NCBI GenBank assembly: GCA_035501555.1
Contig: DATJWA010000013.1
Span: 60,276 to 124,275 of the forward strand
DNA from: Thermoplasmata archaeon
Lineage (GTDB): Archaea; Thermoplasmatota; Thermoplasmata; Lutacidiplasmatales; UBA184
Length of the DNA stretch: 64,000 nucleotides
Reading direction: 5' to 3'
The notes under the pieces: generated by a model
The model's input: the letters and a program-made list of their open reading frames with translations, nothing else
Database searches by the model: none
What the model was told of the DNA's origin: nothing
Position numbers and translations under genes: made by a program
Part shown: positions 1 through 64,000 of the stretch, piece after piece
Position numbering within the stretch: position 1 is the first letter of the stretch
Layout: each line of letters begins with the position of its first letter

Positions 1-1
1 G

Positions 2-607
2 GCGATCAAGTCGATCCTGGACGAGCACGGGATCCTGTTCATCGATGACGAGGTCCAGTCGGGGGTCGGCCGCACCGGCGCCTGGTTCGCCATCGAGCAT
101 CACGGCGTCGTTCCCGACATCGTCACGATGGCCAAAGCGCTCGGTGGGGGCCTTCCCCTCGGAGCCGTCGCCATCCGCGCCGACCTCGACCTCGCCGCGG
201 GGGCGCACTCGAACACCTTCGGCGGCAACCTGGTCGCGGCGGCCGCGTCGCTCGCGACCCTGGGAGTGATCGAGAAGGAGAAGCTCCTCGCCAACGCGCG
301 AACCCAGGGGGCCTACCTCAAGTCCCGCCTCACCGAACTGCAGTCCCGCTCCGACGAGATCGGGGACGTGCGCGGGATCGGGCTCATGGTCGCCACCGAG
401 TTCGTGAAGGACCGGCAGAGCAAGGAGCCGGCCGTCCGGTTCCGGGACCGGGTCGTCGAGGAGTCGTACCGCCGCGGCCTCATCCTCCTGGGGTGCGGGA
501 AGTCCTCGATCCGGTACATCCCGCCGCTCATCGTGCGCCGCGAACAGATCGACGAGGCCGTCGAGATCGTCGACGCGGCGATCCGGGCGGCCCGCGCGGC
601 GGCATGA
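2..607 (+). CDS. Class III (acetylornithine/GABA-type) PLP aminotransferase, 5' truncated by the window edge
   Basis: Frame 2 reads continuously from base 2 and carries class-III aminotransferase C-terminal motifs (FIDDEVQSGVGRTG, TMAKALGGGLP, GNLVAAAA). Stop TGA at 605-607. Confidence 0.8.
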   Translation, partial: AIKSILDEHGILFIDDEVQSGVGRTGAWFAIEHHGVVPDIVTMAKALGGGLPLGAVAIRADLDLAAGAHSNTFGGNLVAAAASLATLGVIEKEKLLANARTQGAYLKSRLTELQSRSDEIGDVRGIGLMVATEFVKDRQSKEPAVRFRDRVVEESYRRGLILLGCGKSSIRYIPPLIVRREQIDEAVEIVDAAIRAARAAA

Positions 608-1644
608 AGTTCGGTCACCTGGCCGGTCCGGGGCGCCTCGAGCTCGTCGACCGCCCCGAGCCGGTCGCCGGCCCGGGCGAGGTCGTGGTCGCGATGGCGG
701 CCTGCGGGGTCTGCGGGACCGACCTCGAGAAGCTGCGCGGGAACTACCAGACGGCCGGCGTGATCGGCCACGAGCCGGTCGGTCGCGTCCTCCAGGTCGG
801 CTCGGGGCTCCCCGCCCTCGCGGTCGGGGACCGCGTCTTCGTGCATCACCACGTGCCGTGCTACCAGTGCGAGGTGTGCGCCCGCGGCGACCTCACCTTC
901 TGCCCGTCGTACTCGAAGACCAACATCGACCCGGGCGGGTTCTCCGACGCGTTCCGAGTCCCCTCGGAGAACGTCTCGCGCGGAGCGGTGCTCGCCCTCG
1001 ACCCCTCGGTGGACTGGGGCACCGGCGCCCTCCTCGAACCCGCGGGATGCGCCCTCACCGCGCTCCACCGCGTCGGCCTCCCGACCGGGGCCACGGTCTT
1101 CGTCCTGGGACTCGGCCCCGTGGGGCTGCTGTACGCGCGACTCGCCCGGTCGCTGGGCGCCTCCTGGGTCGGGGGGACCGAGGTCGCTCCGCTTCGGCGG
1201 GCGGCGGCCGAGCGCGGCGGGATCGACGTCACGGTCGACCCGCGGGAGGAGGGCGCGGCGAAGCGGGCGGTCGACCGAGCCACGCACGGGCAGGGGGTCG
1301 ACCTCGCCGTGGTCGCGACCGGCCATCCCGCCGTCGTCCGGGAGGCGACCCGGCTCGTCCGTCGGGGCGGGACCGTGAACCTGTTCGGGCTTCCGGAGGC
1401 GGGCAGCCGGCTGGATGCCGACCTGCAGGATCTCTACCTGCGCGGGGTGCGCCTCCTCCCCTCGTACGCCACGACCGAGCCCGACATCGCCGAGGTGCAC
1501 CGGCGCGTGGTCGCCGGGGAGCTCCGGGTGGGCGACCTGGTCACCCACCGACTGCCGCTTTCCGAGATTTCCGAGGCGTTCCGGCTCGCGGGCCGGCCGG
1601 ACGAGGCCGTGAAGGTCGTTGTGACCGGACCCGCGGCGGCCTAG
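604..1644 (+). CDS. Zn-dependent alcohol dehydrogenase (MDR superfamily; threonine/sorbitol-DH-like)
   Basis: ATG overlaps the upstream stop (ATGA). GHEPVG catalytic Zn motif, a CxxC-containing structural-Zn region, and a GLGPVG Rossmann motif. Confidence 0.8.
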   Translation: MKFGHLAGPGRLELVDRPEPVAGPGEVVVAMAACGVCGTDLEKLRGNYQTAGVIGHEPVGRVLQVGSGLPALAVGDRVFVHHHVPCYQCEVCARGDLTFCPSYSKTNIDPGGFSDAFRVPSENVSRGAVLALDPSVDWGTGALLEPAGCALTALHRVGLPTGATVFVLGLGPVGLLYARLARSLGASWVGGTEVAPLRRAAAERGGIDVTVDPREEGAAKRAVDRATHGQGVDLAVVATGHPAVVREATRLVRRGGTVNLFGLPEAGSRLDADLQDLYLRGVRLLPSYATTEPDIAEVHRRVVAGELRVGDLVTHRLPLSEISEAFRLAGRPDEAVKVVVTGPAAA

Positions 1645-2615
1645 ACCTCGCCGGCCTCGCCGACCGTCTGGCCGACGACCCGGTGGTTGGGGCGTACGCG
1701 CGCCCGCGGGCCGAGGATGCTGCTCCCGACGAAGGCGTCGCGCTCGACATGCGCCCCGTCCATCACGATCGAGTTCTCGACGTGCGCGCCGGCCTCGACG
1801 ATCGCCCCCGGTCCGAGCGTGACGTAGCGACCGAACGACGCCCCCGAGGCGACCGCGCCCGAGCCGACCGCCACGGGCCCGGTCCCGAGGGCGCCGTGCG
1901 GTAGGACCCCTTTGCCTCCTCGACCGTCGTCGAACAGCAGTCGCTGGGCGCGGAGCAGGCGCTCGGGCGTGCCGGCGTCCTCCCAGTAGCGGGCGAGGCG
2001 GAACCCGTAGACCCCCCGGTCCAGGAGGCCCGGGACGACCTCGCGCTCGAAACTAACGGCTCGGCCCCCGGGGATCGCGTCGAGGGCGGCCCGGGCCCAC
2101 ACCCCCAGCCCGGCGTTGATCCAGTGGGAGGGGGCCTCCGCCGGCTCCGGCTTCTCGACGAAGGCCGTGATCCGGTCCTCCGGTCCGAGCGCGGCGACGC
2201 CGTACGGCCGGGTGTCCTCGACCTCGGCGAGCGCCATCGTCCCGACGCCTCCGTGCTCGAGGTGGCGGGCGCGGAGCACCGTGAGGTCGACCGCCGCGAT
2301 GACGTCCGAGTTGAGCAGGAAGAACGGGTCGCTCATCTCCCCCCCGGCGTTCTTCATCCCGCCCCCGGTCCCCAGCGGCTCGGCCTCGGCGACCGTGCGC
2401 ACGGGCCATCGCGGCGGGTGGGTCCGCACGTACTCGGCGATCACGTCGGCCTTGTAGCCCGTCGCGAGGACGACCTCTTCGAGGTCGGGCGGGAGCAGGT
2501 CGAGCACGTGGTAGAGCATTGGCTTGCCCGCGACCGGGATCAGTTGCTTCGGGACGGTGTGGGTCAGCGGCCGAAGGCGGGTCCCGAACCCCCCGATGAG
2601 CACGAGCGCCTTCAT
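1641..2615 (-). CDS. Sugar-phosphate nucleotidyltransferase with C-terminal left-handed beta-helix (G1P thymidylyl/ M1P guanylyl-transferase-like)
   Basis: N-terminus MKALVLIGGFGTRLRPLT(x)PK is the NTP-transferase signature. C-terminal hexapeptide repeats. Start set at the ATG of MKALVL (CAT at 2613-2615); the longer ORF upstream is GC-driven. Confidence 0.75.
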   Translation of the reverse strand: MKALVLIGGFGTRLRPLTHTVPKQLIPVAGKPMLYHVLDLLPPDLEEVVLATGYKADVIAEYVRTHPPRWPVRTVAEAEPLGTGGGMKNAGGEMSDPFFLLNSDVIAAVDLTVLRARHLEHGGVGTMALAEVEDTRPYGVAALGPEDRITAFVEKPEPAEAPSHWINAGLGVWARAALDAIPGGRAVSFEREVVPGLLDRGVYGFRLARYWEDAGTPERLLRAQRLLFDDGRGGKGVLPHGALGTGPVAVGSGAVASGASFGRYVTLGPGAIVEAGAHVENSIVMDGAHVERDAFVGSSILGPRARVRPNHRVVGQTVGEAGEV

Positions 2616-2659
2616 CGGGGCGGGGATGTGCTCGCCCTCCTTATCCCTCGCGCATCGGT

Positions 2660-3862
2660 CTAGATCAGCGACGGGGTCCCGCCCCGTTCCACGGCCCGCG
2701 AGTACTCTCGCTCGACCGCGTGCTTGAGCAGGGCGGCTGGACTCCCCCAGATCGTGACCCGGCTGACGGCGCCGGCGGCCTGCCCGAGCCCGAGGGCGAC
2801 GACGACCCCTCGCTCCCGGTAGACGAACGGGGCGAGGGGCTCTCCCCGCATCCGGGCGACGAGGTTTCGGGCCGCGACCCGGGCCTCCGCGAGGGCAGCC
2901 TGGGCCGTCCCGGGCACGAGCATTCCCGAGGCGGGGTCCTTGAACTCGATCACGTCGCCGACCGCCACCACCCCGGGGTAACCGGGGACTTCCAGCGAGG
3001 GCTCCACCGCGATCCGTCCCCCCTTCCCGTGGGGGACGGGCAGCGAGCGGACCGCCGCGGGAGCCTCGAGGCCGGCGCACCAGACGGCCACATCGCAGGC
3101 GAGCACGCTGCCGTCCTCGAGGAAGACCCGGCCCGGCTCGATACGGGTCACGTTGAACCCGCGGACCATCGTGACCCCGGCCTTCCGGAGGATCCGACGC
3201 GCGTGCGCGATGAGGCGGGGGGGAAACCCCGAGAGGAACGGGAGGGATCCGGTCAGCAGGAGGACATCGGGGGGACGCGCGCCGGGGCCCGCGATCCGGC
3301 TCCAGTCGGTCGTCGCGACCTCCGCGGCCAGCTCGGTGCCGGTCGAGCCCCCACCGACGATGACCACCCTCGGCCGTCGCTCACCGGGGAGCGCGGCGGA
3401 GGCCCGCTCCATCTCTCGAAGTGCCCCCGCCAGCTTCTGTGCTCCCGAGAGCCGGTAGACCTGGAAGGCGTGCTCGAGCGCGCCCGGGACCCCGTAATAG
3501 GCCGCGACGTTCCCGAGGCATATCGCGAGCGAACCGTACGACACCTCGCCACTGTCCAGTCTCACCCGTCGGGATGGGAGGTCGATGGATTCGACGGTCC
3601 CCTGCTGGAACTCGATCCCCCGGCGCTCGAGCACGGCCAGCAGCGGGACGACCCAGGGGCTCACGTCCGTGCCGGCCTGCGCGATCCGGCCGATCTCGTA
3701 AAGTTCGGTCCGCAGGACATGTACCGGGTGCCGGTCGACGACCACGATCCGGACCTTGCCGCGCGACCGTCGGGAGACCTCCTGCGCGAGCGTGAGTCCC
3801 GCGTAGCCGGCCCCCAGGACGACGAGGGGGGAGTCGCGGGAGGGTGGAGCCGGCCCCGACAT
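2660..3862 (-). CDS. Type II NADH dehydrogenase / FAD-dependent pyridine nucleotide-disulfide oxidoreductase
   Basis: VVLGAGYAG FAD-binding fold and a second VVIVGGGSTGTE NAD-binding Rossmann motif, about 400 aa. Start at MSGPAPP (CAT 3860-3862). Confidence 0.75.
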   Translation of the reverse strand: MSGPAPPSRDSPLVVLGAGYAGLTLAQEVSRRSRGKVRIVVVDRHPVHVLRTELYEIGRIAQAGTDVSPWVVPLLAVLERRGIEFQQGTVESIDLPSRRVRLDSGEVSYGSLAICLGNVAAYYGVPGALEHAFQVYRLSGAQKLAGALREMERASAALPGERRPRVVIVGGGSTGTELAAEVATTDWSRIAGPGARPPDVLLLTGSLPFLSGFPPRLIAHARRILRKAGVTMVRGFNVTRIEPGRVFLEDGSVLACDVAVWCAGLEAPAAVRSLPVPHGKGGRIAVEPSLEVPGYPGVVAVGDVIEFKDPASGMLVPGTAQAALAEARVAARNLVARMRGEPLAPFVYRERGVVVALGLGQAAGAVSRVTIWGSPAALLKHAVEREYSRAVERGGTPSLI

Positions 3863-3965
3863 GGCCGGGCAGGGTAGCCCCCGAGAAGAGGGTTGCGCGC
3901 CTCCGGGCGCTCCTCCCGGAGGGTGGCCCGAGCAATACATGACGCCCGGCGTGCTGTAAGGGTCG

Positions 3966-5534
3966 ATGGAGCTCCCCGGCAGCCATCGAGAAGAGGTCGC
4001 CCAAGGCCGTCGGCTCGGAGTGCCGCGCCTCGAGGAGAGGGTCGAGGTGACCGTGCTCCTCCGGCGCCGGTCGGACGTCGCGCCGTTCCCCTCGGTCGTC
4101 GAGGCCGGCCGGCAGCTGCCTGCGGGCCGCAGATACCTGACGCGCGAGCAGTTCGCGGCCACCCACGGCGCGCACCCGAAGGACCGGGAGCAGGTCCGTT
4201 CCTTCGCGGTCGCGGCAGGCCTCGAGGTGACGGTCGATGTTCCTGCGACGCGCTCCGTCCACCTGGCCGGGCCCGTCTCCTCAATGGAGCGCGCCTTCGG
4301 CGTTCGGCTCGCGCGCTGGACCTACCCCGGCGGGTCGTATCGTGGCCGGACCGGACCCATCTACCTGCCCCTCGAGCTCGACGGGATCGTGCTCGGCGTC
4401 TTCGGCCTCGACAATCGGCCGCAGTGCCGCCCGCACTTCCGGCGCCACCTCGCAACTCAGCCGACCGACGTGGCGTACTCCCCGCCCGCGGTCGCGGAAG
4501 CGTACGACTACCCGAGCGGGACGGACGGGTCCGGCCAGACGCTCGGCCTCCTCGAGCTCGGGGGCGGTTACTCCTCCGCCGACCTCACGAGCTACTTCGC
4601 GACCCTCGGGACGCCGGTGCCGACGGTCGTTCCGGTTTCGGTGGACGGCGCGACCAACGCCCCGACCGGAGACCCGAACGGCCCCGACGGGGAGGTCGCC
4701 CTCGACGTCGAGGTCGCCGGCGCGGTCGCCCCGGGAGCCCGGATCGCGGTCTACTTCGCGCCGAACACCGACCAGGGATTCCTGGACGGGCTGAGCGCGG
4801 CGGTGCACGACACGACCTACCGGCCCTCCGTGGTCTCGGTGAGCTGGGGCGGCCCCGAACCGTCGTGGACCGCCCAGGCGCGGGACGCCCTCAACTCGGT
4901 GTGCGAGGACGCGGCCACGATGGGAGTGACCGTGACCGTCGCGTCCGGTGACGCGGGCGCGAGCGACGGTGCGCCCGCCGGAACCCTCGAGGTCGACTTC
5001 CCGGCCTCGAGCCCGTACGTGCTGGGCTGCGGAGGAACTCGGCTCCTCCTCTCCGGCGGGACGATCTCCCAGGAGACGACGTGGAACGAGCTCGCGATCG
5101 GGGAAGGCGCCACCGGCGGGGGCGTGAGCCAGGTGTTCCCGCTTCCGACCTACCAGGACGGGGCCCGGGTCCCCGTCTCTCCCTCGGGCTCCGCAGGCCG
5201 GGGAGTGCCGGACGTCGCGGGCGACGCGGACCCCACCACCGGTTATTCGGTCCGGGTCGACGGGCAGAACACGGTCATCGCAGGGACCAGTGCTGTGGCG
5301 CCCCTCTGGGCGGCCCTCGTGGCGCGCCTTAACCAGGCGCTGGGAACTCCCGTTGGATTCGCCAATCCGCTCTTCTACGGAGGTTTACCCGCCTCGACCT
5401 TCCACGAGATCACCACCGGGAACAACGACGGGTACTCCGCTGGTCCCGGCTGGAATCCGTGCACGGGGCTTGGGAGCCCCGACGGCGCACGGCTGCTGTC
5501 GGCGTTGCGCGGCGCTTCCAGCGCCGGCCACTAA
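3966..5534 (+). CDS. Sedolisin-family (S53, pro-kumamolisin-like) serine-carboxyl peptidase
   Basis: Pro-kumamolisin activation-domain-like N-terminal half. Catalytic domain has a SGTSAVAP Ser motif and conserved Asp/Glu region (GLLELGGG, VSWGG). No obvious signal peptide. Confidence 0.75.
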   Translation: MELPGSHREEVAQGRRLGVPRLEERVEVTVLLRRRSDVAPFPSVVEAGRQLPAGRRYLTREQFAATHGAHPKDREQVRSFAVAAGLEVTVDVPATRSVHLAGPVSSMERAFGVRLARWTYPGGSYRGRTGPIYLPLELDGIVLGVFGLDNRPQCRPHFRRHLATQPTDVAYSPPAVAEAYDYPSGTDGSGQTLGLLELGGGYSSADLTSYFATLGTPVPTVVPVSVDGATNAPTGDPNGPDGEVALDVEVAGAVAPGARIAVYFAPNTDQGFLDGLSAAVHDTTYRPSVVSVSWGGPEPSWTAQARDALNSVCEDAATMGVTVTVASGDAGASDGAPAGTLEVDFPASSPYVLGCGGTRLLLSGGTISQETTWNELAIGEGATGGGVSQVFPLPTYQDGARVPVSPSGSAGRGVPDVAGDADPTTGYSVRVDGQNTVIAGTSAVAPLWAALVARLNQALGTPVGFANPLFYGGLPASTFHEITTGNNDGYSAGPGWNPCTGLGSPDGARLLSALRGASSAGH

Positions 5535-5542
5535 GCGACGGG

Positions 5543-6211
5543 TTACGGAGCGACCCCGAATCCGTCCAGGAAGCTCCACCACGCAGCGAGCGAGAGGTCG
5601 ACCCCGCGCAGCGCATCCCGGGGAGCGGTCCCCCCGGCCCGGAGCTCACGCGCCAGGACCGCGCGCTCGGCCGCCGAGTGAGCGACATCCGCCGTAGTGT
5701 GAACCCGGAAGAACTCGTGCGCCGCTCGCGCGCGGATCCCGTAGTTCGCCCGGAGTCCCCTCGACTTCTCCGCCGCAACCTCAGGGAACTGGCGCTCGTA
5801 GGCGTACAGGGCACCGAGGGCGCCGGCGGGGCTCCCCCGGGGACCGAGGGTGAGGCGCTCGTAGGTCGACATCAACTGCCGGGTCGGAGGAGTGGGGGCC
5901 GGAGGGCTCCCGGCGTTCCAGCGAGCCCCGATCCCGCGCGCGAAGTCGACCCACAGCTCCGGATGGGTCGGGGAGCGTCCCTCCTCGTCCATCAGGTTCT
6001 CGAGGAGGACCCTGCGGTCACGGGAAGCGAGGAGCTTGGCGTACGCCCCCGCCACGTACCGGGGGAAGTTCGCCTCGAAGTGGTAGTACTGCCCCGCGTA
6101 CTCGCGCAGGGTCTCGATCGGCAACTCGCCCCGGGACCACGCCGTGTAGAACGGGTGCTGGAGCAGGTGGCGACGGGCGATGCGGCGTTCGATCTCGGCG
6201 AGGGTCGTCAT
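5543..6211 (-). CDS. TenA/PqqC/CADD-like heme-oxygenase-fold protein
   Basis: HPFY..W..G.L, EYAGQYYHFEANFPRYV and ALYAYERQFPEVA motifs typical of the TenA_C/PqqC family. Confidence 0.55.
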   Translation of the reverse strand: MTTLAEIERRIARRHLLQHPFYTAWSRGELPIETLREYAGQYYHFEANFPRYVAGAYAKLLASRDRRVLLENLMDEEGRSPTHPELWVDFARGIGARWNAGSPPAPTPPTRQLMSTYERLTLGPRGSPAGALGALYAYERQFPEVAAEKSRGLRANYGIRARAAHEFFRVHTTADVAHSAAERAVLARELRAGGTAPRDALRGVDLSLAAWWSFLDGFGVAP

Positions 6212-6275
6212 CGGTCGAGGGAGAGGAGGAGGGGTTTATCGAGCCTTCGGGTGCCGGGGAGGCCTCGGGGCGGGG

Positions 6276-6593
6276 TCAGTGGGACGACTCGGCCGGGCCG
6301 AATACGACGAGGACGACGAGTTCCTCCTCGATGGAGTGGAACCGGTGAGGCTCCCCGGGCCCGACGAACAGCAGTTCCCCCGGACCGACCTCTCGGTCCT
6401 GGTCCCCGTGGCGGAACCGGGCCTTCCCCCGCACGACGTGGTAGACCTCGGGCTCGCGGTGCGGGACCTGGGGGTCGGTCCGGCCCGGCCCCAGCACGTA
6501 GACCCCGGCGGAGAGCGTCGGTACCCGCAGGAACTCCCGGTAGAGCTCGCCCTTCTTTCGCAGCTCCTTGACCAGCGCGTCGATCGAGGTCAT
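6276..6593 (-). CDS. Cupin-domain protein
   Basis: Small (105 aa) two-motif cupin: HxExEVYHVV..G ... G.GE.HRF. Confidence 0.55.
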   Translation of the reverse strand: MTSIDALVKELRKKGELYREFLRVPTLSAGVYVLGPGRTDPQVPHREPEVYHVVRGKARFRHGDQDREVGPGELLFVGPGEPHRFHSIEEELVVLVVFGPAESSH

Positions 6594-6614
6594 CGACTTC
6601 CCTCCGCGAGGACC

Positions 6615-7289
6615 TTACCCCGTCAGCCGGCGGTCCAGCGACGGCTCCCGGGCCCGTCGGAGGAGCTGGAGAGCCGCGAGGAACCCCCAGATCAGGATCG
6701 GGGCCACGATGAGTCGCTCGATCAGGCCCGGCCCCCAGGTCGTGTTGCTCGCCTGCGTCGGGACGTAGTACCCCAGCGAGACGAGGGTCACCAGCCCGAG
6801 GACCACCGACGGCCCGCGGAGCCACTGCCACCCGGACCGTGCGTGCATCCCTCCTCCGAGGACCACGAGAGCGACGCCGCCGGGCGCGAACACGAGGAGA
6901 GAGACCGTGTCGTGGACGCTCGGGTTCACGTTCTCCGGGAAGAGACCCACCATGATCGCCGCTAGGCTGGCGATCAGGACGAGGGCCAACCCGACCGGCC
7001 GGCTGGCGCCCGACGGGAACGCTTCCCAGGAGAGGAGGACCCCCACGAACGCCAGAAGGCCGAGCAAAATGATCGAGACGTTGAAGACCTCGTGCCACGG
7101 GGACGTGGCCGTGTTCCCTAGGTCGCTGATGTAGTTCGAGAAGTCCGAGTAGCCGGGGTACTTCGCCTGGACGACCGCCATCGCGACCGTGAACTGGACC
7201 ACCCCCGCCGCGATCAGGGCCGCACCGAGCGGGACGCTGCGCGGTACCGCGTGAGGGACGGGCGCGGTCATGGGCCTCGGCGGAGACAC
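6615..7289 (-). CDS. Polytopic membrane protein (DUF998-like)
   Basis: Five to six hydrophobic helices, no enzymatic motif. Start uncertain (alternative ATG at MTAPVPH). Confidence 0.45.
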   Translation of the reverse strand: MSPPRPMTAPVPHAVPRSVPLGAALIAAGVVQFTVAMAVVQAKYPGYSDFSNYISDLGNTATSPWHEVFNVSIILLGLLAFVGVLLSWEAFPSGASRPVGLALVLIASLAAIMVGLFPENVNPSVHDTVSLLVFAPGGVALVVLGGGMHARSGWQWLRGPSVVLGLVTLVSLGYYVPTQASNTTWGPGLIERLIVAPILIWGFLAALQLLRRAREPSLDRRLTG

Positions 7290-7393
7290 GCCCCGCTCGG
7301 CATGGTCTTTTCGGCTGGCCGTCGGCGGCGGTGATCCCCTTGCCTCGGGGCTCGCCTCAAGCTAGATGAGGGGCCGGGCGCTCGCCGCCAACC

Positions 7394-8359
7394 ATGAAGC
7401 TCCTGACATACGACGACCTCGGACCGGAAATGGAGGTCGACCGGGCGCTCCTGAACATCGCTGCGTTCGGTGGGACGTTCCCGCGGCGTTCGATCGAGGT
7501 CTGGCGGACCCGGTCGACGATGCTGGCCGACTATGTCGGGCTCTTCGCGAGCGAGGGGGGGCGGCTCGTGGGCCAGGTCTACGTCCTGCGGATCCCGTAC
7601 ACCTTTCGCGACGGGACCGCCACCATCAGCGGGCTCGCCGGGGTTTCGACCCGGCCCGACCGAGGGCGCGGGGGGGTCGCCCGGGCCTTGCTGTCGGAGG
7701 TCCACCGCCGCGAGCGTGCGGCCGGGATCCGCTTCATCACGCTGTGGACCAACCGCTCGTGGGGCGCCCACGCGCTCTACGAACACCTCGGCTACCGCGA
7801 CGTCTACTCTTCCCCCTGGGCCATCCACGGGGGAGTCCACGCTCGTGGCCCGAGGCCGACTGCCCTGCGGGTTCGGCCCGCGCGACCCTCCGACCTCCCC
7901 GAGGTCGAGGCGCTCCACGCGCGGGAGGCGAAGGGGCGGCTCGGGTTCTGCCGGGAGCCGAAAGGCTACCTTCGGACAGCCGTGCTCGCCCGAGAGCTCC
8001 ATCCGGAAAAGGAGCTCCTCGTGGTACGGCGGGGGAAGGAGATGGCGGGGTATGCCCATCTCGACCGGAACCCGTACCGAACCCTCTGTGGGGAGCTCGT
8101 CGCGAGCACCTTGCGGTCGCGCCGGGCGCTGATCGCCGAGGTCGCACGGTTCGCGAAGGGAACCCCCTACGGTTTCCAGCACACTCCGGTCACGGACGCT
8201 CCGCAGCTGTTCCGGTCACCGGCCTACTCCACCTCTGCCCGAGCGTGGTGGGGGTTCATGGCCGCCGAGCTCGGGCACCGGTGGACCACGGAGGAGGCGG
8301 TCCACATGTTCGCGACCGACGACCCGCGCTTCCTCTGCCTCGCGGGGGACCGGTTCTAG
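7394..8359 (+). CDS. GNAT-family N-acetyltransferase (two-domain, Eis-like)
   Basis: Acetyl-CoA binding motif RGRGVARALL and a second GNAT-like half, 321 aa. Confidence 0.65.
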   Translation: MKLLTYDDLGPEMEVDRALLNIAAFGGTFPRRSIEVWRTRSTMLADYVGLFASEGGRLVGQVYVLRIPYTFRDGTATISGLAGVSTRPDRGRGGVARALLSEVHRRERAAGIRFITLWTNRSWGAHALYEHLGYRDVYSSPWAIHGGVHARGPRPTALRVRPARPSDLPEVEALHAREAKGRLGFCREPKGYLRTAVLARELHPEKELLVVRRGKEMAGYAHLDRNPYRTLCGELVASTLRSRRALIAEVARFAKGTPYGFQHTPVTDAPQLFRSPAYSTSARAWWGFMAAELGHRWTTEEAVHMFATDDPRFLCLAGDRF

Positions 8360-8393
8360 TTTGGGCGGGGAGACTCCCGCGAGCCCAGAGGAT

Positions 8394-9236
8394 ATGGAGG
8401 GGATCCGCTCTCCCCTCCCCGCGGTCATGGAGCAGGACATCCGGATCCCGGTAGCTCAGCGCGAAATCGATGCCTATCTGGTGGTCCCGGAGGGTCCCCC
8501 CCTCCGCCGTCCCGCGGTAGTGGTGATCCATGAGATCTTCGGACCGGACGCTCACATCCGCGACGTGACACGACGTGTGGCGGCCCAGGGGTACGTGGCG
8601 GTCGCGCCCAACCTCTTCTCGGGTCCGTTACAGGAAGTCCTGACGCCCCCCAACGTGATGGTGGCCATGCGAGCGCTCGCCGACGCCCCGCCGGGACTTC
8701 GAGGGGACCCGTCGAAGATGGCCGAGTTCGCGGCCAGCCGGCCGCCGGAGCAGCGGCCCGTGCTCAACGCACTGGCCGAGGTCTCGAACCCGGCGACGCA
8801 GGCCGGATTCGCCGAGGACCTCGCGCGGGTCACTGGCCAGCTGCGGGCCCACCCGTCCGTGGACCCCGACCGGATCGCCTCGGTCGGGTTCTGCTTCGGC
8901 GGGGCGATGTCCGGCCGGCTCGCGACCGTGGACCCCCGGTTGCGTGCGGCGGTGATCTTCTACGGACAGAACCCTCCGCTCGAGTTGGTCCCGAAGATCC
9001 GAGCCCAGGTGCTCGGGCTCTACGGGGGCGAGGACCCCGGGATCACATCGAAGGTGGCCGAATTCGCCGCGGCCATGAAGGCCGCCGGCGGGTCGTTCGA
9101 GTCCCACGTGTACGCGGGCGCCCGCCACGCGTTCTTCAACGACACCCGCCCGAGCAACTACCACCGCGAGAGCGCCGAGGATGCGTGGCCTCGGGTCCTC
9201 GGTTTCCTTCGCACCGAGTTCGCCCGTCCGGCGTGA
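8394..9236 (+). CDS. Dienelactone hydrolase family alpha/beta hydrolase
   Basis: VVVIHEIFG ... GFCFGG nucleophile elbow ... HAFFND, the classic DLH layout. The ORF track starts at a TTG; the first ATG (MEGIRS) is used here. Confidence 0.7.
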   Translation: MEGIRSPLPAVMEQDIRIPVAQREIDAYLVVPEGPPLRRPAVVVIHEIFGPDAHIRDVTRRVAAQGYVAVAPNLFSGPLQEVLTPPNVMVAMRALADAPPGLRGDPSKMAEFAASRPPEQRPVLNALAEVSNPATQAGFAEDLARVTGQLRAHPSVDPDRIASVGFCFGGAMSGRLATVDPRLRAAVIFYGQNPPLELVPKIRAQVLGLYGGEDPGITSKVAEFAAAMKAAGGSFESHVYAGARHAFFNDTRPSNYHRESAEDAWPRVLGFLRTEFARPA

Positions 9237-10930
9237 TCTCCGCGCCGGTTCGAGCCAGCTCGCACACCTCGGAACGACGACCTCGACGCCCCTTCGTCAC
9301 ATACTCTCGCAGGGGAGCCCATCAGGCTCATACGTCTCAGCGAGGCTGGGGGACCGATTCTGTGTCTCAACCCGGCCCGGCTCCGCAGCCGCCCGAAGCG
9401 GAGCGGTCCGAGCCGCCGCCTCCTCCTCGGCCGAATCGCGGATACCGGGAGTGGCCGGGCCGGCTGTGGGCCTCGCTCCGCGCGGCCAGCCAGGGGGGCT
9501 GGACCAGCGCCTCTCGCGACCTCGCGCACTGGGCGGCCGTCGCGGTGCCGATCGGTATCGTCGCCGGCCTCGGCGCGGCGTTGTTCTTCTTCCTCTGGAA
9601 GGAGTCGACGCAGTTCTTCCTCGTCTACGTCGTCGGCCTCGGCTACCCGTACCCCGGCGCCTCGGGTACGCAGGTCGTGGTCTGGTCGAGCTCCTTCCCT
9701 CGTATCCTCCTGCTCCCAGTGGTCATGACCCTGGGGGGGCTGGGGGCCGGCCTTATCGCCCAGTTCCTCGCCCCCGAGGTGGCAGGGCACGGGACGGACG
9801 AGACGATCAGTGCCTTCCACAACCGCCAAGGCCGGATCCGCACCCGGGTCCCGTACCTGAAGATCTTCGCCGCCGCGCTCTCCCTCGGCTCGGGAGGGAG
9901 CGGCGGACGGGAAGGCCCCACCTCTCAGATCGGGGCCGGCTTCGGGTCGTGGTGGGCCGGCCTCCTGCACCTCAGCGACCGGGACCGCCGGATCGCGCTG
10001 GCCTCCGGCCTCGGCGCGGGAGTGGGGGCGATCTTCCGGGCTCCGCTCGGCGGTGCCATTTTCTCCGCGGAGATCATGTACACCGGCGACCTCGAGCCCG
10101 CGGTCTTCGTCCCGTCGATCATCGCCTCGGTCGTCAGCTACTCCGTCTACGGGACCTTCTACGGGTTCGGCACGCTGTTCGGCACCCCGTCTGACCTCGA
10201 CTGGGTGCCGCTCCAGCTGCCGCTGTACGTCCTCCTCGCGCTGGTCTGCGCCGGGGCCGGGATACTGTTCGTGCGACTCTTCTGGGGAACCCACACTTGG
10301 TTCTCCGCGCTGAGGTGGCCGCTCTCGTTGCGGGTCGCGACGGGGGCCGGCCTCTCGGGCTTGGCGGTCCTGGTCATCTACTTCCTCGTCCCGTGGCAGG
10401 GGAACTTCGCCGCGCTCTCGGCCATCAACGTCGGCTACGGGTTCGTCCAGGCGGCGATGCTGGGCCAGGTCGGCCTGACCACACTCGTCCCGCTGGCGCT
10501 CGCCGCGCTGGCGGTCGCGATCGTGCTCCGGATGATCACGACCTCCCTCACCGTGGGCAGCGGAGGGGCCGCCGGGCTGTTCGGGACCTCCGTCGTCATC
10601 GGCGCTCTCATCGGCACGAGCATCGGGGGGTTGTTCCACGCCGTCCTCCCGAACCTGGTCGACGTCGGGGCCATCTCCGCCTTCGCCATCGTCGGGATGA
10701 TGACGTTCTTCGGGGGGATCTCCAAGGCGCCGTTGGCCGTGCTCGTGATGGCGGTGGAGATGACCGGCAGCTACCAGATCCTGGCCCCGGCCATGATCTC
10801 GATCTTCATCGCCTACGTCGTGACCGGGAAGAACAATCTATACCGCTCCCAGGTGGCCACGCGACTCGACAGCCCGGCCCACCGGGACGAATTCACCCAG
10901 TACCTGCTGGAGAATCCCCCCGATGTATGA
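9185..10930 (+). CDS. CLC-type chloride channel / H+-Cl- antiporter
   Basis: GSGGSGGREGP and GxFxAP selectivity motifs, 10+ TM helices, no C-terminal CBS pair. The first ATG overlaps the upstream gene by 52 nt, so the true start may be a downstream non-ATG codon. Confidence 0.75.
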   Translation: MASGPRFPSHRVRPSGVISAPVRASSHTSERRPRRPFVTYSRRGAHQAHTSQRGWGTDSVSQPGPAPQPPEAERSEPPPPPRPNRGYREWPGRLWASLRAASQGGWTSASRDLAHWAAVAVPIGIVAGLGAALFFFLWKESTQFFLVYVVGLGYPYPGASGTQVVVWSSSFPRILLLPVVMTLGGLGAGLIAQFLAPEVAGHGTDETISAFHNRQGRIRTRVPYLKIFAAALSLGSGGSGGREGPTSQIGAGFGSWWAGLLHLSDRDRRIALASGLGAGVGAIFRAPLGGAIFSAEIMYTGDLEPAVFVPSIIASVVSYSVYGTFYGFGTLFGTPSDLDWVPLQLPLYVLLALVCAGAGILFVRLFWGTHTWFSALRWPLSLRVATGAGLSGLAVLVIYFLVPWQGNFAALSAINVGYGFVQAAMLGQVGLTTLVPLALAALAVAIVLRMITTSLTVGSGGAAGLFGTSVVIGALIGTSIGGLFHAVLPNLVDVGAISAFAIVGMMTFFGGISKAPLAVLVMAVEMTGSYQILAPAMISIFIAYVVTGKNNLYRSQVATRLDSPAHRDEFTQYLLENPPDV

Positions 10931-11047
10931 GCGGGAGGTCGACCGAGGGGCGGCGGCCGCGCTTCGAAGGACCCGGCCCGAAGGCGCGTCGGCGGCCCGG
11001 GGCGAGACGAGCCGTGGGCTGGCCGGAAATCGGGACGAGGGACCGGG

Positions 11048-11893
11048 ATGACGGACCAGGTCACGGCGGCACGGGCGGGCACCGTGAGTCTCGGGGACCG
11101 CAAGGTCCATCGCCTCGGGCTGGGGACGAACCGTCTCACCGACACGGCCCCGGCCCGAGCGCTCCTCCGACGGGCGGTCGAGCTCGAGGTCGACTTCTTC
11201 GACACCGCGGACATCTACCAGTCGACCCGGAGCGAGACCACCCTCGGGGCCACCTTGGGCACGGCTCACGCGCGCGTGGTGATCGCGACCAAAGGGGGAA
11301 TGATACGGGCTCCGGACGGGCTGGGCGTCAACGGCCACCCCGAACATCTTCAGAAGGCGGTCCGGTCCAGCCTGGAGCGGCTAAAGGTCGACTGCATCGA
11401 CCTCTACCAGCTGCACCGCGTCGACCCCGAGGTGCCGATCGAGGCCAGCGTCGAAGCGCTCCGGGAGATGCAGGAGGCGGGGCTGGTCCGCCGGATCGGC
11501 CTGTCCAACGTTTCCGTGGACGAGCTCGTCCGAGCCCGTCGGATCGCGGCGATCGTGTCGGTGCAGAATCGGTACAACCTGCTCGAGCGGCAGGAGGAGG
11601 CCGTCCTCAACTTCTGCGAGGAGCACTCGATCGTGTTCATCCCATGGACCCCCGTACGACGGGGGGACCTCGGCCAGTCCACGACCCTGGTCGAGGTCGC
11701 CCGCCGGTACGGGGTCTCTCCGCAGCAGGTCGCGTTGTCGTGGCTCCTGCGGCGCTCGCCGCTGATGCTTCCGATCCCGGGGACGCTGTCCCCGCTCCAC
11801 CTCGAGGAGAACCTGGCCGCGGCCGCCCTGGAGCTGCACGACGAGGACTTCCGCAGGCTACGCGATTCCTCGTTCCCGTCGGGACCCTCGTGA
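11048..11893 (+). CDS. Aldo/keto reductase
   Basis: FFDTADIYQ, IATKGG, LYQLHRVD and GLSNV motifs of the AKR family. Confidence 0.8.
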   Translation: MTDQVTAARAGTVSLGDRKVHRLGLGTNRLTDTAPARALLRRAVELEVDFFDTADIYQSTRSETTLGATLGTAHARVVIATKGGMIRAPDGLGVNGHPEHLQKAVRSSLERLKVDCIDLYQLHRVDPEVPIEASVEALREMQEAGLVRRIGLSNVSVDELVRARRIAAIVSVQNRYNLLERQEEAVLNFCEEHSIVFIPWTPVRRGDLGQSTTLVEVARRYGVSPQQVALSWLLRRSPLMLPIPGTLSPLHLEENLAAAALELHDEDFRRLRDSSFPSGPS

Positions 11894-11992
11894 ACCATCC
11901 CGGAGCCACCCTCCCCGGATTCGATCGGGAAGGGTCCGGGGACATCGCGTCGGGATCACTCGATCGGACCGAAACGAGGATGCGGAGCGCGA

Positions 11993-12065
11993 AGCCAAGG
12001 GAGGGAATCGAACCCCCAGGAAGCGGCTCTGCAGGCCGCCGCATTAACCATTCTGCCACCTTGGC
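11993..12065 (-). tRNA. tRNA-Cys (GCA)
   Basis: Folded by hand: acceptor GCCAAGG/CCTTGGC, anticodon stem GCGGC/GCCGC, loop CTGCAGA, T-loop TTCGATT. 73 nt, no intron. Confidence 0.8.
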
Positions 12066-12121
12066 GCGGGGGAGGCGAGGTGTCCTCGGATTAAAGCCCT
12101 CGGGAGTGGGGGGTGGGATAC

Positions 12122-12802
12122 CTAGACCGAGCGGAAACCTCGAGCAAGGAACTTGCCGCCGTTTGCTAGCGCCAGGCGCGCCCGGCCGGGCCAGCCAAGT
12201 GACAAACCGGCCGCGACCGTGCGACGGCGTCGGATCGCCTCCAGGAGATCGTCCGCGCTGGTCGAGCCATCCGGAAAACCGGTGAAGGCCCGTCCAAGGT
12301 CGGTCAGCGCATGGACATCGCTCCCTCCCGTGACCGCCAGGTTCCGGCGGGCCGCCACCAGCTCCGCCCGCAGGTTCGAGAGCTCGGAGTTGTGCCCGTT
12401 CCGCGCCTCGATCCCGTCCGCCGGGACCGACTCGGCGAGCCGGCGGCCCACCCCGTGGCGAAGGCGGAACGGATGCGCCAGCACCGACTCGCCTCCGTGG
12501 GCGCGGACCCACTCGACGGTCTCCGCGATCGGTCGATGGGCGGGAGGGCACTCGGCGACCCCGAAGGCGAGCAGGTGGCCCTCGACCGTGGAGACCTCCA
12601 CCCCGGGAAGAAACAGGTAGCCGGGGTAGGCCCGCCCGAGCGCGAGGAGCTCCGCGTGGCCGCCGACCGAGTTGTGGTCGGTGAGCGCGAACCCGCGCAG
12701 GCCGGTTTCGGCCAGACGCTGGACCAGCGCGGCCACCGTCAGGTCGGAGTCCGGCGAGTGCCGCGAGTGCACGTGAAGGTCCAGGCGGATGTCGGTGCTC
12801 AA
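12122..12802 (-). CDS. PHP-domain metal-dependent phosphoesterase
   Basis: LHVHSRHSPDS and ALTDHN motifs (PHP family). 4-nt overlap with metG. Confidence 0.7.
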   Translation of the reverse strand: MSTDIRLDLHVHSRHSPDSDLTVAALVQRLAETGLRGFALTDHNSVGGHAELLALGRAYPGYLFLPGVEVSTVEGHLLAFGVAECPPAHRPIAETVEWVRAHGGESVLAHPFRLRHGVGRRLAESVPADGIEARNGHNSELSNLRAELVAARRNLAVTGGSDVHALTDLGRAFTGFPDGSTSADDLLEAIRRRRTVAAGLSLGWPGRARLALANGGKFLARGFRSV

Positions 12803-15117
12803 CGGACCTTCGCCCCCGGTGGGACTGGTTCAGCGGGCTGGATCGGAGCCCCTCCTTCGAACGCGAGGACCACGGCCTCGCCGGCGCCGGAGGGGCCCAC
12901 GACCACGACGACCGGCGCGCCCGGTGGCCACTCTCCCCGAACCTCGAGCTCCGCCGGGCCGAGGCTCACCCGGCTCCGCCCGCTCCCGGGAGCGGCCCCG
13001 ACGACGCCCACCTGGATCCGGTAGGCGGCAAACTCGTCGTAGGAGATCGTCCGGTCCGCCGGGCTCCTCCCCGGGAGGAACGTCCCGACGGGGGTCCCTG
13101 CCGGAGGGGCGAGGAGAACGGGCCGGCCGCCTTCCGCCTCGGCCGCCAGGACCATCCCGTGGGAGGTCACCCCACGAATCGTTCTCGGCGCGAGGTTCGA
13201 GAGGATGACGACCGGTCGGTCGCGCAAGCTCTCGAGCGGGTAGGCCCCGCGGATCCCCGCCACGAGGGACCGCGGCTTCGACTCGCCGACATCGACCTCG
13301 AGGACCAGCAGCCGGTCGGCCGACGGATGCTCGGACGCTTGCCGAATGACCCCCGCGCGGAGGGCCAGCGGAGGCCCCGAGGGGCCGGGGGACTCGGAGG
13401 TGCCGCCCGCGGCCACCCCGGCCGTCTCCGACTCAGCCTTCGGGAACAGCGGCCGGATCTCGCCGAGCGCCTGCTCCGGAGGAACGGGCTCGAGGATGCG
13501 TTCCCAGTCGCCGGCGGAGGGGGGGTCGGCGTAGCCGAGCATCCGGAAGACGGCGGCCGCGGAGGTGGGGAGCACCGGAGCGAGCCAGGTCGCGAGCGCT
13601 TTGATCCGCCAGACCGATTCGTAGAGGACCCGCGAACGCTCGGGCTCCTTCGCCTGCCAGGGGCGGGCCTCCTGGAACCGCCGGTTCGCTTCGCGAACCG
13701 CCTCCAGCGTCCGGTCGAGCCCCGCCTTGAGGTGGACCCGCTCGTACTCCTCCGTGATCTGCGCGTGGGTCGCGAGGAGCTCCTCGCCCGTCCCCGAGGC
13801 GGGGTCGGCCTGCCAACCCGCCGGCGGTACGGGGACCCGCCCTCCGTACCGATCCCGCACGAAGGCCAGCGTCCGCTGGACGAGGTTCCCGAACTGGTTT
13901 GCCAGGATCTCGTCGCGGACCTTCTCGAGCTCGTCCCAGTCGAGCTCGGTGTCGTGGTTCTCGGGCGCCAGGAGCGCGGCGTAGAAACGGATCACATCCG
14001 GCGGGTAGGCGGCGAGCAGCGACGGGTGGAAGGCATCCCGCGCCCCGGAGCCGGACTTCGAGAGCTTCCCACCCTGGATCAGCAGCCACTCGTTGGCCGG
14101 CACCTCGTCCGGTAGGTGAAGTCCCCCGACCCCGAGGAGCATCCCGGGCCAGAGGATCGTGTGGTGGAACTTGTTGTCCTTTCCCATGAAGTAGTAGTGC
14201 CGCGCGGGCTCGCGCTCGTCCCAGTAGCGTCGCCAAGCCTCGGGGCGACCGCTGCGGACGGCCCACTCCTTCGCCGCGGAGAGGTAGCCGATCAACGCCT
14301 CGAACCAGACGTACAGCCGTTTCGACTCGTACCCGTCCAGCGGCAGAGGGATGCCCCAGTCGAGGTCGCGGGTGATCGGGGTGGGGCGCAACCCCTCGGC
14401 CAGGAAGTTCTCGGCGACCTTGCGCGTGCCGGGGCGCCACTCGGGGTGGTTGGCGACGTACTCGGCGACCCGCGGCTGGAGACGGTCGAGTTCCAGGTAG
14501 AACTGCTCCGTCGGCCGGAACTCGGCGCGCGTTCCGCACAGCACGCACCTCGGCTCCCCGAGGTCCTTCGCATCCAACGGGCGTCCGCACCGGTCGCACT
14601 CGTCCCCGCGGGCGGTGGGAGAGCCGCAGTGCGGGCAGGTCCCGACGAGGTACCGGTCCGGCAGGAAACGGGCGTGTTTCGGGCAGTAGGCCCCCTCGGT
14701 GGTCCGGCGGTGGACGAACCCGTTCTCGAGGAGCGCGAGGAAGATCTCCTGCGAAGTACGTGCGTGCAGGACCGTGCGCGTCGTGGTGAACAGGTCGAAG
14801 GAGATCCCCAACGTCTCGAAGGCCTCCCGATTGATCCGGTGGTAGCGCTCGGTGAGCTCCTCGGGGCTCACCTTCTCCTTCTCGGCCGAGACGAGCGCGG
14901 GGGTCCCGTGCACGTCGGAGCCCGAGACCATCAGCACTTCGTCGCCCCGCAGCCGATGGAAGCGCGCGAAGATGTCGGCCGCCACGTACGTGCTCGCGAG
15001 CTGGCCCAGGTGGAACGGTCCGTTGGCGTACGGCCACGCGACGCCGATGAAGATCCGGCCCACGGGATCCCTCCCGGCCGACCGACGAGGGTGCGCCCTA
15101 AAGGGTTGCCGACCCAT
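12799..15117 (-). CDS. metG: Methionyl-tRNA synthetase with C-terminal EMAP/Trbp111-like tRNA-binding domain
   Basis: HLGQ (HIGH-type) motif, KMSKS-equivalent KLSKS, and CPxCG/CDRCG zinc knuckles. C-terminal AGIRGAY...GMVLAA tRNA-binding domain. Confidence 0.9.
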   Translation of the reverse strand: MGRQPFRAHPRRSAGRDPVGRIFIGVAWPYANGPFHLGQLASTYVAADIFARFHRLRGDEVLMVSGSDVHGTPALVSAEKEKVSPEELTERYHRINREAFETLGISFDLFTTTRTVLHARTSQEIFLALLENGFVHRRTTEGAYCPKHARFLPDRYLVGTCPHCGSPTARGDECDRCGRPLDAKDLGEPRCVLCGTRAEFRPTEQFYLELDRLQPRVAEYVANHPEWRPGTRKVAENFLAEGLRPTPITRDLDWGIPLPLDGYESKRLYVWFEALIGYLSAAKEWAVRSGRPEAWRRYWDEREPARHYYFMGKDNKFHHTILWPGMLLGVGGLHLPDEVPANEWLLIQGGKLSKSGSGARDAFHPSLLAAYPPDVIRFYAALLAPENHDTELDWDELEKVRDEILANQFGNLVQRTLAFVRDRYGGRVPVPPAGWQADPASGTGEELLATHAQITEEYERVHLKAGLDRTLEAVREANRRFQEARPWQAKEPERSRVLYESVWRIKALATWLAPVLPTSAAAVFRMLGYADPPSAGDWERILEPVPPEQALGEIRPLFPKAESETAGVAAGGTSESPGPSGPPLALRAGVIRQASEHPSADRLLVLEVDVGESKPRSLVAGIRGAYPLESLRDRPVVILSNLAPRTIRGVTSHGMVLAAEAEGGRPVLLAPPAGTPVGTFLPGRSPADRTISYDEFAAYRIQVGVVGAAPGSGRSRVSLGPAELEVRGEWPPGAPVVVVVGPSGAGEAVVLAFEGGAPIQPAEPVPPGAKVR

Positions 15118-15198
15118 GGTCCTCCGAACCGGGACCGTGCGTCACACCGCCGCACGCCGCACGATAAGGGTAAAACGGGGCCCCCTGTCCATCGGGGA

Positions 15199-16332
15199 GT
15201 GGTCGCCGACCGGACGCGACGCGTGGAGATCTCGGGGATCCGCCGGATGTTCGAAGCGGCCCCTCCGAACTCCATCAACCTCGGGCTCGGCGAACCCGAC
15301 TTCGACCCGCCCCGCGAGGTCATCGCGGCGCTCTGCCAGGCCGTCGAGAACGGCGGGAACCACTACGGGCCCACCGCCGGGATCCCCGCGTTGCGCGACC
15401 ATGTCGCGGCACGCTACGCGGACCGCGACCCGCAGACGTCGCGCCAGAACGTGATCATCACCGCGAGCGGCTCCGAGGGGTTGATGACGACGGCGCTGGC
15501 GCTCTACGACGCGGGGGACGAGGTCCTGGTCCCCAACCCGGGCTTCGTCCTCTACGCCCCGCACGCGCGCCTGGCCGGCGCCTTCCCCGTTCCCTACTCG
15601 CTCACGGAGGAGCGGAAGTTCCAGCCGGATTTCGACGAGCTCGAGCGTCTGGTTACGCGGAAGACCCGGGCGATCGTCGTCAACAGCCCCTCCAACCCGA
15701 CCGGCGGGATGTTCGCGGAACGGACGATCGACCGGATCGTATCCTTCGCCGAGGCCCACCGGCTCACGGTGATCTCGGACGAGGTGTACGACGAGATCGT
15801 CTACGAGGGAAAGTTCGCCTCCTTCTGGGGTAAGACGGACCGGGCGGTCATCGTCAACTCCTTCTCGAAGACGTTCGCGGTCACCGGCTGGAGGCTCGGG
15901 TTCCTGCTCGCCCCGGCCCCCCTGGCGGTCGAGCTGAACAAGATCCATTACCACATCATGGCCTGTCCCCCGACGCCCGCCCAGGTCGCGATCGTCGCGG
16001 GGTACGATGCCGGGAACGCGGCCACGCGCCGAATGGTGCGGGAGTTCAAGGCGCGGCGCGACCTGGTCATGCGCCTCCTGCCCTCGATCCGCGGGGTCTC
16101 CGTGGTCCGCCCCCAGGGCGCGTTCTACGCATTCCCGAAGGTCGACCTCGGGTTCTCCGCATCGCACATCGCCTCGGGCCTGCTCCAGCGGGGCGTGATC
16201 ACCACGCCGGGCGACGCGTTCGGGAGCCTCGGGGAGGGCCACCTGCGGATCTCGTTCGCGAACTCGCGCGAGAAGCTTCGCGACGGCCTCGAGATCTTCC
16301 GGGAGTATGCGGAGAAGGTGGGCGCCGGATGA
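15199..16332 (+). CDS. Class I/II PLP aminotransferase (aspartate/aromatic aminotransferase-like)
   Basis: ISGIRRM..., NLGLGEPDF, SNPTGG and SFSKTFAVTGWRLG (Lys-PLP) motifs. No in-frame ATG upstream of the conserved N-terminal helix, so a GTG at 15199 is proposed. A TATA-like ATAAGGGTAAAA lies about 30 nt upstream. Confidence 0.75.
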   Translation: MVADRTRRVEISGIRRMFEAAPPNSINLGLGEPDFDPPREVIAALCQAVENGGNHYGPTAGIPALRDHVAARYADRDPQTSRQNVIITASGSEGLMTTALALYDAGDEVLVPNPGFVLYAPHARLAGAFPVPYSLTEERKFQPDFDELERLVTRKTRAIVVNSPSNPTGGMFAERTIDRIVSFAEAHRLTVISDEVYDEIVYEGKFASFWGKTDRAVIVNSFSKTFAVTGWRLGFLLAPAPLAVELNKIHYHIMACPPTPAQVAIVAGYDAGNAATRRMVREFKARRDLVMRLLPSIRGVSVVRPQGAFYAFPKVDLGFSASHIASGLLQRGVITTPGDAFGSLGEGHLRISFANSREKLRDGLEIFREYAEKVGAG

Positions 16333-16447
16333 TGCTCACGCTGCTCGGCTCCGTGTTCCAGGCGGTCGGACGGGTTCGCGGCGGGGACGCGGGGGCGGAC
16401 CTCGCTCGCGTCGGGGCCGAGCTCCGCCGGCTCGAGCGGCCCGCCGC

Positions 16448-17599
16448 TCAGGCTCCGGCGACCTCGCGGTAGAGCGCGAGGTGCCGCTCGGCGGCGACCG
16501 ACCAATCCAGCCCTCGGACCCTCTCGGAGGCGTGCCGCACGCGGTCACGGGTCCCCTCCGGGTCCGCCCGCACGTCGGCCATCGCACCGGCCAAGGCGAC
16601 CGCGTCCCGGGAAGGGACGAGGCGCCCGGCCCGTCCTTGGTCCAGGACCTCCGGGACGCCCCCCACCGTCGTGGCGACGACCGGGGTGCCCGCGGCCATC
16701 GCCATCAGGAGGACGAGACCGAACGCCTCCCACTCGGAGGGGAGGACCAGCGCGGTGGCGTGGCGGATCACCGCGCGCACCGCCGGAGCCTCCTGCCAGC
16801 CCGGGAAGACGAGCAGCCGGGCGACGCCGAGCCGCTCGGCCCGCCGTTCGAGCTCGGCCCGCATTCCCCAGTCCGGGCCCAGGAAGACCACCGGTAGTCG
16901 CGCCGGGACCGGCAGACGGGCGAGGGCCTCGACCAGGGTCGGGAGGCCCTTGTTGGGCGCCAAGCGTCCGTGGTACACGAAAAACTCCGGCGGGAGGCCC
17001 AGCGGGAGCACATCCCCCTCGGGCCGCGCCCACTCCGACAGGTCGATCCCGGGCGGGATGACGTGGATCCGGTCGGCCGGGGCGAACTCACGGACCAGTT
17101 GGGCCTCGCGCTCGGTCTCCACGACGAGGGCGCGGGCGACGCGGTAGGCGGTGGCGCCGAAGCCGACGTCCTGGAGACGAAGCAGCGCCTTCTTCCACCC
17201 GGGCTCGCCGGGGTCGGCCGGGTGGTAGTGCGTGGAGACGATGAGGGGGATGTTCCGGCGGTCGCAGACGGCCGCGGCCTGGAGGACGTGGCCGTACCGG
17301 TGCGAGTGGGCGTGGATCACGTCCGCGCCGCTGCCCGAGAGCGCGTCCATGAGGCCGACCATCATCGGAAGGGTAAGTCCCGGTACCATCCGCTTGCGGA
17401 CGGGGAAGCGAAGGACCGGGATCCCGTCCACGAGCGGCCGGTAGTCGGAACGACGCTGCCAGCTCGACTCGTCGTACAGGTCGCTCGCGTAGACCGAGAC
17501 CGAGGCCCCGCTCGAGCGGAGGCGACGGGTCACCTCGAGAACGTTCATTTCGACGCCCCCCGGGGCATCGAACCGCAGCGCGACCTGGGCGACGTTCAT
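16448..17599 (-). CDS. GT4-family glycosyltransferase
   Basis: GT-B fold with the E-x7-E region (PSEWEAFGLVLLMAMAAGTPVVAT). Confidence 0.8.
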   Translation of the reverse strand: MNVAQVALRFDAPGGVEMNVLEVTRRLRSSGASVSVYASDLYDESSWQRRSDYRPLVDGIPVLRFPVRKRMVPGLTLPMMVGLMDALSGSGADVIHAHSHRYGHVLQAAAVCDRRNIPLIVSTHYHPADPGEPGWKKALLRLQDVGFGATAYRVARALVVETEREAQLVREFAPADRIHVIPPGIDLSEWARPEGDVLPLGLPPEFFVYHGRLAPNKGLPTLVEALARLPVPARLPVVFLGPDWGMRAELERRAERLGVARLLVFPGWQEAPAVRAVIRHATALVLPSEWEAFGLVLLMAMAAGTPVVATTVGGVPEVLDQGRAGRLVPSRDAVALAGAMADVRADPEGTRDRVRHASERVRGLDWSVAAERHLALYREVAGA

Positions 17600-18774
17600 C
17601 CGGGGCGAACCTCCCGGTAGACCTGCTCGAGCCCGTCGACCACGCGGTCCCAGGTGTACCGCGGCACGATCTGCTCGCGCCCGTACTCCCCGAATCGCTT
17701 GGCGAGCGGCTCATCCTCCCACAGTCGAGAGATCGCCTCGCCGAGCCCCGCGACGTCCCCGGGAGTGACCAGGAGACCCGCCCGTCCGTCCTCGACGAAC
17801 TCGGGGATGCCGCCCACCCGGGAGGCCACGACCGGGGTGCCTTGGGCCAGCGACTCGAGGAGGACCAGACCGAAGGCCTCGTAGTCGCTCGGAAGGACAG
17901 TGAGCCGGGCCCCTCGGTAGGCGTCGGCCAGTACCCCATCCTCCTCGATGTGCCCCAGCACGCGGAGCCGGGAGCCCAGTCCCAGTGCGGCAGCGCGCGC
18001 CTCGACCGCCGCCTGCATCCCCCCGTCCGTCCCGACCAGCACCAACGTCGCCTCCGGGTGTCGTCGGGCGAACGGGGCGTAGGCGTCGAGGAGCGGGAGA
18101 AGGCCCTTGTTGGAGGCGAGACGGCCCACGAACAGGACGTAGGGGCCCGGGATGGAATACCGGGAGCGGAAGCCTCCGGGGATCGGGGGCGCGGGCAGCG
18201 GAGAGTACCCTGGCGGGATGATCGCCACCGGAGGCAAGTCGAGGCCGAGCACCCGGAGCAGTCGCTCCTCCTCCCGGGTCTGTACGATCACCCGGGCGGC
18301 CGCCCGGACGATCGGGCGGGCGAGGACCCGGTCGTAGAACCCCCGGATCCGATGGCGCACCCACCCACCCTCGATCGACCAGATCGGGTGGAAGTGGGCG
18401 GTGAGCACGAACGGGGTCCCGCTTGCGCGGCTGTAACGGCGGGCGAGAGCGACCTGGTGGGTCCCGAAGGTGTGGACGTGGACGAGGTCCGGTCGGTCCC
18501 GGGCCAGAGCGGCCGGCAGCCCCCGGAGGAACGGGTAATGGAGCGGCCCCGGCAAGGAGGTCACCCGAAGGCGATGGACCCGGCCGAACGGGCGGCTCTC
18601 CTCGCGGGGGACCGACGGCGGCAGGCGCTCCCAGGGGAACTCCCGGTACAGCTCGCTCGTGTAGACCTCGACCGAGTGCCCCCGGGCCCCGAGGCGGGCC
18701 GAGATCTCGGCGACGTGACGCTCGACCCCGCCGGGGCCGGGAGGGAACCGGGTGGAGACCTGGGCGATCTTCAC
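17596..18774 (-). CDS. GT4-family glycosyltransferase
   Basis: PSDYEAFGLVLLESLAQGTPVVAS motif. 4-nt overlap with the downstream GT4 suggests an operon. Confidence 0.8.
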   Translation of the reverse strand: MKIAQVSTRFPPGPGGVERHVAEISARLGARGHSVEVYTSELYREFPWERLPPSVPREESRPFGRVHRLRVTSLPGPLHYPFLRGLPAALARDRPDLVHVHTFGTHQVALARRYSRASGTPFVLTAHFHPIWSIEGGWVRHRIRGFYDRVLARPIVRAAARVIVQTREEERLLRVLGLDLPPVAIIPPGYSPLPAPPIPGGFRSRYSIPGPYVLFVGRLASNKGLLPLLDAYAPFARRHPEATLVLVGTDGGMQAAVEARAAALGLGSRLRVLGHIEEDGVLADAYRGARLTVLPSDYEAFGLVLLESLAQGTPVVASRVGGIPEFVEDGRAGLLVTPGDVAGLGEAISRLWEDEPLAKRFGEYGREQIVPRYTWDRVVDGLEQVYREVRPG

Positions 18775-18822
18775 GGAACGACGGTAGCGCCGGGGCCGGT
18801 TGATAAGGGCGCCGGAGGACCG

Positions 18823-19908
18823 CTACGCGGCGGCGGGGGCGCGCACGGAGGCGAGCCGCTGGGCATACTTCTTGTACACCTCGGTCGCCCGGGCGACCGC
18901 CTCGATCTTCACGTACTCGTTCGCCTGGTGGGAGAGCTCCTCCTCCCCGGCACCGAAGATGACGACCCGGGGGTTTACCTGGGTGTAGTGGACGGCCTCC
19001 GAAGCGTGCACCAGGACCGTCGTCTCCGCCTGGGCGACCTCCCGCAGCAGCCGAACGTGGTCCGCGTTCGGGTCGATCTGGACCGCCGGCATCGTCAGGA
19101 TGCGGCGGAGCGTGAAGGGCGTCTTGATCCGGCGCAGGTGCTCCTCGACCTCGTGGTAGAGCTGGTCCGGGGTGTACGGCGGGGGAAACCGGATGTCGAC
19201 CTCGGAGACGCACTTGTTCGGCACCACGTTCAGCCGGGTCCCGCCGGTGAACGTCCCGATGTTGAGGGTCACCGAGCCGAGCTCCGGGTGCGCGATCCGG
19301 CCCTTGAACGACTCGAGGCCGCGGAGGATCCGCATCATCTTGCCGATCGCGTTCTCGCCGAGGTGGGGCATCGCGCCGTGGGCCGCCTTCCCGCGGGTCT
19401 CGATCGCGAGGTCGAGCACCCCCTTCTCGGAGGCAGCGACACGCAGTCCGGTCGGCTCGCCGACGATGACCGCCTTCGCCCGGCGGAGCGGGAGCGTCTT
19501 CGCCAGCGCCGCCGCCCCCTGCATGGTCGTCTCCTCGTCGGTCGTGAAGGCGAGCACCACGGGGATCTTGCGGGCGACCAGGTCCTGGGCGGCCTCCAGC
19601 ATCGCGACCACGGTGCCTTTCATGTCCGCGGCCCCACGACCGTACATCCGCCCGGAGGCGAGCTGGCTCTGCGAGAAACTCCAGTAGTCGCCGACCGGCG
19701 GGGTGTCGAGGTGGCCGGAGAGCACCACCCCGCCCTGGCCGTACTCGGCGAGGAGGCTCGGCGCCGCCGTGTCCCCGAAGAGCGTGTTCCGCATGTGGAT
19801 CTGGTCGGTGAACGACTGGACGTAGTCGAGGACCTCCTGCTTGTCGGCGAATGGGTCGCTCGGGATCTTGATCAGCTCCGCGAGCATGTCGACCATCTGA
19901 CGCTTCAT
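18823..19908 (-). CDS. M20-family metallopeptidase / deacylase (ArgE/DapE-like)
   Basis: SGHLDTPPVG, GRGAADMKG and a dimerisation-domain layout, 361 aa. Confidence 0.75.
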   Translation of the reverse strand: MKRQMVDMLAELIKIPSDPFADKQEVLDYVQSFTDQIHMRNTLFGDTAAPSLLAEYGQGGVVLSGHLDTPPVGDYWSFSQSQLASGRMYGRGAADMKGTVVAMLEAAQDLVARKIPVVLAFTTDEETTMQGAAALAKTLPLRRAKAVIVGEPTGLRVAASEKGVLDLAIETRGKAAHGAMPHLGENAIGKMMRILRGLESFKGRIAHPELGSVTLNIGTFTGGTRLNVVPNKCVSEVDIRFPPPYTPDQLYHEVEEHLRRIKTPFTLRRILTMPAVQIDPNADHVRLLREVAQAETTVLVHASEAVHYTQVNPRVVIFGAGEEELSHQANEYVKIEAVARATEVYKKYAQRLASVRAPAAA

Positions 19909-19980
19909 CGAGTGAACGACCTCTTCGCACGGCGGAAAACTCGCCGGTGTGGATGCACCGCCGGCAGGGCCCGGCGCATC

Positions 19981-20874
19981 TTAATCGTTCGCCTGCGGAC
20001 GGGGGAGACGTCGCGCGCGGCCGCGGGTCCGGGCGAGGGCGAGGGCGTACCCCTCGGGGGAGCCGACCGAGCACCAGACCCCCGTCCGGGGGCTCAGGGT
20101 TAGGGCGGCGAACCTCCCGCCGTGGGCGAGGAGGTGCTGAACCCCGCTGGTCAGCTCGAGCTCCTCGGGGCGCTCGGTCCGGCGGACCGCTTCCAGGGCC
20201 GGGAAGAGGGCGGGGCCGAAGACGTAGACCGCGGTCGCCGCCCAGTGGGTGCGAGGCCTCTTCGGTTTCTCGACCATCCCGGTCACTCGGAGCCGGCGGT
20301 AGGGGCCCACCGCGCCCTCCGGAACGCCCTCGACCACACCGTAGCGTCGCGAGTCGGCCACCGGGCGCACGAGGAGCACGCCGTCGAGGTCCTCGTCCTC
20401 GCGCAGCCGTCCCATCGCCCGAAGCACGCTTCCCCGCTCGCGCTCCAGGATCACCCCGTCCCCGGCGTGGAGGAAGAACGGCTCCCGGCCCACGGTTCCC
20501 TTCGCGCACAGCACGGCGTCGCCGAACCCGGCGGCCCGGGGCTGAGAAACGAAACCGAACTGGACCTGGCCGAGCGTGCGGTAGAACCTGCGGGTCTCGA
20601 CCAGCCGGTCCGGAGTGCGCCGGTGCCGCAGGAGGAGGCCCTGGTCCACGCTGAAGTAGCTCTGGACGAACCCGGCGTCCCGAGGCTGGACGACGACGGT
20701 CACGCGGTCGGCCCCGGCACCGGCCAGGCTCTCGACCACCAGGTGGGCGACCGGCTTGAGCACGAGCTCCCCGGCGCTTCCGCGGTCGTAGAGCGGCAGG
20801 AACTCCTTGCGGAGTCCCCGGCTCCACGGGAGCATCCGCGTCCCTTCACCCGCGAGCGTGACGACCGCCTGCAT
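19981..20874 (-). CDS. UTP--glucose-1-phosphate uridylyltransferase-like NTP transferase (Agl4-like)
   Basis: VVTLAGEGTRMLP ... KEFLP signature of short archaeal UGPases. Adjacent to SQD1. Confidence 0.7.
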   Translation of the reverse strand: MQAVVTLAGEGTRMLPWSRGLRKEFLPLYDRGSAGELVLKPVAHLVVESLAGAGADRVTVVVQPRDAGFVQSYFSVDQGLLLRHRRTPDRLVETRRFYRTLGQVQFGFVSQPRAAGFGDAVLCAKGTVGREPFFLHAGDGVILERERGSVLRAMGRLREDEDLDGVLLVRPVADSRRYGVVEGVPEGAVGPYRRLRVTGMVEKPKRPRTHWAATAVYVFGPALFPALEAVRRTERPEELELTSGVQHLLAHGGRFAALTLSPRTGVWCSVGSPEGYALALARTRGRARRLPRPQAND

Positions 20875-20887
20875 CGGACGGCGGTCC

Positions 20888-22144
20888 TCAGGCGACGGTG
20901 TTGGCCGACGAGGGATGGGTCGCCTCGGCCGAGGGAGGAGAGGGCGGCGCCGCGGCCGCGTTGCGGGCGCCGAGCAACGGACGACTGTCCGGCAAGCGCC
21001 AGTTCACCGTCGGGGTCAACACGTGCTTGCGGGCGGCGAGGCGGCGGCGGTAACGGACCAGGTCGTGGAAGATCTCCCGGATCACGTCGTCCAGCTCCCG
21101 CGTTCGGCGGTAGCCGAGCTTCGGGAGGTGCTCGTGGAGGGGGTTGTAGTAGTGCTGCTCCGCCTCCACCCGGGGGTCGGCCGGGTGGTCGATCGTGGGG
21201 TGGAGGCCCAGCTCGGCGCCGATCCGGGCGACCCGCTCGGCCAGCTCGTTCACGGAGTAGGCGGCGTCGAACTGGTTGAAGACGCGGTACTCCCCCGGCT
21301 GGGCAGGGTTCTCGACCGCGAGGCGGAGGGATTGCATGGAGTCCTCGAGCGCGATGAACCCCCGCTTCTGCTCCCCCCGGCCGTACGGCGTGAGCGGGAG
21401 TCCCAGCACCGCCTGGGCGATGAACCGGTTCAGGGCGGTCCCCCACGTCTCGTCGAAGTCGAACCGGGTGAGCAGGCGGTCGTCGGTGATCTCGGGGGTG
21501 CGGATCCCGTAGATGACCCCCTGCATGACGTCGGTCGAGCGGAGCTGGAAGATCTTCGACGCGAACATGACGTCGCCCGAGTCGAAGACCTTGCTCCAAT
21601 GGTACCAGGAACCGGCCTGGCGAGGGAACGGCAGGAGATCCTTCCGTCCGCGGAACTCGACCTCGAAGAACCCCTCGGGGATGTCGGTGTTGGGGGTGCC
21701 GTACTCCCCCATCGTGCCCATCTTGACGAGGTGGGCGTCCGGCACGACCTCCTTCATCGCGTAGAGGAGGTGGAGCGTCCCCGTGAGGTTCTGCACCTGC
21801 GTGGCGACGGCGTGGTGGACGTCGATCATCGAGTAGGGGGCCGAGCGCTGCTCGGCGAGGTGGACAATCGCCTCGGGCCGCTCCGTCTCGAGGACGTGCC
21901 GGACGAGCTCCCAGTCGGACAGGTCCCCGCGGTAGAACCGGAGCTCCCGGCCGAGGACCTCCTTCACGGCCGCCAGGCGGCGGGGGAGCGCGGGGATGGG
22001 GGTGGCCGACCAGCTGCCGACCTCCTTGACGCGCTTGCGGGTAACGAGGTTGTCGACCCCGGCGACGTCGTGCCCCCGGGCGAGGAGGTGGAGGGCGAGC
22101 GGCCACCCGGAGTAGCCGTCGATTCCCGTAATGAGGACCTTCAT
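20888..22144 (-). CDS. UDP-sulfoquinovose synthase (SQD1 / Agl3-like extended SDR)
   Basis: N-terminal GxDGYxGW Rossmann motif. SQD1-specific motifs GTMGEYGTPNTDIPEG and PRQAGSWYHWSKV are nearly identical to plant and Sulfolobus SQD1/Agl3. Confidence 0.8.
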   Translation of the reverse strand: MKVLITGIDGYSGWPLALHLLARGHDVAGVDNLVTRKRVKEVGSWSATPIPALPRRLAAVKEVLGRELRFYRGDLSDWELVRHVLETERPEAIVHLAEQRSAPYSMIDVHHAVATQVQNLTGTLHLLYAMKEVVPDAHLVKMGTMGEYGTPNTDIPEGFFEVEFRGRKDLLPFPRQAGSWYHWSKVFDSGDVMFASKIFQLRSTDVMQGVIYGIRTPEITDDRLLTRFDFDETWGTALNRFIAQAVLGLPLTPYGRGEQKRGFIALEDSMQSLRLAVENPAQPGEYRVFNQFDAAYSVNELAERVARIGAELGLHPTIDHPADPRVEAEQHYYNPLHEHLPKLGYRRTRELDDVIREIFHDLVRYRRRLAARKHVLTPTVNWRLPDSRPLLGARNAAAAPPSPPSAEATHPSSANTVA

Positions 22145-22285
22145 AGGAATCGGACCTTCGGCTTATTCCGCGTCCGCGCTGAAATAGGTATGGGGACGGT
22201 GCGCCACGCCCTCGCACGCCAGGAACCAAAGCGGAATAAGCTCGAGGCTCCTCGGAGAGTCTCGGGTCGGGCCGACCTAGGGGCG

Positions 22286-23062
22286 ATGGAGCCGACGGCG
22301 GTCACAATCGTCGATACGCGCGACGAGCCCCTCCAGGGGGCGATGATGGTGGTGGGGTTCCCGACCCACGGCCTGGTCGGCTCGGTCGCCGCGTCGTACC
22401 TGGTCCACGCGCTCGACATGCAGCCGATCGCCTACATGATCAGCGAAGATTTCCCGCCGACGGTCGTGATGGAGGAGGGGATCGTAAACGCCCCCGTCCG
22501 CCTTTATGCCAGCAAGCTGGTCTGCGGGGTCGACCGCTCTTGCGACCAGTTGGTCGTGGTGATCGCCGACATCCAGCCGCCGGTGGAGATGCTCAACGCG
22601 CTCGGCCGGGTCCTGCTCGACTGGTCCGAGGCGAAGGGGGTGCATCTCATCGTCGCCATCGAGGGCCAGCCGATCGACACCGAGGTTGGCGCCGATGCCC
22701 GGATCGTGGCGATGGCGAACCGGGCCGCGGCCCCGCTCCTCGAGAAGTACCGCTTCGCCGCCGCGAACGGGGTCGTGACCGGCCTGGCCGGGGGCCTCCT
22801 CCTCGGGGCGATCAACCGCTCGACGCCGGTGCTCTGCCTGGTCGCCCAGGCGCACAAGGACTACCCGGACGCTCGCGCGGCCGCCAAGGTCATCGAGACC
22901 GTGAACCCGCTCGTCCCCCTGATCGCGCTAGACACGAAGCCGCTCCGGGAGAAGGCCCGCCAGATCGAGGCGGAGATGCGGAAGACCCTCCGGCAGACGA
23001 AGGAGTCGATGGCCAACATGCGGGAGAGTTCGCCGGAAGGGGCGGGTGAGATGTATCGCTGA
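22286..23062 (+). CDS. PAC2-family proteasome assembly chaperone (PbaA/PbaB-like)
   Basis: MVVGFPTHGLVGSVAASYLV N-terminal motif of the PAC2/DUF75 family, about 258 aa. The ORF-track reading frame extends far upstream as a GC artefact. Confidence 0.7.
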   Translation: MEPTAVTIVDTRDEPLQGAMMVVGFPTHGLVGSVAASYLVHALDMQPIAYMISEDFPPTVVMEEGIVNAPVRLYASKLVCGVDRSCDQLVVVIADIQPPVEMLNALGRVLLDWSEAKGVHLIVAIEGQPIDTEVGADARIVAMANRAAAPLLEKYRFAAANGVVTGLAGGLLLGAINRSTPVLCLVAQAHKDYPDARAAAKVIETVNPLVPLIALDTKPLREKARQIEAEMRKTLRQTKESMANMRESSPEGAGEMYR

Positions 23063-23552
23063 CACGTCGCCCGGGACGCGGGTGAGCCCGGTCCCCGAGG
23101 ACCGACCGGCGGTCTCGCTGCGGGGCTTCCGTCCGTCCGACGTGCCGTTCGTCTCCGCGATCGTCGCCGACGCGCTGCACGAGCACTACGACCCGAGCCT
23201 GTACCTCTCCCTCAGCTCCGAGTGGCCCGAGGGGTTTCTGGTCGCGGCCGACCACCATGACGTTCCGGTCGCCTTCCTCCTCGGCGTCTCCCAGGTCGTG
23301 CGCGAGGCGCGGATCCTGATGTTCGCGGTCGACCGGGCCTGGCGCGCCCAGGGGATCGGGCGGCTCCTGATGACGACCTTCTTCGAGCGCTGCCACGACC
23401 GCGGGTTCTCGAGGGTCACGCTCGAGGTCCGGGTCTCGAACGCGACCGCGATCCGGTTCTACACCCGGTTCAACTACTCGGTCGTCGACCTACTGCGGAC
23501 CTACTACTCCGACGGGGAGAACGGCTACCAGATGGCCCGCCCGCTCCCGTAG
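23046..23552 (+). CDS. GNAT N-acetyltransferase (RimI-like)
   Basis: RAQGIGRLLM acetyl-CoA motif, 168 aa. Confidence 0.7.
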   Translation: MRCIADTSPGTRVSPVPEDRPAVSLRGFRPSDVPFVSAIVADALHEHYDPSLYLSLSSEWPEGFLVAADHHDVPVAFLLGVSQVVREARILMFAVDRAWRAQGIGRLLMTTFFERCHDRGFSRVTLEVRVSNATAIRFYTRFNYSVVDLLRTYYSDGENGYQMARPLP

Positions 23553-23579
23553 CGGGGCTTCCTCGGACCCGGAGGGGCT

Positions 23580-24836
23580 ATGACCTCTCCACCGGATGCT
23601 CGGGCCATGCCCAGTGAATGGCCCACCGCGGGCGACCTGATGAATCCCCGTCCGGTCACGCTCCCGTTCGACGCGCCGATCTCCGAGGCGCTCGGGATCA
23701 TGAAGAGCAAGGGATACCACGAGATCCCGGTCCTGCAGCGCTCGCGACTCGCCGGGATGATCACCTTCGAGTCGCTCGCCCGGCGGGTGAGCCGAGCGAC
23801 CAACACGAAGGTCGGCAGCCTGCTGACCATGGCTCCCCTCATCACCCCCCGTCTCCTCCTCCCGGAGGTCGCCGAGCTATTGCTCGGCAGCGGACTCCGA
23901 GGCGGGCCGGTGGTCGGCCCGCGGGGGGAGCTGCTCGGCGTCATCAGTCGGACGAACCTCGTCGGCGCCCTCGCCGACCACCCGGAGTTCCCGCGCGAAC
24001 CCGTCGACCGGATCGGGAGTCCCGCGACCGTCACGATCCGCGAGGAGGACACGGTCCGCCATCTCCAGGCACAGATCCGGCTCCTCGAGGAGCACCCGCT
24101 CCCGGTGGTGGACCGGAAAGGGCGCCTCGTGGGCGCCGTCGGGGTCGCGGACCTCGCCTCCGTGCTGTGGCGGCCGGACACGGGCGGCAAGCGCGACCTT
24201 CCGCAACGCGCCCGCGCGCTCGACGTCCGCGTCTCCTCCTTCATGCGGTCCCCGGCGGTCACCGTCGCCTCGAAGACCCACTCGGGCGAGGCGGCCCGCA
24301 AGATGACCGATTCGAAGGTGTCGAGCGTGTTCGTCGTGGAGGACGGCCACCCGACCCGGGTCGTGGCGCAGGCGGACCTCCTCGGACTGGTCGTCGGGGC
24401 CGCCCGGACCGCCAAGGGGCCCGGCCGGATCGAGGACTGCTACGTCGAGGTCACCGGCCTCCGCGGCTCGAGCGATCCGGCGTTGCTCGCGGACATCGAC
24501 CACCTGGTCGCCCAAGGGCTGAAGCGAATCGCACGCCACCTCCATCCATCCCTCTTCAGCCTCCACCTCAGCCCGCACTCGACCCACCGAACGGCCGACA
24601 TCACCGCGGAGGGGCGCCTGCACACGGACGCGGGGATCTTCTACGCCTCCCAGACCGGCTGGAACCTGATGGCGGGCGTCTCGGGCATCATGGAGGAGCT
24701 GGCGGCCCAGGTCCAACGGGACCAGGAGAGCCGTCGCGAGCGGGTCCGGTCGCGGCGTCGCTCCCCGACGGACGAGACGGTCGAGGACGCCGACCTCGAG
24801 CGACGCATCCGCGTCGCGACGGGGGACGACGAGTAG
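23580..24836 (+). CDS. CBS-domain protein (two CBS pairs) with C-terminal HPF/RaiA-like domain
   Basis: Four CBS-like modules (IPVL, GPVVGPRGELLGVISRTNL, PLPVVDRKGRLVGAVGVADL, VFVVEDG..RVVAQADL). The C-terminal ~100 aa align by eye to ribosome hibernation factor HPF (VEVTG...TADITAEG.LHTDAGIFYASQTG...). Alternative start at ATG 23640 (MNPRPV). Confidence 0.55.
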   Translation: MTSPPDARAMPSEWPTAGDLMNPRPVTLPFDAPISEALGIMKSKGYHEIPVLQRSRLAGMITFESLARRVSRATNTKVGSLLTMAPLITPRLLLPEVAELLLGSGLRGGPVVGPRGELLGVISRTNLVGALADHPEFPREPVDRIGSPATVTIREEDTVRHLQAQIRLLEEHPLPVVDRKGRLVGAVGVADLASVLWRPDTGGKRDLPQRARALDVRVSSFMRSPAVTVASKTHSGEAARKMTDSKVSSVFVVEDGHPTRVVAQADLLGLVVGAARTAKGPGRIEDCYVEVTGLRGSSDPALLADIDHLVAQGLKRIARHLHPSLFSLHLSPHSTHRTADITAEGRLHTDAGIFYASQTGWNLMAGVSGIMEELAAQVQRDQESRRERVRSRRRSPTDETVEDADLERRIRVATGDDE

Positions 24837-24845
24837 GAGACGACG

Positions 24846-25244
24846 ATGATCCCCGGTGGCCCGCGCAACCAGCGCCAGATGGAGCTGATGATGCGACGCA
24901 TGGGCATGAAGACCGAACCGGTCGAGGGGGTGGAGGAGGTGGTCGTGCGCACCAAGACCAAGGAGCACGTGTTCTCGGCCCCCGAGGTGACGATCCTCAC
25001 CGTCCAAGGGGTCCGCACCTACCAGATCGTCGGGACGCCCGAGGTTCGAGCTCGCACCGCCGGCCCATCGGCCCCCGGAACGGCCTCCGGGGCTCCGAGC
25101 GCCCCCACGGGGCCGCCGGAGGAGGATATCCAGCTCGTGATGGAGCAGGCGCAGGTCTCCCGCGAGGAGGCCGTCGAGGCGTTGTTCCGCGCCAACGGGG
25201 CCCCGGCCGAGGCAATCATGCAGCTCATGACGCGGAGCCGCTGA
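24846..25244 (+). CDS. nac: Nascent polypeptide-associated complex protein (archaeal NAC-alpha)
   Basis: N-terminal NQRQMELMMRRMGM motif, NAC beta-barrel region, and a C-terminal UBA domain (DIQLVMEQAQVSREEAVEAL). Confidence 0.8.
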   Translation: MIPGGPRNQRQMELMMRRMGMKTEPVEGVEEVVVRTKTKEHVFSAPEVTILTVQGVRTYQIVGTPEVRARTAGPSAPGTASGAPSAPTGPPEEDIQLVMEQAQVSREEAVEALFRANGAPAEAIMQLMTRSR

Positions 25245-25259
25245 CGGCCCCGACGCACC

Positions 25260-25739
25260 ATGGGCGCGGTTCCGCCGCCCGGAGGGCTCCTCCCCCTCCC
25301 CCGACCGAATGAACCGGTCTCGCGGGAGTGCGTGGAGGGCTACCTGTTCTCCCGGGACCCGCTCGCGATGCTGGTCTTCCGACGGGTCCCCGCCCGGGGG
25401 TCGATCTGGGTGCCGATCCAGGGAAAGGTCGAGGCGAGCGACGCGAACCTTGAGGCCGCGCTGCTCCGCGAGGTCCGGGAAGAGACCGGCCTCGAGCAGG
25501 CGATCGCCGTGGTACCGCTGGACTGGCACGTCCCGTTCCGGGCGGAGAACGGGGAGGTCTGGCGGCTCCACGCCTACGGGGTCGAGGTCCCGAGGTCGTT
25601 CCACCCCCACCTGAACGACGAGAACCAGGAGTGCGAGTGGGTCGAGCCCTCCGAGGCCGAGCGCCGCCTCCACTTCACGGACAACCGCGAGGCGGTGGCT
25701 CGCCTGAGGGCGTGGCTCGATCGCCACCCGAGGACCTGA
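25260..25739 (+). CDS. NUDIX hydrolase
   Basis: Nudix box G..EASD..LEAALLREVREETGL. Confidence 0.7.
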   Translation: MGAVPPPGGLLPLPRPNEPVSRECVEGYLFSRDPLAMLVFRRVPARGSIWVPIQGKVEASDANLEAALLREVREETGLEQAIAVVPLDWHVPFRAENGEVWRLHAYGVEVPRSFHPHLNDENQECEWVEPSEAERRLHFTDNREAVARLRAWLDRHPRT

Positions 25740-25956
25740 TGGGAGCCGGGCTGACGGGGTTCGAACCGGTGGTGGCTGCTGAGCCGCAAGGCCCTGTTCG
25801 CGGCGTGAGGCGTGTACAGCCATGCCGTCGCGAGGGCCGCCGCTTCGTCGCATCGCCCCTCGAGAAGCACAGAGGGGAGGCACCAGGGCTCCCAGTCAAC
25901 CTCCCCAGGCCCCCAAACGTTTAGCGCGACACGAAGGTTGGAACCGGCCAGGTCCC

Positions 25957-26976
25957 ATGTCCGAACCGCCCAGTCCTCCACCGGCAGTCTTCCGGACCGT
26001 GGGCCCGGAGCTGTTCGCCGCCCTTCGGGCCGCTCACCCCTCCCGGGTCGTACTGCAGGTGCCCGCGGGCCTCGTGCGGAATGCCCACGAGCTCGTGGAG
26101 CGGATCCGGGTGGAGTCCGGTGCTCCTGTGATCCTCGCCGCGCGCCCGTGCTTCGGTGCGTGCGACTTCCCTTCTTCGGAGGAGGCGCCCCGCGCGGACC
26201 TCGCGGTGGTCCTGGGTCACGCTCCGATCCCGAACGTGCGGCTCCCCCGGCGTACGTTCTTCGTCGAGATGCGAGACCCCGGAGGGGACCCTGAGGCACT
26301 GGCGACGACCGTCCAGCGTGCTCGGGTCCCTCGTCGGCTGGGCCTTGTGGCCTCCGTCCAGCACCTCGACCTCCTATCCCCCCTGACCGCGGCGCTCGAG
26401 CGTCGAGGGTACGAGGTCCACGTCGAGCAGGGAGACCACCGCCTCGCCTACCCGGCCCAGGCCCTCGGGTGCAACTATACCGGCGCCGAGGCGGTCGCCG
26501 ACCGGGTCGACGCCTTCCTGTTCGTCGGAACGGGGCGGTTCCATCCGGTGGGATTGGCGTTCGCCGTCGACCGGCCGGTCTGGGCTCTCGACCCCCTGCA
26601 GAACCAGCTCGAGCCCCCGGTCGACCGGGCGCTCCTGATCGGCCGCCGTCAGCTGGCGGTCGCGTCCGTCCGTGACGCCCGCCGATGGGGGATCCTGGTC
26701 TCGACCTTCGCCGGGCAGAACCGCTCCCCGACCGCGCTCGCCCTCCAGGAGCGGGCGCGCGCCCGGGGCCGGGAGGCCGAGCTCCTGTTCTTCGACCGGC
26801 TCGACCCGCGCGACCTCGAGGGCCGGGCGTTCGACGCCTACGTGAACACCGCCTGCCCGCGCATCGCCTTGGACGACGGGATGAATTACCCCCGTCCGGT
26901 GCTCACTCCCCCGGAGTTCCTGATGGCCCTCGGCGAACTGCCTCTCGCCCCGTATCGGTTCGACACGTACCACTAG
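25957..26976 (+). CDS. dph2: Diphthamide biosynthesis enzyme Dph2 (2-(3-amino-3-carboxypropyl)histidine synthase)
   Basis: Three-domain Dph2 layout with conserved Cys in RPCFGACD and the NTACPR motif. Start at ATG 25957 (MSEPPS); the upstream ORF extension is composition-driven. Confidence 0.8.
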   Translation: MSEPPSPPPAVFRTVGPELFAALRAAHPSRVVLQVPAGLVRNAHELVERIRVESGAPVILAARPCFGACDFPSSEEAPRADLAVVLGHAPIPNVRLPRRTFFVEMRDPGGDPEALATTVQRARVPRRLGLVASVQHLDLLSPLTAALERRGYEVHVEQGDHRLAYPAQALGCNYTGAEAVADRVDAFLFVGTGRFHPVGLAFAVDRPVWALDPLQNQLEPPVDRALLIGRRQLAVASVRDARRWGILVSTFAGQNRSPTALALQERARARGREAELLFFDRLDPRDLEGRAFDAYVNTACPRIALDDGMNYPRPVLTPPEFLMALGELPLAPYRFDTYH

Positions 26977-27001
26977 CCGGGCGGTTCGGCAGGTTCTTGG
27001 T

Positions 27002-27430
27002 TTGGGCCGTCGTTCCTCGGGCATGCGCGCCCGAGGGGTCGCCCCCCTCGTCCTCCTCGTCGCGGGGGCCGGGCTGATCGTGGACGCGATCGCCCGAGGG
27101 GGCGCCTCGGTCGCCCTGGTGGTGGTGTTTCCGGTGGTCTTTGGGGCCTCCGCGGAGTTCTTCCTCGGGGTCGTGCTCCTCTTCGTGGGCTTCGTCACCC
27201 TTCCGTTCTCCTTCGGGTACACCTTCGCGGCGGAAGAGGCCGAGGACGGGATCCCTCGAAGCCACCACGAGGTCCCTCCGCAGGAGGTCGGTGGCCTCCT
27301 GCTGATCGGCCCCGTCCCGATCTTCTTCGGACGCTGGGGTCACGTGCGTCAGCGCACCCGGGTCCTGGCGGCGCTCGCGGGAGCGGCCCTCCTCGTGGCC
27401 GCGGTGGTGATCTTCCTCTGGCTGCGCTAG
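27002..27430 (+). CDS. Small hydrophobic membrane protein (unknown)
   Basis: 142 aa with three to four TM helices, no motif. Coding status uncertain. Confidence 0.35.
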   Translation: MGRRSSGMRARGVAPLVLLVAGAGLIVDAIARGGASVALVVVFPVVFGASAEFFLGVVLLFVGFVTLPFSFGYTFAAEEAEDGIPRSHHEVPPQEVGGLLLIGPVPIFFGRWGHVRQRTRVLAALAGAALLVAAVVIFLWLR

Positions 27431-28020
27431 GGCAGGAGACCGGATTCCTCGAGAAAGCGGCGGTGGACTCGCGGGTCGTCCGAGAGCTCCGGGTGGAAGG
27501 CAAGACCCCAGATGTTCCCCGACCGCACCCCGACGATCTCCTCCCCCCTCCAGGCGACCGGGAGGGCCTGCGGTCCGACGGAGAGGATCCGGGGGGACCG
27601 GATGAAGACCCCGGGGAAGGGGGGACCGGCGACCCCGTCGATGACGATCGGCGCCTCGAACGACTCGCGTTGCGGGCCGTAGTCGTTCCGCCGCACGCGG
27701 ACGTCCAGCACCTCGAAGCTCGGTGGGTCCTGACCGGAGGGGCTGGGGGCGATCTCCTTGGCCAGGAGGATCAAGCCGGCGCACGTCCCGAGCACGGGAA
27801 ACCCTTGCCGGAGGCGCTGGGCGAGCGGGGTCCAGAGATGGGCCCCGTACAGGAGTCGAGCGATCGTGGTCGACTCCCCACCGGGCAGGAAGAGGGCGTC
27901 CAGCTCGTCGAGCTGCTCGGGGCGACGGAGAGCGACGACAGAGCCCTTCGGCAGCAGATGCCGGGCGCTGCGAAGATGCTCCGGGACGTCTCCCTGGAGC
28001 GCGAGGACCCCGACCTTCAT
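27427..28020 (-). CDS. pdxT: Pyridoxal 5'-phosphate synthase glutaminase subunit PdxT
   Basis: MKVGVLALQGD start, a GTCAG nucleophile elbow, and the HPE catalytic pair. 197 aa. ATGA overlap with hmgA. Confidence 0.85.
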   Translation of the reverse strand: MKVGVLALQGDVPEHLRSARHLLPKGSVVALRRPEQLDELDALFLPGGESTTIARLLYGAHLWTPLAQRLRQGFPVLGTCAGLILLAKEIAPSPSGQDPPSFEVLDVRVRRNDYGPQRESFEAPIVIDGVAGPPFPGVFIRSPRILSVGPQALPVAWRGEEIVGVRSGNIWGLAFHPELSDDPRVHRRFLEESGLLP

Positions 28021-29318
28021 CGGCCGGCCCGGATCTCCTCGAGGACGGCCTTGGCCCGGTCGAATCGGACCGCGTGCTCGGCAACCAGCCGGGCGACGAC
28101 GCGGTCGACCTCCTCCGGTCGGGCGCCGGCGCTCACCGCCATGTTCCGCGCGTGCAGCTCCATGTGGCCCCGCTGGATGCCTTCGGTGGCGAGGGCTCGA
28201 AGGGCCGAGAAGTTCTGGGCGAGGCCGACCGACGCGAGGACCTCCCCGAGCTCTCGGGCGGATTTCACGCCGAGGAGCTTGACGTTCGCCTTCGCGGTCG
28301 GGTGCACCGCGGTGGCCCCGCCGATCAGCCCCACCGGGGCGGGGAACTCGATCGTCCCCACGAGGTTTCCCTCTCGGTCCTTCTCGTACGTCGTGAGCGG
28401 ACGGACGACCGACCCCGAGGGCGCCGCCTGCCAGGCTGCGAAGGTGTGGGCTCCGCTCTCGATGGCCCGGAAGTCGTTCCCCGTGGCGATCACGACGCTC
28501 GAGATCCCGTTCATGATCCCCTTGTTGTGCGTCGCGCAGCGGAACGGGTCCGCCACCGCAAAGGCGTAGGCATCCAGGATCCCGTCCACGACCTCCGCCC
28601 CGGTCATCGTCTCGGTCTTGAGCTGCTCGGCCGGAAACGTCGCGCGGGCGCGGGCGAGGCGGTGGATGGCCAGGTTCGAGATGATCCGAAGGACCGAGCG
28701 CCCGCCGGCGAGGCGTGCGAGCTCGGGAGCGAGCGCCTCGCACATCGTGTTCACGGCGTTCATCCCGCCCGCGTCCCGCGCGTCCACCAGGAGGTGGACG
28801 ATGACCATCGTGCCGCGCGGCGAGGGGAGGATGCGCACCTCGATCTCCTTGGCCCCGCCCCCGAACTTGACGAGGACCGGGTCCTTGGCGTTCGCCGCCG
28901 CGAGCAGCTCGCCCCGCGCATGCAGGATCCGGAGGCGCGCCGCCGCCGGGTCGTGGACGTCCATGATCTGGACCTGGCCGATCATCACCGGGTCGGTGCT
29001 CTGGGAGTGGAACCCGCCGGCCGAACGCGCTACCTTCGCGGCGTTCGAGGCCGCCGCGACCACGCTCGGCTCCTCGATCGCCATGGGGACGAGGTAATCC
29101 TTCTCGTTGATCCGGAAGTGCGTGGCGACCCCCAGAGGCAGCGGCATCACGCCGATGACGTTCTCGATCATCCGGTCGAGGGTCCCGGGGTCGACGCCGG
29201 GCGGGAACTCCCAGGCTCCCGCCTCCTCGGGGGTCAAGCCGGCCCACTCGCGAGCGAACTCCCGCCGCTCCGCGATGCTCTTCCGGTAGAATCCCGAAAC
29301 GTCCGAGGAACGCGTCAC
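28017..29318 (-). CDS. hmgA: HMG-CoA reductase, class I (archaeal/eukaryotic type)
   Basis: ENVIG, DAMGMN-like (DAGGMNAVN) and GTVGG-type (IGGATAVHP) motifs, 433 aa. Confidence 0.9.
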   Translation of the reverse strand: MTRSSDVSGFYRKSIAERREFAREWAGLTPEEAGAWEFPPGVDPGTLDRMIENVIGVMPLPLGVATHFRINEKDYLVPMAIEEPSVVAAASNAAKVARSAGGFHSQSTDPVMIGQVQIMDVHDPAAARLRILHARGELLAAANAKDPVLVKFGGGAKEIEVRILPSPRGTMVIVHLLVDARDAGGMNAVNTMCEALAPELARLAGGRSVLRIISNLAIHRLARARATFPAEQLKTETMTGAEVVDGILDAYAFAVADPFRCATHNKGIMNGISSVVIATGNDFRAIESGAHTFAAWQAAPSGSVVRPLTTYEKDREGNLVGTIEFPAPVGLIGGATAVHPTAKANVKLLGVKSARELGEVLASVGLAQNFSALRALATEGIQRGHMELHARNMAVSAGARPEEVDRVVARLVAEHAVRFDRAKAVLEEIRAGR

Positions 29319-29869
29319 GACGCCTCCGTGGGCGAGGGGCTCGCCTCGACTGCGTCCGCGGCTCGGGTGCGGGCGACCACGACCTTCGCCGGACGAAGGA
29401 TCCCACCGTAGAAGCGGTACCCCTGCTGCACCACCTCAGCGACCGCGCCGTCCGGGACCCCCTCTCGCGGTACGGTCTCGCCCACGGCCTCCTGCTCGGC
29501 GGGATGGAACGGCTGCCCTACTTCGGCGATGGGAACCACGCCCTCGTGCTTGAGGAACGTCGCCCACTCCCGGTCGAGGAGGTCGAGGCCGTGGCGCACG
29601 GGGTCGCCGGGAGGGAGGGTCCCGAGCGCCTCGCGCGCGGCGCGGAACGCCTCGAGAATGGGGAGCAGTTCTCGGATCAGCCCCGCGCGTGCCTGCCGCG
29701 TGACCCCCTCCCGCTCGCGCTCGGTCCGCCGCCGGTAGTTCTCGAAGTCGGCGAGGAGGTAGCGGTACTTGACCGCCCAGTCCTCGGGCGGCGGGGTGGG
29801 CTCCTCGACCGGAGCGGTCGCGGGGGGGGTTTCGGGTGCGGCCGGGGGAACGTCCGGTTCGTCGGGCAT
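29315..29869 (-). CDS. grpE: GrpE nucleotide exchange factor
   Basis: RYLLADFENYRRR coiled-coil motif and GrpE C-terminal beta-domain. 4-nt overlap with hmgA. Confidence 0.75.
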   Translation of the reverse strand: MPDEPDVPPAAPETPPATAPVEEPTPPPEDWAVKYRYLLADFENYRRRTEREREGVTRQARAGLIRELLPILEAFRAAREALGTLPPGDPVRHGLDLLDREWATFLKHEGVVPIAEVGQPFHPAEQEAVGETVPREGVPDGAVAEVVQQGYRFYGGILRPAKVVVARTRAADAVEASPSPTEAS

Positions 29870-29989
29870 GGGGGAATGCGGTGCGGAGGGAGGGTCCGAG
29901 TATTAGGCGTTGCAGGGGTCGCGGACCCCGTCCCCGGGGCCCCCGGAAACGCCCCTCCGAACACGGATTCCCTGGGGGCCAAAAGGAGG

Positions 29990-31996
<2,007 letters not shown>

Positions 31997-32035
31997 CCGA
32001 GGAGGACGAGCACGGTCGACTCCGAGCCGACTCCG

Positions 32036-32989
32036 GTGGCCGAAGCCCTCGCGGCGAACGGCCTTCCGTCGGAGCCGGCCCCTCGGCGTCCGGTGCTTCA
32101 CGGGCCGGGGGGAACGGTCATCCTGCTCGCCACGCTCGACGCGGCCGGGCGTCCGACGTACCACGGGGTCTGGCTATCCCGGGGAGGGACCCGGTGGCTC
32201 GGCCCCCCGCCCCCGACGAGCCTGGTCGCGACCACCCACCGCCTTAGCGGCATCACCGGCGAGCTGGTCGACCTCCTCCAGGCGGCGGCGAGGAGCTACG
32301 TGGAGCGACTCGAGGACCTCTCCGAGCGACTGGACGCCGCCGAGGACCACGCGGAGGCCGCCCCCCTGGCCGACCTCGCCGCCCTGCACCGGGGGTACCG
32401 CGCAGTCCGGGGGCACGTCGCGCGGCTCTCGGTCGCGGTCTCCGAGCTGGACGGCCCCCTTGGCGAGCGGTTCCCGAAGCTTGCGGAGGTTCTGCCCGCG
32501 GTCCGGCCCGAGGTCGAGCACCTCGAGGAGTTCGCCTCCTGGGTCGGCCAGGGCATCCGGGACCTCGTCGCCCTACGCAACGCCGCCGAGGCCAACCGGC
32601 TCTCGGTCACGACCAACCGCCTCGGAGAGGTTTCGAATCGGATCGCCGCGTTCGCCAACACGTCCAACATCCGCATGCTCGGCGTCGCCTACGTCGCCCT
32701 CCTCCTCGGGCTGGTCAGCGCGGTCGTGCTGATCCCGAACACCGCCGCGACGATCCTCGGGATGCCGAGCGCGGCGTGGGTACCCGGGCTGTGGGTCGAC
32801 GTGATCCTGGCCGTGCTCGCGATCGTCCCCATCGCGATCGTCTTCAGCCGGCCGTGGGTGCGCCGGGTCCTCTCGGCCTTCCGTGCCTCCGAGACCCGGA
32901 CCGCCGAGGGGATCTCGGACCTTCCCGAGGTCGACCCCACGGCCGTGAACCGTCCCGCCGGCGAACGCCTTTTAGACCGCCGCCCGTAG
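32036..32989 (+). CDS. CorA-family divalent-cation transporter-like protein with GMP in place of GMN
   Basis: Two C-terminal TM helices flank LIPNTAATILGMP, and a basic tail (SRPWVRR) follows TM2, as in CorA/ZntB. The N-terminal domain is short. Confidence 0.5.
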   Translation: MAEALAANGLPSEPAPRRPVLHGPGGTVILLATLDAAGRPTYHGVWLSRGGTRWLGPPPPTSLVATTHRLSGITGELVDLLQAAARSYVERLEDLSERLDAAEDHAEAAPLADLAALHRGYRAVRGHVARLSVAVSELDGPLGERFPKLAEVLPAVRPEVEHLEEFASWVGQGIRDLVALRNAAEANRLSVTTNRLGEVSNRIAAFANTSNIRMLGVAYVALLLGLVSAVVLIPNTAATILGMPSAAWVPGLWVDVILAVLAIVPIAIVFSRPWVRRVLSAFRASETRTAEGISDLPEVDPTAVNRPAGERLLDRRP

Positions 32990-32996
32990 GTCGACC

Positions 32997-34316
32997 GTGA
33001 CGGCGGTCCCCCACGAGCCTCCTCGGGTGTTCCGCGACGCACTCCTCGTCACCCAGGACCCCGGCCGACGGGTCCTGCGGGGAGACGTCCGCGTCGACTC
33101 CGGGCGGATCACCCACGTCGGCCCCAACGCTCCGCGGGAGGGCGCGGAGATCGTCGAGGCGCACGACCGGGCCCTCGTGCCGGGGTTCGTCAACCTCCAC
33201 ACCCACGTCGCGATGCACCCCCTCCGCGGGATCGCGGACGACCGGGAGCTCGCCGGTTTCCTCGAGACCCTTTTCGCGGTGGATGCCCGCCGGGTCGAAG
33301 GGGATGTCGAGGCCGGTGCGCGCGCGGGAGTCGCGGAGATGCTCCTCGGCGGCACGACCTCGTTCCTCGACCTCTACTACCTCGAGGACGCGGTAGCCCG
33401 CGCGGTCGACGACCTCGGGATCCGCGGCTTCCTCGGCTGGGCCGTGCTGGACCCGGAACTGACCACCCAGCACGGCAAGCCGCTGGACAACGCCCGCGGG
33501 TTCATCGCGCGGTGGAAGGACTCCCCCCGCGTTCGCCCGCTGGTCGCCCCCCAGGGAGTCTACGTCTGCAACCAGGAGACCTGGCTCGGGGCTCGGGAAC
33601 TGGCCGAGCATTCGGGGACGCTCGTCCACTACCATCTCTCCGAGACCCGTCGGGAGGTGCACGAGCACGAGACGAAGACCGGGCGCCGACCGGTCGACTG
33701 GCTCGAGGAGATCGGCTTCCTCGGTCCGGGCCAGGTCGCGGCCCACGCGGTCTGGCTGACCTCGCACGAAATCCATTCTCTGGCGCAGCGTAAGGTAGGG
33801 ATCGCGCATTGCGCGAGCTCGAACCTGAAGCTCGCGTCCGGGGGCGTCGCCCCGGTCGTGGAGCTCCGCGCCGCCGGGGCCTCTGTCGGGCTCGGGACCG
33901 ACTCCGTCGCCTCCAACAACTCGCTGTCGATGCTCCGGGAGATGCACCTGGCTGGACTGGTCCAGAAGAACCACCGCTGGGATGCGACGGCGCTCGGTGC
34001 GCAGACCCTGCTGGACCTCGCGACGATCGAGGGGGCACGCGCCCTCGGCCGGGAGGTCGAGCTGGGGTCGCTCGAGGTCGGCAAGCGGGCCGACTTCTCG
34101 CTGTTCCGCCTCGACCATCCCACCCTCCTGCCCGCGCGCCCCGAAGCGATCGTCTCCCACCTCGCCTACTCCGCCAGCGAGGAGGCGGTCGACTCCGTCT
34201 ACGTCGACGGAGTCCCGGTCGTCAAGGGGCGTCAGCTCCTCCGGGGAGACTGGGAAGCGATCCGGAAGGGCCTCGAGGCGGCTGCCGAATCCCTCTGGTC
34301 CGCCCGGTCCGAGTGA
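32997..34316 (+). CDS. Amidohydrolase-superfamily deaminase (MtaD / SAH-MTA deaminase-like)
   Basis: GFVNLHTHVAMHP metal-binding HxH motif, and conserved H/D sites (HYHLSE, GTDS). Confidence 0.75.
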   Translation: MTAVPHEPPRVFRDALLVTQDPGRRVLRGDVRVDSGRITHVGPNAPREGAEIVEAHDRALVPGFVNLHTHVAMHPLRGIADDRELAGFLETLFAVDARRVEGDVEAGARAGVAEMLLGGTTSFLDLYYLEDAVARAVDDLGIRGFLGWAVLDPELTTQHGKPLDNARGFIARWKDSPRVRPLVAPQGVYVCNQETWLGARELAEHSGTLVHYHLSETRREVHEHETKTGRRPVDWLEEIGFLGPGQVAAHAVWLTSHEIHSLAQRKVGIAHCASSNLKLASGGVAPVVELRAAGASVGLGTDSVASNNSLSMLREMHLAGLVQKNHRWDATALGAQTLLDLATIEGARALGREVELGSLEVGKRADFSLFRLDHPTLLPARPEAIVSHLAYSASEEAVDSVYVDGVPVVKGRQLLRGDWEAIRKGLEAAAESLWSARSE

Positions 34317-34323
34317 AAGGGTC

Positions 34324-35007
34324 CTACACCTCGCGCTGGAGCGCGGCGACCAGGTGGCTTCCCAACGAGTGGGCGAGCTCGTCGGGCGAGGCGTGCACCC
34401 CCACTTCGGTGAGGCACGTCAGGCGATCGGCCGGTCCGGGTTCGGGCAGACCGAACCATCGAGCGACACTCCGCCGGTCGAGGGTGCGGGAGAGCGAGCC
34501 GGCGTGCAGGAGAGTCGTTCCGGTGGCATGCTGGGCGGCGGCGGCGAGTACCCGACCCTCACAGTCGAGGACCAGCCCGCGCCGACTCAGCGGACAGTAA
34601 TCCTCCGACAGCCCCATAGGCCCCACCCAACGAGTGGATATCCCCCGAGCCGCGAGCATGTCCACCAACCCCTGGCCGAAGCGGTCGTAGGCTCGGACGA
34701 AGCCGCGACCGACCCGGGGGTCGGCTCGTGGCAGGATGACAGCCCAGACGAGGTCTCCCGGAAAGTGGACGAGCCCGGTGCCCCCCGAGGCGCGCGGCAC
34801 GACGGACACCTGGTCCTCTCGGGCCCGCGCCAAGTAGGGGGCGGTCTTGCGGACGCCGACCCCGTACGATACCGCGGTCTCGCCCAGCGAGGCGACGTGG
34901 ACGGTCGCACGGCCCACGCGGAGCAGACGTTCCTGGCTAGCGAGAACCTTCTCGACCGTGAGTTCCCTCTCCAAGACCACGGGTAGCGGGGGGGAAGGAC
35001 TTGTCAT
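34324..35007 (-). CDS. Lipoate/biotin-protein ligase (BPL/LPL catalytic domain) family protein
   Basis: GGTGLVHFPGDLVWAVILP motif of the LplA/LipB catalytic domain. Start placed at MTSPSP. Confidence 0.6.
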   Translation of the reverse strand: MTSPSPPLPVVLERELTVEKVLASQERLLRVGRATVHVASLGETAVSYGVGVRKTAPYLARAREDQVSVVPRASGGTGLVHFPGDLVWAVILPRADPRVGRGFVRAYDRFGQGLVDMLAARGISTRWVGPMGLSEDYCPLSRRGLVLDCEGRVLAAAAQHATGTTLLHAGSLSRTLDRRSVARWFGLPEPGPADRLTCLTEVGVHASPDELAHSLGSHLVAALQREV

Positions 35008-35023
35008 ATGACCCTCCCGGGGG

Positions 35024-35629
35024 ATGGCCAGCGGTTCACTAAAACGGTATGAACCCAGCCGGGGTCGGTCCTCGGTGGCCGAATCCGACCAGTTCAAGCT
35101 TCACCTGGGCGACCCGGCGCCCCCCTTCGAGTTGCAGGGAGTAGACGGGAAGACCTATTCGCTCGCCGGGTTCCGCAGTCCTTTCCTGCTCGTCACGTTC
35201 TGGTGCAACCACTGCCCGTACGTTCAGGCCTGGGAGAGGCGGATGATCGACCTCGGGGAGCGGTACCTTCCGAAAGGGGTGGGATTTGTCCTCATCAATT
35301 CGAATGACGCGCGAGCCTACCCGGAGGACAGCCTCGACAACATGGTCCGCCGGGCGCGCGAAAAGAAGTACCCCTTTCCGTACCTGGTCGATGAGTCGCA
35401 GGCGATCGCGCGGGCCTACGGCGCGCTAGTGACCCCGCACCCCATGCTCTTTGGACCGGACCGCCGGCTCCTGTTCCAGGGCCGGATCGACAACGACCAC
35501 CAGCACCAGGAGCGCGTCACCGAACGGTACCTCGAACGGGCCCTCGAACAGGCGCTGGCCCGCCAGCCGGTGCAGCCCGCGGAGCTATCGGTGCTCGGTT
35601 GCTCGGTCAAGTGGAAGCCGGGGTCCTGA
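35024..35629 (+). CDS. Thioredoxin-fold redoxin (AhpC/TSA-TlpA-like)
   Basis: FWCNHCPY active-site motif. The 3' end overlaps the nop5 3' end (convergent). Confidence 0.65.
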   Translation: MASGSLKRYEPSRGRSSVAESDQFKLHLGDPAPPFELQGVDGKTYSLAGFRSPFLLVTFWCNHCPYVQAWERRMIDLGERYLPKGVGFVLINSNDARAYPEDSLDNMVRRAREKKYPFPYLVDESQAIARAYGALVTPHPMLFGPDRRLLFQGRIDNDHQHQERVTERYLERALEQALARQPVQPAELSVLGCSVKWKPGS

Positions 35630-36631
35630 GCTCCGACCTCGGGCCGGCGGTTTGCCCCGCCGGGCCTTGAGCTCGGAGCGCCGGACGTCGAAGGCACGGG
35701 AGAGGGCAGGGTCGACCGGACGCCCCGCGTGGTCTAGACGAGCCGCGATCGCCACCTTGCCGGCGAGGGCCCGCGCAAGCTTCCCGCGCTCCCGGCGAGG
35801 CGCGGACTGGAGCGCCGGGTGGGTGAAGAGCAGACCGTGGCGTGGCGGGGGCGCGCGGCCCCTGAGGTGCTCGAAGAACGCGCGCTCCGCACCGAGCACC
35901 TGCACGGTGCTCGACGGGAGCCGGGCGAGTCGTTCGAGTCCCCCCGCCTGGGCGATCAGGCGAGCGGCCAGTTCAGGGCCCAGCAGGGCGCAGAGGTTGG
36001 GCGTCCGGCGGGGCGACGTCCCCTCGACGGCAGCCGCCAGGGCAATCCGGACGTCTCCCGCGGACCGGTACAGCTCCGCGAGCCGGCGCCGCGCTTGGAC
36101 CAACCCGACGTCGGTCGGAGCCAACGGCCCGGCCGTATCGCCCTCGAGCACGGCGCGCGCGGCCCGGGAATGGTCCCCCGGGTCCACATCGGGCCGGTCC
36201 CGCGAGACCCAGCTCCCGAGCCGTTCCCCCAACAAGTTCTGCATCCGGTCGAGGTCACCCGCGGCCCGAACGGCTTCCTGGATGTGGATCGACGGGTCCC
36301 AGGCCTCCTTCAGGGCGGAGTCCCCCTCAGAGAGCAGGAGGGTCCGTCCGAGCTCGGGGTCGACCCCGACCGCGCGCGGGTCGACCTCGGCGACAGCCCG
36401 GGGGTCGAGCCGGATCCCGTATGGGACGAGTCGCCGGTCGCGGGTCGTCCACTCCTCGCGCCCGCGCTCGCCGAGCAATGTGGTCTCCTCGGCCGTCAGC
36501 TGACCGGTCCGGCGCTCCCGGACCCGAGCGCTGAGCTCGCCCGGATCGAGTGGGGCGAGCACGGACCGCACCACCCGGGTTCCGTCGACCAAGTGGACGC
36601 CGAACCACGTGGTCACCACCGTCTTGGCCAT
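35585..36631 (-). CDS. nop5: C/D box snoRNP protein Nop5 (Nop56/58)
   Basis: C-terminal Nop domain (ERAFFEHLRGRAPPPRHGLLFTHPALQSAPRRERGKLARALAGKVAIAARLD) and an N-terminal Nop5-N domain. A short variant at 348 aa. Confidence 0.8.
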   Translation of the reverse strand: MAKTVVTTWFGVHLVDGTRVVRSVLAPLDPGELSARVRERRTGQLTAEETTLLGERGREEWTTRDRRLVPYGIRLDPRAVAEVDPRAVGVDPELGRTLLLSEGDSALKEAWDPSIHIQEAVRAAGDLDRMQNLLGERLGSWVSRDRPDVDPGDHSRAARAVLEGDTAGPLAPTDVGLVQARRRLAELYRSAGDVRIALAAAVEGTSPRRTPNLCALLGPELAARLIAQAGGLERLARLPSSTVQVLGAERAFFEHLRGRAPPPRHGLLFTHPALQSAPRRERGKLARALAGKVAIAARLDHAGRPVDPALSRAFDVRRSELKARRGKPPARGRSSGPRLPLDRATEHR

Positions 36632-36704
36632 TTCAAGAACCGCCCTGTTGCGTGGGGCGCTAACCCACCGTGCCTAAATAGCGCGGCCCGGCTCCGCGAC
36701 CGGC

Positions 36705-37607
36705 ATGTCGGCCTCAGCCCCCCGCCCGCTGGTGCGCGCCGAGCGGCGCGGTCCGTCCCTGGTCCTCACGCTCGACCATCCGCCCGTCAACGTCCTCTCG
36801 CGCCCGGTACTCGAGGAGTTGTCTTCGCGGTTGAGGGAGGCGAATTCGGACCCCGCCGTACGCGTGGTTGTACTGAACAGCGCCGCGGAGAAGGCATTCG
36901 CCGCCGGCGCCGACATTCGAGAGATGGCCCCGCTGGGCCCTGCCGAGGCGAGAGCCCACGGGGCGCGGGGGCAGGCGGTGACCCGGCTGATCGAACGTCT
37001 TCCCCTCCCGGTGATCGCGGCCGTGCACGGGGTGTGCCTCGGCGGAGGCTGTGAGATCGCCCTCGCGTGCGACTTTGTCTTCGCGACGCCGGACGCTCAG
37101 TTCGGCCAGCCGGAGATCAACCTCGGCGTCACGCCGGGGTGGGGAGGGTCCCAACGGCTCCCCCGCCGCATCGGCGCGGCCCGCGCTCGCCGTTGGATCT
37201 ACACCGGACGCTCGGTGTCCGCCGCCGAGGCGCACGCGGACGGCTGGGTGGACCGTATCGTCCCGCGGACCGAATTGCTTCCGTCGGCGCTCGAGTTCGC
37301 CGAAGAGCTAGCCGGTAAGCCCCCGCTGGCTCTGGCGGCAGCCAAGTACGAAATTCTGCGGGCGCAGGACCCCCGTATCGACGAGGATCTCCGGTACGAA
37401 CTGGGACTTTGGGCTCGCCTCTTTGGTTCGCGGGACCAGCGGGAGGGAATGACGGCGTTCCTCGAGAAGCGTCCGCTCCCTCCACGGGACCGCAGCGACT
37501 GGGAGGCTCAGTCCCATGGGTTCCCGTGGGCGGAACCCACGGGCTCGGACCGGCCGACCCCTCCGGGCGGAAAGCGGAAAAGGGACGAGGTGTCGGGTCC
37601 CCTCTGA
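36705..37607 (+). CDS. Enoyl-CoA hydratase/isomerase (crotonase) family
   Basis: AFAAGADI oxyanion motif, GGGCEIALACD, and the NLG..PG.GG motif. The stop is 1 nt before tRNA-Thr. Confidence 0.8.
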   Translation: MSASAPRPLVRAERRGPSLVLTLDHPPVNVLSRPVLEELSSRLREANSDPAVRVVVLNSAAEKAFAAGADIREMAPLGPAEARAHGARGQAVTRLIERLPLPVIAAVHGVCLGGGCEIALACDFVFATPDAQFGQPEINLGVTPGWGGSQRLPRRIGAARARRWIYTGRSVSAAEAHADGWVDRIVPRTELLPSALEFAEELAGKPPLALAAAKYEILRAQDPRIDEDLRYELGLWARLFGSRDQREGMTAFLEKRPLPPRDRSDWEAQSHGFPWAEPTGSDRPTPPGGKRKRDEVSGPL

Positions 37608-37608
37608 C

Positions 37609-37681
37609 GCCGCGGTGGCTCAGCTGGCAGAGCGGCTCCTTGGTAAGGAGCAGGCCGAGGGTTCAAATCCCTCCCGCGGCT
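37609..37681 (+). tRNA. tRNA-Thr (GGU)
   Basis: Hand fold: acceptor GCCGCGG/CCGCGGC, D-stem GCTC/GAGC, anticodon stem GCTCC/GGAGC with loop TTGGTAA, T-arm GAGGG-TTCAAAT-CCCTC. 73 nt. Confidence 0.85.
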
Positions 37682-38015
37682 GATCTCTCTCCGTGCGCCC
37701 GTGAAGCGGCCCGACGGGCGCGGCTCGGGGACCTTCCCCTGAGTTCGCCCGATCACTCCGAAGAACGGGCGACCGGCTCCGAGAGGGCTTCTTAGAGAAC
37801 TGCCTTCCTGCAAAACTGTGGAGGCCGAAGGCGACGCGTTCTCGCGTTTCCCGTACTGGCCCTTCCGTGAGACCCCGTACCGCTTCCACCACGGCCGAAC
37901 CCCCCGCGTACCATGCGGAGGGGTTCTGCCGCTCTTGCCGTGATGGGGACCACCATGGCCCCCGGGTGTGCCCCCAGCTATTTCTGTGCCGCGACCTTCG
38001 CCGCTCGGCGAGTCG

Positions 38016-39210
38016 AATGCGTCGCACGGCGGGAAAGCTCGCTGGGTCCCCTATCTCTTGGGATCAAGTCAGGGCCTTCCGACTGAATCGCCACCATCTG
38101 TCCCAACGGGCTCCGAAGAAGGCGCTTACCTCCGTCGTGACCGATATGGGCGGGGCCCAAGCCCAGCTGGTATCGGCAGCTCAGGTATCGCTCTGGGCGC
38201 GGACGGAGAATTTGGTGCCCGCGGACGTCAACTCCGCACTTTGGGAAGACCGCCTTCTCGCGAAGGCCTGGTGTATGCGAAGAACAGTGCACTTACTTCC
38301 TACGGAGCATCTTGCCGTATTCGTCAGAGGCACGGCTCGTAGGGCGGAGAAGGAGGTCCGCTACGTGCTCAACCGTGGAGTGACCGCGGAGCGGCTGGAG
38401 GAGCTACTGAGGGTGGTGATCGCCGTTCTCGATCGGCCTGTCACTCGCTCGCAACTGGCCGTTCTCGTGAGCCGAGAGCTCTCCTTGCCGTTGACCACAG
38501 GTCAATGGGCCGGTTGGGGCAGCCGGCGGGAAGTTCCCTGCGTGAAGATGGCGAATTTCACGTTTCCCGCGGACTTTTTGCTCCACCTCGCGGGGGCACG
38601 GGGGGTCCTCTGCGCAGGACCTGACAATGAAGGCGAGTCCACTTCGGTTCGAGCGGATGCATGGCTGCCTCGCTGGCATGACCTGCCGGGCCTTCGGGCG
38701 GAGCAGGAGCTCCTCCGCTTGTATCTCCGCGCGTACGGGCCCGCGACGCCATCCGATTTCAAAGCATGGACTCAGATGCGACTTGCCGACGCACGGACCA
38801 TCTGGACACGCCTAGAAAGCGAGCTCGAGCCAGTTGACATAGAGGGAGAAGCGAAGTGGATTCTCCGAGCGGATCTGCGTGAGCTCGAGCACGCCGAGCT
38901 CCCTGGGTTATCGGTGTGCTTGCTCCCGTACTTCGACTCGTTTCTCCTCGGACACGAAAGGCGCGGCCATCTCCTCGAGGCGCGACACCATCCCCAAGTA
39001 TATCGGGCTCAGGGCTGGATTGCTCCGGTGCTCTTGGTCAACGGTCGGGTCGTGGGTGTGTGGACTCACACTCGGAAGGGAGACCTGCTGACCGTGCGGG
39101 TCACCCGTTTCTCCCGCTTGCCATCGGGGGTCGATCCTCGGGTCCGAGCAGAGGCCCAAGGCCTCGCACGGTTCCTAGGATGTTCTGGCGCGACTACGCT
39201 CTTGAGCTGA
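38016..39210 (+). CDS. Winged-helix HTH_42 / AlkZ-YcaQ-like protein (putative DNA glycosylase)
   Basis: The N-terminal half matches the DUF1006/HTH_42 family (AQ..W.....R...LLK.W.MR.T.HLLP). About 398 aa from ATG 38016. Sits in the lower-GC segment. Confidence 0.55.
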
Positions 39211-39816
39211 GGCGAGGTCGGCTCGTCCACGGCATTGCCGCGTTCCCGATAGATTCGGCTGGCGCAGCGTCGACAGCGGCTCCGTTCGTCCGCCAAGTCG
39301 ATTCTCCACGATTCGAACGCGTTCCTTCCCCATCCCGAAACCACCCTTTTCCGAACTCACCGACAACCTCGGACGGGCCAGCCGGGCGGCTGGGGCTTTG
39401 AACCAATCGACGAAGCCCTCCCGCGGCTGATTTCCCTCGATTCCCTCGGGGCGAACGGGTGTGGAGGGACCCGAACCCTAGTGTCAGGGCCTCCTTGGGC
39501 GCTCGGTCGGTGACCTGACCGTACGGAGCGCGTCGACTCCTCTCCCCTCTCGGGGGAGGGAGAATCGCGGGCGCGGTCAGCGGGAGCGGGGGTTCCCACC
39601 CACTAGTGTGGCCGTCGGATACCATGTTTCCGTCAGAACACGGCGCCGGAGACATTCGTTCCAGAAGGAGTTGGAGCGACTCCCCTTCGGGTACCCTCAA
39701 TGGGCGACCTGACGACGGGAGCACAACCGGGTCGCGGGGTCCGAGCGCCGCCGCGCAGGACGAGCTCTTGATAAGTATCTGGCCCCCGTACGTTCCCTCG
39801 ATTTGGAAGGGCTTCG

Positions 39817-40503
39817 ATGGAAGCCGGATCTGACCACGCTCTAACCGGGCTGGCGTTCGCGGCGACGCCCATCGGGATTGCGCTTCTCTTGCTCGGGGCC
39901 TGGCTGTCTGGGATAGATTGCTGGAGCGGCCCGGTGGCCTTCTCGACGTGCCCCCTGTCCGACCTTGAGTACACGTTCCGTGCCGTACTTCTCTTCTCGG
40001 GCGGGATTGCCCTCGGACTGGGACTCGGCCTCCTTACGCAGATCATGGTCGAGAAGCGTCGCTTGGCCGGGCGTAGGGCGCAGCCAAGAGATGGGCCCCC
40101 CCGCGACACTGGCCCGCCGCCCAAGCGGTCGCCCCTGACCGTCACCATGGTTTGCGTTGCCGTCGCCGTGGCAACGCTCGTCGCACTCGTCGTGGTCCCT
40201 GTCCCCCAAGGGTTCACGATGCACGACGCGGCCATTTACGATCTCGAAACGGACTGTCCGGGGATCTATACTTCACCGGGCACGGTGGTCAGCTTCCATT
40301 GGTCTGCTGGGTCGTTCACGTACTTCTTCGTCGTGGGCTGTCCGGCTAACGAAGAGGTGTACGATGCCAACGGAACCAGCGGCTCGGGTTCCTTCATCTC
40401 CTCTGGCGGCATCTATGAGTTCGGTGGCTCCTGCCCGAGCTCGCTTTTCTGCGTCCCGGCTAACGTATCCGGCACCTACACAGGTCCAATCATCCCACCG
40501 TAA
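39817..40503 (+). CDS. Membrane-anchored Cys-containing protein (unknown)
   Basis: Three hydrophobic helices, then a ~110-aa Gly/Ser/Cys-rich C-terminal domain. No recognisable family. Confidence 0.35.
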   Translation: MEAGSDHALTGLAFAATPIGIALLLLGAWLSGIDCWSGPVAFSTCPLSDLEYTFRAVLLFSGGIALGLGLGLLTQIMVEKRRLAGRRAQPRDGPPRDTGPPPKRSPLTVTMVCVAVAVATLVALVVVPVPQGFTMHDAAIYDLETDCPGIYTSPGTVVSFHWSAGSFTYFFVVGCPANEEVYDANGTSGSGSFISSGGIYEFGGSCPSSLFCVPANVSGTYTGPIIPP

Positions 40504-40643
40504 CGTCTCCGTCAGCCGTTTCCATACAGGCACGACGGCCGACTGAGTGGCGGCTCGAGCCACGAGGGCGGCCGTGCTGCGAGGGCGGCCGCGAGCGCAG
40601 GCGTCTAGGCTGCTTCACCGACCGGTGGGGTCGAGAGCGGGCG

Positions 40644-41915
40644 GTGGGCTACGCGTCGGCTCCTCCCCTGTTTCGGGAAGGGAGACCCGCAGGTCGGGCG
40701 GCAGAATTAACGGCGGTCGGGCCGATGTCGGACGGGATGGAAGGGCGTCGAACAAGGAGAAGCCGGTTGGTCGCTCCCCTTCTTCTGGCCGGCACTCTGC
40801 TTCTCCTCTCGACCCTCTTTCTGGGCTGGTACACGATCAACCTGAACTCGGGGACCTCGGTCTACCACGAGACCTTCTACTCGACGGTCGTCCGGCTCTC
40901 GGGCTCCCAAGCGGGAAGTTCCTATTCTAACGCGACCTCCTACGTTTCGGTTTTTCTCGGCGACACCGGCATTCTGTATCTCACCGTCAGCGGGCTGGTG
41001 GTCGCCGGAGTAGTGGTCGGTTTGTTGGCTGTGTACCTCGTCTGGAAAGGGACCACCCAGAGACATCGGAAGCTCGTTCCCACCCTGGTGGCCTTGGTGG
41101 TCGCTTTCGCTCTGGCAGGACCCATGCTAGTTGGAGTGGTCCAGCCCGCAACACTCTGCCAGGGAGGGGGACCCCCGCAGAGTACCCCGCTCGCCGCATC
41201 GTCTCCGAGCCTCATGGCCGGGCCCTCCTCCAGCTGCTCGTGGGTCGTCGCCTCTCCTTCCCAAGGGGGAACCCTTTACGACTCCGGAAATGGTCCAGGG
41301 CCCCAGACTTCCTTCTACGGTTCCTCGAGCGTGGGGGGACAGCCCCTCACCTGGGGACCCTCCATCGGTTGGTTTGTCGCGGTCGTCGCCTCCACTCTCC
41401 TCATCGCGGGGGCTGCCCTCGATCTCCAGCAACTGGGAAGCTCTACGCGCCCTCAACTGGTGAGGGCCCGATTTGCCGCCCAGACCGGTCTGGCATCAGC
41501 TGGGCTCCTGGTGCTTACTGGGCTGCTCCTGTTCTGGTTCGACTCCCCAGCCTGGCCCTCCTACCAAACGATCCCGTGCGGCCTGATGAGCTGCCACCTG
41601 TATCCGTACAGCGAGATGCTCTCCGGATCTCAGGCCTTCGTCTTCGTCTGCCTCGTCGTCGCCCTGGTCGCGGTCGCGGCCCTCCCGAGATTTTGGGCTT
41701 TCGGAATCGGCACCGGAGCCCTCGCCTTGGTGGCCCTCTGGTTGCTGGCGGGCTCGTTCGGAGCCGCCGACACCCCGGGTGGGGCGTACGCCTGGGGGCT
41801 GGGATCCGTGTTCGTCGGCGGAGCTCTAGCGATTGCTGCTTCTATGGTTATCCGACAGACATACCGCCCGAAGCGCGGAGAGACTCGAATGGGAGCCTCA
41901 CCTCAGAGTTCATAG
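40644..41915 (+). CDS. Polytopic membrane protein (unknown)
   Basis: 8+ hydrophobic segments with Ser/Gly/Pro-rich loops. The start is probably downstream (MSDGMEGRR). Confidence 0.4.
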   Translation: MGYASAPPLFREGRPAGRAAELTAVGPMSDGMEGRRTRRSRLVAPLLLAGTLLLLSTLFLGWYTINLNSGTSVYHETFYSTVVRLSGSQAGSSYSNATSYVSVFLGDTGILYLTVSGLVVAGVVVGLLAVYLVWKGTTQRHRKLVPTLVALVVAFALAGPMLVGVVQPATLCQGGGPPQSTPLAASSPSLMAGPSSSCSWVVASPSQGGTLYDSGNGPGPQTSFYGSSSVGGQPLTWGPSIGWFVAVVASTLLIAGAALDLQQLGSSTRPQLVRARFAAQTGLASAGLLVLTGLLLFWFDSPAWPSYQTIPCGLMSCHLYPYSEMLSGSQAFVFVCLVVALVAVAALPRFWAFGIGTGALALVALWLLAGSFGAADTPGGAYAWGLGSVFVGGALAIAASMVIRQTYRPKRGETRMGASPQSS

Positions 41916-42450
41916 CGCCCTGAACCGGTTGCGTCCTCCTTCCACTCTGCCCCGGCCTCCCTCGGTGACCCAAACGCGCAGCGAACGCGCCCAACGGAGG
42001 GCCGGTGGATCTCGACCCCGAACGGGGCGAGCGCGGCGAGACGAATCCATAAGCCGAAGGTGTTCCGACACCTCCCCGCAGGGCAGCACCGCTGGACAGC
42101 TATCACTGCGGCCGTGGCCGAGTGGGTCGCTCGGGTCTATCGACATGGGAAGGGGTACCGGGTCGTGGTGGAGGGCCTCCTCGATTTCGACGCTGATCAG
42201 CTGGAGGGGATTGAGGAGCAGACCGCCGCGGCGATTTTGGCGCGGCTCCGGACGTCCTATCCGTCACGTGCTAAGCCATGGAGGGACGCCACCGCAGAGC
42301 GAGTCATGGAGTTCGAGGTGGCGGTTCAACGGGTCCCGGCAGACACGTCGGACTGCGAACCAACAGCGTGACTGATGCCTCCGCTCAACGCGGCCGGCAC
42401 GACGCGCCACGGAACCTCCGTGCGGTCGGTGCGCAATAGTACAAGCCACC

Positions 42451-42750
42451 TTGGGCACTTATCCATGGGGGCCCGTTTCCATGCGGTCGGAGATGAGTCA
42501 AGCCACGGCGTTGCTCGTTCTTGTCTGCTTGATCATCGGGACGGTACTGGTGGTGACTGCTGACGAGGTCTTCCGTACCCCCACCTCCTGCGTGAGCCTG
42601 GAGGGGACGTGCACGCCTCCCCCCCTTCCATGGTCGACTCTAGTGGTGGCCGGCGTTTTCCTCGCGATTGGGATCGCTTCGTTCGCGGTGGGCGCACTTA
42701 ACCTGCTACGCTGCGTCCCTCGCATTCGCAAGGCCTCCGGGCAACCCTAG
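42451..42750 (+). CDS. Small 2-TM protein (unknown)
   Basis: 99 aa with two hydrophobic helices and a Cys/Pro-rich loop. Coding status uncertain. Confidence 0.3.
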   Translation: MGTYPWGPVSMRSEMSQATALLVLVCLIIGTVLVVTADEVFRTPTSCVSLEGTCTPPPLPWSTLVVAGVFLAIGIASFAVGALNLLRCVPRIRKASGQP

Positions 42751-42969
42751 CGGACTCCCCCGGGGTCGCCCTCGTGCGAGCGCCACCGACCGTCCCGGGA
42801 GTTCGTCAAGCGTGATGGATTGGGACCTCTGTATTGGGCCAGAAGCGGAGCGCCTTTCGTCCCGGCCTCCGGTCGATACGAAGGCCTTTCTCGCGAGCCA
42901 TTGCGAGGAGCGCGTCGAACGCCTCGGGAGTCAGGGGTGGCTTAATCTAACGGAGGTCGGTCTCGGGTC

Positions 42970-44910
42970 GTGGCCACCACCCGACGGCTCGCCGCCATCA
43001 TGTTCACCGACACGGTCGGCTACACCGCGGCGACCCAAGCCGACGAGGGGCGCACCCTCGACCTGCTCCGCCAGCAGGCGGAGCTGGTCCGGCCCCTGGT
43101 CGCCGTGCACCAGGGGAGAGAAATCAAGTCGACCGGGGATGGCTTCCTGGTCGAATTCGACAGCGCGCTGAAGGCCACGCAATGTGCGGTGAGCATCCAG
43201 CGGCGCATTCACGAGAGGAATGCGGAGGGAGGTCTCGCGCCCATTCGAATCCGGATCGGCATTCACCTCGGGGACGTCGTACAGAGTGGCGCGGACATCC
43301 TGGGTGACGCGGTGAACATCGCCGCCCGTATCGAACCGATCGCAGAGCCCGGAGGAATCTGCGTATCCGGCGCAGTCCAGGAGCAGGTACGGAACAAAAT
43401 CCCCGACAGACTCGAGAAGCTAGCACCGACGGCCTTCAAGGGGCTTGAGCTACCCATGGATGTCTATCGGCTCGTATTGCCGTGGACCGTCGGCGAGCGG
43501 GCTTCCGAGGACCACGGTGCCTCCCCGACCGACAAGAACCGGATCGCCGTTCTGCCGTTCGTGAGCATGAGCCCGGACCCGAACGACGAGTACTTTGCCG
43601 ATGGCCTTACCGAGGAGCTGATCGCCAACCTGGCGCTCGTCAAGGGGCTCAAGGTGATCGCCCGAACGTCGGTGATGGAGTACAAGAGGAAGGAGAAGCA
43701 CGTCTCGGCGATCGGAAAGGAGTTGGGGGTAGGGACCGTCGTGGAAGGCAGCGTTCGGAAAGCCGCGAACCGGATCCGCGTCACGGTACAGGTCATCGAC
43801 GTCGCGACCGAGGAGCATCTGTGGGCTTCGAAGTACGATGACACGCTCGACGACATCTTTGCGGTGCAGAGCGACATCGCGACGAAGGTCGCCGCGTCGC
43901 TCCCGAGCAATCTGGCTCCCACTCCGGCCCAGGTGCCGCCGCTCCAGGAGACCCGAGATATGCCGGCGTATCTCCATTTTCTCCAAGGGCAGGCCCTCGT
44001 TTGGCAGCGCGAGGAGGTCCCCATCCGACAGGCCCTGCGTTTCTTCGAGCAGGCGGTCGAACGCGACCCGAGCTTTTCCAGGGCCTACGCCAGCATCGCC
44101 CGGGCCTACAAACAGCTCGGTGAGGAGGGACTCATCTCCTGGTCCGAGGCGATCGTTCAAGGGAAGGCGGCGGCCGAGAGGGCCATCCGGATCAATCCCA
44201 ACTTGGCGGAGGCCCACGCCATGTTGGCGGAGCTGTCGTTCATGGCGGACGACCCCACCGAGTTGCAGGAGAGAGAGGCGAGGAAGGCCCTGGAGCTGAA
44301 CCCGAATCTCGCCGAGGCCCACGATATCCTGGGCCAGATCGCGGGAATCAAAGGAGACCTACGCTCGTACGTCCGATACATCGAGGAGGCGTATCGGTTG
44401 GACCCGCTCTCTCCGCCGTCGATACGGTACCTCGGAAGGGCGTACTGGCTGGCGGGCCGGGAGGAGGAGGCCCTGGAGCACTGGAAGAAGACGCTGCATC
44501 TCGACCCGATTACTTCCTACCACGGCCTGAGCGACTACTACATTGCCAAGGGGGACCTCGAAAAGGCGGCCGAGATGACGAAAGAGATGGAGAGAATCGC
44601 GCCGACGAATCGACTCACCTACCTGAAGCGCGGGTACCTCGCTGCCCTGCGGGGAGACCGGACGACCGCGATGGAGATGATCGCCAAGCTCGACGCGGCT
44701 CACGACAAAGGCTGGGTAACGTCCCCGTACGCCGGATTCATCTATCTCGCTCTCGGAGACCTAGACAAATTCTTCGACTACATGTTCGCCGCCGTCAAGA
44801 CCCACACACTCCCTTTGAGCACCCTCCTGTTCTCTCCTCTCTTCGTCGACGCACGGAAGGACCCCCGATTCGAACAGGTGGTTTCGCTCGACCGTCAGCT
44901 CAATCCGTGA
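42970..44910 (+). CDS. Class III nucleotidyl cyclase (CHD) - TolB_N-like - TPR multidomain protein
   Basis: CHD motifs FTDTVGYT, KSTGDGF and GDAVNIAARIE. A TolB-N-like segment (IAVLPFVSMS..EYFADGLTEEL...GSVRKA.NRIRV), then 6+ TPR/Sel1-like repeats. 646 aa. Confidence 0.8.
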   Translation: MATTRRLAAIMFTDTVGYTAATQADEGRTLDLLRQQAELVRPLVAVHQGREIKSTGDGFLVEFDSALKATQCAVSIQRRIHERNAEGGLAPIRIRIGIHLGDVVQSGADILGDAVNIAARIEPIAEPGGICVSGAVQEQVRNKIPDRLEKLAPTAFKGLELPMDVYRLVLPWTVGERASEDHGASPTDKNRIAVLPFVSMSPDPNDEYFADGLTEELIANLALVKGLKVIARTSVMEYKRKEKHVSAIGKELGVGTVVEGSVRKAANRIRVTVQVIDVATEEHLWASKYDDTLDDIFAVQSDIATKVAASLPSNLAPTPAQVPPLQETRDMPAYLHFLQGQALVWQREEVPIRQALRFFEQAVERDPSFSRAYASIARAYKQLGEEGLISWSEAIVQGKAAAERAIRINPNLAEAHAMLAELSFMADDPTELQEREARKALELNPNLAEAHDILGQIAGIKGDLRSYVRYIEEAYRLDPLSPPSIRYLGRAYWLAGREEEALEHWKKTLHLDPITSYHGLSDYYIAKGDLEKAAEMTKEMERIAPTNRLTYLKRGYLAALRGDRTTAMEMIAKLDAAHDKGWVTSPYAGFIYLALGDLDKFFDYMFAAVKTHTLPLSTLLFSPLFVDARKDPRFEQVVSLDRQLNP

Positions 44911-45110
44911 GGATGTGCTGGTCGCTCTCGGTGCCCCCCTTCAGCTCAAGATGTAGACCCCGATCGAGGGTTCAGCCAAACGATCCGGATCTCGGAGTGG
45001 GGCGAGAGAGCGGTCCCACCAGGGCTTGTGGAAGTCGAGCCAAGTCAGGCCGCGCAGCCGCCTGCGCTCCGCTTGAGGTAGCCCCCCTCGGCCGGGTTGC
45101 GAGCGGATGG

Positions 45111-45845
45111 CTACGCCCGTCCCTTGGAGGGAGGCGGCAGGAATTTCTCTAAGATTGCTGCAATGGGTTGAACGTCCCTCAGCTGATGGGCCTTTCCCGC
45201 CGCGAGCGGCCCAGCGGAGATGCCTCTCTCGCACTGGACGGTCGCGTCTCGCCAGTCGGTCGGGCTGTGTCCCTCGACGTGGAGAATCACATCGAATATC
45301 GATGTGTGGGTGGTAGGTGCTTCGGCCCACAGGGCTACCTGGCAGGTTCCGGATTCCAGCATCGCACGCATCAGAGGAGCAATTCGCTCGGGGGAGTATA
45401 CCGTGGCAAGGCGTTGGGCGTTCGCCGTTACAAGAATCGACGGTGCGTCCACCCGACCCGTGGCCGAGATCAGCTTCTGGGCGTGCGAAGGCATGCGAAG
45501 AAACTCCACGAGGCCTTGAATCGAATGCGAGGGCTCATCGGACCTGAGCATGGTCGCCGCAGCCCCCTCCGCCCGCTGGGCCTGGATGTCGTCCGGCTGC
45601 AGCTCACGGGGGGAGAGGACGTAGACCGAGTCTTCGGGAACCGCGTGAACGGTCATGGGGTCGAGAGGGTCGAGAATCTCTCCCGGGAGCCGAACGTCGG
45701 TCCAGTAGACCCGCGAGCCAAAAGGGGCGAGAGCAGCGAACGCGAACCACTTCAGCAACGATCGGCTGGTCCCCGCGATGAAGACGGAGGACGGCTTCCC
45801 GAAGACGCCGGGGAAAAGTTCGACGGTCGGTGGCGCCCCCCCCAC
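45111..45845 (-). CDS. Hypothetical protein, possibly degenerate RecA/KaiC-like fold
   Basis: Spacing resembles the KaiC/RadB core (GV.G....VFIAGTSRS..., SVYVLS.EL), but no intact Walker A. Weak assignment. Confidence 0.3.
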   Translation of the reverse strand: MGGAPPTVELFPGVFGKPSSVFIAGTSRSLLKWFAFAALAPFGSRVYWTDVRLPGEILDPLDPMTVHAVPEDSVYVLSPRELQPDDIQAQRAEGAAATMLRSDEPSHSIQGLVEFLRMPSHAQKLISATGRVDAPSILVTANAQRLATVYSPERIAPLMRAMLESGTCQVALWAEAPTTHTSIFDVILHVEGHSPTDWRDATVQCERGISAGPLAAGKAHQLRDVQPIAAILEKFLPPPSKGRA

Positions 45846-46065
45846 AGACAGTCAGAACTGCCATCTCCCCTTAAGAACCTGACCGCCGCCCCACGGAGGC
45901 GCGACTCCCTCCGGGGGAGAGCGCGCCGGGTCAACGCTCCCTTTCAACCGTCGCCTTGAACGGTCTGTCCAACCCCTCTCGACGGCTGATTCCCCACCGG
46001 CGGCTCGACCGCGAGTGGCTGGGGGGTGATCAATCGGGAAGACTGGTGCTCGGTCTCCGGTCAAC

Positions 46066-47415
46066 TCAGAGGCCGACAAGGAGAAACACGAACAGCAACG
46101 CGAGCGTGATCGCCGTGAGGGGAAGACCCACTCGTACGAACGATCGGAGGCCGATGCGTACGCCCGCTCGCTCCGCCTGCTGGACCACGATCAGATTGCT
46201 CGCCGCCCCGAGAAGGGTGAGGTTGCCGGCCAGGGTGCTGCCACCGGCCAGCGCCACCCACACCAACGGCGTTCCGGCACCATATCCGACCGACCGAAGT
46301 ATCGGAATCTGAAGCGCCACCCAGGGAACATTGCTGACGAGCTGAGAGCCTCCCAGACTTGTCAGCAGGATGGCTCCGAGCGCCGTGACGGGGTGAGCCG
46401 GACCAGGGACGGGCAGGATTCCCTCGATCGCGGAGAGCACCCCGCCGTTGGAGGCTCCAGCCACCACGACGAACAGGGCGCCGAAGAGTACCAGGATCGA
46501 CCAATCCACCCGGCCGAACAGTTCCGAGCGACCGGGGCTTGCCACCAGCGTGACGATCGCCCCCCCGAGCGCAATCAGATACAGCGGGGCGGCAGGGCCT
46601 CCGGTGACGGCCGCGACAACGTCCACGGTGATCAGGGCGAGGATGGTTACCGGGAAGACGACCAGGGTAGGGTACCGCCGGGCCAGAGGAAGGATAGGGG
46701 TACTCGGGAAGAGTCGTGGGCGGGCCACCGGGGGGCCCTCGGTGGACCCCGACTCCTGAGCGATCCGACGGCCGTACACCCGTCGGAGGTAGAGCCCGCC
46801 CACGAGCAGGTTCACGAGGGTTGGGAGGAGCAGGTACCGGAGGAAGGTCGCCAGCGGAGAGCTGAGTCCGCTCCCCAGGGACACCAACAGGTTTTGTGGG
46901 TTCCCGAACGGCGTGGCGACGCTCCCGACCGTTACCGAGAATGCGAGGGTGAGGAGAAGCGGCTCCGCGGAAACGCGCATCCGACGGGCGAGGGCGAACA
47001 GGAGCGGGACCCCCACTAGGACCAACGCGTCGTTCAGGACGAACGCGGAGAGGATTCCGATCGCCACGAACAGGACGAACGGGACATCGGCCGGCCTTCG
47101 TGCCGTCCCGAGCACCCAGAGCGCGAGATGGTCGAGGGCGCCGGCCTGTTCGAGCCCGGCGGCGAACAAGAACAGGGCAAACAGGAAGATCAGGATGGAG
47201 AGGTTCGACCCGACTGCGGCGGACGCCGCCGAGATCGGAAGAACTCCGCTGGCCACCATGAGGAAGGCCCCGACGAGGAACACCACCCATATCGGTGGAC
47301 CACGCCGGAGGAGTTGTCGGGCGATGACCGCGCCCACGGTCGCGCCGAGAATCCCTGCCGCGATCGCGTCCACCTCTGGGCCCCCGGGTGAGGCAACCGC
47401 AATCGGGTGAGCCAC
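46066..47415 (-). CDS. ArsB/NhaD-superfamily anion permease
   Basis: 12+ TM helices, with the TPFGNPQNLLV motif typical of ArsB_NhaD/CitMHS permeases. Confidence 0.7.
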   Translation of the reverse strand: MAHPIAVASPGGPEVDAIAAGILGATVGAVIARQLLRRGPPIWVVFLVGAFLMVASGVLPISAASAAVGSNLSILIFLFALFLFAAGLEQAGALDHLALWVLGTARRPADVPFVLFVAIGILSAFVLNDALVLVGVPLLFALARRMRVSAEPLLLTLAFSVTVGSVATPFGNPQNLLVSLGSGLSSPLATFLRYLLLPTLVNLLVGGLYLRRVYGRRIAQESGSTEGPPVARPRLFPSTPILPLARRYPTLVVFPVTILALITVDVVAAVTGGPAAPLYLIALGGAIVTLVASPGRSELFGRVDWSILVLFGALFVVVAGASNGGVLSAIEGILPVPGPAHPVTALGAILLTSLGGSQLVSNVPWVALQIPILRSVGYGAGTPLVWVALAGGSTLAGNLTLLGAASNLIVVQQAERAGVRIGLRSFVRVGLPLTAITLALLFVFLLVGL

Positions 47416-47894
47416 TAAAGATTCTCGAAGCCCAGCCGAGTTCGGTCGCCCCGAGGCGCACTTTGCAGGATCGATCGGGGGCGGTGGGCGATCCCCACCC
47501 GACTCCTAGTGGATGGATGCGCCCCGGGAGCTCCGCGCTCCACCGGGGATGTCCTCTCGGAACATGTCGGCGGACGGGGCGCCGAGGCCTGGGATCCCCC
47601 GGGAATTCGATTCCGCCGCCGATCAGGGCTGAACGCGGGAACCCACGGGTTCGGCGACTGGTCCTAGTCCCGGCGGCCTGACGGTCGGTCCACCTGGCCC
47701 GAAGGCCTTCGCGCCGATTCGCACGGGATGGAATAAGCGGTGCTTCAAGCCCCTCCCGCGGAGATGTGTCCGCCCGCCCCGATGCTCCCGTCCGCTGCAG
47801 GTCCTCCCCTGGGCGGGGTCGGTCCTTATGGGGGGGATGCAGCGTGGACTTTGAGGCCTCGTTCGGACTTTCGAATGTGGTGGGAGAGCGAAAG

Positions 47895-48629
47895 ATGAGC
47901 CGAACCCGGCCCCTCATGTTCCATCGGCTGGCCCCGTACTATGACCACCTGGTCGGGACCAAGGATTACAGGTCGGAATCTAGGTTCCTCGAATCCCTCG
48001 CGCGAAGGCTCGTTCGTTCCCGAGGGCGAGCCTGGCTGGACGTGGCGTGCGGGACCGGAAGACATCTGAGCTTCCTCCGCCGACACTACACGATTACCGG
48101 GGTCGACGTGAGCCGCGAGATGCTCCGGCTGGCCCGACGTCGTCTTCCCCGAACCCGCTTGGTTCGCGGGGACATGAGGAGCTTCCATCTGGACGAGAGG
48201 TTCGACGTGATCAGCTGCCTGTACAGTGCGATAGCCCACCTGAGGACGGAACGGGACCTCGAAGCGACCTTGGTGAATCTTGCTCGCCACCTGAAGCCAG
48301 GCGGCGTCGTGATCATCGAGCCGTGGATCGACCCCGCGGACTTTCGGCAAGGGTTTGTTCACCTGCTCACTCACACCACCCGCTCGGTCACGGTCGCCCG
48401 CATGGCCTTCTCCTCCCGTCGGGGGAGGCGCTCGGCGGTCCACTACCACTATCTGATCGGTCGGCCGGGTCGTCGGGTCGCGCATTTCGAGGAGGTGGAC
48501 ATCGGACTCCTGGTGCCTCGAAGACGCCTGCTGAAACTCATGCGGCGCACCGGCCTGACCGCGCGCTTCCTGAAACGGGGGCTTCCCTCCGGTCGGGGCT
48601 TGCTGCTGGGACTCAAGGGCCCCAGGTAG
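47895..48629 (+). CDS. Class I SAM-dependent methyltransferase
   Basis: LDVACGTGRH (motif I) and DVISCL (motif II). Start at ATG 47895; the ORF track begins earlier without support. Confidence 0.7.
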   Translation: MSRTRPLMFHRLAPYYDHLVGTKDYRSESRFLESLARRLVRSRGRAWLDVACGTGRHLSFLRRHYTITGVDVSREMLRLARRRLPRTRLVRGDMRSFHLDERFDVISCLYSAIAHLRTERDLEATLVNLARHLKPGGVVIIEPWIDPADFRQGFVHLLTHTTRSVTVARMAFSSRRGRRSAVHYHYLIGRPGRRVAHFEEVDIGLLVPRRRLLKLMRRTGLTARFLKRGLPSGRGLLLGLKGPR

Positions 48630-48852
48630 CCTGGCACAGTGCATTCTCCCTGCGCTCCCGACCTCGATGGTCCCGGGACGTGCGAGGCACGCATTCGAGC
48701 CCAGGTCCCACTCGCTCCCGAGGAGGGTCCACCGGAGTTCTCTTTCCGGTCCGAGCCTCGCTCCGTCCGAGCCACCCCGCTGCCCGATCTGCTCTCGGCC
48801 GGGCCCGGATTCCCGTGGGGGTGGCGAAAATGGGAGCCAACTCAGTCGGTGG

Positions 48853-49386
48853 TCATGCGATAGCGCGCGTTCGGGCGAGGTCGATGGCGGGAGGCTGTAC
48901 ATCCATCTGCCAGAGCAATGCGTTGAGCTCGCCTTTGTGCTCCAGGTCCCCTTCGATCATCTGCAGGAGCATCGAGCGGATCGTGATGGACCGGCGGTCG
49001 ACCTGGATGAAGAACTTCCGGTCCAGGTCCTCGGGCACCAGTCGCCTCAGGAAGCTACTCACAAGCCGGTCCACGTCGCGCGTGGCCCGTTCGGCCTCGG
49101 CGCGGCTGAGCCGGGTGCCGAGAGGGAATTCCTCGAACGACCTACCGGTGTAGGCCGTGATGAACCAGAACCGGTAGTCGTCCAGAATGTGAAGGTACAG
49201 GTCGACGAGCGAGGGGAAGGTGGACCTGCGGTCCCGGTACCGCTCCTTGACGGGAAGGCTCCAAATCGTGCGAAGATAGCTCCGGAGCTTCTTGAAATGG
49301 TACCGGTACACGGCTCGGAACAGCTCTAGCTCGGTCGTCATGGTTGCCGGAGCGTGAGCCGGTCCGGTCCTATGTCGTTTCGGCAA
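48853..49386 (-). CDS. DinB/YfiT-like (DinB_2) four-helix-bundle protein
   Basis: Helical protein with conserved His/Asp/Glu spacing (HILDDYRFW, EGDLEHKGEL). Alternative start at MTTELELF. Confidence 0.5.
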   Translation of the reverse strand: MPKRHRTGPAHAPATMTTELELFRAVYRYHFKKLRSYLRTIWSLPVKERYRDRRSTFPSLVDLYLHILDDYRFWFITAYTGRSFEEFPLGTRLSRAEAERATRDVDRLVSSFLRRLVPEDLDRKFFIQVDRRSITIRSMLLQMIEGDLEHKGELNALLWQMDVQPPAIDLARTRAIA

Positions 49387-49424
49387 CCGTGGAGGGCGTC
49401 GACGAAGCCCCGTGGCGCCCGGGC

Positions 49425-49838
49425 CTAGGACTCGTTCCCTCCACTCGTGGCCGGGCGGACCGGTGGAGCAGAGGCGGCCCCTCCCTTGGCTCGGGCCGCG
49501 GTGATCGCAGCGACCACCGGGCTCGACGGGGTTTCTCGGTTCAGGATGAAGCGGTGTCCATCGACCTCTACTCCTGGGATCGGCATCTGGTCGCCGTACC
49601 CGATGCGAATGTGGAACTGACAGGCGGAGACCGTTCGAACCTGGCCCAGCTGCACCGACACGTCGGGCGGGAGGATTGGGGCCCGGCCGCGGAGCAGCCC
49701 GCTGTGCCGGTAGAAGAGCACCCGTCGGTCTGTCAAGACCAGCCAGCCCGGAACCCCCTTCGCGCCGGCCGTTCGGACCGACTCGGCCGGCCAGCTTGCT
49801 ATCTCGGTCTCGCCGACCTCAAGTTCAAACTGCGTCAC
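49425..49838 (-). CDS. Bacterial PH-like domain protein (unknown)
   Basis: GWLVLTDRRVLFY motif resembling the bPH/GRAM fold. Confidence 0.35.
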   Translation of the reverse strand: MTQFELEVGETEIASWPAESVRTAGAKGVPGWLVLTDRRVLFYRHSGLLRGRAPILPPDVSVQLGQVRTVSACQFHIRIGYGDQMPIPGVEVDGHRFILNRETPSSPVVAAITAARAKGGAASAPPVRPATSGGNES

Positions 49839-49900
49839 GCGACCTCTGCCTGGGGGCCGGCCAACGCCGGCACGACCTTGAGTCCGTCGTGCTCCCCCGG

Positions 49901-50656
49901 TCAGGCCGAGGTCAGCGGCACCAGGGAGACCTGGAGGGCAGACTCCGCGAGGCGTTTGTCGATCCGAGTCAGCGCCTCGGAGACTGTGGACTTGCTCCGA
50001 CCGAGGTGGCTGGCGAGGCCCGACACGGAGGTCCGTCGTGGCACGTCGTAGTACCCAAGGTCCATCGCGGCGCGGAAGATCACCTCCTGGGCATGGCTAA
50101 GCCCGAGACTTCCCAAGGTGACCGGTCCGCGGCGAACCGCCTCGACATGGCTCGGGCCAACTCGGCGTCGCAGTCCCTCGAGCGCCTGTTGGATTTCGTC
50201 AGCAGTCCCGACGGTCTCGAATCTGACCCACCCCCCCTCGATGACGAGGGGGTATCGGGTCAACACGCGGTGCCGGCGAATGACGTCAAAGACGACGGGC
50301 GTGGATGCGACGAGCAGATACACGGCCGCGTCGGGCCCCTGCGCATGCACCTCGACGTCGCTCACCTCGGGGTAGCGCCGGACCTCCTCCAGCAGGTCCG
50401 GCGCCCCGGGGCCGAAGACCGCGATTTCGAGCAGCACATTCCGCGCATCGAGCTCCATGCGGTTGCGGATCTCGACCCTCAGGTCCGGATGAGCGGCGTT
50501 GAACCTCGGTCCCATCGCATTCGGCGGCAGCTGGATCGCGAGCCGGTAGGTTCCGAACGGCTGCCCTTGGTGCCGGGCGCGCCTCCGGAGGGAGGCGAGG
50601 CGACGCGCTTGCGCGCGGAGCGCGCCCTCGCCCGCCTTCCGCCGGTACCCGGTCAT
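49901..50656 (-). CDS. HTH_10 (Bat-like) archaeal transcription regulator
   Basis: C-terminal HTH_10 (RAAMDLGYYDVPRRTSVSGLASHLGRSKSTVSEALTRIDKRL). Divergent from the ABC transporter. Confidence 0.65.
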   Translation of the reverse strand: MTGYRRKAGEGALRAQARRLASLRRRARHQGQPFGTYRLAIQLPPNAMGPRFNAAHPDLRVEIRNRMELDARNVLLEIAVFGPGAPDLLEEVRRYPEVSDVEVHAQGPDAAVYLLVASTPVVFDVIRRHRVLTRYPLVIEGGWVRFETVGTADEIQQALEGLRRRVGPSHVEAVRRGPVTLGSLGLSHAQEVIFRAAMDLGYYDVPRRTSVSGLASHLGRSKSTVSEALTRIDKRLAESALQVSLVPLTSA

Positions 50657-50775
50657 CCGCGGCGCCCTCCGGTACGGCCCTCCCGAGATAAGAGGACCCC
50701 GCCCAGTTTGTGCGAACAGGTCCGCGCGAAAAGGGATTACCGTATTAAGACGCGGGCCGCTCGCGACCGCCGGCC

Positions 50776-51453
50776 ATGAGCGAGCCCGTCGTGGTGGGCA
50801 AGGACGTCTGGAAGGTCTACGGGAGCGGGGAGACCGAGGTCACCGCGCTCCAAGGAGTCAACATCTCGATCCAGCGCGGCGAAATGATCGCGGTCATGGG
50901 CCCCTCCGGCTGCGGCAAGACGACCTTTCTCAACTGCTTCTCGGGATTGGACGAGGTGACTCGCGGCGAGGTCACGCTCGAGGGCGTCAACCTCCACTCC
51001 ATGGACGACCGGACCAAGAGCGAGTACCGTGCTCGTCGGGTGGGGTTCGTCTTCCAGGCGTACAACCTCCTCCCGGTCCTGAGCGCGACCGAAAACGTCG
51101 AGATGCCGCTCCTCATCGCGGGCGTCCCGGGTCGCGAGGCCCGGGAACGGGCTCGTGAGATGCTCGGGGAGCTCGGGCTCGGCGACCGGCTCGACCGCCG
51201 ACCTGCGGAACTGTCGGGAGGCCAGCAACAGCGCGTCTCGCTCGCCCGCGCCCTCGTGGGCCGTCCCGCGATCGTCTGGGCGGACGAGCCGACCGGGAAC
51301 TTGGACGAAGAGGACTCCCGTCAGGTGACCACCCTCCTTCGGCAACTGAACAAGACCTACGGCCAGACGATGGTCGTCGTGACCCACGACGCCACGGTCG
51401 CGAGCGGGTGCGACCGAACGGTGCGGATGCGGGACGGGAAGTTCGTGTCCTGA
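50776..51453 (+). CDS. ABC transporter ATP-binding protein (MacB/LolD-like)
   Basis: Walker [10 protein letters not shown], signature LSGGQQQRV, Walker B IVWADEPT, and an H-loop. Confidence 0.9.
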
Positions 51454-51457
51454 ACCC

Positions 51458-54424
51458 ATGGCCGCGAACCCTGTGGTGGGCGGACTCCTGCTCCTGCTCC
51501 TCGTCGTCGCGCTGGTCCTGGTGATCCTCGCGGTCCGCCATCGCCTCGCCTTCCGGATCGGGATCCGAAATGTGGTCCGGGCCCGTGGCCGCACGGTCCT
51601 GCTGGTGCTCGGGCTGCTGGTCGCGACGACGATCGTCTCGGGCAGCCTGGTGGTCGGCGACACGATTACCCAGGTCAACGTGCACTACACGGTTCTCGGG
51701 GTCGGTCTGAACGACGAGATTGTCGGCAACCAGTCCCCCTCCGGCGCGTACACCCCCTTCCCCTACCCGGTGTTTACCGCGCTCCAGAACGGGACCGCGG
51801 GGGACTCCTCCATCGCCGGCATGGCCCCCGAGATCGCGGCCAGGTTCTCCATATTCGACCGGACCAGCGGCGTGCCCCAGACCAACCTGTACCTGATCGG
51901 GGTGAACGGCAACCAGAGCAGTCAGCTCGGCGACTTCGTCGCCGACAACGGGACCAGTATCAGCGGCCCCGCGCCGGGCGAGGTGCTGCTGGACGACCTC
52001 GCCGCCTCCGAGCTGAACGCCTCCACCGGAGACACGGTCTACCTCTACGGCGTCGCCGCGACGCCGATTCCCTCGGTGGTGCAGGCCGTCGTCCAGGACG
52101 ATCTCCGGGGCGCGTTCCCGACCGGCGGCGTAGGGAACTTCGGGACCGGTTTCGTGGACCTGCCGCTGGCTCAGAGGCTCCAGAACCTGTCGGGCATGAT
52201 CAACCTCATCTCCGTCACGAACGTCGGAGACCAGTCCAACCGCCTCTCCCTCGCCCCCCACGTGAGCGCGACCCTCAACGCGACGCTCGCGACCATTCCC
52301 GCCGCGAAGGGACTGACGGTCAACCAGGTGCTGGTCGGGGGCTTGGAGACCGCCGATAGCGCTGGGAGCAGCATCTCCACCCTTTTCCTGGTCCTGGGGC
52401 TCTTCTCGATCGTTGCCGGGGCGATGCTGATCGTGGGCATCTTCGTCCTGCTCGCCGAGGAGCGGAAGGGGGAGATGGGGGTGTTGCGAGCGATAGGACT
52501 CCAAGGCCGGGAGCTGGTCTACTCCTACCTGTTCGAGGGGGCGGTGTACTCGGCCGGCAGCGCCCTCGCCGGCACCTTCCTGGGCGTCGCGGTCGGCTAC
52601 GGCCTCGCCTATGCGTTCGGGGTTCTGTACAAGATCCCGGGACTTCCCGCGAATGCCATCCTGGATTCCTTCACCGTCACGAACCAGACCCTGGTCATCG
52701 CCTACGTCGTCGGGTTCATCCTCACCCTGGTCACCGTGGTGGTCGCGAGCCGGCGGGCCAGCCGGCTCAACATCGTCCGGGCGATCCGTGACCTGCCCGA
52801 ACCCCCGCCCACGTTGCGCACGTACACCTACCTGGCCTACCTCGGGGTGGTGTCCTTCCTCCTCGGCGCCCTGCTGTACGCCAGGACCTACCAAGGTACG
52901 TCCAACCTCTCCTACCCCATCCTGGGGGTCACCTTCGCGGTCGTGGGCCTCGCGCTGATCGCGTCGCGGTTCGTCAGGAATCGGGTGGCGTTCTCGGCCG
53001 CTGGGGCGGCTCTGGTCGTCTGGGCCGGCTACGAGCCCCTGCACCGTGCCCTGCTCGGAACGGACCACGGTGGCGGGATCTTCATCGTGTTCACCGAGGG
53101 GGTGGTCATGGTCTCGGGAGCCCTGCTCCTGTACGCGTTCAACTCCGCCGCGATCTCGACGGCCATCCTCCGACTCGCCGGGGGGAAGTCGCAGCGCGCG
53201 CCGGTGGCCCGGATTGCGCTCTCCTACCCGGGACGTCGGCCCACTCGCACCACGATCACGCTCGCCATCTTCGCGCTCGTGGTCTTCACGCTGGTCGGGA
53301 TCGCGGCCACGGGCGCCACCGTGGACGCGAGCCTCGGGGCGACCCTCCAGTCGGAGTCGGGGGGCTACACGTTCGTCGCCTACTCCTCTACCTCCATTCC
53401 CGAGCTGCCGGAGCTGGTGGCGGACAACGCCACGGTCGCTCCGTACTTCTCGAACGTCGTTCCGCTCATCCTTGGCGGGGTCTACGTGAACGTGAGCGGA
53501 TACGCCGCCAATCCGTATTCCGACGACATCTACTCCGGTCCGACCGACGTGCCGACGTCCTCGAACTTCTACTCGACGAACCGGTTCACGTTCACCGCGA
53601 CCGAGGGCGGCATGAGCGCCTCGCAGGTCTTCGCCGAGCTCTCCAGCACCCCTGGGGTCGCGATCGTCGACAACAGCTACTCCCCTGTGAGCAACAACCT
53701 GGCCAGCGGCTCGAGCGCGGCCCACCCGACGGTCACCCCCGGCGGCACGATGCTGCTCACGAACCCGGCCAACGGCAATCAGACCACCGTCCGGGTCATC
53801 GGGGTCATGGCGCAGTCCCTCGTCAGCGGGGTCTACGTCAGCCCGCCCACGGCGGCCGCGCTGGGCTACTCGAACGAGAAGGTCTTTTTCCTGACGCTCG
53901 CCCCCGGCCAGTCCGCTACGCGCGCCGCGCAGGTAGCGAAGGCCGCCTTCTTCCCCTACGGCCTGGTCGTCCTCAACATCGCCGACCTCCTCGCCTCCTC
54001 CATCGCGTCGACCGAGGGGGCCATCGGCCTGCTGCAGATCTTCGTCGGGCTCGGCCTCGCGGTCGGGATCGCCGCGATGGGGATCGTGGCGCTCCGCGCG
54101 GTCGTGGAGCGGCGTCGCGAGATCGGGATGCTCCGCGCGAACGGGTTCACCAGCCGCATGGTGCTCGCGTCGTTCTTCCTCGAGTATTCCTTCGTCTCGC
54201 TGGTCGGTATCGCGATCGGGACCGGCCTCGGGCTCTTGATCGTGTGGAACCTCACCCAGAGCGCTGCGGCGACCTCGGCGGGGGTCTCGACCTTCGCCGT
54301 CCCGTGGCCGAACCTGGTCATCATCCTGGTCGTGGCGTACGGGCTCTCCATGCTCGCCGTCGCCGAGCCGTCGCTCCGTGCGGCCCATCTTCCGCCCGCG
54401 GAGGCAGTCCGCCCGACCGAGTAG
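51458..54424 (+). CDS. ABC transporter permease, FtsX/MacB type with two large extracytoplasmic domains
   Basis: 988 aa. Two 4-TM FtsX modules (RAIGLQGRELVYSY..., RANGFTSRMVL...), each preceded by a large Thr/Ser/Asn-rich loop. Confidence 0.8.
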   Translation: MAANPVVGGLLLLLLVVALVLVILAVRHRLAFRIGIRNVVRARGRTVLLVLGLLVATTIVSGSLVVGDTITQVNVHYTVLGVGLNDEIVGNQSPSGAYTPFPYPVFTALQNGTAGDSSIAGMAPEIAARFSIFDRTSGVPQTNLYLIGVNGNQSSQLGDFVADNGTSISGPAPGEVLLDDLAASELNASTGDTVYLYGVAATPIPSVVQAVVQDDLRGAFPTGGVGNFGTGFVDLPLAQRLQNLSGMINLISVTNVGDQSNRLSLAPHVSATLNATLATIPAAKGLTVNQVLVGGLETADSAGSSISTLFLVLGLFSIVAGAMLIVGIFVLLAEERKGEMGVLRAIGLQGRELVYSYLFEGAVYSAGSALAGTFLGVAVGYGLAYAFGVLYKIPGLPANAILDSFTVTNQTLVIAYVVGFILTLVTVVVASRRASRLNIVRAIRDLPEPPPTLRTYTYLAYLGVVSFLLGALLYARTYQGTSNLSYPILGVTFAVVGLALIASRFVRNRVAFSAAGAALVVWAGYEPLHRALLGTDHGGGIFIVFTEGVVMVSGALLLYAFNSAAISTAILRLAGGKSQRAPVARIALSYPGRRPTRTTITLAIFALVVFTLVGIAATGATVDASLGATLQSESGGYTFVAYSSTSIPELPELVADNATVAPYFSNVVPLILGGVYVNVSGYAANPYSDDIYSGPTDVPTSSNFYSTNRFTFTATEGGMSASQVFAELSSTPGVAIVDNSYSPVSNNLASGSSAAHPTVTPGGTMLLTNPANGNQTTVRVIGVMAQSLVSGVYVSPPTAAALGYSNEKVFFLTLAPGQSATRAAQVAKAAFFPYGLVVLNIADLLASSIASTEGAIGLLQIFVGLGLAVGIAAMGIVALRAVVERRREIGMLRANGFTSRMVLASFFLEYSFVSLVGIAIGTGLGLLIVWNLTQSAAATSAGVSTFAVPWPNLVIILVVAYGLSMLAVAEPSLRAAHLPPAEAVRPTE

Positions 54425-54472
54425 GTACCTCTCCGAGGGCCCCCGGGGCGGCCCGAGCGACCGCGTCCCGCC

Positions 54473-55066
54473 CTAGAGCCGCTGGACAACCACTTGGCCC
54501 GGCGCGGACGGAGGGTGAGACTTTCCGCGACTCGTGGCGGAATTGATCGGCCTCCAGCCGTGCCACCGCCGGAGCATCCGGACCCGGACCGGAAGCCGGG
54601 CCCCCCGGAAATGGTGGTTGTAGAAGTCCATCGTGATGGAGTGCTCCTCGAACGTGACGTCCTCTCGGGATCCTCCGACCGCTTCGAAAGCCTCCCGGCG
54701 CACGGCCGCGAACCCCGACATGAACAGCTTGTAGCCGAGGACGGACTGCAGGACGTCCAACATCGTGCTCTCGGCCCGCATCATGAGTACGTCGACCTCG
54801 GGCGCGGGCCAGTAATTGGCCGCGACCGCGAACTGCCAATCCCAGGTCAGCCATTCCTCCCACCTCCAGTCGGCGACGAGCCGCACGTCGTCGTCGACGA
54901 ACACCAGCACCTTGCCGGACGCCGCGGCGGCGCCCACGTTGCGGGCGTGGGCGGCCCCTCCCGGCACCGAGACCACGACTAACTCCGAGCCCTTCGGGAG
55001 CATCCCGGCGATCCGTTCGAGGTTGGCCGGCTCCGGCCGTCGGGTTGGGGTGACGAACGAAATCAC
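54473..55066 (-). CDS. GT2-like glycosyltransferase (short)
   Basis: N-terminal Rossmann-like GT-A start (ISFVTPT...ARN.GA..A.G.VLVFVDDDV). 197 aa. Confidence 0.5.
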   Translation of the reverse strand: MISFVTPTRRPEPANLERIAGMLPKGSELVVVSVPGGAAHARNVGAAAASGKVLVFVDDDVRLVADWRWEEWLTWDWQFAVAANYWPAPEVDVLMMRAESTMLDVLQSVLGYKLFMSGFAAVRREAFEAVGGSREDVTFEEHSITMDFYNHHFRGARLPVRVRMLRRWHGWRPINSATSRGKSHPPSAPGQVVVQRL

Positions 55067-55146
55067 GGTCTCCCTCCTCCCGGGTCTACCCCCCGGCCCG
55101 CGACGCGCGGTGCCCTAGGGGACCGAACGCGGTAAGCTGGCCCTCC

Positions 55147-56133
55147 TCAAGCCGAGAGGTCGGTGGGCCGCCGGAAGAATCCGGACCTCAGACGCATCTC
55201 GCCGGTCGAGCGGTCGATCTCTCCCCGCACCCCGACCGTGCGACCGAACATGCCCATCTCGACGATGTACCACGCGACCTCGAAGACGCTTCCCCGGGCG
55301 ACCGCTTCTCCGGCGTGGGCGCGTAGGGCCATCCAGCGGTTCTTCGACATCGCGGTCGCGTACGTGCGCTCGAGCGCCTCTTGGGGTGAGTGGACTGGAC
55401 CGGCGGTGGCCGGCACTTTCGCCACCTCCATCGAGCGCTCCGGGGCGGGAGCCTTCTCCCCGAACCGGTAGCGGCGGTATCGGATGCGGTACCGGTCGGC
55501 CGTGTCCTGTTGGTCGATGAGGGTCCAGACCCGCGGGTTGGTGGTCGGCGCGACGGAGGTGTACCCTTCGCGCGTGCGGACGACCCCGGCGCGCCACCGC
55601 GCGACGCCCCGGAGGAGCAGGTATCCGCCGTAGACCGCCGCCAGGATCCACGCGGTCTCGACCCAGATCGTGAACGGCACGTTCCCCCGCTCGAGGATGA
55701 GCGTCACCATCGTCACCGTGGTGAGGGTGAGCATCGCCACGTTGATCGCGACGTCCGCGTCAAGCCTTAGCCGGCGCAGCGAGAGCGGCAGGAACGGGGT
55801 CACGGCGAAGTGCGTGAACCCGTCGAGGAACACGTGGGAGAGGCCCCCGATCTCCATCGCCGCGAAGTAGCCGAGCGTCGAGGCGTGGGTGAAGTACGGC
55901 AGGTACGGGACCAGAAAGCACCCGACCCCCGCGACGACCGTGACCCCGAGGATCGAGTGGGTGATCCCGTGATGCTGAAGGATGGGGAATCGCCGGGAGA
56001 GGGGGAAGAGCAGCGCGTCCGCGTCCGGCAAGCCCCCCGCGAGGGCGCCGGCGGCGATGAACTGCGGAGCCCCGGGCCCCCAGATCACGAAGGAGAGCAG
56101 GTAGGCGAATACAACATGCGTGAAGAGGTCCAT
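55147..56133 (-). CDS. Membrane-bound metal-dependent hydrolase (DUF457/YdjM-like)
   Basis: LFTHVVFAYL ... HHGITHS ... FLDGFTH His motifs in a polytopic protein. Confidence 0.6.
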   Translation of the reverse strand: MDLFTHVVFAYLLSFVIWGPGAPQFIAAGALAGGLPDADALLFPLSRRFPILQHHGITHSILGVTVVAGVGCFLVPYLPYFTHASTLGYFAAMEIGGLSHVFLDGFTHFAVTPFLPLSLRRLRLDADVAINVAMLTLTTVTMVTLILERGNVPFTIWVETAWILAAVYGGYLLLRGVARWRAGVVRTREGYTSVAPTTNPRVWTLIDQQDTADRYRIRYRRYRFGEKAPAPERSMEVAKVPATAGPVHSPQEALERTYATAMSKNRWMALRAHAGEAVARGSVFEVAWYIVEMGMFGRTVGVRGEIDRSTGEMRLRSGFFRRPTDLSA

Positions 56134-56144
56134 GATGCGCGGGC

Positions 56145-56696
56145 CTACTCCCTGCCGGGCGCTGGGGGGCCGGTGGGAGCGGCGTCGTGGGCCAGCATCT
56201 CCGCCAGCCGGTCCAGGTCAGCGTTCCGGAGGCCGATCACCCGCCGACCGTCCAAACGGGCCGAGGGAATCCCGTCGCGGAAGAGCACGATCGTCGGGGT
56301 GATCCGGATCTGGAATGTGTCCCACAGCGGGTCGTCGAGGTCGGTGATGTCCGCCATCGCCAGCTGCGCCGGAAGGTGACCGCTTCGAGCCACGAACTTT
56401 GGCACGAACCCCCGGGTGGGAGGACACCAGGTCGCGCCAAAGCACACTGCATACCTCCCCTCGCGCTTCAAGCGGGTCCCGTCGAAGTCGCCCGTCCGCA
56501 GGACCTCGAGACCGGTGCTCTCCCAGCCCTGCTCCCGCTGTTGGGTCACCCTGCGCCTCCCGTGGAACGGCCGCTCGGGGTTCCTCACGCCGCGCAGGGT
56601 ATAACCTCCGAGTGTCGAGGACGAGGGTCGGTGGCGTTGGAGTAATGCGGCGCGACGGACTGCACGTCGCATGCCCGCCGGACGCCCCCTTCGCAC
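56145..56696 (-). CDS. Thioredoxin-fold protein with single-Cys WCPPT motif
   Basis: FGATWCPPTRGF in the CxxC position but with the second Cys replaced by Thr. cis-Pro region follows (ITPTIVLF). Start uncertain. Confidence 0.5.
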   Translation of the reverse strand: MRRGRPAGMRRAVRRAALLQRHRPSSSTLGGYTLRGVRNPERPFHGRRRVTQQREQGWESTGLEVLRTGDFDGTRLKREGRYAVCFGATWCPPTRGFVPKFVARSGHLPAQLAMADITDLDDPLWDTFQIRITPTIVLFRDGIPSARLDGRRVIGLRNADLDRLAEMLAHDAAPTGPPAPGRE

Positions 56697-57030
56697 GCCG
56701 AGGCGACTTACGATCGTCCTCGCCCAATGGTGCCCGCACTGCGTCCCGCTTTCCGTGCGGGAGGGTCGCCGATTGGCCTCCCGACTTCACGTCCCCCTCC
56801 GCATCCTGGACATCGACAAGCGCGGTCAGGTCCAGGTCGCCGACCGGCTCGTTCGAGACTTCGGGGACCCCTCCCCGGACTATCTGATCCCCCAGGTCTT
56901 CCTGGAATGGTCCGACGGAGGGGTCGAACCGTTGCTGACCGGCTTCTCCGAACGGGTCGCCCGCACCGAGCGTGCGTGGCGCGACCTCCTCTCCAGCGAT
57001 TGGTTGCGGTCGCTTGCCCGGGGAGGATAA
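56671..57030 (+). CDS. Thioredoxin/glutaredoxin-like protein (WCPHC)
   Basis: AQWCPHCVP active site. The 5' ends of this and the previous gene overlap divergently. Confidence 0.5.
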   Translation: MPAGRPLRTPRRLTIVLAQWCPHCVPLSVREGRRLASRLHVPLRILDIDKRGQVQVADRLVRDFGDPSPDYLIPQVFLEWSDGGVEPLLTGFSERVARTERAWRDLLSSDWLRSLARGG

Positions 57031-57591
57031 GCATGCCCAGGGCCGGCGCGCTTCCGCCAACCCTTCGGACCGCGCTGGTCGCCCCCGGCGGAGAGTGCTA
57101 TCGGCACTGCGACCGACCGGTCCGGACCCGGCGGGTCGCGAACCGCCTCCCCGGGGTCTGGGAGGTTCGCGCGTGCCCGTCCGGGGTCGTGTCGCTCACC
57201 TCCTACTCAGAATGGACCCGGCGCGACCCGACCCCAGCGGTTCGAGCGGTCCTCCGATCCTGGACAGTGCCCCCGGCGCTGGTCCGTCGATGGGACCTGA
57301 GACTGGCCACTCGACGCGGTCCGGAGCTCGGTGGCCCGGCCGAGCGGTACCTCGCTTCGGCTCGACCTCGGAGGGGAGTGCGGGTGGTCTACTGGAGGGT
57401 CTACCCCTTTCGCGCCCGTGACGGATCGGAGCGCAGGCTCTTCGTGTGCTTCCGACGGGCGCATCGCTCCCCGGTCTTCTACTCCGCCTCGCCTACCGAC
57501 GGGTCGTCGGGCTGCCCGGTGTGCAAACGGAGACGTAGGTCCGCGGCCCGTTGAGCGGCTCAACCCGATCGGTCGGGTCCAGCGAGGCCGC

Positions 57592-58053
57592 CTACCTCCG
57601 TACGAGGAACTGGACCGTGCAGTGGGCCCACGCCTTCCGGCTCGCCCAGGGGTCGCCGTCGTAGACCTCACGGACCCCGGTCACCGACTTGATCGTCCCG
57701 TCCTTCCTCCGCCAGCGAAGCCAGTCGTTGAGCGCGTGGTAGACGACCCGCGAAGAGACGGCGTCCGGGTCGAACGTCACGCACGCCGCCCATGTCGGGG
57801 AGAGCGTCTTCAATCGGACCCGTCCTCCCACCTCGGCGGGGCCCCCGAGCTCGAGGCAGGCCTCCCACCGGTTCCGGTCTCGCTCGAAGAAGATCCAGCG
57901 ACCGGTGCGGACCTTTTGGCCCCGCGCCCACGCGATGAGCTCCCGAAACTCCGAGCGCAGATTGTCCTCCTTCCACGGCCCCACCCGCACGATCGACGCG
58001 ACACGGAACTTTGGCACTCGCTGGATGAAGAATTCGACCACCATGGACCTCAC
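57592..58053 (-). CDS. GyrI-like / AraC effector-binding-domain-like small protein
   Basis: ~150 aa duplicated beta-alpha-beta-beta fold pattern. Weak, pattern-only assignment. Confidence 0.4.
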   Translation of the reverse strand: MRSMVVEFFIQRVPKFRVASIVRVGPWKEDNLRSEFRELIAWARGQKVRTGRWIFFERDRNRWEACLELGGPAEVGGRVRLKTLSPTWAACVTFDPDAVSSRVVYHALNDWLRWRRKDGTIKSVTGVREVYDGDPWASRKAWAHCTVQFLVRR

Positions 58054-58156
58054 CTAGAGGACGTACCCCGCTCGATGAACGTGGAGGAGCAACATACCCT
58101 TAGAGCCGTCCGGGGGCGGGCGGACCTAATTAACCCAACGGGCGAATCGGGGAGCG

Positions 58157-58999
58157 ATGAGCGTGGTCGAGGCGCAGGTGCGAGTCCACCATCCGTGCCC
58201 CTACTGCGACATCTCGTGCGAATTCCCTCGCTCGCTTCTCCTGCTGTGGTGCGATAACCGTCGGGATATCTTCCTGGTTTCCGCGCCGGATGAGTCCGAG
58301 CTCCGCGAGGTGCTCGCGGCGCTCCGGGACTCCTTCCACGCCCGGGCCCTCGTGGTGGACGGCAAGGACGCCCTGGTGACCATCCCCGACTTCGAGTGGG
58401 CGGAGCCCCCCTCCGTGACGGGCCTAGCTCGGAAGACGGGGGTCTGGGTGCTCCACCCCGTGATCTATTTCGGCGGCACGGAGACCTATCGCCTGATGGC
58501 CCCCTCGAAGCGCGAGTTGAACGACCTGGTCTCGCGGGTGCGACGCCTGGGGGACGTCGAGATCCGGTCGGTCACCGACCGGGGGACCCTCGAGCGGGTA
58601 CGGGACCTGCCGACGGCCTCGGTCCACTTCTTCGAGGGCCTGACGGACCAGCAGGCCCGGTCCCTGGTCGCGGCCTTCGAGAGCGGTCTGTTCGACGTCC
58701 CCGCCCGGACGAGCTGGGATAACGTCGCCCGGGGACAGGGGCTCTCCCGCTCGACCTTCGGGGAGCACCTTCGAAAGGGACAGCTCCGGCTGCTGACCAA
58801 CAGTTACCCGTCCCTGAAGGCGCGAAGCGAGCAGGCCGCCGAGCCGCTCCTCCTGCCCGCGACCCCGGCGCGCCACCCTCCGGCCCGGAGACCGCTCCAG
58901 GGTACGCGATCCCCCGAAGGAGAGGCTGGGGTTTCGCGAGAGTCCCCGAGCGACGAGCGTCACTCCTTCGCGACGCCCCGGGGTCGACGCGCCCCGTAG
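58157..58999 (+). CDS. HTH_10 (Bat-like) archaeal transcription regulator
   Basis: C-terminal HTH_10 (LTDQQARSLVAAFESGLFDVPARTSWDNVARGQGLSRSTFGEHLRKGQLRLL). The N-terminal domain has an HPCPYCD metal-binding-like start. Confidence 0.6.
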   Translation: MSVVEAQVRVHHPCPYCDISCEFPRSLLLLWCDNRRDIFLVSAPDESELREVLAALRDSFHARALVVDGKDALVTIPDFEWAEPPSVTGLARKTGVWVLHPVIYFGGTETYRLMAPSKRELNDLVSRVRRLGDVEIRSVTDRGTLERVRDLPTASVHFFEGLTDQQARSLVAAFESGLFDVPARTSWDNVARGQGLSRSTFGEHLRKGQLRLLTNSYPSLKARSEQAAEPLLLPATPARHPPARRPLQGTRSPEGEAGVSRESPSDERHSFATPRGRRAP

Positions 59000-59679
59000 A
59001 GACCGAGCCCCTGGCGGCCGACAGGGCGGGTGTTCCACCCGAGTGCCCATTTCCCCAGCGCCTCGCACAGTCCCCCGCCGGGGCCGTGATCGACGATCGC
59101 GACCGCGCCGGGCGGGAACAGCGGGTCGAGGACCCGGAACTCGCGACGGGTTGCGTTGTCCTCGTGGGGAACGTCGTAGACGAGCAGGTCGATGGAAGGA
59201 AGCTGCTCGGCGAGGATCGGGAGAACGTCACGCTTGTCGCCGAGTCGAAGGTCCCAACGCTGCCGCAGGGGAACAGGAACCGCCCACCCCGAGCTTCGTC
59301 CCGGAGGAAGGGTCCAGGAGATTCGGGAGTCCGACTTCCCGGGCCGGCGTTTCGGCGGGAAGGCGGGCAGGTCGATCGAATGGAGCCTCCCCTCGCCGTT
59401 CTGCTCGAGGGCCTTCAGCATGTAGGCGGAGGAGACCCCGGAGGAGACCCCCACCTCGACCACGTGGGCGGGCCGGAGCAATCGCACCAGCGCGTGGAGC
59501 TCGAGCGGGGCGTCGATCTCGACGTAGGAGGTCCGACCCGCGCGGGCATGCGAGCGCGCCAGCTGAGAGAAGAGGCGTCGCTCTCCCGCTGCCTCGGCGA
59601 GCGCGTGCTGGGACTCCTCCGCCCCGCGGCCGCTCAGCTCCGCGACCCAGGCAGGGTCCGGGTCGGACTCGACCTGCAT
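58960..59679 (-). CDS. Class I SAM-dependent O-methyltransferase (TylF/MycF-CmcI-like)
   Basis: VVEVGVSSGVSSAYM motif I, then LLVYDVPHED. Confidence 0.6.
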   Translation of the reverse strand: MQVESDPDPAWVAELSGRGAEESQHALAEAAGERRLFSQLARSHARAGRTSYVEIDAPLELHALVRLLRPAHVVEVGVSSGVSSAYMLKALEQNGEGRLHSIDLPAFPPKRRPGKSDSRISWTLPPGRSSGWAVPVPLRQRWDLRLGDKRDVLPILAEQLPSIDLLVYDVPHEDNATRREFRVLDPLFPPGAVAIVDHGPGGGLCEALGKWALGWNTRPVGRQGLGLYGARRPRGVAKE

Positions 59680-59692
59680 CGCGGGTCACCCG

Positions 59693-60136
59693 CTAGGCCT
59701 GCTCGAGCTCGCCCGCGTTCCCTATCCACTCTCGGGCTTCCTCGACCTTGGGCCGGACGGCGCGGATCCGCTCGTACGCCTCCTTCAGGGGCAGCCCCTC
59801 CGCCCGGTGGAGGTACCACGCCGCCCCGAGGGGAGAGCGCCGCACTCCGTGACCGCAGAAGACGAGCACGGGCTGACCTCTCGAGCGGGCCGCGCCCATG
59901 GCGCGTGCGAGCTCGTCCAGGTTCTCCCGGAGGGGCCGGTCGGCCGACTCGTCGTAGATTCGAATGTGCGTGGCCGGCGGCATGTCCTCCGGCGGGTCGT
60001 CCAGGACGCAGAACCGGGCGCCCTCGAACCGCAGGGCATCGTTCCAGCCCCCGACGAACACCCCCGGGGCAAATTCCGAAGGGGTGGCCGCACGGGATTT
60101 CGCTTTGGGCTTGCTGACCTTTCTCGGGGCGACCAT
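59693..60136 (-). CDS. Dual-specificity / tyrosine protein phosphatase (CX5R)
   Basis: VLVFCGHGVRRSP is the HCxxGxxRS P-loop. 147 aa. Confidence 0.7.
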   Translation of the reverse strand: MVAPRKVSKPKAKSRAATPSEFAPGVFVGGWNDALRFEGARFCVLDDPPEDMPPATHIRIYDESADRPLRENLDELARAMGAARSRGQPVLVFCGHGVRRSPLGAAWYLHRAEGLPLKEAYERIRAVRPKVEEAREWIGNAGELEQA

Positions 60137-60233
60137 GGTCTACCTGCATCCTGGAGAACCCAGGTCGACCATCTGTCTTGGGCCGCCCGAGGGCGGATGG
60201 CCCCCACCAGCGGCGCGGGCCGGCTTGCTCCGT

Positions 60234-61532
60234 TCAGTCGCGCCCGTCCGCCGGCCCGAAGATCAACCCCTCGGCGACCTTCGGCAGGAACATCGTCGAC
60301 TTGTGGGCCATGACACGCCCGCTTCCGAAGGCGCGCTCCTCGATCCCAAGCTCCGTGATGGGTGGAAGGAGCAGTGCGGTCCCGTCTTCTCCGGGGTCCT
60401 GGCGGGTGGTGAGCCGGTCGAGCGCGGTCCGGGGGGACCGAACAAAGAGGAGCTCGTGCGGGTCGATGCCGAGGCTCGCCTCCAGGAACGAGTGCAGCAA
60501 GTCGAAGTCCGAGCCGACGTCCGACACCTCGGGGGTGCCGTGAACTTCGTAGAGCGCGTCGCCGTGCGCGGCGAGAAAACCGCGCCGTCCGGTGCGGTGC
60601 ATCTCCCGAAGGCGGCGAAGGGCGGCGGCGGGAGTCGGGGTCGCCGCCAGCCGGGCGACGTGCGGAAACGCCCTCTGGGCGCTACCGAGCACCTGGTCGA
60701 ACGGCCGGACCCGGGCCGGGAGGACGCGGTGCCAGGGCAGCACCCGAAGGGCCCGGTCCTGTCCGTCGACGAGCATCACGAGGGGGGCCGAGGGGCGACC
60801 CTGGTCGTGCCGCCGGGCGGCGGCCGTGTACCGATGGTGCCCGTCAAGCACGAGCAGGCGCAGCTCCGCGACGATCGCCCGGATCTGCGTAACGGACGGG
60901 CCGTCGTCGATCTTCCACAGTCGGTGCGTCGTTCCGTCCAGGGTCGCTTCGACGACCGGGGTCCGCGCGCTCTCGAACGCGAGACGCCGCCGATTGAGGC
61001 CGAGGAGCTGCTCGAGCAGGTCGTTCAGGCCGTGGTCCGGGAGGTGGTAGCCGGCCATGATGGGCGCGAAGCTCTTTCCGGTGGCCTCCGTGAGTGCCAT
61101 TCGCTCCTCGACGCGGTCGTCGAACGTGCGTTCGTGCAGGGCGACCGTCGTATGTCCGGCCCGTTCCAGGTCGAGGGCCCCGACCAGCCCGAGGAGAAGG
61201 TACTCCGCGCGACGCTCGTCCGGTTCGATCGTCTCCAGAACGTCCGCCGGCGGAACGTACCGGATCCCGTAGACGTAGTACGAAGGGCGCGGGTCGCGGA
61301 CGTAGGCCCCGTCGTGGAGCGCCTCGTCGAGCCGCGCCGCGGCCGTCTCGAGGAACCGAGGGAGCGGAAGGTTCCGGGGGCGAGGCACGAAGCGGGCCGC
61401 GTTGGACGGATGCCGGGCGTACCGACGGACGTCCTCGTCCGAGAGCGTGTCGTACACCGGGCAGACCAGACGGCTCGCTTCCCCGGCTTCCGGGTTCGGA
61501 TGCCAAGCGCGGACCGGAGATACCTCGACCAC
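60234..61532 (-). CDS. DUF1015 family protein
   Basis: The DUF1015 core (PVYDTLSDEDV, DGHHRY, LPWHRVL) starts near the proposed GTG (complement of 61530-61532). The upstream 220 aa of the 656-aa ORF look like an antisense artefact over the FNR-like gene. A CATATAGGG TATA-like box lies ~35 nt upstream. Confidence 0.55.
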   Translation of the reverse strand: MVEVSPVRAWHPNPEAGEASRLVCPVYDTLSDEDVRRYARHPSNAARFVPRPRNLPLPRFLETAAARLDEALHDGAYVRDPRPSYYVYGIRYVPPADVLETIEPDERRAEYLLLGLVGALDLERAGHTTVALHERTFDDRVEERMALTEATGKSFAPIMAGYHLPDHGLNDLLEQLLGLNRRRLAFESARTPVVEATLDGTTHRLWKIDDGPSVTQIRAIVAELRLLVLDGHHRYTAAARRHDQGRPSAPLVMLVDGQDRALRVLPWHRVLPARVRPFDQVLGSAQRAFPHVARLAATPTPAAALRRLREMHRTGRRGFLAAHGDALYEVHGTPEVSDVGSDFDLLHSFLEASLGIDPHELLFVRSPRTALDRLTTRQDPGEDGTALLLPPITELGIEERAFGSGRVMAHKSTMFLPKVAEGLIFGPADGRD

Positions 61533-61769
61533 GTGCGCGAACCGCCCCGCGGGCGACGGGCTCGCCCTATATGGCCCACCGGGGCGGAGCCGCGGGCCGA
61601 TCCCGCGGTCGATCCGATCGGACCGGACGGTCCCGAACCCAGTCAATATGCGCCCCGTGCCCCTGCTCCGGTCGTGGAGATCCGCCCGAGCCCCCCCAAA
61701 CCTGGCCCGTCTCCCCCCCGCAGGTTCCGACTCCCCTTCGTGAGCAGCCAGCCCGAGACTCCCACCTCG

Positions 61770-62435
61770 ATGACCTTCCGTTTCTCGACGCGAGGCACGG
61801 ACTTTCACTACCGCTCCAACCAGGCGGTTCGTCTCGTCCTTCCGGGGGTCCGGGACCCCTGGGGGCCCGCCCGCTCGTTCTCTCTCTCCTCCAGCCCGAC
61901 CGAGACCGACCTGATCTCGGTCACCGCGAAGATGACCGGCTCCCCGTTCAAGGAAGCGCTCCGGACCCTGCGTCCCGGGGAGGGGTGCGACGTCATCGGC
62001 CCCCTTGGCGACCTCCTCTTCGACCCCAGCCGGGACGCGCTGTTCATTGCCGGGGGCATCGGGGTCACCCCGTTTCGAGGGATGGCCCGGTACGCGGCGG
62101 ACACCGGTGCGAGCCGCTCGAGGGTCCTGCTGTACTCCGCCCGGACCCCCGAGGAGTTCGCCTTCCGGGACGAGCTCGACGCGATCGCGCGGGGTGACCC
62201 CCACCTAGCGGTCCATTACACCGTCACCCGACCGACGGAGTCTACGCGGCCGTGGACGGGCCGGACCGGCCGCATCGACCTGCACTGGGTGCGAGAGGCC
62301 CTCTACGGGCTCACACGCCCCAAGGTCTACGTGGTGGGCCTTCCGGAGATGGCGCGCGACGTGCTGGCCTTCCTGCGAGACCCGCTCGGGGTCGTCGAGG
62401 ATGACCTCGAGTATGAGTACTTCATGGGTTACTGA
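61770..62435 (+). CDS. FNR-like FAD/NAD(P)-binding oxidoreductase
   Basis: RSFSLSS (RxYS FAD motif), GGIGVTPF (NAD(P) motif) and a C-terminal EYEYF-type tail. Confidence 0.7.
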   Translation: MTFRFSTRGTDFHYRSNQAVRLVLPGVRDPWGPARSFSLSSSPTETDLISVTAKMTGSPFKEALRTLRPGEGCDVIGPLGDLLFDPSRDALFIAGGIGVTPFRGMARYAADTGASRSRVLLYSARTPEEFAFRDELDAIARGDPHLAVHYTVTRPTESTRPWTGRTGRIDLHWVREALYGLTRPKVYVVGLPEMARDVLAFLRDPLGVVEDDLEYEYFMGY

Positions 62436-62441
62436 GAGCGG

Positions 62442-63116
62442 TTGATGACCCCCCACGAGACACTCCGTCGTGGCAGTTCGGTCCGCCATCGGTCGATGTG
62501 GAAGGCGACATACGAGGAGACACCGTACCGCGAGCTCCCCTGGTTCAGCCCCGAGCCGAGCCCCCACCTCGTCCGCGCCGTGGAGGAGGGGTTCCTCCGG
62601 CCGCGCTCTACGGTGCTGGATGTGGGGTGCGGGGCCGGCTCGAACGTCTTGTACCTTTGCCGGAGCGGTTTCCACGGTTATGGCGTGGACATCTCCCCGG
62701 GGGCGGTCCACGCCGCCCAACAGAGGGCGCGTCAGGAGGGGGTCGCTGCAGATTTTCGAGTGGGGGACGTACTCGCCCTAGACTTCCCCGACCGGAGCTT
62801 TGACGGGTTGGTCGACAACGGGTGCTTCCACACCCTCCCGACGCGTCGGCGCGGGGAGTATGCCGGCGAGATCCACCGGGTCCTCCGGCCCGGCGGCAGC
62901 TTTGTCCTCTCCTGGGTCGCGCGCGAACACACGGCCGCTCGGGGCCCACGCCACCGGCTGTCCCTGGAGGAGGTGACCCGGAACTTCGAGCGTCGCTTCC
63001 TGTTCGTCCGGACTGCCTTCCATCCGCCGGGGACGGAGCGCGGACCGGCCGTCTACGACGCGTGGCTCTCCCGGCGCGACCGCCCGCAGCCTCCACCCTG
63101 GTCCCCCCCGGGTTGA
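62442..63116 (+). CDS. Class I SAM-dependent methyltransferase
   Basis: VLDVGCGAGSN motif I and DGLVDNGCFH post-II region. 224 aa. Confidence 0.7.
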   Translation: MMTPHETLRRGSSVRHRSMWKATYEETPYRELPWFSPEPSPHLVRAVEEGFLRPRSTVLDVGCGAGSNVLYLCRSGFHGYGVDISPGAVHAAQQRARQEGVAADFRVGDVLALDFPDRSFDGLVDNGCFHTLPTRRRGEYAGEIHRVLRPGGSFVLSWVAREHTAARGPRHRLSLEEVTRNFERRFLFVRTAFHPPGTERGPAVYDAWLSRRDRPQPPPWSPPG

Positions 63117-63235
63117 CGCCGGCGCCGGGGGGTCCGCCCCCTGGCCCCCGGACGCCCCATCTTCCGGCGCAGCGGGAACGGGGCCCGACGCGCCGGGTGG
63201 AAGCTCATATACAGAGCCCTCCATGGCCGCGCCGC

Positions 63236-63338
63236 AGCGGGGTAGGGTAGTCAGGAAAGCGGTCGGCGTCGCCGGCCGTCCTGAAATCCCGACGGGCTCA
63301 TAACCCGTAGATCCATGGTTCAAATCCATGCCCCGCTA
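63236..63338 (+). tRNA. tRNA-Met (CAU), initiator-like (A1:U72), with ~27-nt non-canonical intron in the D-loop
   Basis: Acceptor AGCGGGG/CCCCGCT, anticodon stem ACGGG/CCCGT (three G:C pairs) with loop CTCATAA, T-arm CATGG-TTCAAAT-CCATG. The D-region closely matches haloarchaeal tRNAiMet (GGGT AGTCAGGA ... ATCC), except for an extra palindromic insert (GGTCGGC-GTC-GCCGGCC) around 63259..63285. Total 103 nt. Confidence 0.6.
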
Positions 63339-64000
63339 TTCTCCCCGGGTATTCAGATACAAACCTTCGCCCTCCTGATACGTGGCGGAATGGGCACCCG
63401 GAGGGAGTGGCGGAGCGACCTGCCACACTCTTGCCCACAGCCGGGTGCTGGGGCAGCATAACCTCCTGCTCTCCAACCCCAAGGTCCGCCCGGGGTGGGA
63501 GGCCCGCTCGCTCCGGTCCCGCCCCTCGGCCAACACCTACCTCCGCTAGCTCGGGTCTTTCCTCGAGCGGATGCGACCGGACGCAGACCAGGTGGTCCGG
63601 GTGGCGCAGCAGGACCCGGACCGGCTCCGCGGCCGGCCCAGCCCGCGGAGGACGTCCGGGACCTCGTAAGTCCGGGCGCTTCCCGCGATTCGGATGTGGG
63701 CGATCGGCGGGGAAGGGGTTCGCGCTCTCGCGGGCGGTCTGTGGCGCGCTGATTGCGGTCATCGGCGCGAAGCGAGCGCGCAGCTCACCCGAGCGCCGAT
63801 TCGAGGCCCGAGGGGGGCCGGGCCCTCTTGATTCTCGCGCGGGCGGCCGCGCACCGCGCGAACTTTAAGAAGGGAGCGCGCGACCGACAGAGGATCGGAG
63901 CCAGCGCGCGGGTCCAGGGCCGACCGCGTCGAGCGTTCGGTCGATCAGAGGGTCATACTGAATGACTGGGTGCACCCGTTTGGCTGCGGGGCCATGGCGC

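Follow-up and report, generated by a model that had tools for sequence, protein, structure and literature searches.

The archaeal ribosome hibernation factor HibA, named Hib in an earlier preprint, has been described from Pyrococcus abyssi (PAB0961) and Thermococcus barophilus (Madru et al., Nat Commun 2026; PMC13324472; PDB 9SR9-9SRF and 9T7H) and is reported from 47% of archaeal genomes. The P. abyssi protein was seen on ribosomes at a resolution better than 2.5 A, with its HPF domain in the 30S mRNA/tRNA channel and its CBS module on the 50S subunit; it inhibits translation, its affinity is higher for AMP (Kd 12 uM) than for ADP and ATP, and no clear change in its binding to the ribosome was seen with AMP or with ATP (PMC13324472). 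Deletion of hibA in T. barophilus resulted in a smaller 70S pool and delayed regrowth. In pull-downs, HibA of Thermococcales was connected with proteins of replication and recombination; the same authors also raised the idea of a sequestering partner (PMC13324472).

The family has also been reported as AHA, which was found in 2,723 archaeal species; in Haloferax volcanii it binds the 70S ribosome across both subunits, inhibits translation and holds two AMP at the CBS3/CBS4 junction (PMC12934967). H. volcanii AHA (HVO_2384) co-purifies with the catalytically dead GNAT variant Pat2 Y154A and is acetylated in vivo at K311/K313, and wild-type Pat2 did not acetylate it in vitro (PMC12607858). The hibernation factors Dri and Sri show a distribution largely complementary to that of HibA/AHA (PMC13324472, PMC12934967). 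The CBS-HPF architecture is therefore already known, from a family published in 2025-2026 with cryo-EM, AMP binding and knockouts, and the view taken in an earlier reading of our locus (the original prediction), that such an archaeal fusion would be unusual, is outdated in the light of these counts.

We analysed a 64-kb stretch of DNA, hereafter the window, from an uncultured Thermoplasmata MAG of about 70% GC recovered in soil and environmental metagenome surveys (Table 1). An intact frame encodes a four-CBS protein of 418 aa, as the original prediction had it. We place at roughly 90% the probability that this gene is the Thermoplasmata orthologue of HibA (Hib, AHA). By analogy with its relatives, the protein most likely keeps unused ribosomes in reserve at times of low energy. 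It is encoded in an archaeal genome: the label Thermoplasmata archaeon is carried by an identical protein and by about 80 related loci, and the neighbouring PAC2, NAC and Dph2 genes are of archaeal/eukaryotic type.

Table 1 Features of the HibA/AHA-type locus, with positions counted from the first nucleotide of the window
Feature	Position	Strand	Basis or remark
PAC2-family proteasome assembly chaperone homologue	22286..23062	+	PF09754 E=1.3e-34; TIGR00161
RimI-like GNAT acetyltransferase, directly upstream of HibA gene	23046..23552	+	Acetyltransf_1 E=4.5e-17
A/T-rich box, 'gcTATGAcc' in window, 'gcTAARAcc' in relatives	23576..23586	+	Conserved among related loci
HibA/AHA-type ORF, 418 aa plus stop	23580..24836	+	CBS tetrad + HPF-domain protein
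Probable true CDS, 409 aa, from M10 'MPSEWPTA'	23607..24836	+	Clade alignment
CBS motif 1, residues ~17-70	23628..23789	+	Best PF00571 stretch; AF2 secondary structure
CBS motif 2, residues ~78-135	23811..23984	+	Pfam; boundaries from AF2 model
CBS motif 3, residues ~142-195, ends 'GAVGVADL'	24003..24164	+	Pfam; alignment; AF2 model
Extended CBS3 loop, residues 196-215, LWRPDTGGKRDLPQRARALD	24165..24224	+	Counterpart of HibA/AHA 'PTC loop'/'loop 3'
CBS motif 4, residues ~216-272	24225..24395	+	Pfam; AF2 model
HPF/RaiA-fold domain, residues ~285-393	24432..24758	+	beta1 288-292, alpha1 300-317, beta2 323-335, beta3 338-349, beta4 352-360, long alpha2 363-393
Lineage-specific C-terminal extension, residues 394-418	24759..24833	+	Basic linker end, then acidic helix 'DADLERRIRVATG'
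NAC protein with UBA domain, 9 nt downstream of HibA gene	24846..25244	+	NAC E=2.2e-14; UBA_HYPK E=6.8e-8
NUDIX hydrolase, 15 nt downstream of NAC gene	25260..25739	+	Pfam NUDIX E=9.7e-15
Diphthamide synthesis protein, Dph2 type	25822..26976	+	PF01866 E=1.7e-62

The window protein has 447 homologues at E<=1e-5, and its similarity to HibA runs through the whole chain: a single phmmer alignment joins residues 19-387 to residues 8-377 of P. abyssi HibA (9sr9_H, E=2.4e-17). A second solved chain, 9l96_a, was matched at E=7e-15; our literature search found no papers behind PDB 9L96, 9L98, 9L9C or 9L9V. Another entry considered, 9I5V, holds a bacterial RaiA of 400 aa, that of Porphyromonas gingivalis. 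Among 84 clade sequences (60-89% identical overall), per-column identity is 73-83% in all domains, suggesting that each is under purifying selection. In the automatic annotation of JGI, many of the close relatives already bear the name 'CBS domain-containing protein/ribosome-associated translation inhibitor RaiA'.

PF00571 recognises four stretches in the N-terminal part of the protein (E=1.6e-31), which correspond to four beta-alpha-beta-beta-alpha units in the AF2 model. G120 in the second motif is invariant across the wide family; D191, at the end of the third, is also invariant. D191 and D266 occupy the places at which CBS3 and CBS4 would canonically bind ribose, and from likeness to the AMP/ATP site of HibA/AHA we infer a nucleotide site between these two motifs. 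The extended CBS3 loop aligns with residues ~190-207 of P. abyssi HibA, and its 'LWRP..gGKrD' motif is at least 90% conserved in the 84 clade sequences. Residues 202-206 of this loop are modelled at a pLDDT below 50, as would be expected of a loop that becomes ordered only on the ribosome. When the full-length AF2 model was compared with PDB structures (Foldseek), it matched CBS tetrads only, with a TM-target of up to 0.83. The closest were two archaeal hibernation factors solved on the ribosome, SriA/B (9znf_4, E=6.7e-19) and then Dri (9e6q_3, 5.2e-17), with MJ1225 and AMPK-gamma next, a ranking that fits the relationships described for AHA (PMC12934967). The 64-kb window holds no second CBS-tetrad or HPF gene that we could find.

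The C-terminal domain is harder to place from a single sequence. Pfam searches with the whole protein and with its C-terminal part gave no match to PF02482 (S30AE), the check put forward in the original prediction, and only 6 of 13 clade members matched that family (best E=0.0022). TIGR00741 (yfiA) aligned with the C-terminal 118 aa over profile positions 18-100 of 102 at E=0.0086; the score for the domain alone, 16.5 bits, lies under the curated cut-off of 40.9. Since single-sequence likeness to HPF was thus marginal (E=0.029 and E=0.0086) and the Pfam S30AE match missing, we relied on profiles and structure. A profile built from 13 clade sequences and run against the whole PDB returned HPF-family chains only, including E. 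coli HPF (6h4n_x, E=4.4e-4), in an alignment that sets 'TvEARLHTDeGIFYASHTGWNL..' against 'TSDATLHVDGGELHASAEGQDM..'. Statistical similarity to S30AE/HPF, the touchstone chosen beforehand, is therefore present at the profile level.

Structure prediction gave the same answer. The full-length fold search had yielded only CBS tetrads, and the C-terminal domain had to be modelled by itself to bring out the HPF signal; this model has the HPF fold, and a different fold was not seen. Its terminal helix is clearly long, and the long beta2-beta3 hairpin carries a tip, 'PHaTHRT', that is conserved in the 84-sequence alignment and of low confidence at residues 334-337 in the AF2 model. We consider on these sequence grounds that the likeness to HPF/YfiA is real and not due to chance. 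It does not, as had been supposed, occupy the last ~100 residues: the domain ends at about residue 393 and the remainder is a lineage-specific extension. Archaeal HibA entries were absent from the fold-search lists of both models, and for this reason the link to archaeal HibA rests on sequence. The 13-sequence profile did not recover the P. abyssi HibA chain in the PDB at E<10, whereas a broader 26-sequence profile found it at 1.6e-5, together with 9l96_a (2.4e-5) and some 22 HPF/RaiA chains from bacteria, in matches that span almost the whole domain. The HPF domains must therefore have diverged considerably, and the ribosome contacts of the window protein may differ in detail from those of P. 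abyssi HibA.

The mechanism that we propose is drawn by homology from the cryo-EM structures of the P. abyssi and H. volcanii proteins. The HPF-fold domain would lie in the small-subunit mRNA/tRNA channel, where it would cover the decoding centre as well as the A and P sites and block mRNA and tRNA from binding. The N-terminal four-CBS disc would be seated on the large subunit, and its long CBS3 loop could extend into the peptidyl transferase centre. By bridging both subunits, a single polypeptide would hold idle 70S ribosomes together and protect them from breakdown when the cell is starved or stressed. AMP is the probable ligand of the CBS3/CBS4 pair, and its binding would couple the factor to energy status; as AMP and ATP had no clear effect on ribosome binding in P. 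abyssi, we offer this energy-sensing step as a hypothesis. From its homologues, the window protein can be expected to bind ribosomes and AMP and to inhibit translation, and the original prediction of an energy-sensing ribosome-silencing factor gains support from HibA (PMC13324472) and AHA (PMC12934967).

The gene itself probably begins downstream of the first ATG in the frame. Residues 1-9 of the 418-aa ORF have 1% occupancy in the clade alignment, and the column of M10 is where 80 of 83 clade homologues begin, which is why we favour ATG 23607 as the true start. The ATG at 23580, with a GGAGG 4 nt upstream, was rejected: it reads AAG or AAA in relatives, homologues begin at M10, and it sits within a conserved A/T-rich box that precedes the probable start by ~24-28 nt. 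In 63 related loci the AT fraction reaches 0.9 at -28 to -26 against ~0.2 around it, and a TATA-like word occurs at -38 to -22 in 46 of them. The box could be an archaeal TATA box serving a short-leader or leaderless transcript. Its conserved position between the GNAT and HibA genes suggests that the latter has a promoter of its own. The probable start at 23607 may not have been reported before.

Two further features are peculiar to this lineage. The first is the end of the protein, where a basic stretch, RRERVRSRRRS (net +5 over residues 380-396), gives way to an acidic segment (net -6 over residues 397-418) with the pattern D403-x-x-L-E-x-x-I-R. Mean column identity in helix 403-414 is 0.75 against 0.41-0.55 in its flanks (84 sequences), making it as conserved as the CBS motifs; AF2 models a helix at 404-414 with low confidence. 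The helix is present in the family representatives P0126-P0128 and missing from 22 more distant members, and as a conserved feature it may be unreported.

The second is the neighbourhood. The flanking RimI-like GNAT, NAC and PAC2 genes are as originally described, with NUDIX and Dph2-type genes additionally downstream; diphthamide synthesis acts on translation elongation factor 2. The order PAC2-GNAT-HibA-NAC-NUDIX-Dph2 is fixed across about 80 Thermoplasmata genomes. PAC2, which overlaps the GNAT start by 17 nt, and the GNAT adjoining the HibA gene are kept in 76/76 related loci, NAC in 63/63, NUDIX in 62/63 and Dph2 in 58/63. A contig scan of genomes for HibA relatives gave the close Thermoplasmata clade only; more distant loci were sought in metagenomes with a hand-made degenerate DNA pattern (60 of 74 loci true, in 15 clusters). 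GNAT-HibA adjacency recurs at the locus of P0128 (~38% identical) and, among the distant lineages, in one (L091/L092, L121, L143), and is missing in 13 of the 15 distant clusters and at the P0131, P0135 and P0138 loci. We therefore rejected it as a family-wide property: it holds in the window lineage and one other. The pairing, which echoes the Haloferax GNAT that co-purifies with AHA, may be unreported.

It is tempting to see in the acidic helix and the fixed upstream GNAT an extra, so far undescribed layer of control in this Thermoplasmata lineage, in which acetylation or partner binding would activate or silence the factor and the gene pairing would be the counterpart of the Pat2-AHA co-purification, although we regard this as unlikely. 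A stronger version, in which a HibA-type factor is controlled mainly by the GNAT (through acetylation or sequestration) and not by adenylates, with the acidic helix as part of the control, for example autoinhibitory by folding onto the basic linker or the rRNA-binding surface of the HPF domain, seems to us improbable. It would account for the GNAT being upstream and co-directional in every related locus, for the helix being conserved like the folded domains, and for the in vivo acetylation and Pat2 co-purification in Haloferax (PMC12607858), and it would suit the sequestering partner suggested by the HibA authors (PMC13324472). Yet the adjacency, absent from most distant clusters, could be inherited gene order, and the TATA-like box suggests a separate promoter for HibA. 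Moreover, the best NCBIfam match of the GNAT is TIGR01575 rimI (79.4 bits, just under the 86.4 cut-off), an N-terminal acetyltransferase type that would suit a co-translational role on the NAC side unrelated to HibA, and wild-type Pat2 left HVO_2384 unacetylated in vitro (PMC12607858).

Much less probable still is a generic CBS regulator of metabolism or transcription, of the kind of the CBS-tetrad transcription factor HhpR or of IMPDH/AcuB-like proteins, whose C-terminal domain would be superficially HPF-like and bind another ligand, such as double-stranded RNA or a protein partner. The public label of the window protein is just 'CBS domain-containing protein', the P. abyssi homologue was deposited as 'Dehydrogenase', the CBS part gives weak NCBIfam matches to HhpR, CcpN and IMPDH, and the Thermococcales pull-downs point towards replication and recombination (PMC13324472). 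The match to HhpR (NF053603), however, scores 20.8 bits where the cut-off is 520, HhpR-type (CM-3) proteins are without the HPF domain that the window protein has (PMC13324472), and the latter is homologous over its full length to a protein visualised on ribosomes. That the gene is a decaying remnant, a fusion artefact or pseudogene, as its MAG source and an apparently frameshifted library representative (P0136) might hint, is practically refuted by the intact frame, by a 100% identical protein in a Thermoplasmata archaeon MAG on independent contigs up to 177 kb, by the 447 homologues, which agree in length and whose columns are strongly conserved throughout all the domains, and by the same position of the gene in about 80 species-level genomes.

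The preferred reading, a HibA/AHA orthologue, contributes one further member of the family from an uncultured high-GC Thermoplasmata lineage, and its architecture could be recovered from a raw reading of the sequence. With it, the public name 'CBS domain-containing protein' would give way to HibA/AHA, and the start codon would move. More broadly, the family makes the HPF ribosome-silencing module common to bacteria and archaea, and in archaea its fusion to an AMPK-gamma-like adenylate sensor would couple the shutdown of translation to the energy state. Experiments on how such factors are regulated may take their lead from the acidic helix at the C-terminus and from the fixed GNAT neighbour; if the extra control layer were true, the six genes for PAC2, N-acetyltransferase, HibA, NAC, NUDIX and Dph2 would form a small translation/proteostasis stress module.

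Set against known systems, the window protein shares with AMPK gamma, of the eukaryotic energy sensor, the four-CBS disc and, by prediction, adenylate sites 3 and 4. The structural match, which covers residues ~17-272, is strong, with E-values of about 1e-14 to 1e-15 at a TM-target of about 0.7. AMPK gamma, in contrast, is a subunit of a kinase heterotrimer with no HPF domain and no ribosome role, at 14-18% identity. The archaeal CBS-tetrad hibernation factors Dri (Pyrobaculum calidifontis; 9E6Q/9E7F) and SriA-D/ARC-A/P (Methanosarcina acetivorans; 9ZNF/9ZNG/9ZNI) are the best structural matches to its N-terminal module, and Dri likewise inserts a loop into the PTC (PMC12934967). Similarity is nevertheless confined to the tetrad: both are without an HPF domain, Dri having two tetrads and Sri stand-alone ones, whereas the window protein combines one tetrad with HPF.

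With bacterial and plastid HPF/RaiA (YfiA, protein Y) and PSRP1 the window protein shares the HPF fold, at a homology detectable in profiles, and the small-subunit binding site of the bacterial proteins is common to the archaeal homologues (PMC12934967, PMC13324472). It differs in falling under the curated PF02482 and TIGR00741 thresholds and in its build: the bacterial and plastid proteins are stand-alone (~95-115 aa) or long HPF with a dimerisation domain, whereas its HPF domain follows a 270-residue CBS tetrad and is without the long-HPF C-terminal domain. The published archaeal mode, moreover, holds 70S ribosomes together and does not form 100S dimers.

H. volcanii AHA, compared here by its description, belongs to the same family under another name, with its tetrad on the 50S subunit, 'loop 3' in the PTC and HPF on the 30S A/P sites (PMC12934967). 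The window protein retains the loop and the D191 and D266 of the CBS3/CBS4 'G-x-V-x-x-x-D' motifs; AHA differs as an acidic haloarchaeal protein for which no C-terminal acidic helix is described. From P. abyssi HibA the window protein is set apart by an identity of only about 20-25%, by about 25 extra C-terminal residues with the acidic helix, an extension without counterpart in the solved proteins, by a gene context not discussed in the HibA paper (PMC13324472), and by a host from a ~70% GC soil and environmental lineage as opposed to a hyperthermophile. What the two have in common is an archaeal host, a four-CBS module (residues 1-269 in P. abyssi) followed by an HPF/RaiA-like C-terminal domain, a long CBS3 (PTC) loop in the same place, and a long terminal helix leading into a basic tail.

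We consider it well supported that the window protein is an orthologue of HibA, or AHA, the archaeal CBS-HPF ribosome hibernation factor. Its best sequence match among solved structures was 9SR9 chain H together with seven sister entries, which are Pyrococcus abyssi 70S-HibA complexes (Madru et al., PMC13324472), and this match was full-length (residues 19-387, counted from ATG 23580; E=2.4e-17). It is not a strict member of the bacterial HPF family, being below the curated thresholds and of different architecture, and a Dri/Sri or HhpR-type protein was rejected as its identity. The family had been described before, is widespread and already carries some annotation, and the window protein is not novel: 3,160 AHA homologues have been counted in 2,723 archaeal species in an independent preprint on HVO_2384, the Haloferax volcanii orthologue named AHA (PMC12934967), a 'ribosome hibernation factor' domain of HVO_2384 had already been noted in a 2025 mBio paper (PMC12607858), and many close relatives are named 'CBS domain-containing protein/ribosome-associated translation inhibitor RaiA' by the JGI pipeline. 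Our database homology search gave 447 homologues at E<=1e-5 (identity 59-100% and length 400-420 aa among the 120 listed), and an identical protein is recorded from a 'Thermoplasmata archaeon' MAG.

The HPF-like C-terminal domain of the original prediction was borne out by both sequence profiles and predicted structure. By single-sequence methods the resemblance is marginal: CBS, in four stretches (E=1.6e-31), was the sole Pfam domain in the whole protein, TIGR00741 (yfiA) matched the isolated C-terminal 118 aa over profile positions 18-100 of 102 at E=0.0086, far below the curated cut-off, and E. coli HPF matched at E=0.029. At the level of profiles, similarity to S30AE/HPF is present and is both significant and specific. 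A C-terminal domain profile of 13 sequences from the clade of close Thermoplasmata homologues, six of which touched Pfam PF02482, had only five PDB matches at E<10, all of them HPF-family or archaeal CBS-HPF chains, the best being E. coli HPF (4.4e-4). A broader profile of 26 sequences, built with family members whose identity to the window domain is 21-35%, matched P. abyssi HibA (1.6e-5) and the archaeal CBS-HPF chain 9l96_a (2.4e-5), followed by about 22 bacterial HPF/RaiA/YfiA chains, with alignments that span nearly all of the domain. It is the predicted structure that settles the question. The full-length AlphaFold2 model was confident (pLDDT 81.9, pTM 0.76) and placed after the CBS tetrad a strand (288-292), a helix (300-317), three strands (323-335, 338-349 and 352-360) and a long helix (363-393), an order retained when the domain was modelled alone (pLDDT 84.1). 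With this domain model, the top 37 Foldseek matches were all HPF, RaiA/YfiA, plastid pY/PSRP1 or RafH (E to 8e-7, TM to 0.82), an HPF fold and no different one.

The clade profile was closer to E. coli HPF than to Pyrococcus HibA, whose domain was not retrieved from the PDB at E<10, and only the broader profile made the link to HibA. This shows rapid evolution of the HPF domain within archaea, which may bear on its debated origin, LUCA versus HGT. The record holding L048 (DAIDCO010000032.1), a related locus with a 58% identical HibA, is labelled bacterium, probably as a mislabelled archaeal bin, although a few Patescibacteria are reported to have AHA-like proteins. PDB 9i5v_14, a 400-aa 'RaiA' of the bacterium Porphyromonas gingivalis (PMC12123416), has its HPF-like region C-terminally (~314-400), with 34 residues modelled of a large N-terminal part, and is an N-terminally extended HPF protein.

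The coordinates and strand originally predicted for the reading frame matched exactly. However, because 80 of 83 clade homologues start at the position of M10, relatives carry AAG or AAA in place of ATG 23580, and an A/T-rich box lies where it does (see table), translation probably begins at ATG 23607, giving a 409-aa product, and the box may be a TATA-like promoter element of HibA's own, separate from the upstream GNAT. If it is an archaeal TATA box, the transcript would be short-leader or leaderless, with a promoter separate from that of the GNAT. The G+C content of the window is ~70%; between 38001 and 50000 it dips to 0.64-0.67, from ~0.70-0.73, which may reflect a different origin or gene content.

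Features of the hibA locus and its surroundings, in window coordinates
Feature	Position	Strand	Remarks
PAC2	22286-23062	+	Pfam/NCBIfam
GNAT, RimI-like	23046-23552	+	best NCBIfam match rimI
A/T-rich box 'gcTAARAcc'	23576-23586, in the region 23576-23610		conserved; includes ATG 23580; ~24-28 nt 5' of ATG 23607; surrounding spacer ~80% G+C
HibA	23580-24836	+	418 codons; between GNAT and NAC+UBA
C-terminal extension of HibA, residues 394-418	24759-24833	+	basic linker, then short acidic helix
NAC+UBA	24846-25244	+	Pfam
NUDIX	25260-25739	+	Pfam
Dph2	25822-26976	+	Pfam; 384-aa ORF as listed

The ribosome/proteostasis neighbourhood that had been predicted is real, with the neighbours as named and more, but it is lineage-bound, and it gives weak evidence of functional coupling. 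The six genes (22286-26976) are co-directional, the tightest pair overlapping by 17 nt and the widest gap being 82 nt, and four of them touch translation or nascent chains (the N-acetyltransferase type, HibA, NAC and Dph2, which acts in diphthamide formation on EF2). Among 80 species-level Thermoplasmata genomes with a HibA gene (54-89% identity) the order was fixed, PAC2 and GNAT being found in 76/76 informative loci, NAC in 63/63, NUDIX in 62/63 and Dph2 in 58/63, and it was kept at ~38% identity as well. The listed Dph2 start is probably too far upstream, orthologues in related loci being 341-361 aa. With a degenerate DNA pattern, 60 more HibA loci were retrieved from metagenomes, and at 70% identity they form 15 clusters; just one of these distant clusters (L121, L143) had a RimI-like GNAT directly 5' of HibA, and none was seen there in 13 others. 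At other distant loci the genes next to HibA were unrelated ones. Together with L091 and L092, also with an upstream GNAT, that cluster probably represents one lineage. At three distant loci (L091 2952-3515, L086 1-411, L088 3452-3895) HibA is preceded at close range by a small co-directional gene resembling P-loop nucleotide/nucleoside kinases (AAA_18/AAA_17 type, or APS kinase), which may be coincidental or may point to adenylate metabolism.

The GNAT precedes HibA in the window, in the informative loci among L006-L085, and in L087, L091, L092, L121 and L143. The pairing is worth noting because in Haloferax the inactive GNAT Pat2 Y154A co-purifies with AHA, which is itself lysine-acetylated in vivo (PMC12607858); GNATs are not mentioned in the HibA (PMC13324472) or AHA (PMC12934967) paper. 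The acidic helix, 'D-x-x-L-E-x-x-I-R' at residues 403-414 (D403, L406, E407, R411), equals the folded domains in conservation over 84 sequences, unlike its flanks, and was modelled with low confidence. It is common only to the nearest relatives (P0126-P0128); the 22 more distant family members compared do not have it, and it is lacking in the solved P. abyssi HibA. That this helix, the fixed GNAT partner or both constitute a lineage-specific regulatory layer seems to us unlikely.

[quoted passage not shown] On the 50S, its CBS module is found in three positions, and in one of them the long CBS3 loop (190-207) wraps the universally conserved adenine of the peptidyl transferase centre (PTC); the affinity of this module for AMP (Kd 12 uM) exceeds that for ADP or ATP, ribosome binding shows no visible change with nucleotides, and translation is inhibited in vitro (PMC13324472). 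Thermococcus barophilus without HibA loses ~60% of its stationary-phase 70S pool and doubles its regrowth lag (PMC13324472). AHA holds two AMP at the CBS3/CBS4 junction and places 'loop 3' in the PTC (PMC12934967). By analogy, the window protein would bind ribosomes, inhibit translation and sense AMP. The energy-sensing ribosome-silencing factor originally proposed is supported, its function being taken from published homologues; in effect, reading the raw sequence was enough to re-derive cryo-EM findings that appeared in 2025-2026. D191 (CBS3, invariant) and D266 (CBS4) occupy canonical ribose-binding positions of a putative nucleotide site. The CBS3 loop has 20 residues (196-215), with a core, 'LWRP..GGKRD', at least 90% conserved in 84 clade sequences and a tip disordered in the AlphaFold2 model. 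In Foldseek the CBS tetrad matched the ribosome-bound tetrads of SriA/B and Dri best, then MJ1225 and AMPK-gamma, an order that mirrors the relationships reported for AHA (PMC12934967), and the CBS tetrad, HPF domain, full-length homology and long CBS3 loop of HibA are all present in the window protein.

Follow-up and report, generated by a model that had tools for sequence, protein, structure and literature searches.

A probable mosaic island without an integrase at a tRNA-Thr integration hotspot in a soil Thermoplasmata archaeon

The window analysed here is a 64-kb stretch of a metagenome contig from an uncultured soil/peat Thermoplasmata archaeon. Directly after a tRNA-Thr gene it shows a drop in GC content and a set of accessory genes, which raises the question of whether this segment entered the genome as one element or in some other way. 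An initial annotation proposed that about 13 kb (37,682-50,700) had been inserted at the tRNA 3' end as an old or integrase-less genomic island. We consider it likely that the segment is part of a mosaic island that lacks an integrase and lies at a tRNA integration hotspot, where the host clade has repeatedly added small modules of accessory genes behind a single tRNA gene. The flexible region lies between conserved genes for two tRNAs, tRNA-Thr(GGU) (37.6 kb) and tRNA-Met(CAU) (63.2 kb), the latter with an intron, and 37,682-50,700 is likely its tRNA-proximal, newest and compositionally least assimilated part.

The GC content of 37,682-50,700 was 65.3%, compared with 71.0% for 1-37,608 and 69.4% for 50,701-64,000. 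The lowest-GC 13-kb stretch of the entire 64 kb begins at 37,301, and 1-kb windows inside and outside the segment differed significantly (Mann-Whitney p = 3e-7). The dip is real but smaller than first claimed, with 1-kb windows in the segment measuring 62-68% instead of 58-62%. Sliding GC and tetranucleotide profiles were not uniform and shifted from tRNA-Thr onward, the correlation of tetranucleotide usage with the left flank falling from 0.89-0.94 to 0.65-0.79 in the segment. Mean GC3 was 0.78 for the 12 island genes and 0.87 on either flank. The left edge was sharp and located at tRNA-Thr, and the right edge was a gradient with no step: GC3 climbed stepwise with growing distance from tRNA-Thr, and the distal island genes (GC3 0.79-0.84) overlapped core genes such as that for crotonase (0.81). 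No marker was found at the 50.7-kb edge, nor any att-like site in repeat and nhmmer searches. GC was also lower downstream than upstream of tRNA-Thr in 48 of 49 relatives, by 3.9 points on average.

The left border is defined by gene order. The tRNA-Thr(GGU) gene (37,609-37,681, + strand; ARAGORN, Rfam 69.6 bits) follows a crotonase ORF on the same strand (36,705-37,607), which, as initially annotated, stops 1 nt before the tRNA and carries a C-terminal tail; this tail is kept in relatives and is therefore genuine coding sequence. The order GyrB-...-Nop56/58-crotonase-tRNA-Thr was kept in 66 loci from genomes and about 25 from metagenomes, and none of these loci had any of the island genes after tRNA-Thr. 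Across about 80 relatives, the 3' terminus of tRNA-Thr was the last syntenic base, and the segment as a whole was not syntenic at this locus. The closest relative (L017), whose flanking proteins were about 75-82% identical, shared about 170 nt after tRNA-Thr, about 940 nt before tRNA-Met, and nothing else.

Synteny with relatives resumed only at the tRNA-Met gene (63,236-63,338, + strand; ARAGORN -i, partial Rfam tRNA match), which has an intron and an initiator-Met-like CAU anticodon loop and was 85-96% identical in nucleotide sequence across 22 genome loci. The non-syntenic region thus extends past 50.7 kb to about 62.4-63.2 kb. The two tRNA genes were 0.34-8.4 kb apart in 28 loci, while 23 others had them more than 5-10 kb apart; the distance in the window was 25.5 kb. 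The genes to the right of the segment are not housekeeping ones: the rest of the inter-tRNA region (50,776-63,116; Pfam) had host-like GC3 (0.81-0.92) and encoded ABC/FtsX proteins, a GT2 fragment, YdjM, thioredoxin, a second HTH_10 regulator, DSPc, DUF1015 and three methyltransferases, of which one is TPMT-like. Clear counterparts at the same locus were found for YdjM (L053, L060, L063) and the last methyltransferase (L017). Weaker homologues at the locus included ABC ATPases with 27-35% identity (L051, L029, L041, L027, L067, L050) and matches to 57,595-58,053 (53%, L045), 58,963-59,685 (44%, L044) and 58,130-58,996 (28%, L058).

Since the window derives from a metagenome contig and tRNA genes are frequent places of misjoins, an assembly chimera joined at tRNA-Thr would account for the change in composition and the unusual set of genes alike. 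This explanation is effectively refuted by independent assemblies. Three public contigs, which come from two samples (ENA ERZ27256501, JGI 3300033158), have the same left junction, and the ENA and JGI contigs, from different samples, were identical across this junction and 10 kb of the island. The right junction, between the HTH_10 regulator and ABC transporter genes, was identical across four public contigs, among them the ENA ERZ27256501 contig and one from Logan run SRR8881005. Furthermore, the tRNA-Met anchor and an att-like site of a family described below (family A) link both ends to one clade.

One line of evidence for insertion at the tRNA is a 26-nt direct repeat, whose left copy (AATCCCTCCCGCGGCTGATCTCTCTC; 37,666-37,691, + strand) spans the tRNA end and is 23/26 identical to 39,413-39,438. 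The copies are spaced 1,747 nt apart and share a 16-nt exact match (blastn-short E = 0.002), and none of 100 shuffles yielded two matches to the tRNA end. The initial annotation rightly set aside an 8-mer near 50.68 kb as too short to be significant but overlooked this repeat; no copy was found at the 50.7-kb edge. The last 13-16 nt of tRNA-Thr form a putative recombination core (attB/attL). The right copy lies in a family-A att-like site of roughly 100 nt, a putative attR (39,338-39,438, + strand), which consists of an arm of ~85 nt and the copy of the tRNA-Thr 3' end and is followed by GATTTCCC. An HMM built from eight sites of L030, L033 and L070, with the window's own copy left out of the training set, matched 39,338-39,433 (E = 1.4e-19), and identity with an L030 site was 89% over 89 nt. 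The sequence GATTTCCC is what natively follows tRNA-Thr in L086, L023 and, with one base different, L035; in L014, L067, L013, L011 and L003 the match to it after tRNA-Thr is limited to the initial five to six bases (GATTT/GATTTC). The native flank has therefore been displaced to a position after the 39.4-kb site, as expected of an attR. This was the only strong att-like site in the window besides the tRNA itself.

The interval 37,682-39,431 is one integrase-less 1.75-kb module between tRNA-Thr and the family-A site with its displaced flank. Its sole cargo is a gene for an AlkZ-like (YcaQ/HTH_42) DNA glycosylase (38,017-39,210, + strand), an assignment with which Pfam agrees (PF06224, E = 1.5e-54) and whose GC3 of 0.69 is the minimum of the window. 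The core is followed by a conserved stretch of ~170 nt, a putative P' arm (37,682-37,852, + strand), which matches the DNA behind the L017 tRNA-Thr at 81% identity and is also homologous to the sequence following an internal site of L030. As this arm is common to the window and L017, it could be inherited flank instead of element DNA. The third cassette of L030 has both end arms in common with the window module and carries different cargo genes.

These observations bear directly on whether the whole 13 kb could be one virus or plasmid whose integrase and distal att site were lost after it had integrated at tRNA-Thr. Such an origin would be in keeping with a roughly contiguous block of lower GC that adjoins the tRNA and lacks an integrase, and integrase loss following integration is documented in archaea (PMC8371274). 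However, the block itself contains, at 39.4 kb, a complete att-like site with the native tRNA flank behind it, GC3 increases stepwise away from tRNA-Thr, and the cargo resembles scattered Thermoplasmata chromosomal genes. Searches of the window region for virus, plasmid and replication hallmark genes (PHROGs, PADLOC, Pfam, NCBIfam) found none, and scans of IMG/VR with the sites and the tRNA end returned nothing relevant. We thus regard a single virus or plasmid as improbable. Insertion at the tRNA-Thr 3' end and an integrase-less, decayed island, as initially proposed, are supported by the tRNA-end repeat, the synteny break and the atypical composition. There is no such support for a single 13-kb unit with its end at 50.7 kb, the only firm unit being the 1.75-kb module.

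The rest of the segment begins with four small ORFs (39,817-42,750, + strand; 228, 382, 85 and 89 aa; GC3 0.73-0.76), three of them predicted to be membrane proteins, which were called alike on public contigs and had no match in Pfam, NCBIfam, PADLOC or PHROGs. The following gene (42,970-44,910, + strand) encodes a class III nucleotidyl cyclase with TPR families, as initially described (Guanylate_cyc, 4e-13), its TolB_N-like part being a weak match (E = 0.0045); homologues with 37-40% identity occur in L033, in the first cassette after tRNA-Thr, and twice in L181. The product of orf244 (45,111-45,845, - strand) is a conserved Thermoplasmata-specific protein without Pfam or PDB match, and its former label as KaiC-like found no support in Pfam, NCBIfam, PADLOC, PHROGs or PDB. 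Its homologues form about 100 clusters with 47-83% identity, all from Thermoplasmata where named, and its genomic context differs among genomes. Further along are a CitMHS/ArsB-superfamily permease (46,066-47,373, - strand; PF03600, 1.4e-52), consistent with the ArsB/NhaD annotation within the ion-transporter superfamily, and a SAM methyltransferase that had been overlooked (47,895-48,629, + strand; Pfam). The distal part (47,895-50,656; GC3 0.79-0.84) also encodes, on the - strand, a DinB-family protein, orf137 and an HTH_10/BAT-type regulator; Pfam agrees with the first and last of these as annotated. Overall, the lower GC after tRNA-Thr and most gene assignments of the initial annotation held, and its GC values, right edge and KaiC label did not.

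Two weak candidates for decayed att-like sites, neither significant on its own and both intergenic and co-oriented with tRNA-Thr (+ strand), were the third- and fourth-best nhmmer matches of the window to the generic profile: 45,954-45,991 (7.0 bits, E = 0.47) and 47,742-47,761 (6.8 bits, E = 0.54). Core-like 13-mers were weakly enriched in the island (P = 0.027 with the strong site, about 0.09 without it). The 39.4-50.7 kb interval, which has no firm distal site, may consist of older modules whose sites have decayed. The AlkZ-like protein has homologues (50-75% identity) at other loci in Thermoplasmata MAGs. Because such homologues of AlkZ-like and orf244 proteins (65-83% for the latter) are many, the island takes its genes from the flexible pool of its own lineage and not from obviously foreign DNA, and because they are common at unrelated Thermoplasmata loci, the cargo is not demonstrably foreign.

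Relatives contained one to four att-like sites, all downstream of tRNA-Thr and co-oriented with it, separating cassettes of 0.6-4.6 kb, some of which were common to distant lineages. The exact 12-nt core outside tRNAs occurred downstream 27 times co-oriented and once inverted, and never in 756 kb of upstream flank. Compared with L007 and L091 (collinear, 88% nucleotide identity), L008 carried 4.37 kb of additional DNA, inserted precisely at the 3' end of the tRNA and holding four sites and cassettes of 683-1,257 bp. A 1.65-kb module of GNAT and alpha/beta-hydrolase genes was 79-84% identical in L059, L033 and L030, where it occupied array positions 1, 2 and 4, respectively, and the core flank of L059 could not be aligned with those of L033 and L030. 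Dyad symmetry of the sites was modest (p = 5e-4 pooled over 35 sites; single-site fold z-score -1.06), and RNAalifold gave no consensus structure.

These arrays also weigh on the possibility that the locus is a native flexible region reshuffled by homologous recombination or rearrangement between relatives, with the conserved tRNAs and their flanks as anchors. The lower GC would then reflect weakly selected accessory genes, and the att-like site would be a relic irrelevant to most of the 13 kb. The 6.5-kb glycan gene cluster of L009 and L004, which has on either side a ~340-nt duplicate comprising the crotonase 3' end and the entire tRNA, fits this process better than a short att core, and the many Thermoplasmata homologues of island genes, the near-core GC3 of the distal genes and the lack of a site at 50.7 kb are also in its favour. 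It leaves unexplained the arrays of ~100-nt sites that are strictly co-oriented and confined to the downstream side, the L008 insertion at the tRNA's last base, and one cassette at differing array positions with unalignable flanks. We therefore consider this explanation unlikely, though less so than a single virus or plasmid.

Under the favoured explanation of repeated module insertion, the tRNA-Thr 3' end would serve as the attachment site of a site-specific recombination. Modules of 0.6-4.6 kb, each with one to three accessory genes, would bring an att site whose core duplicates the final 13-16 nt of the tRNA and whose conserved arms measure about 85 nt on one flank and as much as about 170 nt on the opposite one. 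An incoming module would insert at the tRNA end, restore the tRNA and displace older modules outward. As initially reported, no integrase or transposase is visible: Pfam, NCBIfam, PADLOC and PHROGs searches of the window's inter-tRNA region found no integrase, recombinase or transposase. There was also none among the commoner families of 117 ORFs from relatives' regions, a scan that lists only families in at least two ORFs and could therefore miss one or two integrases. Since the modules lack an integrase, the recombinase would have to act in trans, and a tyrosine recombinase encoded elsewhere may carry out the reaction.

In tRNA-targeted elements, tyrosine recombinases use att sites in tRNA 3' ends, and tandem integration and integrase loss have been reviewed (PMC8371274). 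The island resembles tRNA-targeted islands of archaea and bacteria in its tRNA 3'-end target, the restored tRNA, a far border formed by a direct repeat of the tRNA end, atypical composition, absence of the DNA from the same locus in relatives, and possible tandem units. Unlike those islands, it has no integrase in or beside any unit examined. Its units, often cassettes of 0.6-1.3 kb with a single gene, fall far below plasmids and proviruses in size and carry ordinary accessory enzymes without replication or virion genes. Tycheposon-shaped islands of Prochlorococcus are likewise tRNA-anchored, with scattered partial tRNA copies and newer elements pushing older ones inward (bioRxiv 10.1101/2020.12.28.424599), and share with this island a specific tRNA anchor, partial tRNA copies, niche-type cargo and decayed remnants. 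Tycheposons, however, themselves encode a tyrosine or serine recombinase and in most cases a replication module, neither of which was seen here, and the present lineage is archaeal and its att sites have long conserved arms.

Integrons of the IntI/attC type have been reported in Archaea (PMC9668308). The relatives' arrays resemble them in having small cassettes with one recombination site each, a fixed primary site with older cassettes distal, imperfect dyad symmetry of the sites, and cargo like that of chromosomal integrons (small enzymes such as GNAT, deaminase, SnoaL, RibD_C, DinB and methyltransferases). However, the array has no neighbouring IntI gene, insertion starts from the 3' end of a tRNA as primary site and not from attI, and the site core is tRNA-derived and does not have the attC R/L box structure. 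Cassette ORFs point both ways, so the common-promoter logic of integrons does not apply. Integrase-less modules mobilised in trans are known as CIMEs of streptococci, IMEX elements at dif and pdif modules of Acinetobacter plasmids. Like the modules of this island, they are bounded by recombinase sites, lack a recombinase and accumulate in tandem at one site; they differ in relying on an ICE integrase or on host XerC/D at dif-like sites, whereas the site of the island mimics a tRNA end.

The GC content dropped abruptly at the 3' end of a tRNA-Thr(GGT) gene (37,609-37,681, + strand), which was predicted by both ARAGORN and Rfam. Computed GC, GC3, and tetranucleotide profiles confirmed the dip that the initial annotation had seen by eye behind this tRNA. 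The segment from 37,682 to 50,700, hereafter the island, had a GC content of 65.3%, compared with 71.0% in the left flank (1-37,608) and 69.4% in the right flank (50,701-64,000). The lowest-GC 13-kb window of the whole 64 kb started at 37,301, and the GC content of 1-kb windows differed between the inside and the outside of the island (p = 3e-7). The mean GC3 was 0.78 in the island and 0.87 on either side, with values of 0.69 for the AlkZ-like gene, 0.73-0.76 for the next four ORFs, and 0.75-0.84 for the remaining island genes. The correlation of tetranucleotide usage with the left flank fell from 0.89-0.94 to 0.65-0.79 at 36-48 kb and then returned only to 0.84-0.90. The depth and the right border of the dip had been overstated: computed values were 62-68% GC instead of the claimed 58-62%, and the dip faded gradually on the right instead of ending sharply near 50.7 kb. 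No significant copy of the tRNA end was found as a direct-repeat border at ~50.7 kb, and the 8-mer near 50.68 kb had no support. A lower GC content downstream than upstream of tRNA-Thr was found in 48 of 49 loci.

The gene order GyrB-(hypothetical)-amidohydrolase-LplA-AhpC-Nop-crotonase-tRNA-Thr was kept up to the tRNA in 66 genome loci and ~25 metagenome loci. Island genes were syntenic behind tRNA-Thr in none of them, and only three sporadic distant homologues were found there: cyclase-TPR (37%) in L033, orf244 (35%) in L016, and DinB (47%) in L030, where L-numbers denote loci from relatives that were compared with the window. The island was absent at the same locus in the relatives examined, and its GC, GC3, and tetranucleotide usage were all atypical. 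Retrieval via the Nop56/58 protein yielded only Thermoplasmata MAGs of soil and peat origin as relatives; OY970259.1 (L017) was the closest, with 75% identity. A search of the metagenome collection with crotonase as the query gave a best match of 77% and no strain without the island.

An intron-containing tRNA (63,236-63,338, + strand), with 85-96% nucleotide identity in 22 genome loci and also present in six metagenome loci, provided the right synteny anchor. It was missed by default ARAGORN and called Arg(cct) by ARAGORN -i, and in Rfam its 3' part scored alone, at 23.9 bits, below the 29-bit threshold. Its CUCAUAA anticodon loop, A1:U72 pair, and GGG/CCC anticodon stem resemble those of an initiator tRNA-Met. 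Between tRNA-Thr and this tRNA-Met the distance was 0.34-8.4 kb in 28 loci (22 genome and six metagenome loci), more than 5-10 kb in 23 others, and 25.5 kb in the window. What L017 had in common with the window was the first ~170 nt after tRNA-Thr (81%) and the last ~940 nt, comprising a TPMT-like methyltransferase and tRNA-Met; its own inter-tRNA filling was 3.47 kb and included an MR/MLE-family enzyme. Together with the variable gap, this indicates that the varying unit is the whole inter-tRNA gap, of which the lower-GC 13 kb are the tRNA-proximal part. The rest of the gap in the window (50.7-63.1 kb) carried accessory genes with host-like GC3, including ABC/FtsX, YdjM, thioredoxin, a second HTH_10, methyltransferases, DSPc, and DUF1015. 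This second HTH_10 regulator (58,157-58,999, + strand), which lies in the high-GC part and has an HVO_A0563_N-type N-terminal domain, is of a paralogue type of the island HTH_10 (49,901-50,656).

Joining of unrelated sequences at the tRNA during assembly would also produce an abrupt boundary. Exact-protein look-ups retrieved ENA ERZ27256501 k141_3427809 and JGI 3300033158 Ga0335077_10000571, which were identical in structure to the window, and the right-hand junction was also found with the same structure in Logan run SRR8881005. Every contig found by these look-ups had the structure of the window and none showed a variant, which excludes a chimeric assembly.

The crotonase ORF ended at 37,607, 1 nt before the tRNA, as had been annotated. 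Its Pro/Arg/Gly-rich C-terminal tail (37,480-37,607) was kept in relatives and aligned with both crotonase copies of L009; this conservation indicates real coding sequence and no read-through artefact. For the island genes, Pfam supported the AlkZ-like, Guanylate_cyc plus TPR, CitMHS, DinB, and HTH_10 assignments of the initial annotation, while the TolB_N match was weak and a SAM methyltransferase (47,895-48,629) had been overlooked. Neither orf244 nor four small ORFs, of which three are predicted membrane proteins, matched anything in Pfam, NCBIfam, PADLOC, or PHROGs, and orf244 also had no PDB match; the "KaiC-like" label given to orf244 was backed by no tool and is therefore unsupported. 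Orf244 (45,111-45,845, - strand) belongs to a Thermoplasmata-only family of ~100 homologue clusters (47-83% identity) with varying neighbors: in L183 it lies among housekeeping genes and a tRNA-Glu, in L181 beside two cyclase-TPR genes, and in L185 within a flexible region. Thermoplasmata commonly encoded homologues of the AlkZ-like protein (50-75% identity), and their loci lacked tRNA-Thr and sites of the kind described below. The cargo of the island is not evidently foreign.

Within the island, only the first 1.75 kb could be firmly bounded. The last 16 nt of the tRNA and 10 nt of its flank were repeated at 39,413-39,438 with 23 of 26 positions matching, including 16 nt exactly; no such match was seen in 100 shuffles. 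A ~100-nt element has this repeat as its 3' end. When a profile was built with eight sites of L030, L033, and L070, and the window copy left out, it matched 39,338-39,433 (E = 1.4e-19), and the closest pairwise match of this site was a site in L030 (89% over 89 nt). The tRNA-Thr end reads ...CCGCGGCT and the sequence from 39,432 onward reads GATTTCCCTCGA..., with CCCTCCCGCGGCT as the putative recombination core. The sequence GATTTCCC, located 3' of the core in the window site, also follows the true tRNA-Thr in L086 and L023 and, with one base off, in L035; only its GATTT or GATTTC is found after tRNA-Thr in L014, L067, L013, L011, and L003. Its position after the core is as would be expected for the displaced original flank, a putative attR. 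The ~170 nt that follow the window tRNA were homologous both to the post-tRNA sequence of L017 and to what follows an internal site of L030, and the arm homologies of L030 indicate that its third cassette has both end arms of the window module with other cargo between them. Based on the tRNA-end repeat, the site profile, the displaced flank, and the shared arms, the segment 37,682-39,431 (1,750 bp), which contains the AlkZ-like gene alone and no integrase, behaves as a discrete module with conserved ends. The repeat of the tRNA-Thr end that had been sought at the edges of the island thus exists as the border of this module and not near 50.7 kb; the proposed island at a tRNA 3' end is upheld in its site at the tRNA, its repeat, and its absence from relatives, and not in a repeat at ~50.7 kb.

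An SSV-type split integrase was ruled out, since the ORFs overlapping the two repeats (37,620-38,027 and 39,194-39,724, both on the - strand) were out of frame, as computed from their coordinates with the 1,747-nt offset, and since the AlkZ-like gene occupies the interval between the repeats. A possible second, truncated site is an inverted T-arm-like motif, GGAGGGACCCGAACCCTAGTGTC... (39,461-39,507, + strand), about 30 nt beyond the att-like site. The motif resembles the 5' arm of the L080 and L016 sites and also an inverted copy of the tRNA end that L086 and L023 carry ~30 nt behind tRNA-Thr.

Comparable sites formed arrays in relatives. Outside tRNAs, the 12-nt core CCTCCCGCGGCT was present in exact copies, 27 of them downstream of tRNA-Thr and co-oriented with it and one downstream and inverted; none lay in 756 kb of upstream flank. 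One to four sites were found in 18 of 81 loci, at a spacing of 556-4,600 bp (median ~1.26 kb). The sites grouped into families with common long arms, and family B also repeated ~45 nt after the core at each unit. L008 was collinear with L007 and L091 at 88% nucleotide identity except for a 4.37-kb insertion that started at the last base of the tRNA, contained four family-B sites, and ended at a decayed site resembling family A, the family of the window site. A 1.65-kb module encoding GNAT and alpha/beta-hydrolase began ~30 nt after a core in three genomes (79-84% nucleotide identity). This core belonged to the tRNA in L059, to site 1 in L033, and to site 3 in L030; despite the common module, the conserved flank of L059 could not be aligned with those of L033 and L030. 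Other cargo in relatives included cytidine deaminase, SnoaL, RibD_C, amidohydrolase, secreted proteins of unknown function, and an IS66 transposase. Cassette GC3 was 0.65-0.83, and ORF orientation was mixed in the cassettes of L073, L033, L030, and L086. The IS66-family transposase (DDE_Tnp_IS66 and zf-IS66; L033, 2,165-3,601, - strand) lies within the third cassette of its array, indicating that insertion sequences also land in the inter-tRNA region. For the sites, RNAalifold gave no consensus secondary structure, folding of a single site had a z-score of -1.06, and an Rfam search of the sites returned nothing significant; the sole positive structure result was a pooled stem-length test (p = 5e-4), and dyad symmetry was modest.

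Beyond the first module, site-profile searches of the window found no significant att-like site between 39.4 and 50.7 kb. The four best window matches of a generic site profile were all on the + strand inside the island: the strong site, the tRNA itself, and two non-significant intergenic candidates at 45,954-45,991 (7.0 bits) and 47,742-47,761 (6.8 bits). Two further non-significant site-like fragments (49,399-49,411 and 49,479-49,491, + strand) lay between DinB and HTH_10, the latter within the called orf137 (49,425-49,838); one of this pair, TCGACGAAGCCC, is a piece of the family-A arm, and the other, CCCTCCCTTGGCT, exactly matches the final 13 nt of the window tRNA-Cys (11,993-12,065). We infer that older modules, or flexible DNA of another kind, with decayed borders make up 39.4-50.7 kb, a weaker case than that of the first module.

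No recombinase family was detected in any scanned ORF from 30 to 63 kb, in agreement with the initial annotation, which had seen no integrase or transposase. The Pfam scan of 117 ORFs from the inter-tRNA regions of relatives, which reports families common to at least two ORFs and leaves out singletons, contained no integrase among its 25 commonest families. No transposase, virus, or defense-system genes were found in the island. As signs of a provirus or integrated plasmid, PHROGs returned generic TPR and methyltransferase families only, and as signs of a defense island, PADLOC returned only a Pycsar-type cyclase domain and a mad2 methyltransferase domain, both generic; both candidates were rejected. 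Site searches of IMG/VR did not recover a helper element: the degenerate core pattern gave core-only matches at 28 loci, mostly in unrelated or low-GC contigs, and the family-A arm, family-B arm, and 22-nt tRNA-end patterns gave no matches. In four low-GC (~0.37) IMG/VR contigs (L149, L154, L155, and L167), two copies of CCTC[C/A]CGCGGCTCGT were located ~510 nt apart, with one base differing in L167; the copies probably represent att pairs from an unrelated archaeal virus targeting a tRNA with the same 3' end. On a Thermoplasmata contig (L177) with an AlkZ-like homologue of 75% identity, a 532-aa Phage_integrase protein and an adjacent Resolvase gene (19,294-21,065) were located ~8 kb from this homologue, with no tRNA-Thr or att-like site nearby. 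The missing recombinase might belong to the family of this integrase.

Site-specific recombination at the tRNA-Thr 3' end is the best-supported mechanism. A recombinase acting in trans would have inserted integrase-less modules successively at this end; archaea are known to show both tandem integration and integrase loss (PMC8371274). The reading of the whole island as one decayed provirus or plasmid is contradicted by the internal att-like site and the absence of hallmark genes. A native flexible region molded by homologous recombination has some support from L009 and L004, where a 6.5-kb glycan cluster encoding RmlD-like, GDP-mannose dehydratase-like, NTP transferase, and GT1 proteins (L009, 2,491-8,997) is flanked by two ~340-nt, ~87% identical copies of the crotonase 3' end and the complete tRNA-Thr; this insertion has long duplicated flanks and no short att core. 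However, homologous recombination leaves the oriented site arrays unexplained.

The window alone is ordinary, a decayed, integrase-less island beside a tRNA of a well-known kind. Across related genomes, one tRNA end is reused in about 20 of 81, anchoring arrays of very small integrase-less cassettes, some of which are common to lineages whose core flanks can no longer be aligned. A tentative and rather doubtful extension is that the tRNA-Thr(GGU)-tRNA-Met stretch is a dedicated integron-like gene-capture platform, in which the tRNA 3' end would be the primary site, circular integrase-less cassettes would each carry a ~100-280-bp tRNA-mimicking site, a chromosomal recombinase would insert and excise them in trans, and exchange would cross family-level lineages. 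If a trans-acting recombinase were confirmed, this would amount to integron-like gene capture in uncultured soil archaea and would help explain the uptake of detoxification and repair-type enzymes by these genomes. Flexible DNA in Thermoplasmata MAGs can be delimited in a simple way with the site profile and the two tRNA anchors.

Like tRNA-integrated islands, the window island starts at 37,682 directly 3' of an intact tRNA-Thr and has a tRNA-end repeat bounding its first module; unlike them, it has no integrase inside or adjacent to it in the window. Arrays of small cassettes with one site each, as in integrons, were found in L008, L030, L033, and L059, whereas the window has one clear cassette. 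However, no IntI-type gene lies beside the primary site, and the neighbors of the tRNA in every relative are crotonase, Nop56/58, AhpC, LplA, amidohydrolase, and GyrB. As for attC sites and their R''-L''...L'-R' structure, the sites here are tRNA-derived, have modest dyad symmetry, and lack an Rfam match; unlike the co-oriented ORFs of integrons with their common promoter, ORFs here are of mixed orientation, also in the window. Tycheposons of Prochlorococcus are similar at the level of the island, with partial tRNAs and tandem accretion, but no tRNA-specific recombinase with a replication module was found in the window or among the commoner families of relatives (117 ORFs). Across the clade, the arrays most resemble integron cassettes or trans-mobilized modules but fall under the definition of none of these systems. 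They stand out by their very small cassettes, their tRNA-mimicking sites with long conserved arms, their fixed place between two tRNAs, and their cassettes common to several lineages.

Follow-up and report, generated by a model that had tools for sequence, protein, structure and literature searches.

A predicted soluble adenylate cyclase with a TolB-N-like/TPR sensor module from a multi-copy family of soil archaea

The described class III nucleotidyl cyclases most similar to the protein reported here are Ma1120 of M. avium (4wp8, 5d0g), the cyclase homology domain (CHD) of Rv1900c/LipJ (1ybt) and 3mr7 of Silicibacter pomeroyi, minimal enzymes with a short-arm CHD of ~165 aa, a metal-binding Asp pair and a substrate-selecting Lys/Asp pair. 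In Ma1120 the latter pair (K101/D157) gives an ~11-fold kcat/Km preference for ATP, with residual guanylate cyclase (GC) activity persisting, and in GCs Glu takes the place of the Lys and Cys, Ser, Thr, Gly and similar residues that of the Asp (PMC4215837). The same CHD superfamily includes the cyclases of the defence systems Pycsar (PycC) and Pucsar (PucC). PycC clades carry Tyr/Asp/Arg, Phe/Arg/Gln or Phe/Lys/Phe residue sets (PMC11224242), while purine-cyclase defence systems (Pucsar) also exist, a Lys/Asp pair alone being compatible with a defence role; long branches have been reported for immune cyclases (preprint 10.64898/2026.08.12.744502). With regard to archaea, cAMP has been measured in them, and no archaeal cAMP-making, cAMP-degrading or cAMP-binding protein has been characterised (PMC10249747). 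We found no functional study of a CHD/TolB-N/TPR architecture, bacterial or archaeal, in the literature searched.

Here we describe a gene of this architecture in a 64,000-nt stretch of a Thermoplasmata archaeon contig (hereafter the window; Table 1). An earlier note, made from the sequence of this DNA, had placed an open reading frame (ORF) at 42970-44910, and the ORF list returned exactly these coordinates on the + strand, with 646 aa and a GTG start. It is not a chance ORF, since the protein matches 3mr7 in the PDB (phmmer, E 6e-31) and has 7,981 homologues at E<=1e-10, the best 120 of which align over their full length. The AF2 model (pLDDT 79.8) contains three domains. No transmembrane (TM) segment was predicted in the 646 aa, no Walker A motif was found and no AAA/NB-ARC Pfam model matched, hence no NTPase. 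The protein is thus predicted to be cytosolic and soluble. We consider it likely that the whole gene is explained as that of a soluble cytosolic sensor adenylate cyclase, independently transcribed and belonging to a multi-copy soil-archaeal family.

Table 1. Positions of the cyclase gene, its domains and the surrounding features in the window
Feature	Position	Strand	Details and basis
Cyclase gene (predicted class III adenylate cyclase + TolB-N-like + TPR)	42970..44910	+	complete, 646 aa, GTG start
CHD, minimal short-arm	42982..43476	+	aa 5-169; Pfam PF00211, 3mr7/Ma1120 matches, Foldseek
Interdomain linker	43477..43530	+	aa 170-187; recombination breakpoint, catalytic vs sensor modules
TolB-N-like alpha/beta domain	43531..43899	+	aa 188-310
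TPR superhelix	43960..44901	+	aa 331-644; ~17 helices; Pfam TPR models, AF2, Foldseek
Family-specific TATA-like promoter box GCTTAATCTAAC	42940..42951	+	-30 to -19 from GTG
Three membrane ORFs, TM1-3	39817..42750 (39817-40503, 40767-41915, 42481-42750)	+	hydropathy
tRNA-Thr(GGU)	37609..37681	+	ARAGORN; Rfam tRNA 69.6 bits; left edge of low-GC variable region
att-like direct repeat, tRNA-Thr 3' end + flank	39413..39438	+	23/26 matches, 16-nt exact core CCCTCCCGCGGCTGAT
Weaker second tRNA-3'-end-like repeat	47744..47761	+	16/18; repeat search, alignment

The N-terminal domain resembles the minimal cyclases closely. Pfam Guanylate_cyc (PF00211) matched aa 8-141 with 49.8 bits against a gathering score of 21.9, and phmmer searches of the PDB recovered, besides 3mr7, Ma1120 (E 1.6e-17) and Rv1900c (E 6.5e-15). 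Foldseek returned the same three proteins with TM-scores of 0.84-0.91 (target side); the fold, the length of the domain, the metal Asp pair and the Lys/Asp pair are common to all of them, although identity is only 27-36%. The motifs for which the earlier note had described the domain as looking catalytically competent were all recovered, namely FTDTVGYT with the metal Asp D14, K53-S-T-G-D57-G-F and GDAVN116IAAR120IE. Furthermore, D109 lies seven residues N-terminal of N116, and R95 is likewise present. The domain would thus bind metal through D14/D57, substrate through K53/D109 and phosphate through R95, with N116/R120 serving the transition state; Ma1120 lacks this Asn. Among 96 family members from Thermoplasmata and Nitrososphaerales, D14, K53, D57, R95, D109 and R120 were present in every one (96/96) and N116 in 93. 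Seven active-site residues in place and near-invariant across the family are what one would expect of an active enzyme, in agreement with the note. Moreover, CHD protein identity of 90-93% was accompanied by only 46-60% identity at 4-fold synonymous sites (chance 0.34), which indicates purifying selection on the CHD.

With respect to the substrate, K53/D109 align with positions changed in the KDA->EGY specificity mutant of Ma1120 (5d0g) and correspond to its K101/D157. Inspection of the specificity positions, as proposed in the earlier note, found this canonical adenylate-cyclase pair in 96/96 relatives. The pair predicts ATP as substrate, short of proof. Many bacterial CHD paralogues are pseudo-enzymes. 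As alternatives, one could picture a dead protein, or a cyclase that is promiscuous or makes cGMP, in either case serving chiefly as a scaffold through its TPRs; residual GC activity is seen in Ma1120-type minimal cyclases (PMC4215837). However, all seven residues for catalysis and substrate choice are retained in the protein and, under strong purifying selection, show essentially no variation in the family, and the substitutions typical of GCs at the K53 and D109 positions (PMC4215837) differ from the Lys/Asp found here. We therefore regard a dead, guanylate or promiscuous enzyme as very improbable.

The adenylate cyclase that we favour differs from the minimal enzymes in its C-terminal partner, which is absent or replaced by an N-terminal extension in Ma1120 and is an alpha/beta-hydrolase in LipJ. 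Here the CHD is followed by a linker with pLDDT <50 at aa 174-185 in the AF2 model, and then by a domain with the N-terminal alpha/beta fold of TolB, for which the TolB_N sequence model (PF04052) reached 17.5 bits against a cutoff of 22.4. This middle domain is the best-conserved portion of the family (mean 75% identity). The region that follows is all-helical (AF2, pLDDT 85-97), exceeds the cutoffs of TPR_17, TPR_11, TPR_1, TPR_2 and other Pfam TPR models, matches consensus TPR and OGT-TPR in Foldseek, and is the quickest to diverge (mean 49% identity, lowest ~20%).

Foldseek also aligned aa ~190-510 with the periplasmic domain of the pH/cadaverine sensor CadC (3LY7; TM-score 0.68-0.70, ~322 columns), and below-cutoff NCBIfam similarity was seen to HilA/EilA (E 9e-19) and CadC (E 5e-9), with scores far under the cutoffs (67 vs 589 for HilA, 35.5 vs 400 for CadC). 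In CadC, in the post-DNA-binding region of HilA/EilA and in our protein, an alpha/beta TolB-N-like subdomain precedes a helical/TPR bundle. On the other hand, Pfam found no OmpR/ToxR-type winged-helix DNA-binding domain in the cyclase protein, so that the output is a cyclase here and such a DNA-binding domain in CadC/HilA. The sensor module, with no TM helix, is cytosolic as in HilA and not periplasmic as in CadC, and its TPR region is ~2x the length of the CadC/HilA counterpart. CadC and HilA thus share only the sensor module with the cyclase protein. By analogy, we presume that the TPR superhelix is a sensor that binds a ligand or a partner protein. A comparable layout, with an N-terminal CHD and a C-terminal TPR sensor, is found in the CHD-STAND(AAA_16/NB-ARC)-TPR cyclases of the Rv0386 type ('immune clade 1'), but our protein lacks their NTPase module and Walker A motif and carries the TolB-N-like domain in that place.

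The gene appears to have its own promoter. Related loci totalling 1.27 Mb contain 22 exact copies of the 11-mer CTTAATCTAAC, which lies at -29 to -19 of the cyclase start; each of the 22 precedes a family start by <=45 nt, and no copy occurs away from such starts. Within the window, the copy before the cyclase is the sole exact one. Upstream of the GTG, AT content is highest at -28 to -24, and other genes of the contig have different boxes, at -27 to -38. The GTG start itself is supported by the alignment of aa 4-10 with strand beta-1 of 3mr7 and by an in-frame TAA within the promoter box, 21 nt upstream. Based on the box and on the 219-nt gap that precedes the gene, transcription would be independent of the upstream ORFs. 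The arrangement further suggests a low-abundance regulatory protein translated from a leaderless or near-leaderless mRNA, the leaderless part following from the position of the motif.

The earlier note had drawn attention to three uncharacterised membrane proteins upstream and had raised the possibility of a Pycsar-like defence system. In a system of the Pycsar or Pucsar type, an infection-triggered cyclic nucleotide would activate these proteins as pore-forming effectors. The ORFs are indeed predicted membrane proteins, with 3 (TM1), about 8-9 (TM2) and 2 (TM3) TM segments by hydropathy, and none had a Pfam, NCBIfam or PADLOC match. Three small or medium TM proteins on the same strand upstream of a cyclase, in a variable tRNA-linked locus, would suit such a system, as would the weak match of the CHD to the PADLOC PycC model (31 bits, E 3e-8). 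However, this score falls below that of the generic Pfam model and well below the 110 bits that the protein scores against 3mr7, and PycC structures were neither matched by sequence at E<=10 nor present in the Foldseek top 50 (assuming PycC entries in that PDB set). The Lys/Asp pair is not one of the PycC residue sets, and a sensor module of 470 aa is undescribed for PycC. Run on the cyclase and six neighbours, PADLOC gave the weak PycC match, no effector and no system. TM1-3 matched no PADLOC (PycTM included), CNBD or Pfam model, and no PADLOC or Pfam effector match, CNBD-TIR or PycTM, was obtained for TM1, TM2, TM3, orf103 or orf244. Likewise, intergenic gaps of 219-606 nt and the cyclase's own promoter box speak against a joint operon-like unit of the Pycsar kind.

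Nor did we observe any conserved linkage between the cyclase and the membrane genes, in either direction. In the forward direction, where 16 proteins of the window served as tblastn queries, TM1-3, AlkZ and CitMHS were absent from 82/82 related loci, relatives 84-85% identical included, and even between such relatives the cyclase neighbours vary. When 3,285 ORFs flanking the cyclase in 78 loci were clustered without preselection, no neighbour cluster was present in >15/78 loci, and the recurring neighbours are generic (NHL, methyltransferase, ABC, SRPBCC, NmrA). In reverse, a metagenome pattern scan for TM2, the largest membrane ORF, returned nothing, and a search of 5.8 billion proteins returned two partial TM2 homologues, both on contigs without a cyclase. 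TM1-3 are therefore neighbours alone, linked functionally to the cyclase by no test. Apart from the CHD superfamily, the protein shares little with PycC or PucC: it has no CNBD-TIR or 3TM effector and no conserved operon, carries purine/ATP-type residues and a large sensor module, and is nearer to signalling adenylate cyclases than to PycC. Canonical specificity residues and missing linkage to the membrane genes are the two findings that the note itself had named as telling against its suggestion, and a Pycsar or Pucsar system at this locus is hardly credible. As for partners of cAMP signalling, neither a cAMP receptor nor a phosphodiesterase was seen in the window or in 1.38 Mb of related loci, the probe being a single and weak one: E. 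coli CRP, in approximate sequence, matched no ORF >=80 aa of the 1.38 Mb by phmmer at E<=1.

Regarding its origin, the cyclase had been read in the earlier note as a bacterial-type architecture, typical of actinobacteria and proteobacteria and suggestive of horizontal acquisition by an archaeon. The proteobacterial part of this view stands: 704 plasmid records match the cyclase, mainly from Rhizobium and Sinorhizobium (Bradyrhizobium also), and a Rhizobium protein is collinear with it over aa 5-640 at 35% identity. For actinobacteria, similarity exists at the CHD level only (Ma1120, Rv1900c/LipJ). The rhizobial CHD/TolB-like/TPR protein WP_131647215.1 (Rhizobium indigoferae plasmid NZ_CP140638.1) has an identical three-domain order and catalytic signature, and proteins of its type share with the cyclase the motif LPF.N.S.DP..E.F.DG.TE of the middle domain. 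Rhizobial proteins are bacterial and often plasmid-borne, whereas the promoter box and the non-AUG starts belong to the archaeal copies.

The locus also has features of an island, in accordance with the accessory region proposed in the earlier note. GC drops from 0.71 to 0.65 directly after tRNA-Thr, the tRNA 3' end and its att-like direct repeat at 39413-39438 bracket the AlkZ-like gene segment, and the stretch is non-syntenic; a border tRNA, a direct repeat of its 3' end and deviant composition are all found, as in tRNA-linked islands. The second repeat, which was not recovered with <=3 mismatches on a 22-mer, may tentatively be taken as the outer limit of an insertion. Within this variable region, the newcomers seem to be AlkZ and the membrane ORFs. 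One might therefore propose that the cyclase, too, was acquired recently from bacteria and arrived with an island at tRNA-Thr, given its abundant relatives on plasmids of Rhizobium, Sinorhizobium and Bradyrhizobium, the collinear Rhizobium protein, the 0.65-GC stretch and att-like repeat around it, and neighbours that differ even at 84-85% identity.

Our data do not support this proposal. The best matches on bacterial plasmids reach no more than 33-37% identity, whereas the best 78 reference-genome loci are archaeal without exception (78/78; soil Thermoplasmata and Nitrososphaerales) at 45-78% identity, and among the full-length homologues at 63-98% identity, which number in the thousands, those with a name are Thermoplasmata throughout. 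The close homologues all come from Thermoplasmata MAGs, and the backbone contains a Nop5 gene (PF01798), which bears out the archaeal context assumed in the note. Several paralogues per genome likewise argue against recent arrival. The GC3 of the cyclase (0.82) is that of backbone genes (0.81-0.85), compared with 0.69-0.76 for AlkZ and TM1-3 (TM1-3 0.74-0.76), and its low total GC is due to amino-acid composition. Moreover, in another genome (locus L038) a family member adjoins a matching tRNA-Thr/ECH/Nop5 backbone and is 59% identical to the cyclase, near the 62-68% of the backbone proteins. Finally, no integrase or mobility gene was found among the Pfam results for ORFs in 37.7-54 kb. We consider a recent acquisition highly unlikely; an ancient inter-domain transfer is possible.

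The cyclase is nothing unusual within its soil-archaeal family, which is very large and multi-copy. Two to eight copies were found in 20/51 assemblies, tandem copies are frequent, and one member is labelled in IMG 'class 3 adenylate cyclase/TolB-like protein/Flp pilus assembly protein TadD'. As a separate observation, weak non-AUG starts (GTG/TTG) are near-universal in the family. Sliding-window identity between paralogues flips at the linker, in both directions, indicating that catalytic and sensor modules have been exchanged between paralogues with the breakpoint at the linker, and the TPR module falls to ~20% identity while the CHD holds ~90%. Recent gene conversion could also have produced a CHD identity of 90% and a conserved promoter, but this was largely rejected, 4-fold synonymous identity being only 0.46-0.60.

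This pattern could also be read as immune-like: a stand-alone sensor, a STAND-less analogue of 'immune clade 1', whose TPR would recognise viral or foreign proteins and whose cAMP would act as an alarm for effectors encoded elsewhere. The contrast between TPR and CHD divergence, the module swapping, the paralogue expansion with its tandem copies and the variable genomic positions would all fit, and a close relative in L084 adjoins a CHD-AAA_16-TPR protein of 1108 aa. However, sensor diversification is expected equally from environmental sensing, the protein has neither a STAND NTPase nor an effector domain, no effector gene is conserved next to it, and no PADLOC system was matched. Furthermore, the catalytic and TolB-N domains evolve unusually slowly, unlike the long-branched immune cyclases, and the rhizobial counterparts are annotated merely as cyclase-domain proteins, with no defence annotation. 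Such an immune-like sensor is therefore most unlikely. We give just as little credit to its extension to the family, according to which a near-invariant cAMP module, a dedicated promoter and hypervariable TPRs would form a diversified repertoire of intracellular receptors for innate-immunity-like or conflict sensing in soil archaea.

Returning to the sensor adenylate cyclase, we propose the following mode of action. The gene would be transcribed from its dedicated TATA-like box, ~25 nt before the weak GTG. As in established class III cyclases, two copies would pair head-to-tail and build two active sites at their interface, an arrangement also expected from the homodimers of Ma1120, Rv1900c and 3mr7. 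The N-terminal CHD, which lacks none of the residues required, would carry out two-metal catalysis, with the Lys/Asp pair selecting ATP. Binding of a ligand or partner protein by the TolB-N-like/TPR module, which is of the CadC/HilA kind, may then set the geometry of the dimer and, through it, the rate of cAMP synthesis. Across the family, a strongly conserved catalytic module is paired with fast-diverging sensor modules, and modules have been exchanged at the linker.

Altogether, the single gene is best seen as encoding a sensor adenylate cyclase of an ordinary sort, and a defence system need no longer be considered. We lean towards the view that the proteins of this family are the first bona fide archaeal cAMP synthases and form a co-regulated sensory network, which is much more likely than the immune-like repertoire. 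Module exchange, the family promoter box and the weak GTG/TTG starts give a hint that the whole set of paralogues is expressed in a coordinated manner and at a low level, and they make the family a neat case of diversification in sensor-output proteins. Two lineages of soil archaea, both abundant, share this large class III family, catalytically intact and strongly constrained, which would provide a handle on the question of cAMP in archaea.

The open reading frame of the earlier note, 42970..44910 on the + strand, is confirmed as the cyclase gene; it encodes 646 aa and starts with GTG. In Pfam searches, Guanylate_cyc matched aa 8-141 at 49.8 bits (cutoff 21.9), TPR families followed in series over aa ~350-540, and TolB_N on aa 189-283 stayed sub-threshold (17.5 vs 22.4 bits). 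An AlphaFold2 model, computed from 34 family sequences (mean pLDDT 79.8), delimits a class III cyclase domain (CHD), a linker, a TolB-N-like domain and a helical region (see table). Since hydropathy revealed no TM segment and a Walker A motif is absent, we consider the protein cytosolic and not a STAND fusion. Across the family, mean identity is highest in the TolB-N-like domain (75%), followed by the CHD (67%) and the TPR region (49%); many TolB-N-like residues are invariant, and the motif LPF.N.S.DP.DEYFADGLTEELI recurs in a Rhizobium homologue. The long antisense and out-of-frame ORFs overlapping the gene in 42.9-44.7 kb (≤290 aa, e.g. 43450-44322 on the - strand) are shadow ORFs of the kind usual in ~65-70% GC DNA, without support as genes.

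Features in the window and in the cyclase protein
Feature	Window (nt)	Protein (aa)	Remark
tRNA-Thr(GGU)	37609-37681
Repeat of tRNA-Thr 3' end and flank	39413-39438		23/26 identical, with 16-nt exact core; shortly beyond AlkZ-like gene
Family-specific promoter box GCTTAATCTAAC	42940-42951		-30 to -19 from cyclase start
CHD		5-169	AlphaFold2 model
Disordered linker		174-185	AlphaFold2 model
Alpha/beta TolB-N-like domain	43531-43899	188-310	AlphaFold2 model
All-helical region		331-644	AlphaFold2 model
Weaker tRNA-3'-end repeat	47744-47761

The closest solved structures found by sequence, 3mr7 (E 6e-31), Ma1120 (E 1.6e-17) and Rv1900c (E 6.5e-15), belong to the minimal, homodimeric adenylate cyclases of class III, and Foldseek superposed the model on them with TM-scores of 0.84-0.91 (on target). 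HMMER alignment to the Ma1120 'KDA->EGY' specificity mutant (5d0g) places K53, D109 and A119 at the substrate positions. In Ma1120, K101/D157 favour ATP over GTP ~11-fold in kcat/Km, and their mutation shifts the preference (PMC4215837). The remaining active-site residues are also present (metal Asp D14 and D57, phosphate Arg R95, transition-state N116/R120); D14, K53, D57, R95, D109 and R120 are invariant among 96 family CHDs from related loci, and N116 is kept in 93 of the 96. Judged by alignment, these residues are the canonical adenylate-cyclase signature, which supports the predicted catalytic competence with an intact, putatively ATP-type site. They are unlike the pyrimidine-selecting sets of PycC clades (Y50/D94/R97, F100/R142/Q144, F60/K104/F109; PMC11224242), and the canonical pair thus counts against a role in Pycsar, the defence system to which the earlier note had tentatively linked the cyclase and the three membrane ORFs upstream of it (TM1-3, 39817..42750).

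The neighbourhood speaks against this link as well. TM1-3 are plausible membrane proteins (3, about 8-9 and 2 hydrophobic segments), spaced by 263 and 565 nt and, from the last to the cyclase, 219 nt, and gave no Pfam, NCBIfam or PADLOC match, including none to cNMP-binding, TIR or PycTM models. When 82 related loci with flanks of at most ±10 kb were searched by tblastn for every window neighbour, none contained TM1-3, the AlkZ-like gene or CitMHS, and clustering of all 3,285 flanking ORFs gave no partner shared by over 15 of the 78 loci; those that recur belong to generic families at varying positions. Relatives at 84-85% identity lie in three wholly distinct neighbourhoods. The PADLOC PycC score of the cyclase (31 bits) is lower than its Pfam score and far below its signalling-adenylate-cyclase scores, and a search of solved structures at E≤10 yielded no PycC. 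According to a recent preprint, purine (cGMP) cyclases also act in defence (Pucsar), a system whose definition asks for a linked CNBD-TIR or 3TM effector or a STAND NTPase fusion; none of these hallmarks occurs at the cyclase locus. Because the Lys/Asp pair is canonical and the TM1-3 linkage recurs in none of the loci searched, both observations that the earlier note had named as decisive against Pycsar are what we find. The pairing with TM1-3 was therefore dropped, with no effector, no conserved partner and adenylate-type residues.

At another locus (L084 6213-9539), a relative at 85% identity and a 1108-aa Guanylate_cyc/AAA_16/TPR protein are encoded head-to-head; the latter is a STAND-type cyclase, of the sort that the Pucsar preprint places in an immune clade.

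As for TM2 itself, only 2 partial homologues were retrieved among 5.8 billion proteins, neither near a cyclase, and a metagenome scan returned no relatives. One of the two is within an apparent mobile element; the only sizeable homologue (L085 3183-9603) has as neighbours hypothetical ORFs and one protein that faintly resembles TrwB/VirD4, and these surroundings suggest an archaeal mobile element as the origin of TM1-3.

The stretch after tRNA-Thr is variable and integration-prone, as anticipated, because it opens at a tRNA gene, its GC drops directly past it (0.71 in 1-37.6 kb, 0.65 in 37.7-50 kb) and it holds repeats of the tRNA 3' end, though Pfam matches of its ORFs include no integrase. 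The tRNA and the stronger repeat, which together span 37609-39438, bracket a 1.7-kb segment whose sole gene encodes the AlkZ-like DNA glycosylase (GC3 0.69); the arrangement resembles what an integration event would leave behind, minus the integrase. The cyclase does not look like the newcomer here. Its GC3 (0.82) resembles that of the backbone genes Nop5 (0.85) and ECH (0.81); TM1-3 have 0.74-0.76. In another Thermoplasmata MAG (L038 122-4370), Nop5, ECH and tRNA-Thr(GGU) are followed after 236 nt by an opposite-strand family gene and the contig end; this member is 59% identical to the cyclase, the backbone proteins 62-68%. It is either a positional orthologue after inversion and insertion or the product of a shared hotspot. 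On the strength of the backbone-like GC3 and this neighbour at similar identity, we read the cyclase as an archaeal family gene that has probably long been resident, AlkZ and TM1-3 having been inserted later. The same two observations speak against a recent horizontal acquisition; the architecture may plausibly go back to an ancient bacterial source.

The cyclase is indeed no oddity. At E≤1e-10, 7,981 of 8,000 scored candidates matched it; the best 120 are full-length at 63-98% identity, every named one being 'Thermoplasmata archaeon'. When representatives of 50%-identity clusters were searched exhaustively, 36,731 proteins reached E≤1e-30; many of these are ~640 aa long and match end to end. 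One-genome-per-species reference contigs yielded 257 stretches encoding relatives, of which the best 78 come without exception from archaea, namely Thermoplasmata of soil and peat at 59-78% identity and Nitrososphaerales/Nitrososphaerota at 45-55%. At least 20 of 51 assemblies hold 2-8 copies (a lower bound, from the best 80 matches), and at 12 loci two or three lie within 10 kb; extra class III cyclase copies have been remarked in soil Nitrososphaeraceae (PMC13577086). IMG labels one member 'class 3 adenylate cyclase/TolB-like protein/Flp pilus assembly protein TadD'. The bacterial-like architecture is confirmed by plasmid relatives (704 records, 268 at ≥80% coverage, all <60% identity), common in Rhizobium, Sinorhizobium and Bradyrhizobium; a Rhizobium indigoferae protein is collinear with aa 5-640 at 35% identity and shares the catalytic and middle-domain motifs. 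Some relatives (P0121, P0124, P0138, P0143) are giants of 1,800-2,800 aa with 4-7 tandem TolB-N/TPR modules, and may be true multi-module proteins or fused gene calls. We conclude that the cyclase is most likely a sensor adenylate cyclase of a large archaeal family.

Within this family, L073, L068 and L075 share 87-89% identity with the window protein in the CHD and 23-28% in the TPR region, whereas L004, L013, L027 and L003 share 64-65% in the CHD, 92-94% in the middle domain and 78-82% in the TPR region. Such a reversal of rank can arise only if paralogues have recombined; sliding-window identity switches at aa ~160-190, the disordered linker (window 43477-43530). Catalytic and TolB-N/TPR sensor modules were thus swapped among paralogues, with the breakpoint in the linker. 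At four-fold synonymous sites, identity is 0.46-0.60 for the CHD and 0.35-0.53 for the middle domain (chance 0.34, backbone genes 0.33). The exchanges therefore date far back, and purifying selection accounts for the high protein identity; in one genome pair the CHD is 92% identical vs 63% for Nop5.

Foldseek aligned the modelled sensor module with the CadC periplasmic domain (TM-score 0.68-0.70, ~322 columns), and sub-threshold sequence similarity links it to HilA (E 9e-19) and CadC (E 5e-9); fold and sequence together show a predicted CadC/HilA-like module. By class III enzymology, the CHDs would pair head-to-tail as a homodimer, each active site taking metal Asps from one chain and K/D and N/R from the other. 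The TolB-N/TPR module may then bind a ligand or protein partner and set the dimer geometry, and hence cAMP output. A single CRP probe found no CRP-like cAMP receptor in 1.38 Mb of related loci.

The promoter box is specific to the family: all 22 exact copies of its 11-mer in 1.27 Mb of related loci lie ≤45 nt upstream of a member, and the window holds no exact copy besides this one. It contains a small palindrome (TTA-N3-TAA) and an in-frame TAA. Its conservation among paralogues that are nearly saturated at synonymous sites suggests a dedicated cis element or regulon. TATA-like boxes of other contig genes, at -27 to -38, differ from it. The box thus occupies an ordinary position, one that fits leaderless or short-leader mRNAs, and its sequence is what the family conserves. 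Nitrososphaerales members carry a different, TTTATC-type box farther upstream. Thermoplasmata members begin with GTG in 65 of 68 cases, Nitrososphaerales members with TTG in 27 of 29. Many gene callers choose the conserved internal Met11, giving 636-aa models in which strand beta-1 would be truncated.

Altogether, the earlier note holds for competence, bacterial-like architecture and the variable region, and fails for recent acquisition and Pycsar. A 2023 review describes archaeal cAMP synthesis as uncharacterised (PMC10249747). The modest interest of the cyclase lies mainly in its family as a testable candidate for this synthesis, and further in the family's modular evolution and shared promoter element.

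Follow-up and report, generated by a model that had tools for sequence, protein, structure and literature searches.

Short bulge-helix-bulge (BHB) introns at non-canonical positions of archaeal tRNA genes, the D-loop included, are well known, and tRNAscan-SE 2.0 was built to find introns that are not canonically placed (PMC8450103). The closest published case to the gene described here is the pre-tRNA-Glu(UUC) of Methanopyrus kandleri, which carries a non-canonical HBh′-type BHB intron at position 20b/21 in the D-loop (PMC5829648). The two cases have in common a short intron in the D-loop just 5′ of nucleotide 21, a relaxed motif made up of a single intact bulge, a 4-bp helix and an inner helix, and a euryarchaeal host; splicing is by protein in M. 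kandleri and would be so here. They differ in the tRNA, which is the initiator here and tRNA-Glu in M. kandleri, and in the host, which is a mesophilic soil member of the Thermoplasmata as against a hyperthermophilic methanogen. The intron described here is, furthermore, fixed in more than 100 species and is not accompanied by a second (canonical) intron. [quoted passage not shown]

The D-loop intron in the pre-tRNA-Thr(UGU) of Aeropyrum pernix and the introns of Thermoproteales and Crenarchaeota resemble the present one in that the BHB lies outside position 37/38 and that its removal restores the cloverleaf (PMC3241643, PMC4090602, PMC8450103). Their hosts possess an (alpha-beta)2 endonuclease that bears a specificity loop, and each genome contains many such introns. 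The other two tRNA genes in the window (the whole 64 kb stretch of DNA that was analysed) are, by contrast, intron-less, and the host group has been described as confined to strict alpha'2 enzymes and canonical introns. The disrupted tRNA genes of ARMAN-2 and the Micrarchaeota likewise hold introns that are non-canonical and of the relaxed-BHB type, and their lineage branches within or close to the Euryarchaeota (PMC3239211, PMC3488258); in ARMAN-2, introns occur in 56% of the tRNA genes and the splicing endonuclease EndA is a three-unit epsilon2 enzyme with a lysine-bearing insert. The canonical intron at 37/38, in its strict hBHBh′ form, has the same 3-4-3 spacing on its intron side and is presumably handled by the same two enzymes, EndA and RtcB; the present intron differs from it in its D-loop position and in lacking the outer helix h.

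Literature searches disclosed no account of this intron, nor of any tRNA intron in the Lutacidiplasmatales; the paper describing the Lutacidiplasmatales, for which tRNAscan-SE was run, leaves introns unmentioned (PMC9287336). What is apparently new is a relaxed-motif D-loop intron fixed in the initiator gene across a large clade of soil Thermoplasmata, a group believed to contain few misplaced introns.

The gene and its insert

The 103 nt at positions 63236-63338 (plus strand) of the window read as an archaeal initiator tRNA-Met gene, AGCGGGG-UA-GGGU-AGUCAGGAAAGCGGUCGGCGUCGCCGGCCGUCCUGAAA-UCCC-G-ACGGG-CUCAUAA-CCCGU-AGAUC-CAUGG-UUCAAAU-CCAUG-CCCCGCU-A. We consider it very probable that they encode the precursor of the initiator tRNA-Met of a high-GC soil member of the Thermoplasmata (Lutacidiplasmatales-like), with a D-loop intron that is removed via a relaxed BHB. 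The parts of the gene and of its upstream region are the following:

63196-63204, plus strand: purine-rich stretch directly upstream of the TATA-like box
63205..63212, plus strand: TATA-like putative promoter box TCATATAC, 24-31 nt upstream of the mature 5′ end
63236..63257, plus strand: 5′ exon, gene positions 1-22, comprising AGCGGGG, U8 A9, the 5′ strand GGGU of the D-stem and the D-loop sequence AGUCAGGAA
63252..63255, plus strand: 5′ strand of helix H (C17 A18 G19 G20), which pairs with 63280-63283 and contains the universal D-loop G18 G19
63256..63258, plus strand: 5′ bulge B1, AAA, unpaired in the MFE structure; predicted 5′ splice site 63257/63258 by the BHB rule
63258..63285, plus strand: predicted intron AGCGGUCGGCGUCGCCGGCCGUCCUGAA, 28 nt, the removal of which gives a 75-nt tRNA-Met(CAT); length from the intron-less homologues
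63259..63279, plus strand: intron hairpin h′, a 9-bp stem GCGGUCGGC/GCCGGCCGU with the loop GUC, displaying covariation
63280..63283, plus strand: 3′ strand of helix H, CCUG, with which the intron ends; without variation among the 61 aligned sequences
63284..63286, plus strand: 3′ "bulge" B2, AAA, which faces A14 G15 U16 in an internal loop; predicted 3′ splice site 63285/63286
63286..63338, plus strand: 3′ exon, gene positions 51-103, comprising A21, UCCC, G26, the anticodon arm, variable loop, T-arm, acceptor strand and discriminator A
63299..63301, plus strand: anticodon CAT, between the stem pairs G29-C41, G30-C40 and G31-C39; called by ARAGORN on the spliced form

The acceptor stem AGCGGGG...CCCCGCT has 7 bp, with an A1:U72 pair formed by the A at 63236 and the T at 63337, and is followed by the discriminator A; an encoded CCA is absent from the 3′ end of the gene. 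The anticodon arm ACGGG-CUCAUAA-CCCGU holds CAU in an uninterrupted 7-nt loop, the variable loop AGAUC has 5 nt and the T-arm is CAUGG-UUCAAAU-CCAUG. All the parts that the first-pass annotation had called canonical, namely the acceptor, the CAU anticodon arm with three G:C pairs, the variable loop and the T-arm, are accordingly present in the sequence. The insert is not at the canonical 37/38 location, the anticodon loop being intact and the insert lying in the D-loop. At minimum free energy (-54 kcal/mol, z = -5.2) the 103 nt are predicted to fold into a cloverleaf whose D-arm is extended, and none of 200 dinucleotide shuffles reached this stability.

In the extended D-arm, C17-A18-G19-G20 pairs with C45-C46-U47-G48 to form helix H (CAGG/CCUG) at a pair probability of at least 0.999. 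A21-A23 is a clean 3-nt bulge in the MFE structure, and G24-C32 pairs with G36-U44 in a hairpin closed by the loop GUC; the near-perfect hairpin GGUCGGC-GUC-GCCGGCC noticed earlier is present and extends to these 9 bp. Downstream of G48 follow A49-A51, U52 and the 3′ strand CCC of the D-stem. The intron-side spacing is 3-4-3, as in the archaeal bulge-helix-bulge motif. The second AAA is placed opposite A14 G15 U16 and forms with them an internal loop, not a clean 3-nt bulge. The folding model adds a fifth pair, U16-A49 (probability 0.99), giving a 3x3 loop, and the strict 4-bp register is 2.8 kcal/mol costlier than this fold. Both the position of the 3′ splice site outside a clean 3-nt bulge and the preference of the model for a 5-bp helix run counter to a simple BHB reading. 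The outer helix h is absent, the D-stem GGG/CCC being separated from the motif by a 3x3 or 4x4 loop, and since no outer helix is directly stacked, the strict hBHBh′ form is excluded and the relaxed form is compatible. As modelled, the insert fits a relaxed HBh′-type BHB motif in published nomenclature (PMC5829648, PMC3239211). Folding of the proposed junctions had been suggested as a check, and a BHB-like motif is indeed present there in its relaxed form. The relaxed BHB that the first-pass annotation thought possible in CAGGA...TCCTG stands as a motif; its helix is, however, the 4-bp CAGG/CCUG with AAA on each side and not a 5-bp CAGGA/UCCUG.

Cuts at equivalent positions of the two AAA stretches remove 28 nt (63258-63285), which places the intron at 20a/21 in the D-loop by Sprinzl numbering, and five cut registers, possible through the repeated G/AAA, yield an identical 75-nt product. 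The predicted exon-exon junction joins ...AGUCAGGAA to AUCCCGAC..., and the 30-mer across it is GGGTAGTCAGGAAATCCCGACGGGCTCATA. The junction was set from the BHB geometry together with intron-less homologues. Placement of the junction by ARAGORN was tried and rejected, as 247 of 433 variants with 18-39 nt deleted from the 5′ half were accepted, a result that confirms tRNA-Met and cannot fix the junction. A group I or group II self-splicing intron, the catalytic core of which takes hundreds of nucleotides, was likewise rejected, the insert being just 28 nt long and matching no Rfam intron family.

The intron-less homologues are two archaeal initiator tRNA genes on IMG/VR contigs (L143 and L144). 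Both have exactly 3 nt from CAGG to the 3′ strand of the D-stem, and this spacing gives an intron of 28 nt, instead of the ~27 nt first estimated, and a mature tRNA of 75 nt before CCA addition. The 5′ exon (63236-63257) is identical to the L143 gene, and the predicted spliced product, compared with L143 over its first 47 nt, differs from it at a single D-loop base. The D-arm sequence that the first-pass annotation had recognised in the 5′ half, apart from the insert, is present. With gene positions 23-50 deleted, the resulting 75-nt form is reported by ARAGORN as tRNA-Met(CAT) and is a canonical cloverleaf with G18 G19 in the D-loop and the T-loop UUCAAAU.

The maturation of this tRNA may be depicted as follows. 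Transcription would proceed from the gene's own TATA-box promoter. In the precursor, C17-A17a-G18-G19 of the D-loop would pair with CCUG at the 3′ end of the intron into a 4-bp central helix, flanked on one side by the 3-nt AAA bulge and the 9-bp hairpin, and the second AAA would lie in the internal loop beside the D-stem, as in the relaxed HBh′ form. EndA would then cut both AAA stretches, at Sprinzl 20a/21, and an RtcB-type ligase would join the exons. G18 G19 would by this be freed for the tRNA elbow, resulting in a canonical 75-nt initiator tRNA to which CCA would be added. That the intron is spliced is inferred from its anatomy, the conservation of the motif, the covariation in the hairpin and the match to the intron-less homologues.

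The interrupted gene in related genomes

When each species, represented by a single genome, was scanned for 5′ and anticodon motifs of the initiator type with an insert of 13-43 extra nt between them, at least 119 loci matched. At least 110 of these share the same exons with the window, and nearly all of them belong to MAGs from soil or peat labelled "Thermoplasmata archaeon"; among the carriers are Ca. Lutacidiplasma silvani AcS3-62, a Ca. Lutacidiplasmatales MAG, UBA184, UBA61 and the complete chromosome OY970259.1. The G+C content of the clade loci is 0.61-0.76 (median 0.69), that of the window is ~0.70, and the Lutacidiplasmatales have been described as ~69% GC (PMC9287336). The taxonomic hint towards Thermoproteales that was first drawn from the intron is replaced by a host among the soil Thermoplasmata (Lutacidiplasmatales/UBA184-like, GC ~0.70) (PMC9287336). 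The exons are 100% identical to those of the nearest relatives and the flanking DNA is at most ~73% identical to theirs; the flank of the window aligns to two of the clade MAGs at only 73% identity, and the window accordingly represents a distinct member of the clade.

Conservation in at least 110 other genomes excludes chance. Among the 111 genes compared (the at least 110 listed and the window), B1 is AAA in 107, the 3′ strand of helix H is CCTG in 107 and B2 is AAA in 108. The hairpin occurs in 95 distinct sequences of 19-25 nt in the same 111 genes listed, and all of them fold. A gap-free alignment could be made of 61 distinct 103-nt genes. In this alignment the exon columns are invariant except for 9 (A/G) and 22, each of which is at least 90% conserved. 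The A1:U72 pair is kept in 61/61, as are, invariantly, the three G:C pairs 29-31/39-41 (gene positions 59-61 with 69-71), and variable columns of the intron are confined to positions 24-44. All four pairs of helix H are found without variation in all 61 sequences. In the hairpin, 7 of the 9 pairs display changes on both sides, and 94.5% of the cells are paired. None of 500 column shuffles matched the covariation score, and by sliding the 3′ partners 1-3 columns the paired cells decreased from 98.5% to at most 48%. To judge from the sequences, the splice motif and the stem are selected and the intron sequence is free, which is the pattern expected of an intron. The central claim of the first-pass annotation, a 103-nt initiator-like tRNA-Met gene with a non-canonical D-loop intron, is well borne out by exons and a motif that are near invariant in 111 sequences beside a hairpin that varies and yet stays paired.

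All 107 homologues with a long enough upstream flank have A or T at positions -29 to -26, in surroundings of ~75-80% G+C. The position of this box fits that of an archaeal TATA box, and the A/T-rich stretch is by this analogy the probable promoter of the gene.

The insert might instead be retained, so that the mature initiator tRNA would carry an extra D-arm stem-loop as a structural expansion. In its favour, the MFE cloverleaf includes the extended D-arm, which is very stable, but we regard this explanation as highly unlikely. The unspliced fold locks G18 G19 in helix H (probability at least 0.999) and leaves no D-loop/T-loop contacts, and contacts through G18 G19 are used by every cytoplasmic tRNA. 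An expansion needs no exact 4-bp helix with flanking AAA, whereas these are kept in 107-108 of the 111 genes while the rest drifts; the exons, moreover, still match intron-less initiator tRNAs. It is the sequestration of G18 G19 in helix H, together with a 3-4-3 geometry conserved amid drift, that makes retention unlikely relative to removal of the insert as an intron.

Also to be weighed is that the gene is a disrupted, non-functional copy and that an intron-less initiator gene elsewhere in the genome does the work. Our view covers 64 kb of the host genome and 8 kb per relative, and the default tRNA predictors make no call on the gene, both of which would suit such a copy. Against it stand the preservation of 75 exon positions and of the promoter box and the compensatory substitutions in the hairpin, in more than 100 species with flanks at most 73% identical, and we find this explanation very improbable compared with a working gene that is spliced.

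Initiator tRNA genes with an insert at the same D-loop site were also found at L015:451-560 and L062:6331-6435 (Micrarchaeota), and same-site inserts in Promethearchaeia/Asgard at L043:2347-2451, L068:2959-3062 and L085. The architecture of CAGG, 3 nt, hairpin, CCUG and 3 nt is common to the Micrarchaeota locus L062 and to two loci of other Thermoplasmata (L070 and L114), and the Asgard inserts differ in appearance from these three. The occurrence of the same site in Micrarchaeota and Asgard MAGs raises the question of its age: it is either ancient or a recurrent target (hot spot) of insertion.

Two of the loci, L054 and L112, both from the MAG JOPF061 (JASHPY01), have the same intron and upstream flank and different downstream flanks, which points to duplication of the gene or to a bin of mixed strains. 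The interrupted gene was also detected on a contig (L029, JASIAO010000353.1, 3041 bp) that is binned in a MAG labelled "Acidobacteriaceae bacterium", most likely through contamination of the bin. The exact sequence of exons and motif offers a convenient metagenome marker for the clade.

Initiator identity and tRNA prediction

The A1:U72 pair and the pairs G29-31:C39-41 are hallmarks of initiator tRNAs, archaeal and eukaryotic. The motifs AGCGGGG and GGGCUCAUAACCC were found by the same pattern scan to be common to the initiator genes of other archaeal phyla. On these sequence features the gene is identified as an initiator, with a predicted role in initiation (aIF2 binding, exclusion from elongation). 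The archaeal and eukaryotic initiator hallmarks have been treated before (PMC8450103).

The anticodon CAU is common to three tRNA classes, which would allow the gene to be an intron-bearing elongator tRNA-Met or a tRNA-Ile2 (CAU, agmatidine-modified); this is hardly credible in the light of the A1:U72 and G29-31:C39-41 pairs, which mark initiators, and of AGCGGGG...GGGCUCAUAACCC, which recurs in the initiator genes of other phyla.

Neither default ARAGORN nor Rfam at the gathering threshold reported the gene at 63236-63338. The Rfam tRNA model gave a partial match at 63268-63331, covering the anticodon and T arms only, with 23.9 bits against a cut-off of 29, and at a permissive threshold no additional tRNA fragments were found by Rfam in the whole window. 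In intron mode (-i), ARAGORN called the loci L001-L119 as Arg(CCU) (n = 42), Phe(GAA) (n = 23), Met(CAU) (n = 21) and, in addition, Cys, Gly, Ser, Trp and others, and this inconsistency across orthologues identifies the calls as artefacts of forcing the intron into the anticodon loop. The fold reported by ARAGORN -i on exactly the same coordinates of the window, a 95-nt tRNA-Arg(CCU) whose anticodon loop holds an 8-nt intron and whose extra arm is long, can be dismissed, since its anticodon stem is mismatched, the real anticodon arm is used as its variable arm and the orthologues receive the assorted calls just given. ARAGORN had been proposed as a check on the gene; it fails on the unspliced form, with no call by default and the Arg(CCU) artefact in intron mode, and succeeds on the spliced 75 nt, which it calls tRNA-Met(CAT).

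For annotation this means that default ARAGORN and Rfam overlook the initiator tRNA of an archaeal order widespread in soil, that ARAGORN in intron mode mistypes it, and that such genomes can appear to lack an essential tRNA or to carry spurious ones.

The splicing endonuclease and the surroundings of the gene

HBh′ introns of the D-loop are cut efficiently by the A. pernix (alpha-beta)2 enzyme with its specificity loop and poorly by the A. fulgidus alpha'2 enzyme and the loop-less enzyme of M. kandleri (PMC5829648). Cluster II Euryarchaeota, the Thermoplasmata included, have been reported to possess alpha'2 enzymes only (PMC5829648), and Euryarchaeota with alpha4 or alpha'2 endonucleases to have canonical introns only (PMC4090602, PMC5829648). 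The poor cutting by alpha'2 enzymes and their reported sole presence in Cluster II speak against splicing of the insert. By analogy with this published biochemistry, an endonuclease of broad specificity, as the first-pass annotation had proposed for the host, is a reasonable prediction (PMC5829648). A relaxed-motif intron that runs through a whole order of the Thermoplasmata, and in an essential tRNA, offers a natural test of the rule that introns and endonucleases coevolve, and the interest of the case would rise if the clade had a strict-type enzyme only and no second initiator gene.

EndA was not found in the window or in the 119 related loci by phmmer with the M. jannaschii sequence or by HMM search, and neither was the gene for TrpRS, which is the neighbour of EndA in the archaeal contig L141, in the window and the same 119 loci. 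A profile search with diverse EndAs returned a list of mostly methanogens that held no lineage information. When metagenomes were scanned for the catalytic motif, written as a GC-biased codon pattern, TACK-type alpha subunits, epsilon2-type three-unit enzymes and one Methanopyrus-like enzyme came up, and none from the intron-bearing clade; EndAs of Thermoplasmata differ from the scan pattern at two motif positions.

A representative search with the alpha'2 enzyme of Geoglobus, followed by two profile searches, led to GC-rich contigs (0.64-0.69) encoding two-repeat alpha'2-like EndAs of ~350 aa, several of which are labelled "Thermoplasmata archaeon". The seven EndA contigs that were looked up have MAG accessions outside the list of intron-bearing genomes, and the EndA of the complete chromosome OY970259.1 was absent among the matches listed. 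The catalytic Tyr-His loop has 7 residues in P0271, compared with 9 in M. jannaschii, 10 in A. fulgidus and 14 in ARMAN-2, and the short loop in the related representatives aligned argues that they contain no insert of the ARMAN type. No epsilon2 enzyme of GC-rich Thermoplasmata was found in the EndA searches.

It is conceivable, though we hold it to be rather doubtful, that an HBh′ intron resides in the sole initiator gene of the whole order (Lutacidiplasmatales and relatives) and that, at the same time, the sole EndA of the order is an ordinary loop-less alpha'2 enzyme. If true, this would break the rule that relaxed, misplaced introns coevolve with enzymes of broad specificity. The alpha'2 enzymes might then handle HBh′ substrates well in vivo, a cofactor or RNA chaperone might remodel the precursor, or the splicing of the initiator tRNA might be a deliberately slow, regulatory step.

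On the GC-rich Thermoplasmata contigs L145-L159 the gene for the alpha'2-like EndA was observed in two conserved neighbourhoods. One has the order purS-purL-purQ-endA-alaX-like and the other consists of a PDDEXK_19/HTH_3 gene, endA, a HAD hydrolase and an amidohydrolase. A homologue of the PDDEXK_19/HTH_3 gene (41-46% identity) is located in L114, at ~1.8 kb upstream of the intron-bearing initiator tRNA gene as estimated from coordinates. Three-unit epsilon2-like EndAs are encoded on five JGI metagenome contigs with G+C contents of 0.56-0.61 (L121, L125, L136, L138 and L140), in ORFs of 347-409 aa, that of L138 being cut by the contig end. The catalytic region of these five enzymes is close to that of ARMAN-2, and the epsilon2 type may be more widely spread than the literature suggests.

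The genes that adjoin the tRNA gene, at positions 55150-63113 of the window, encode a YdjM-like membrane protein, an HTH_10 regulator, two SAM methyltransferases, a dual-specificity phosphatase and a DUF1015 protein; no tRNA-processing genes are among them. The G+C content drops to 0.647-0.653 at positions 40001-48000, as compared with ~0.70 elsewhere in the window. ARAGORN and Rfam identified an intron-less tRNA-Cys(GCA) at 11993-12065 (minus strand) and an intron-less tRNA-Thr(GGU) at 37609-37681 (plus strand), the latter tRNA being found also in 25 of the related 8-kb loci.
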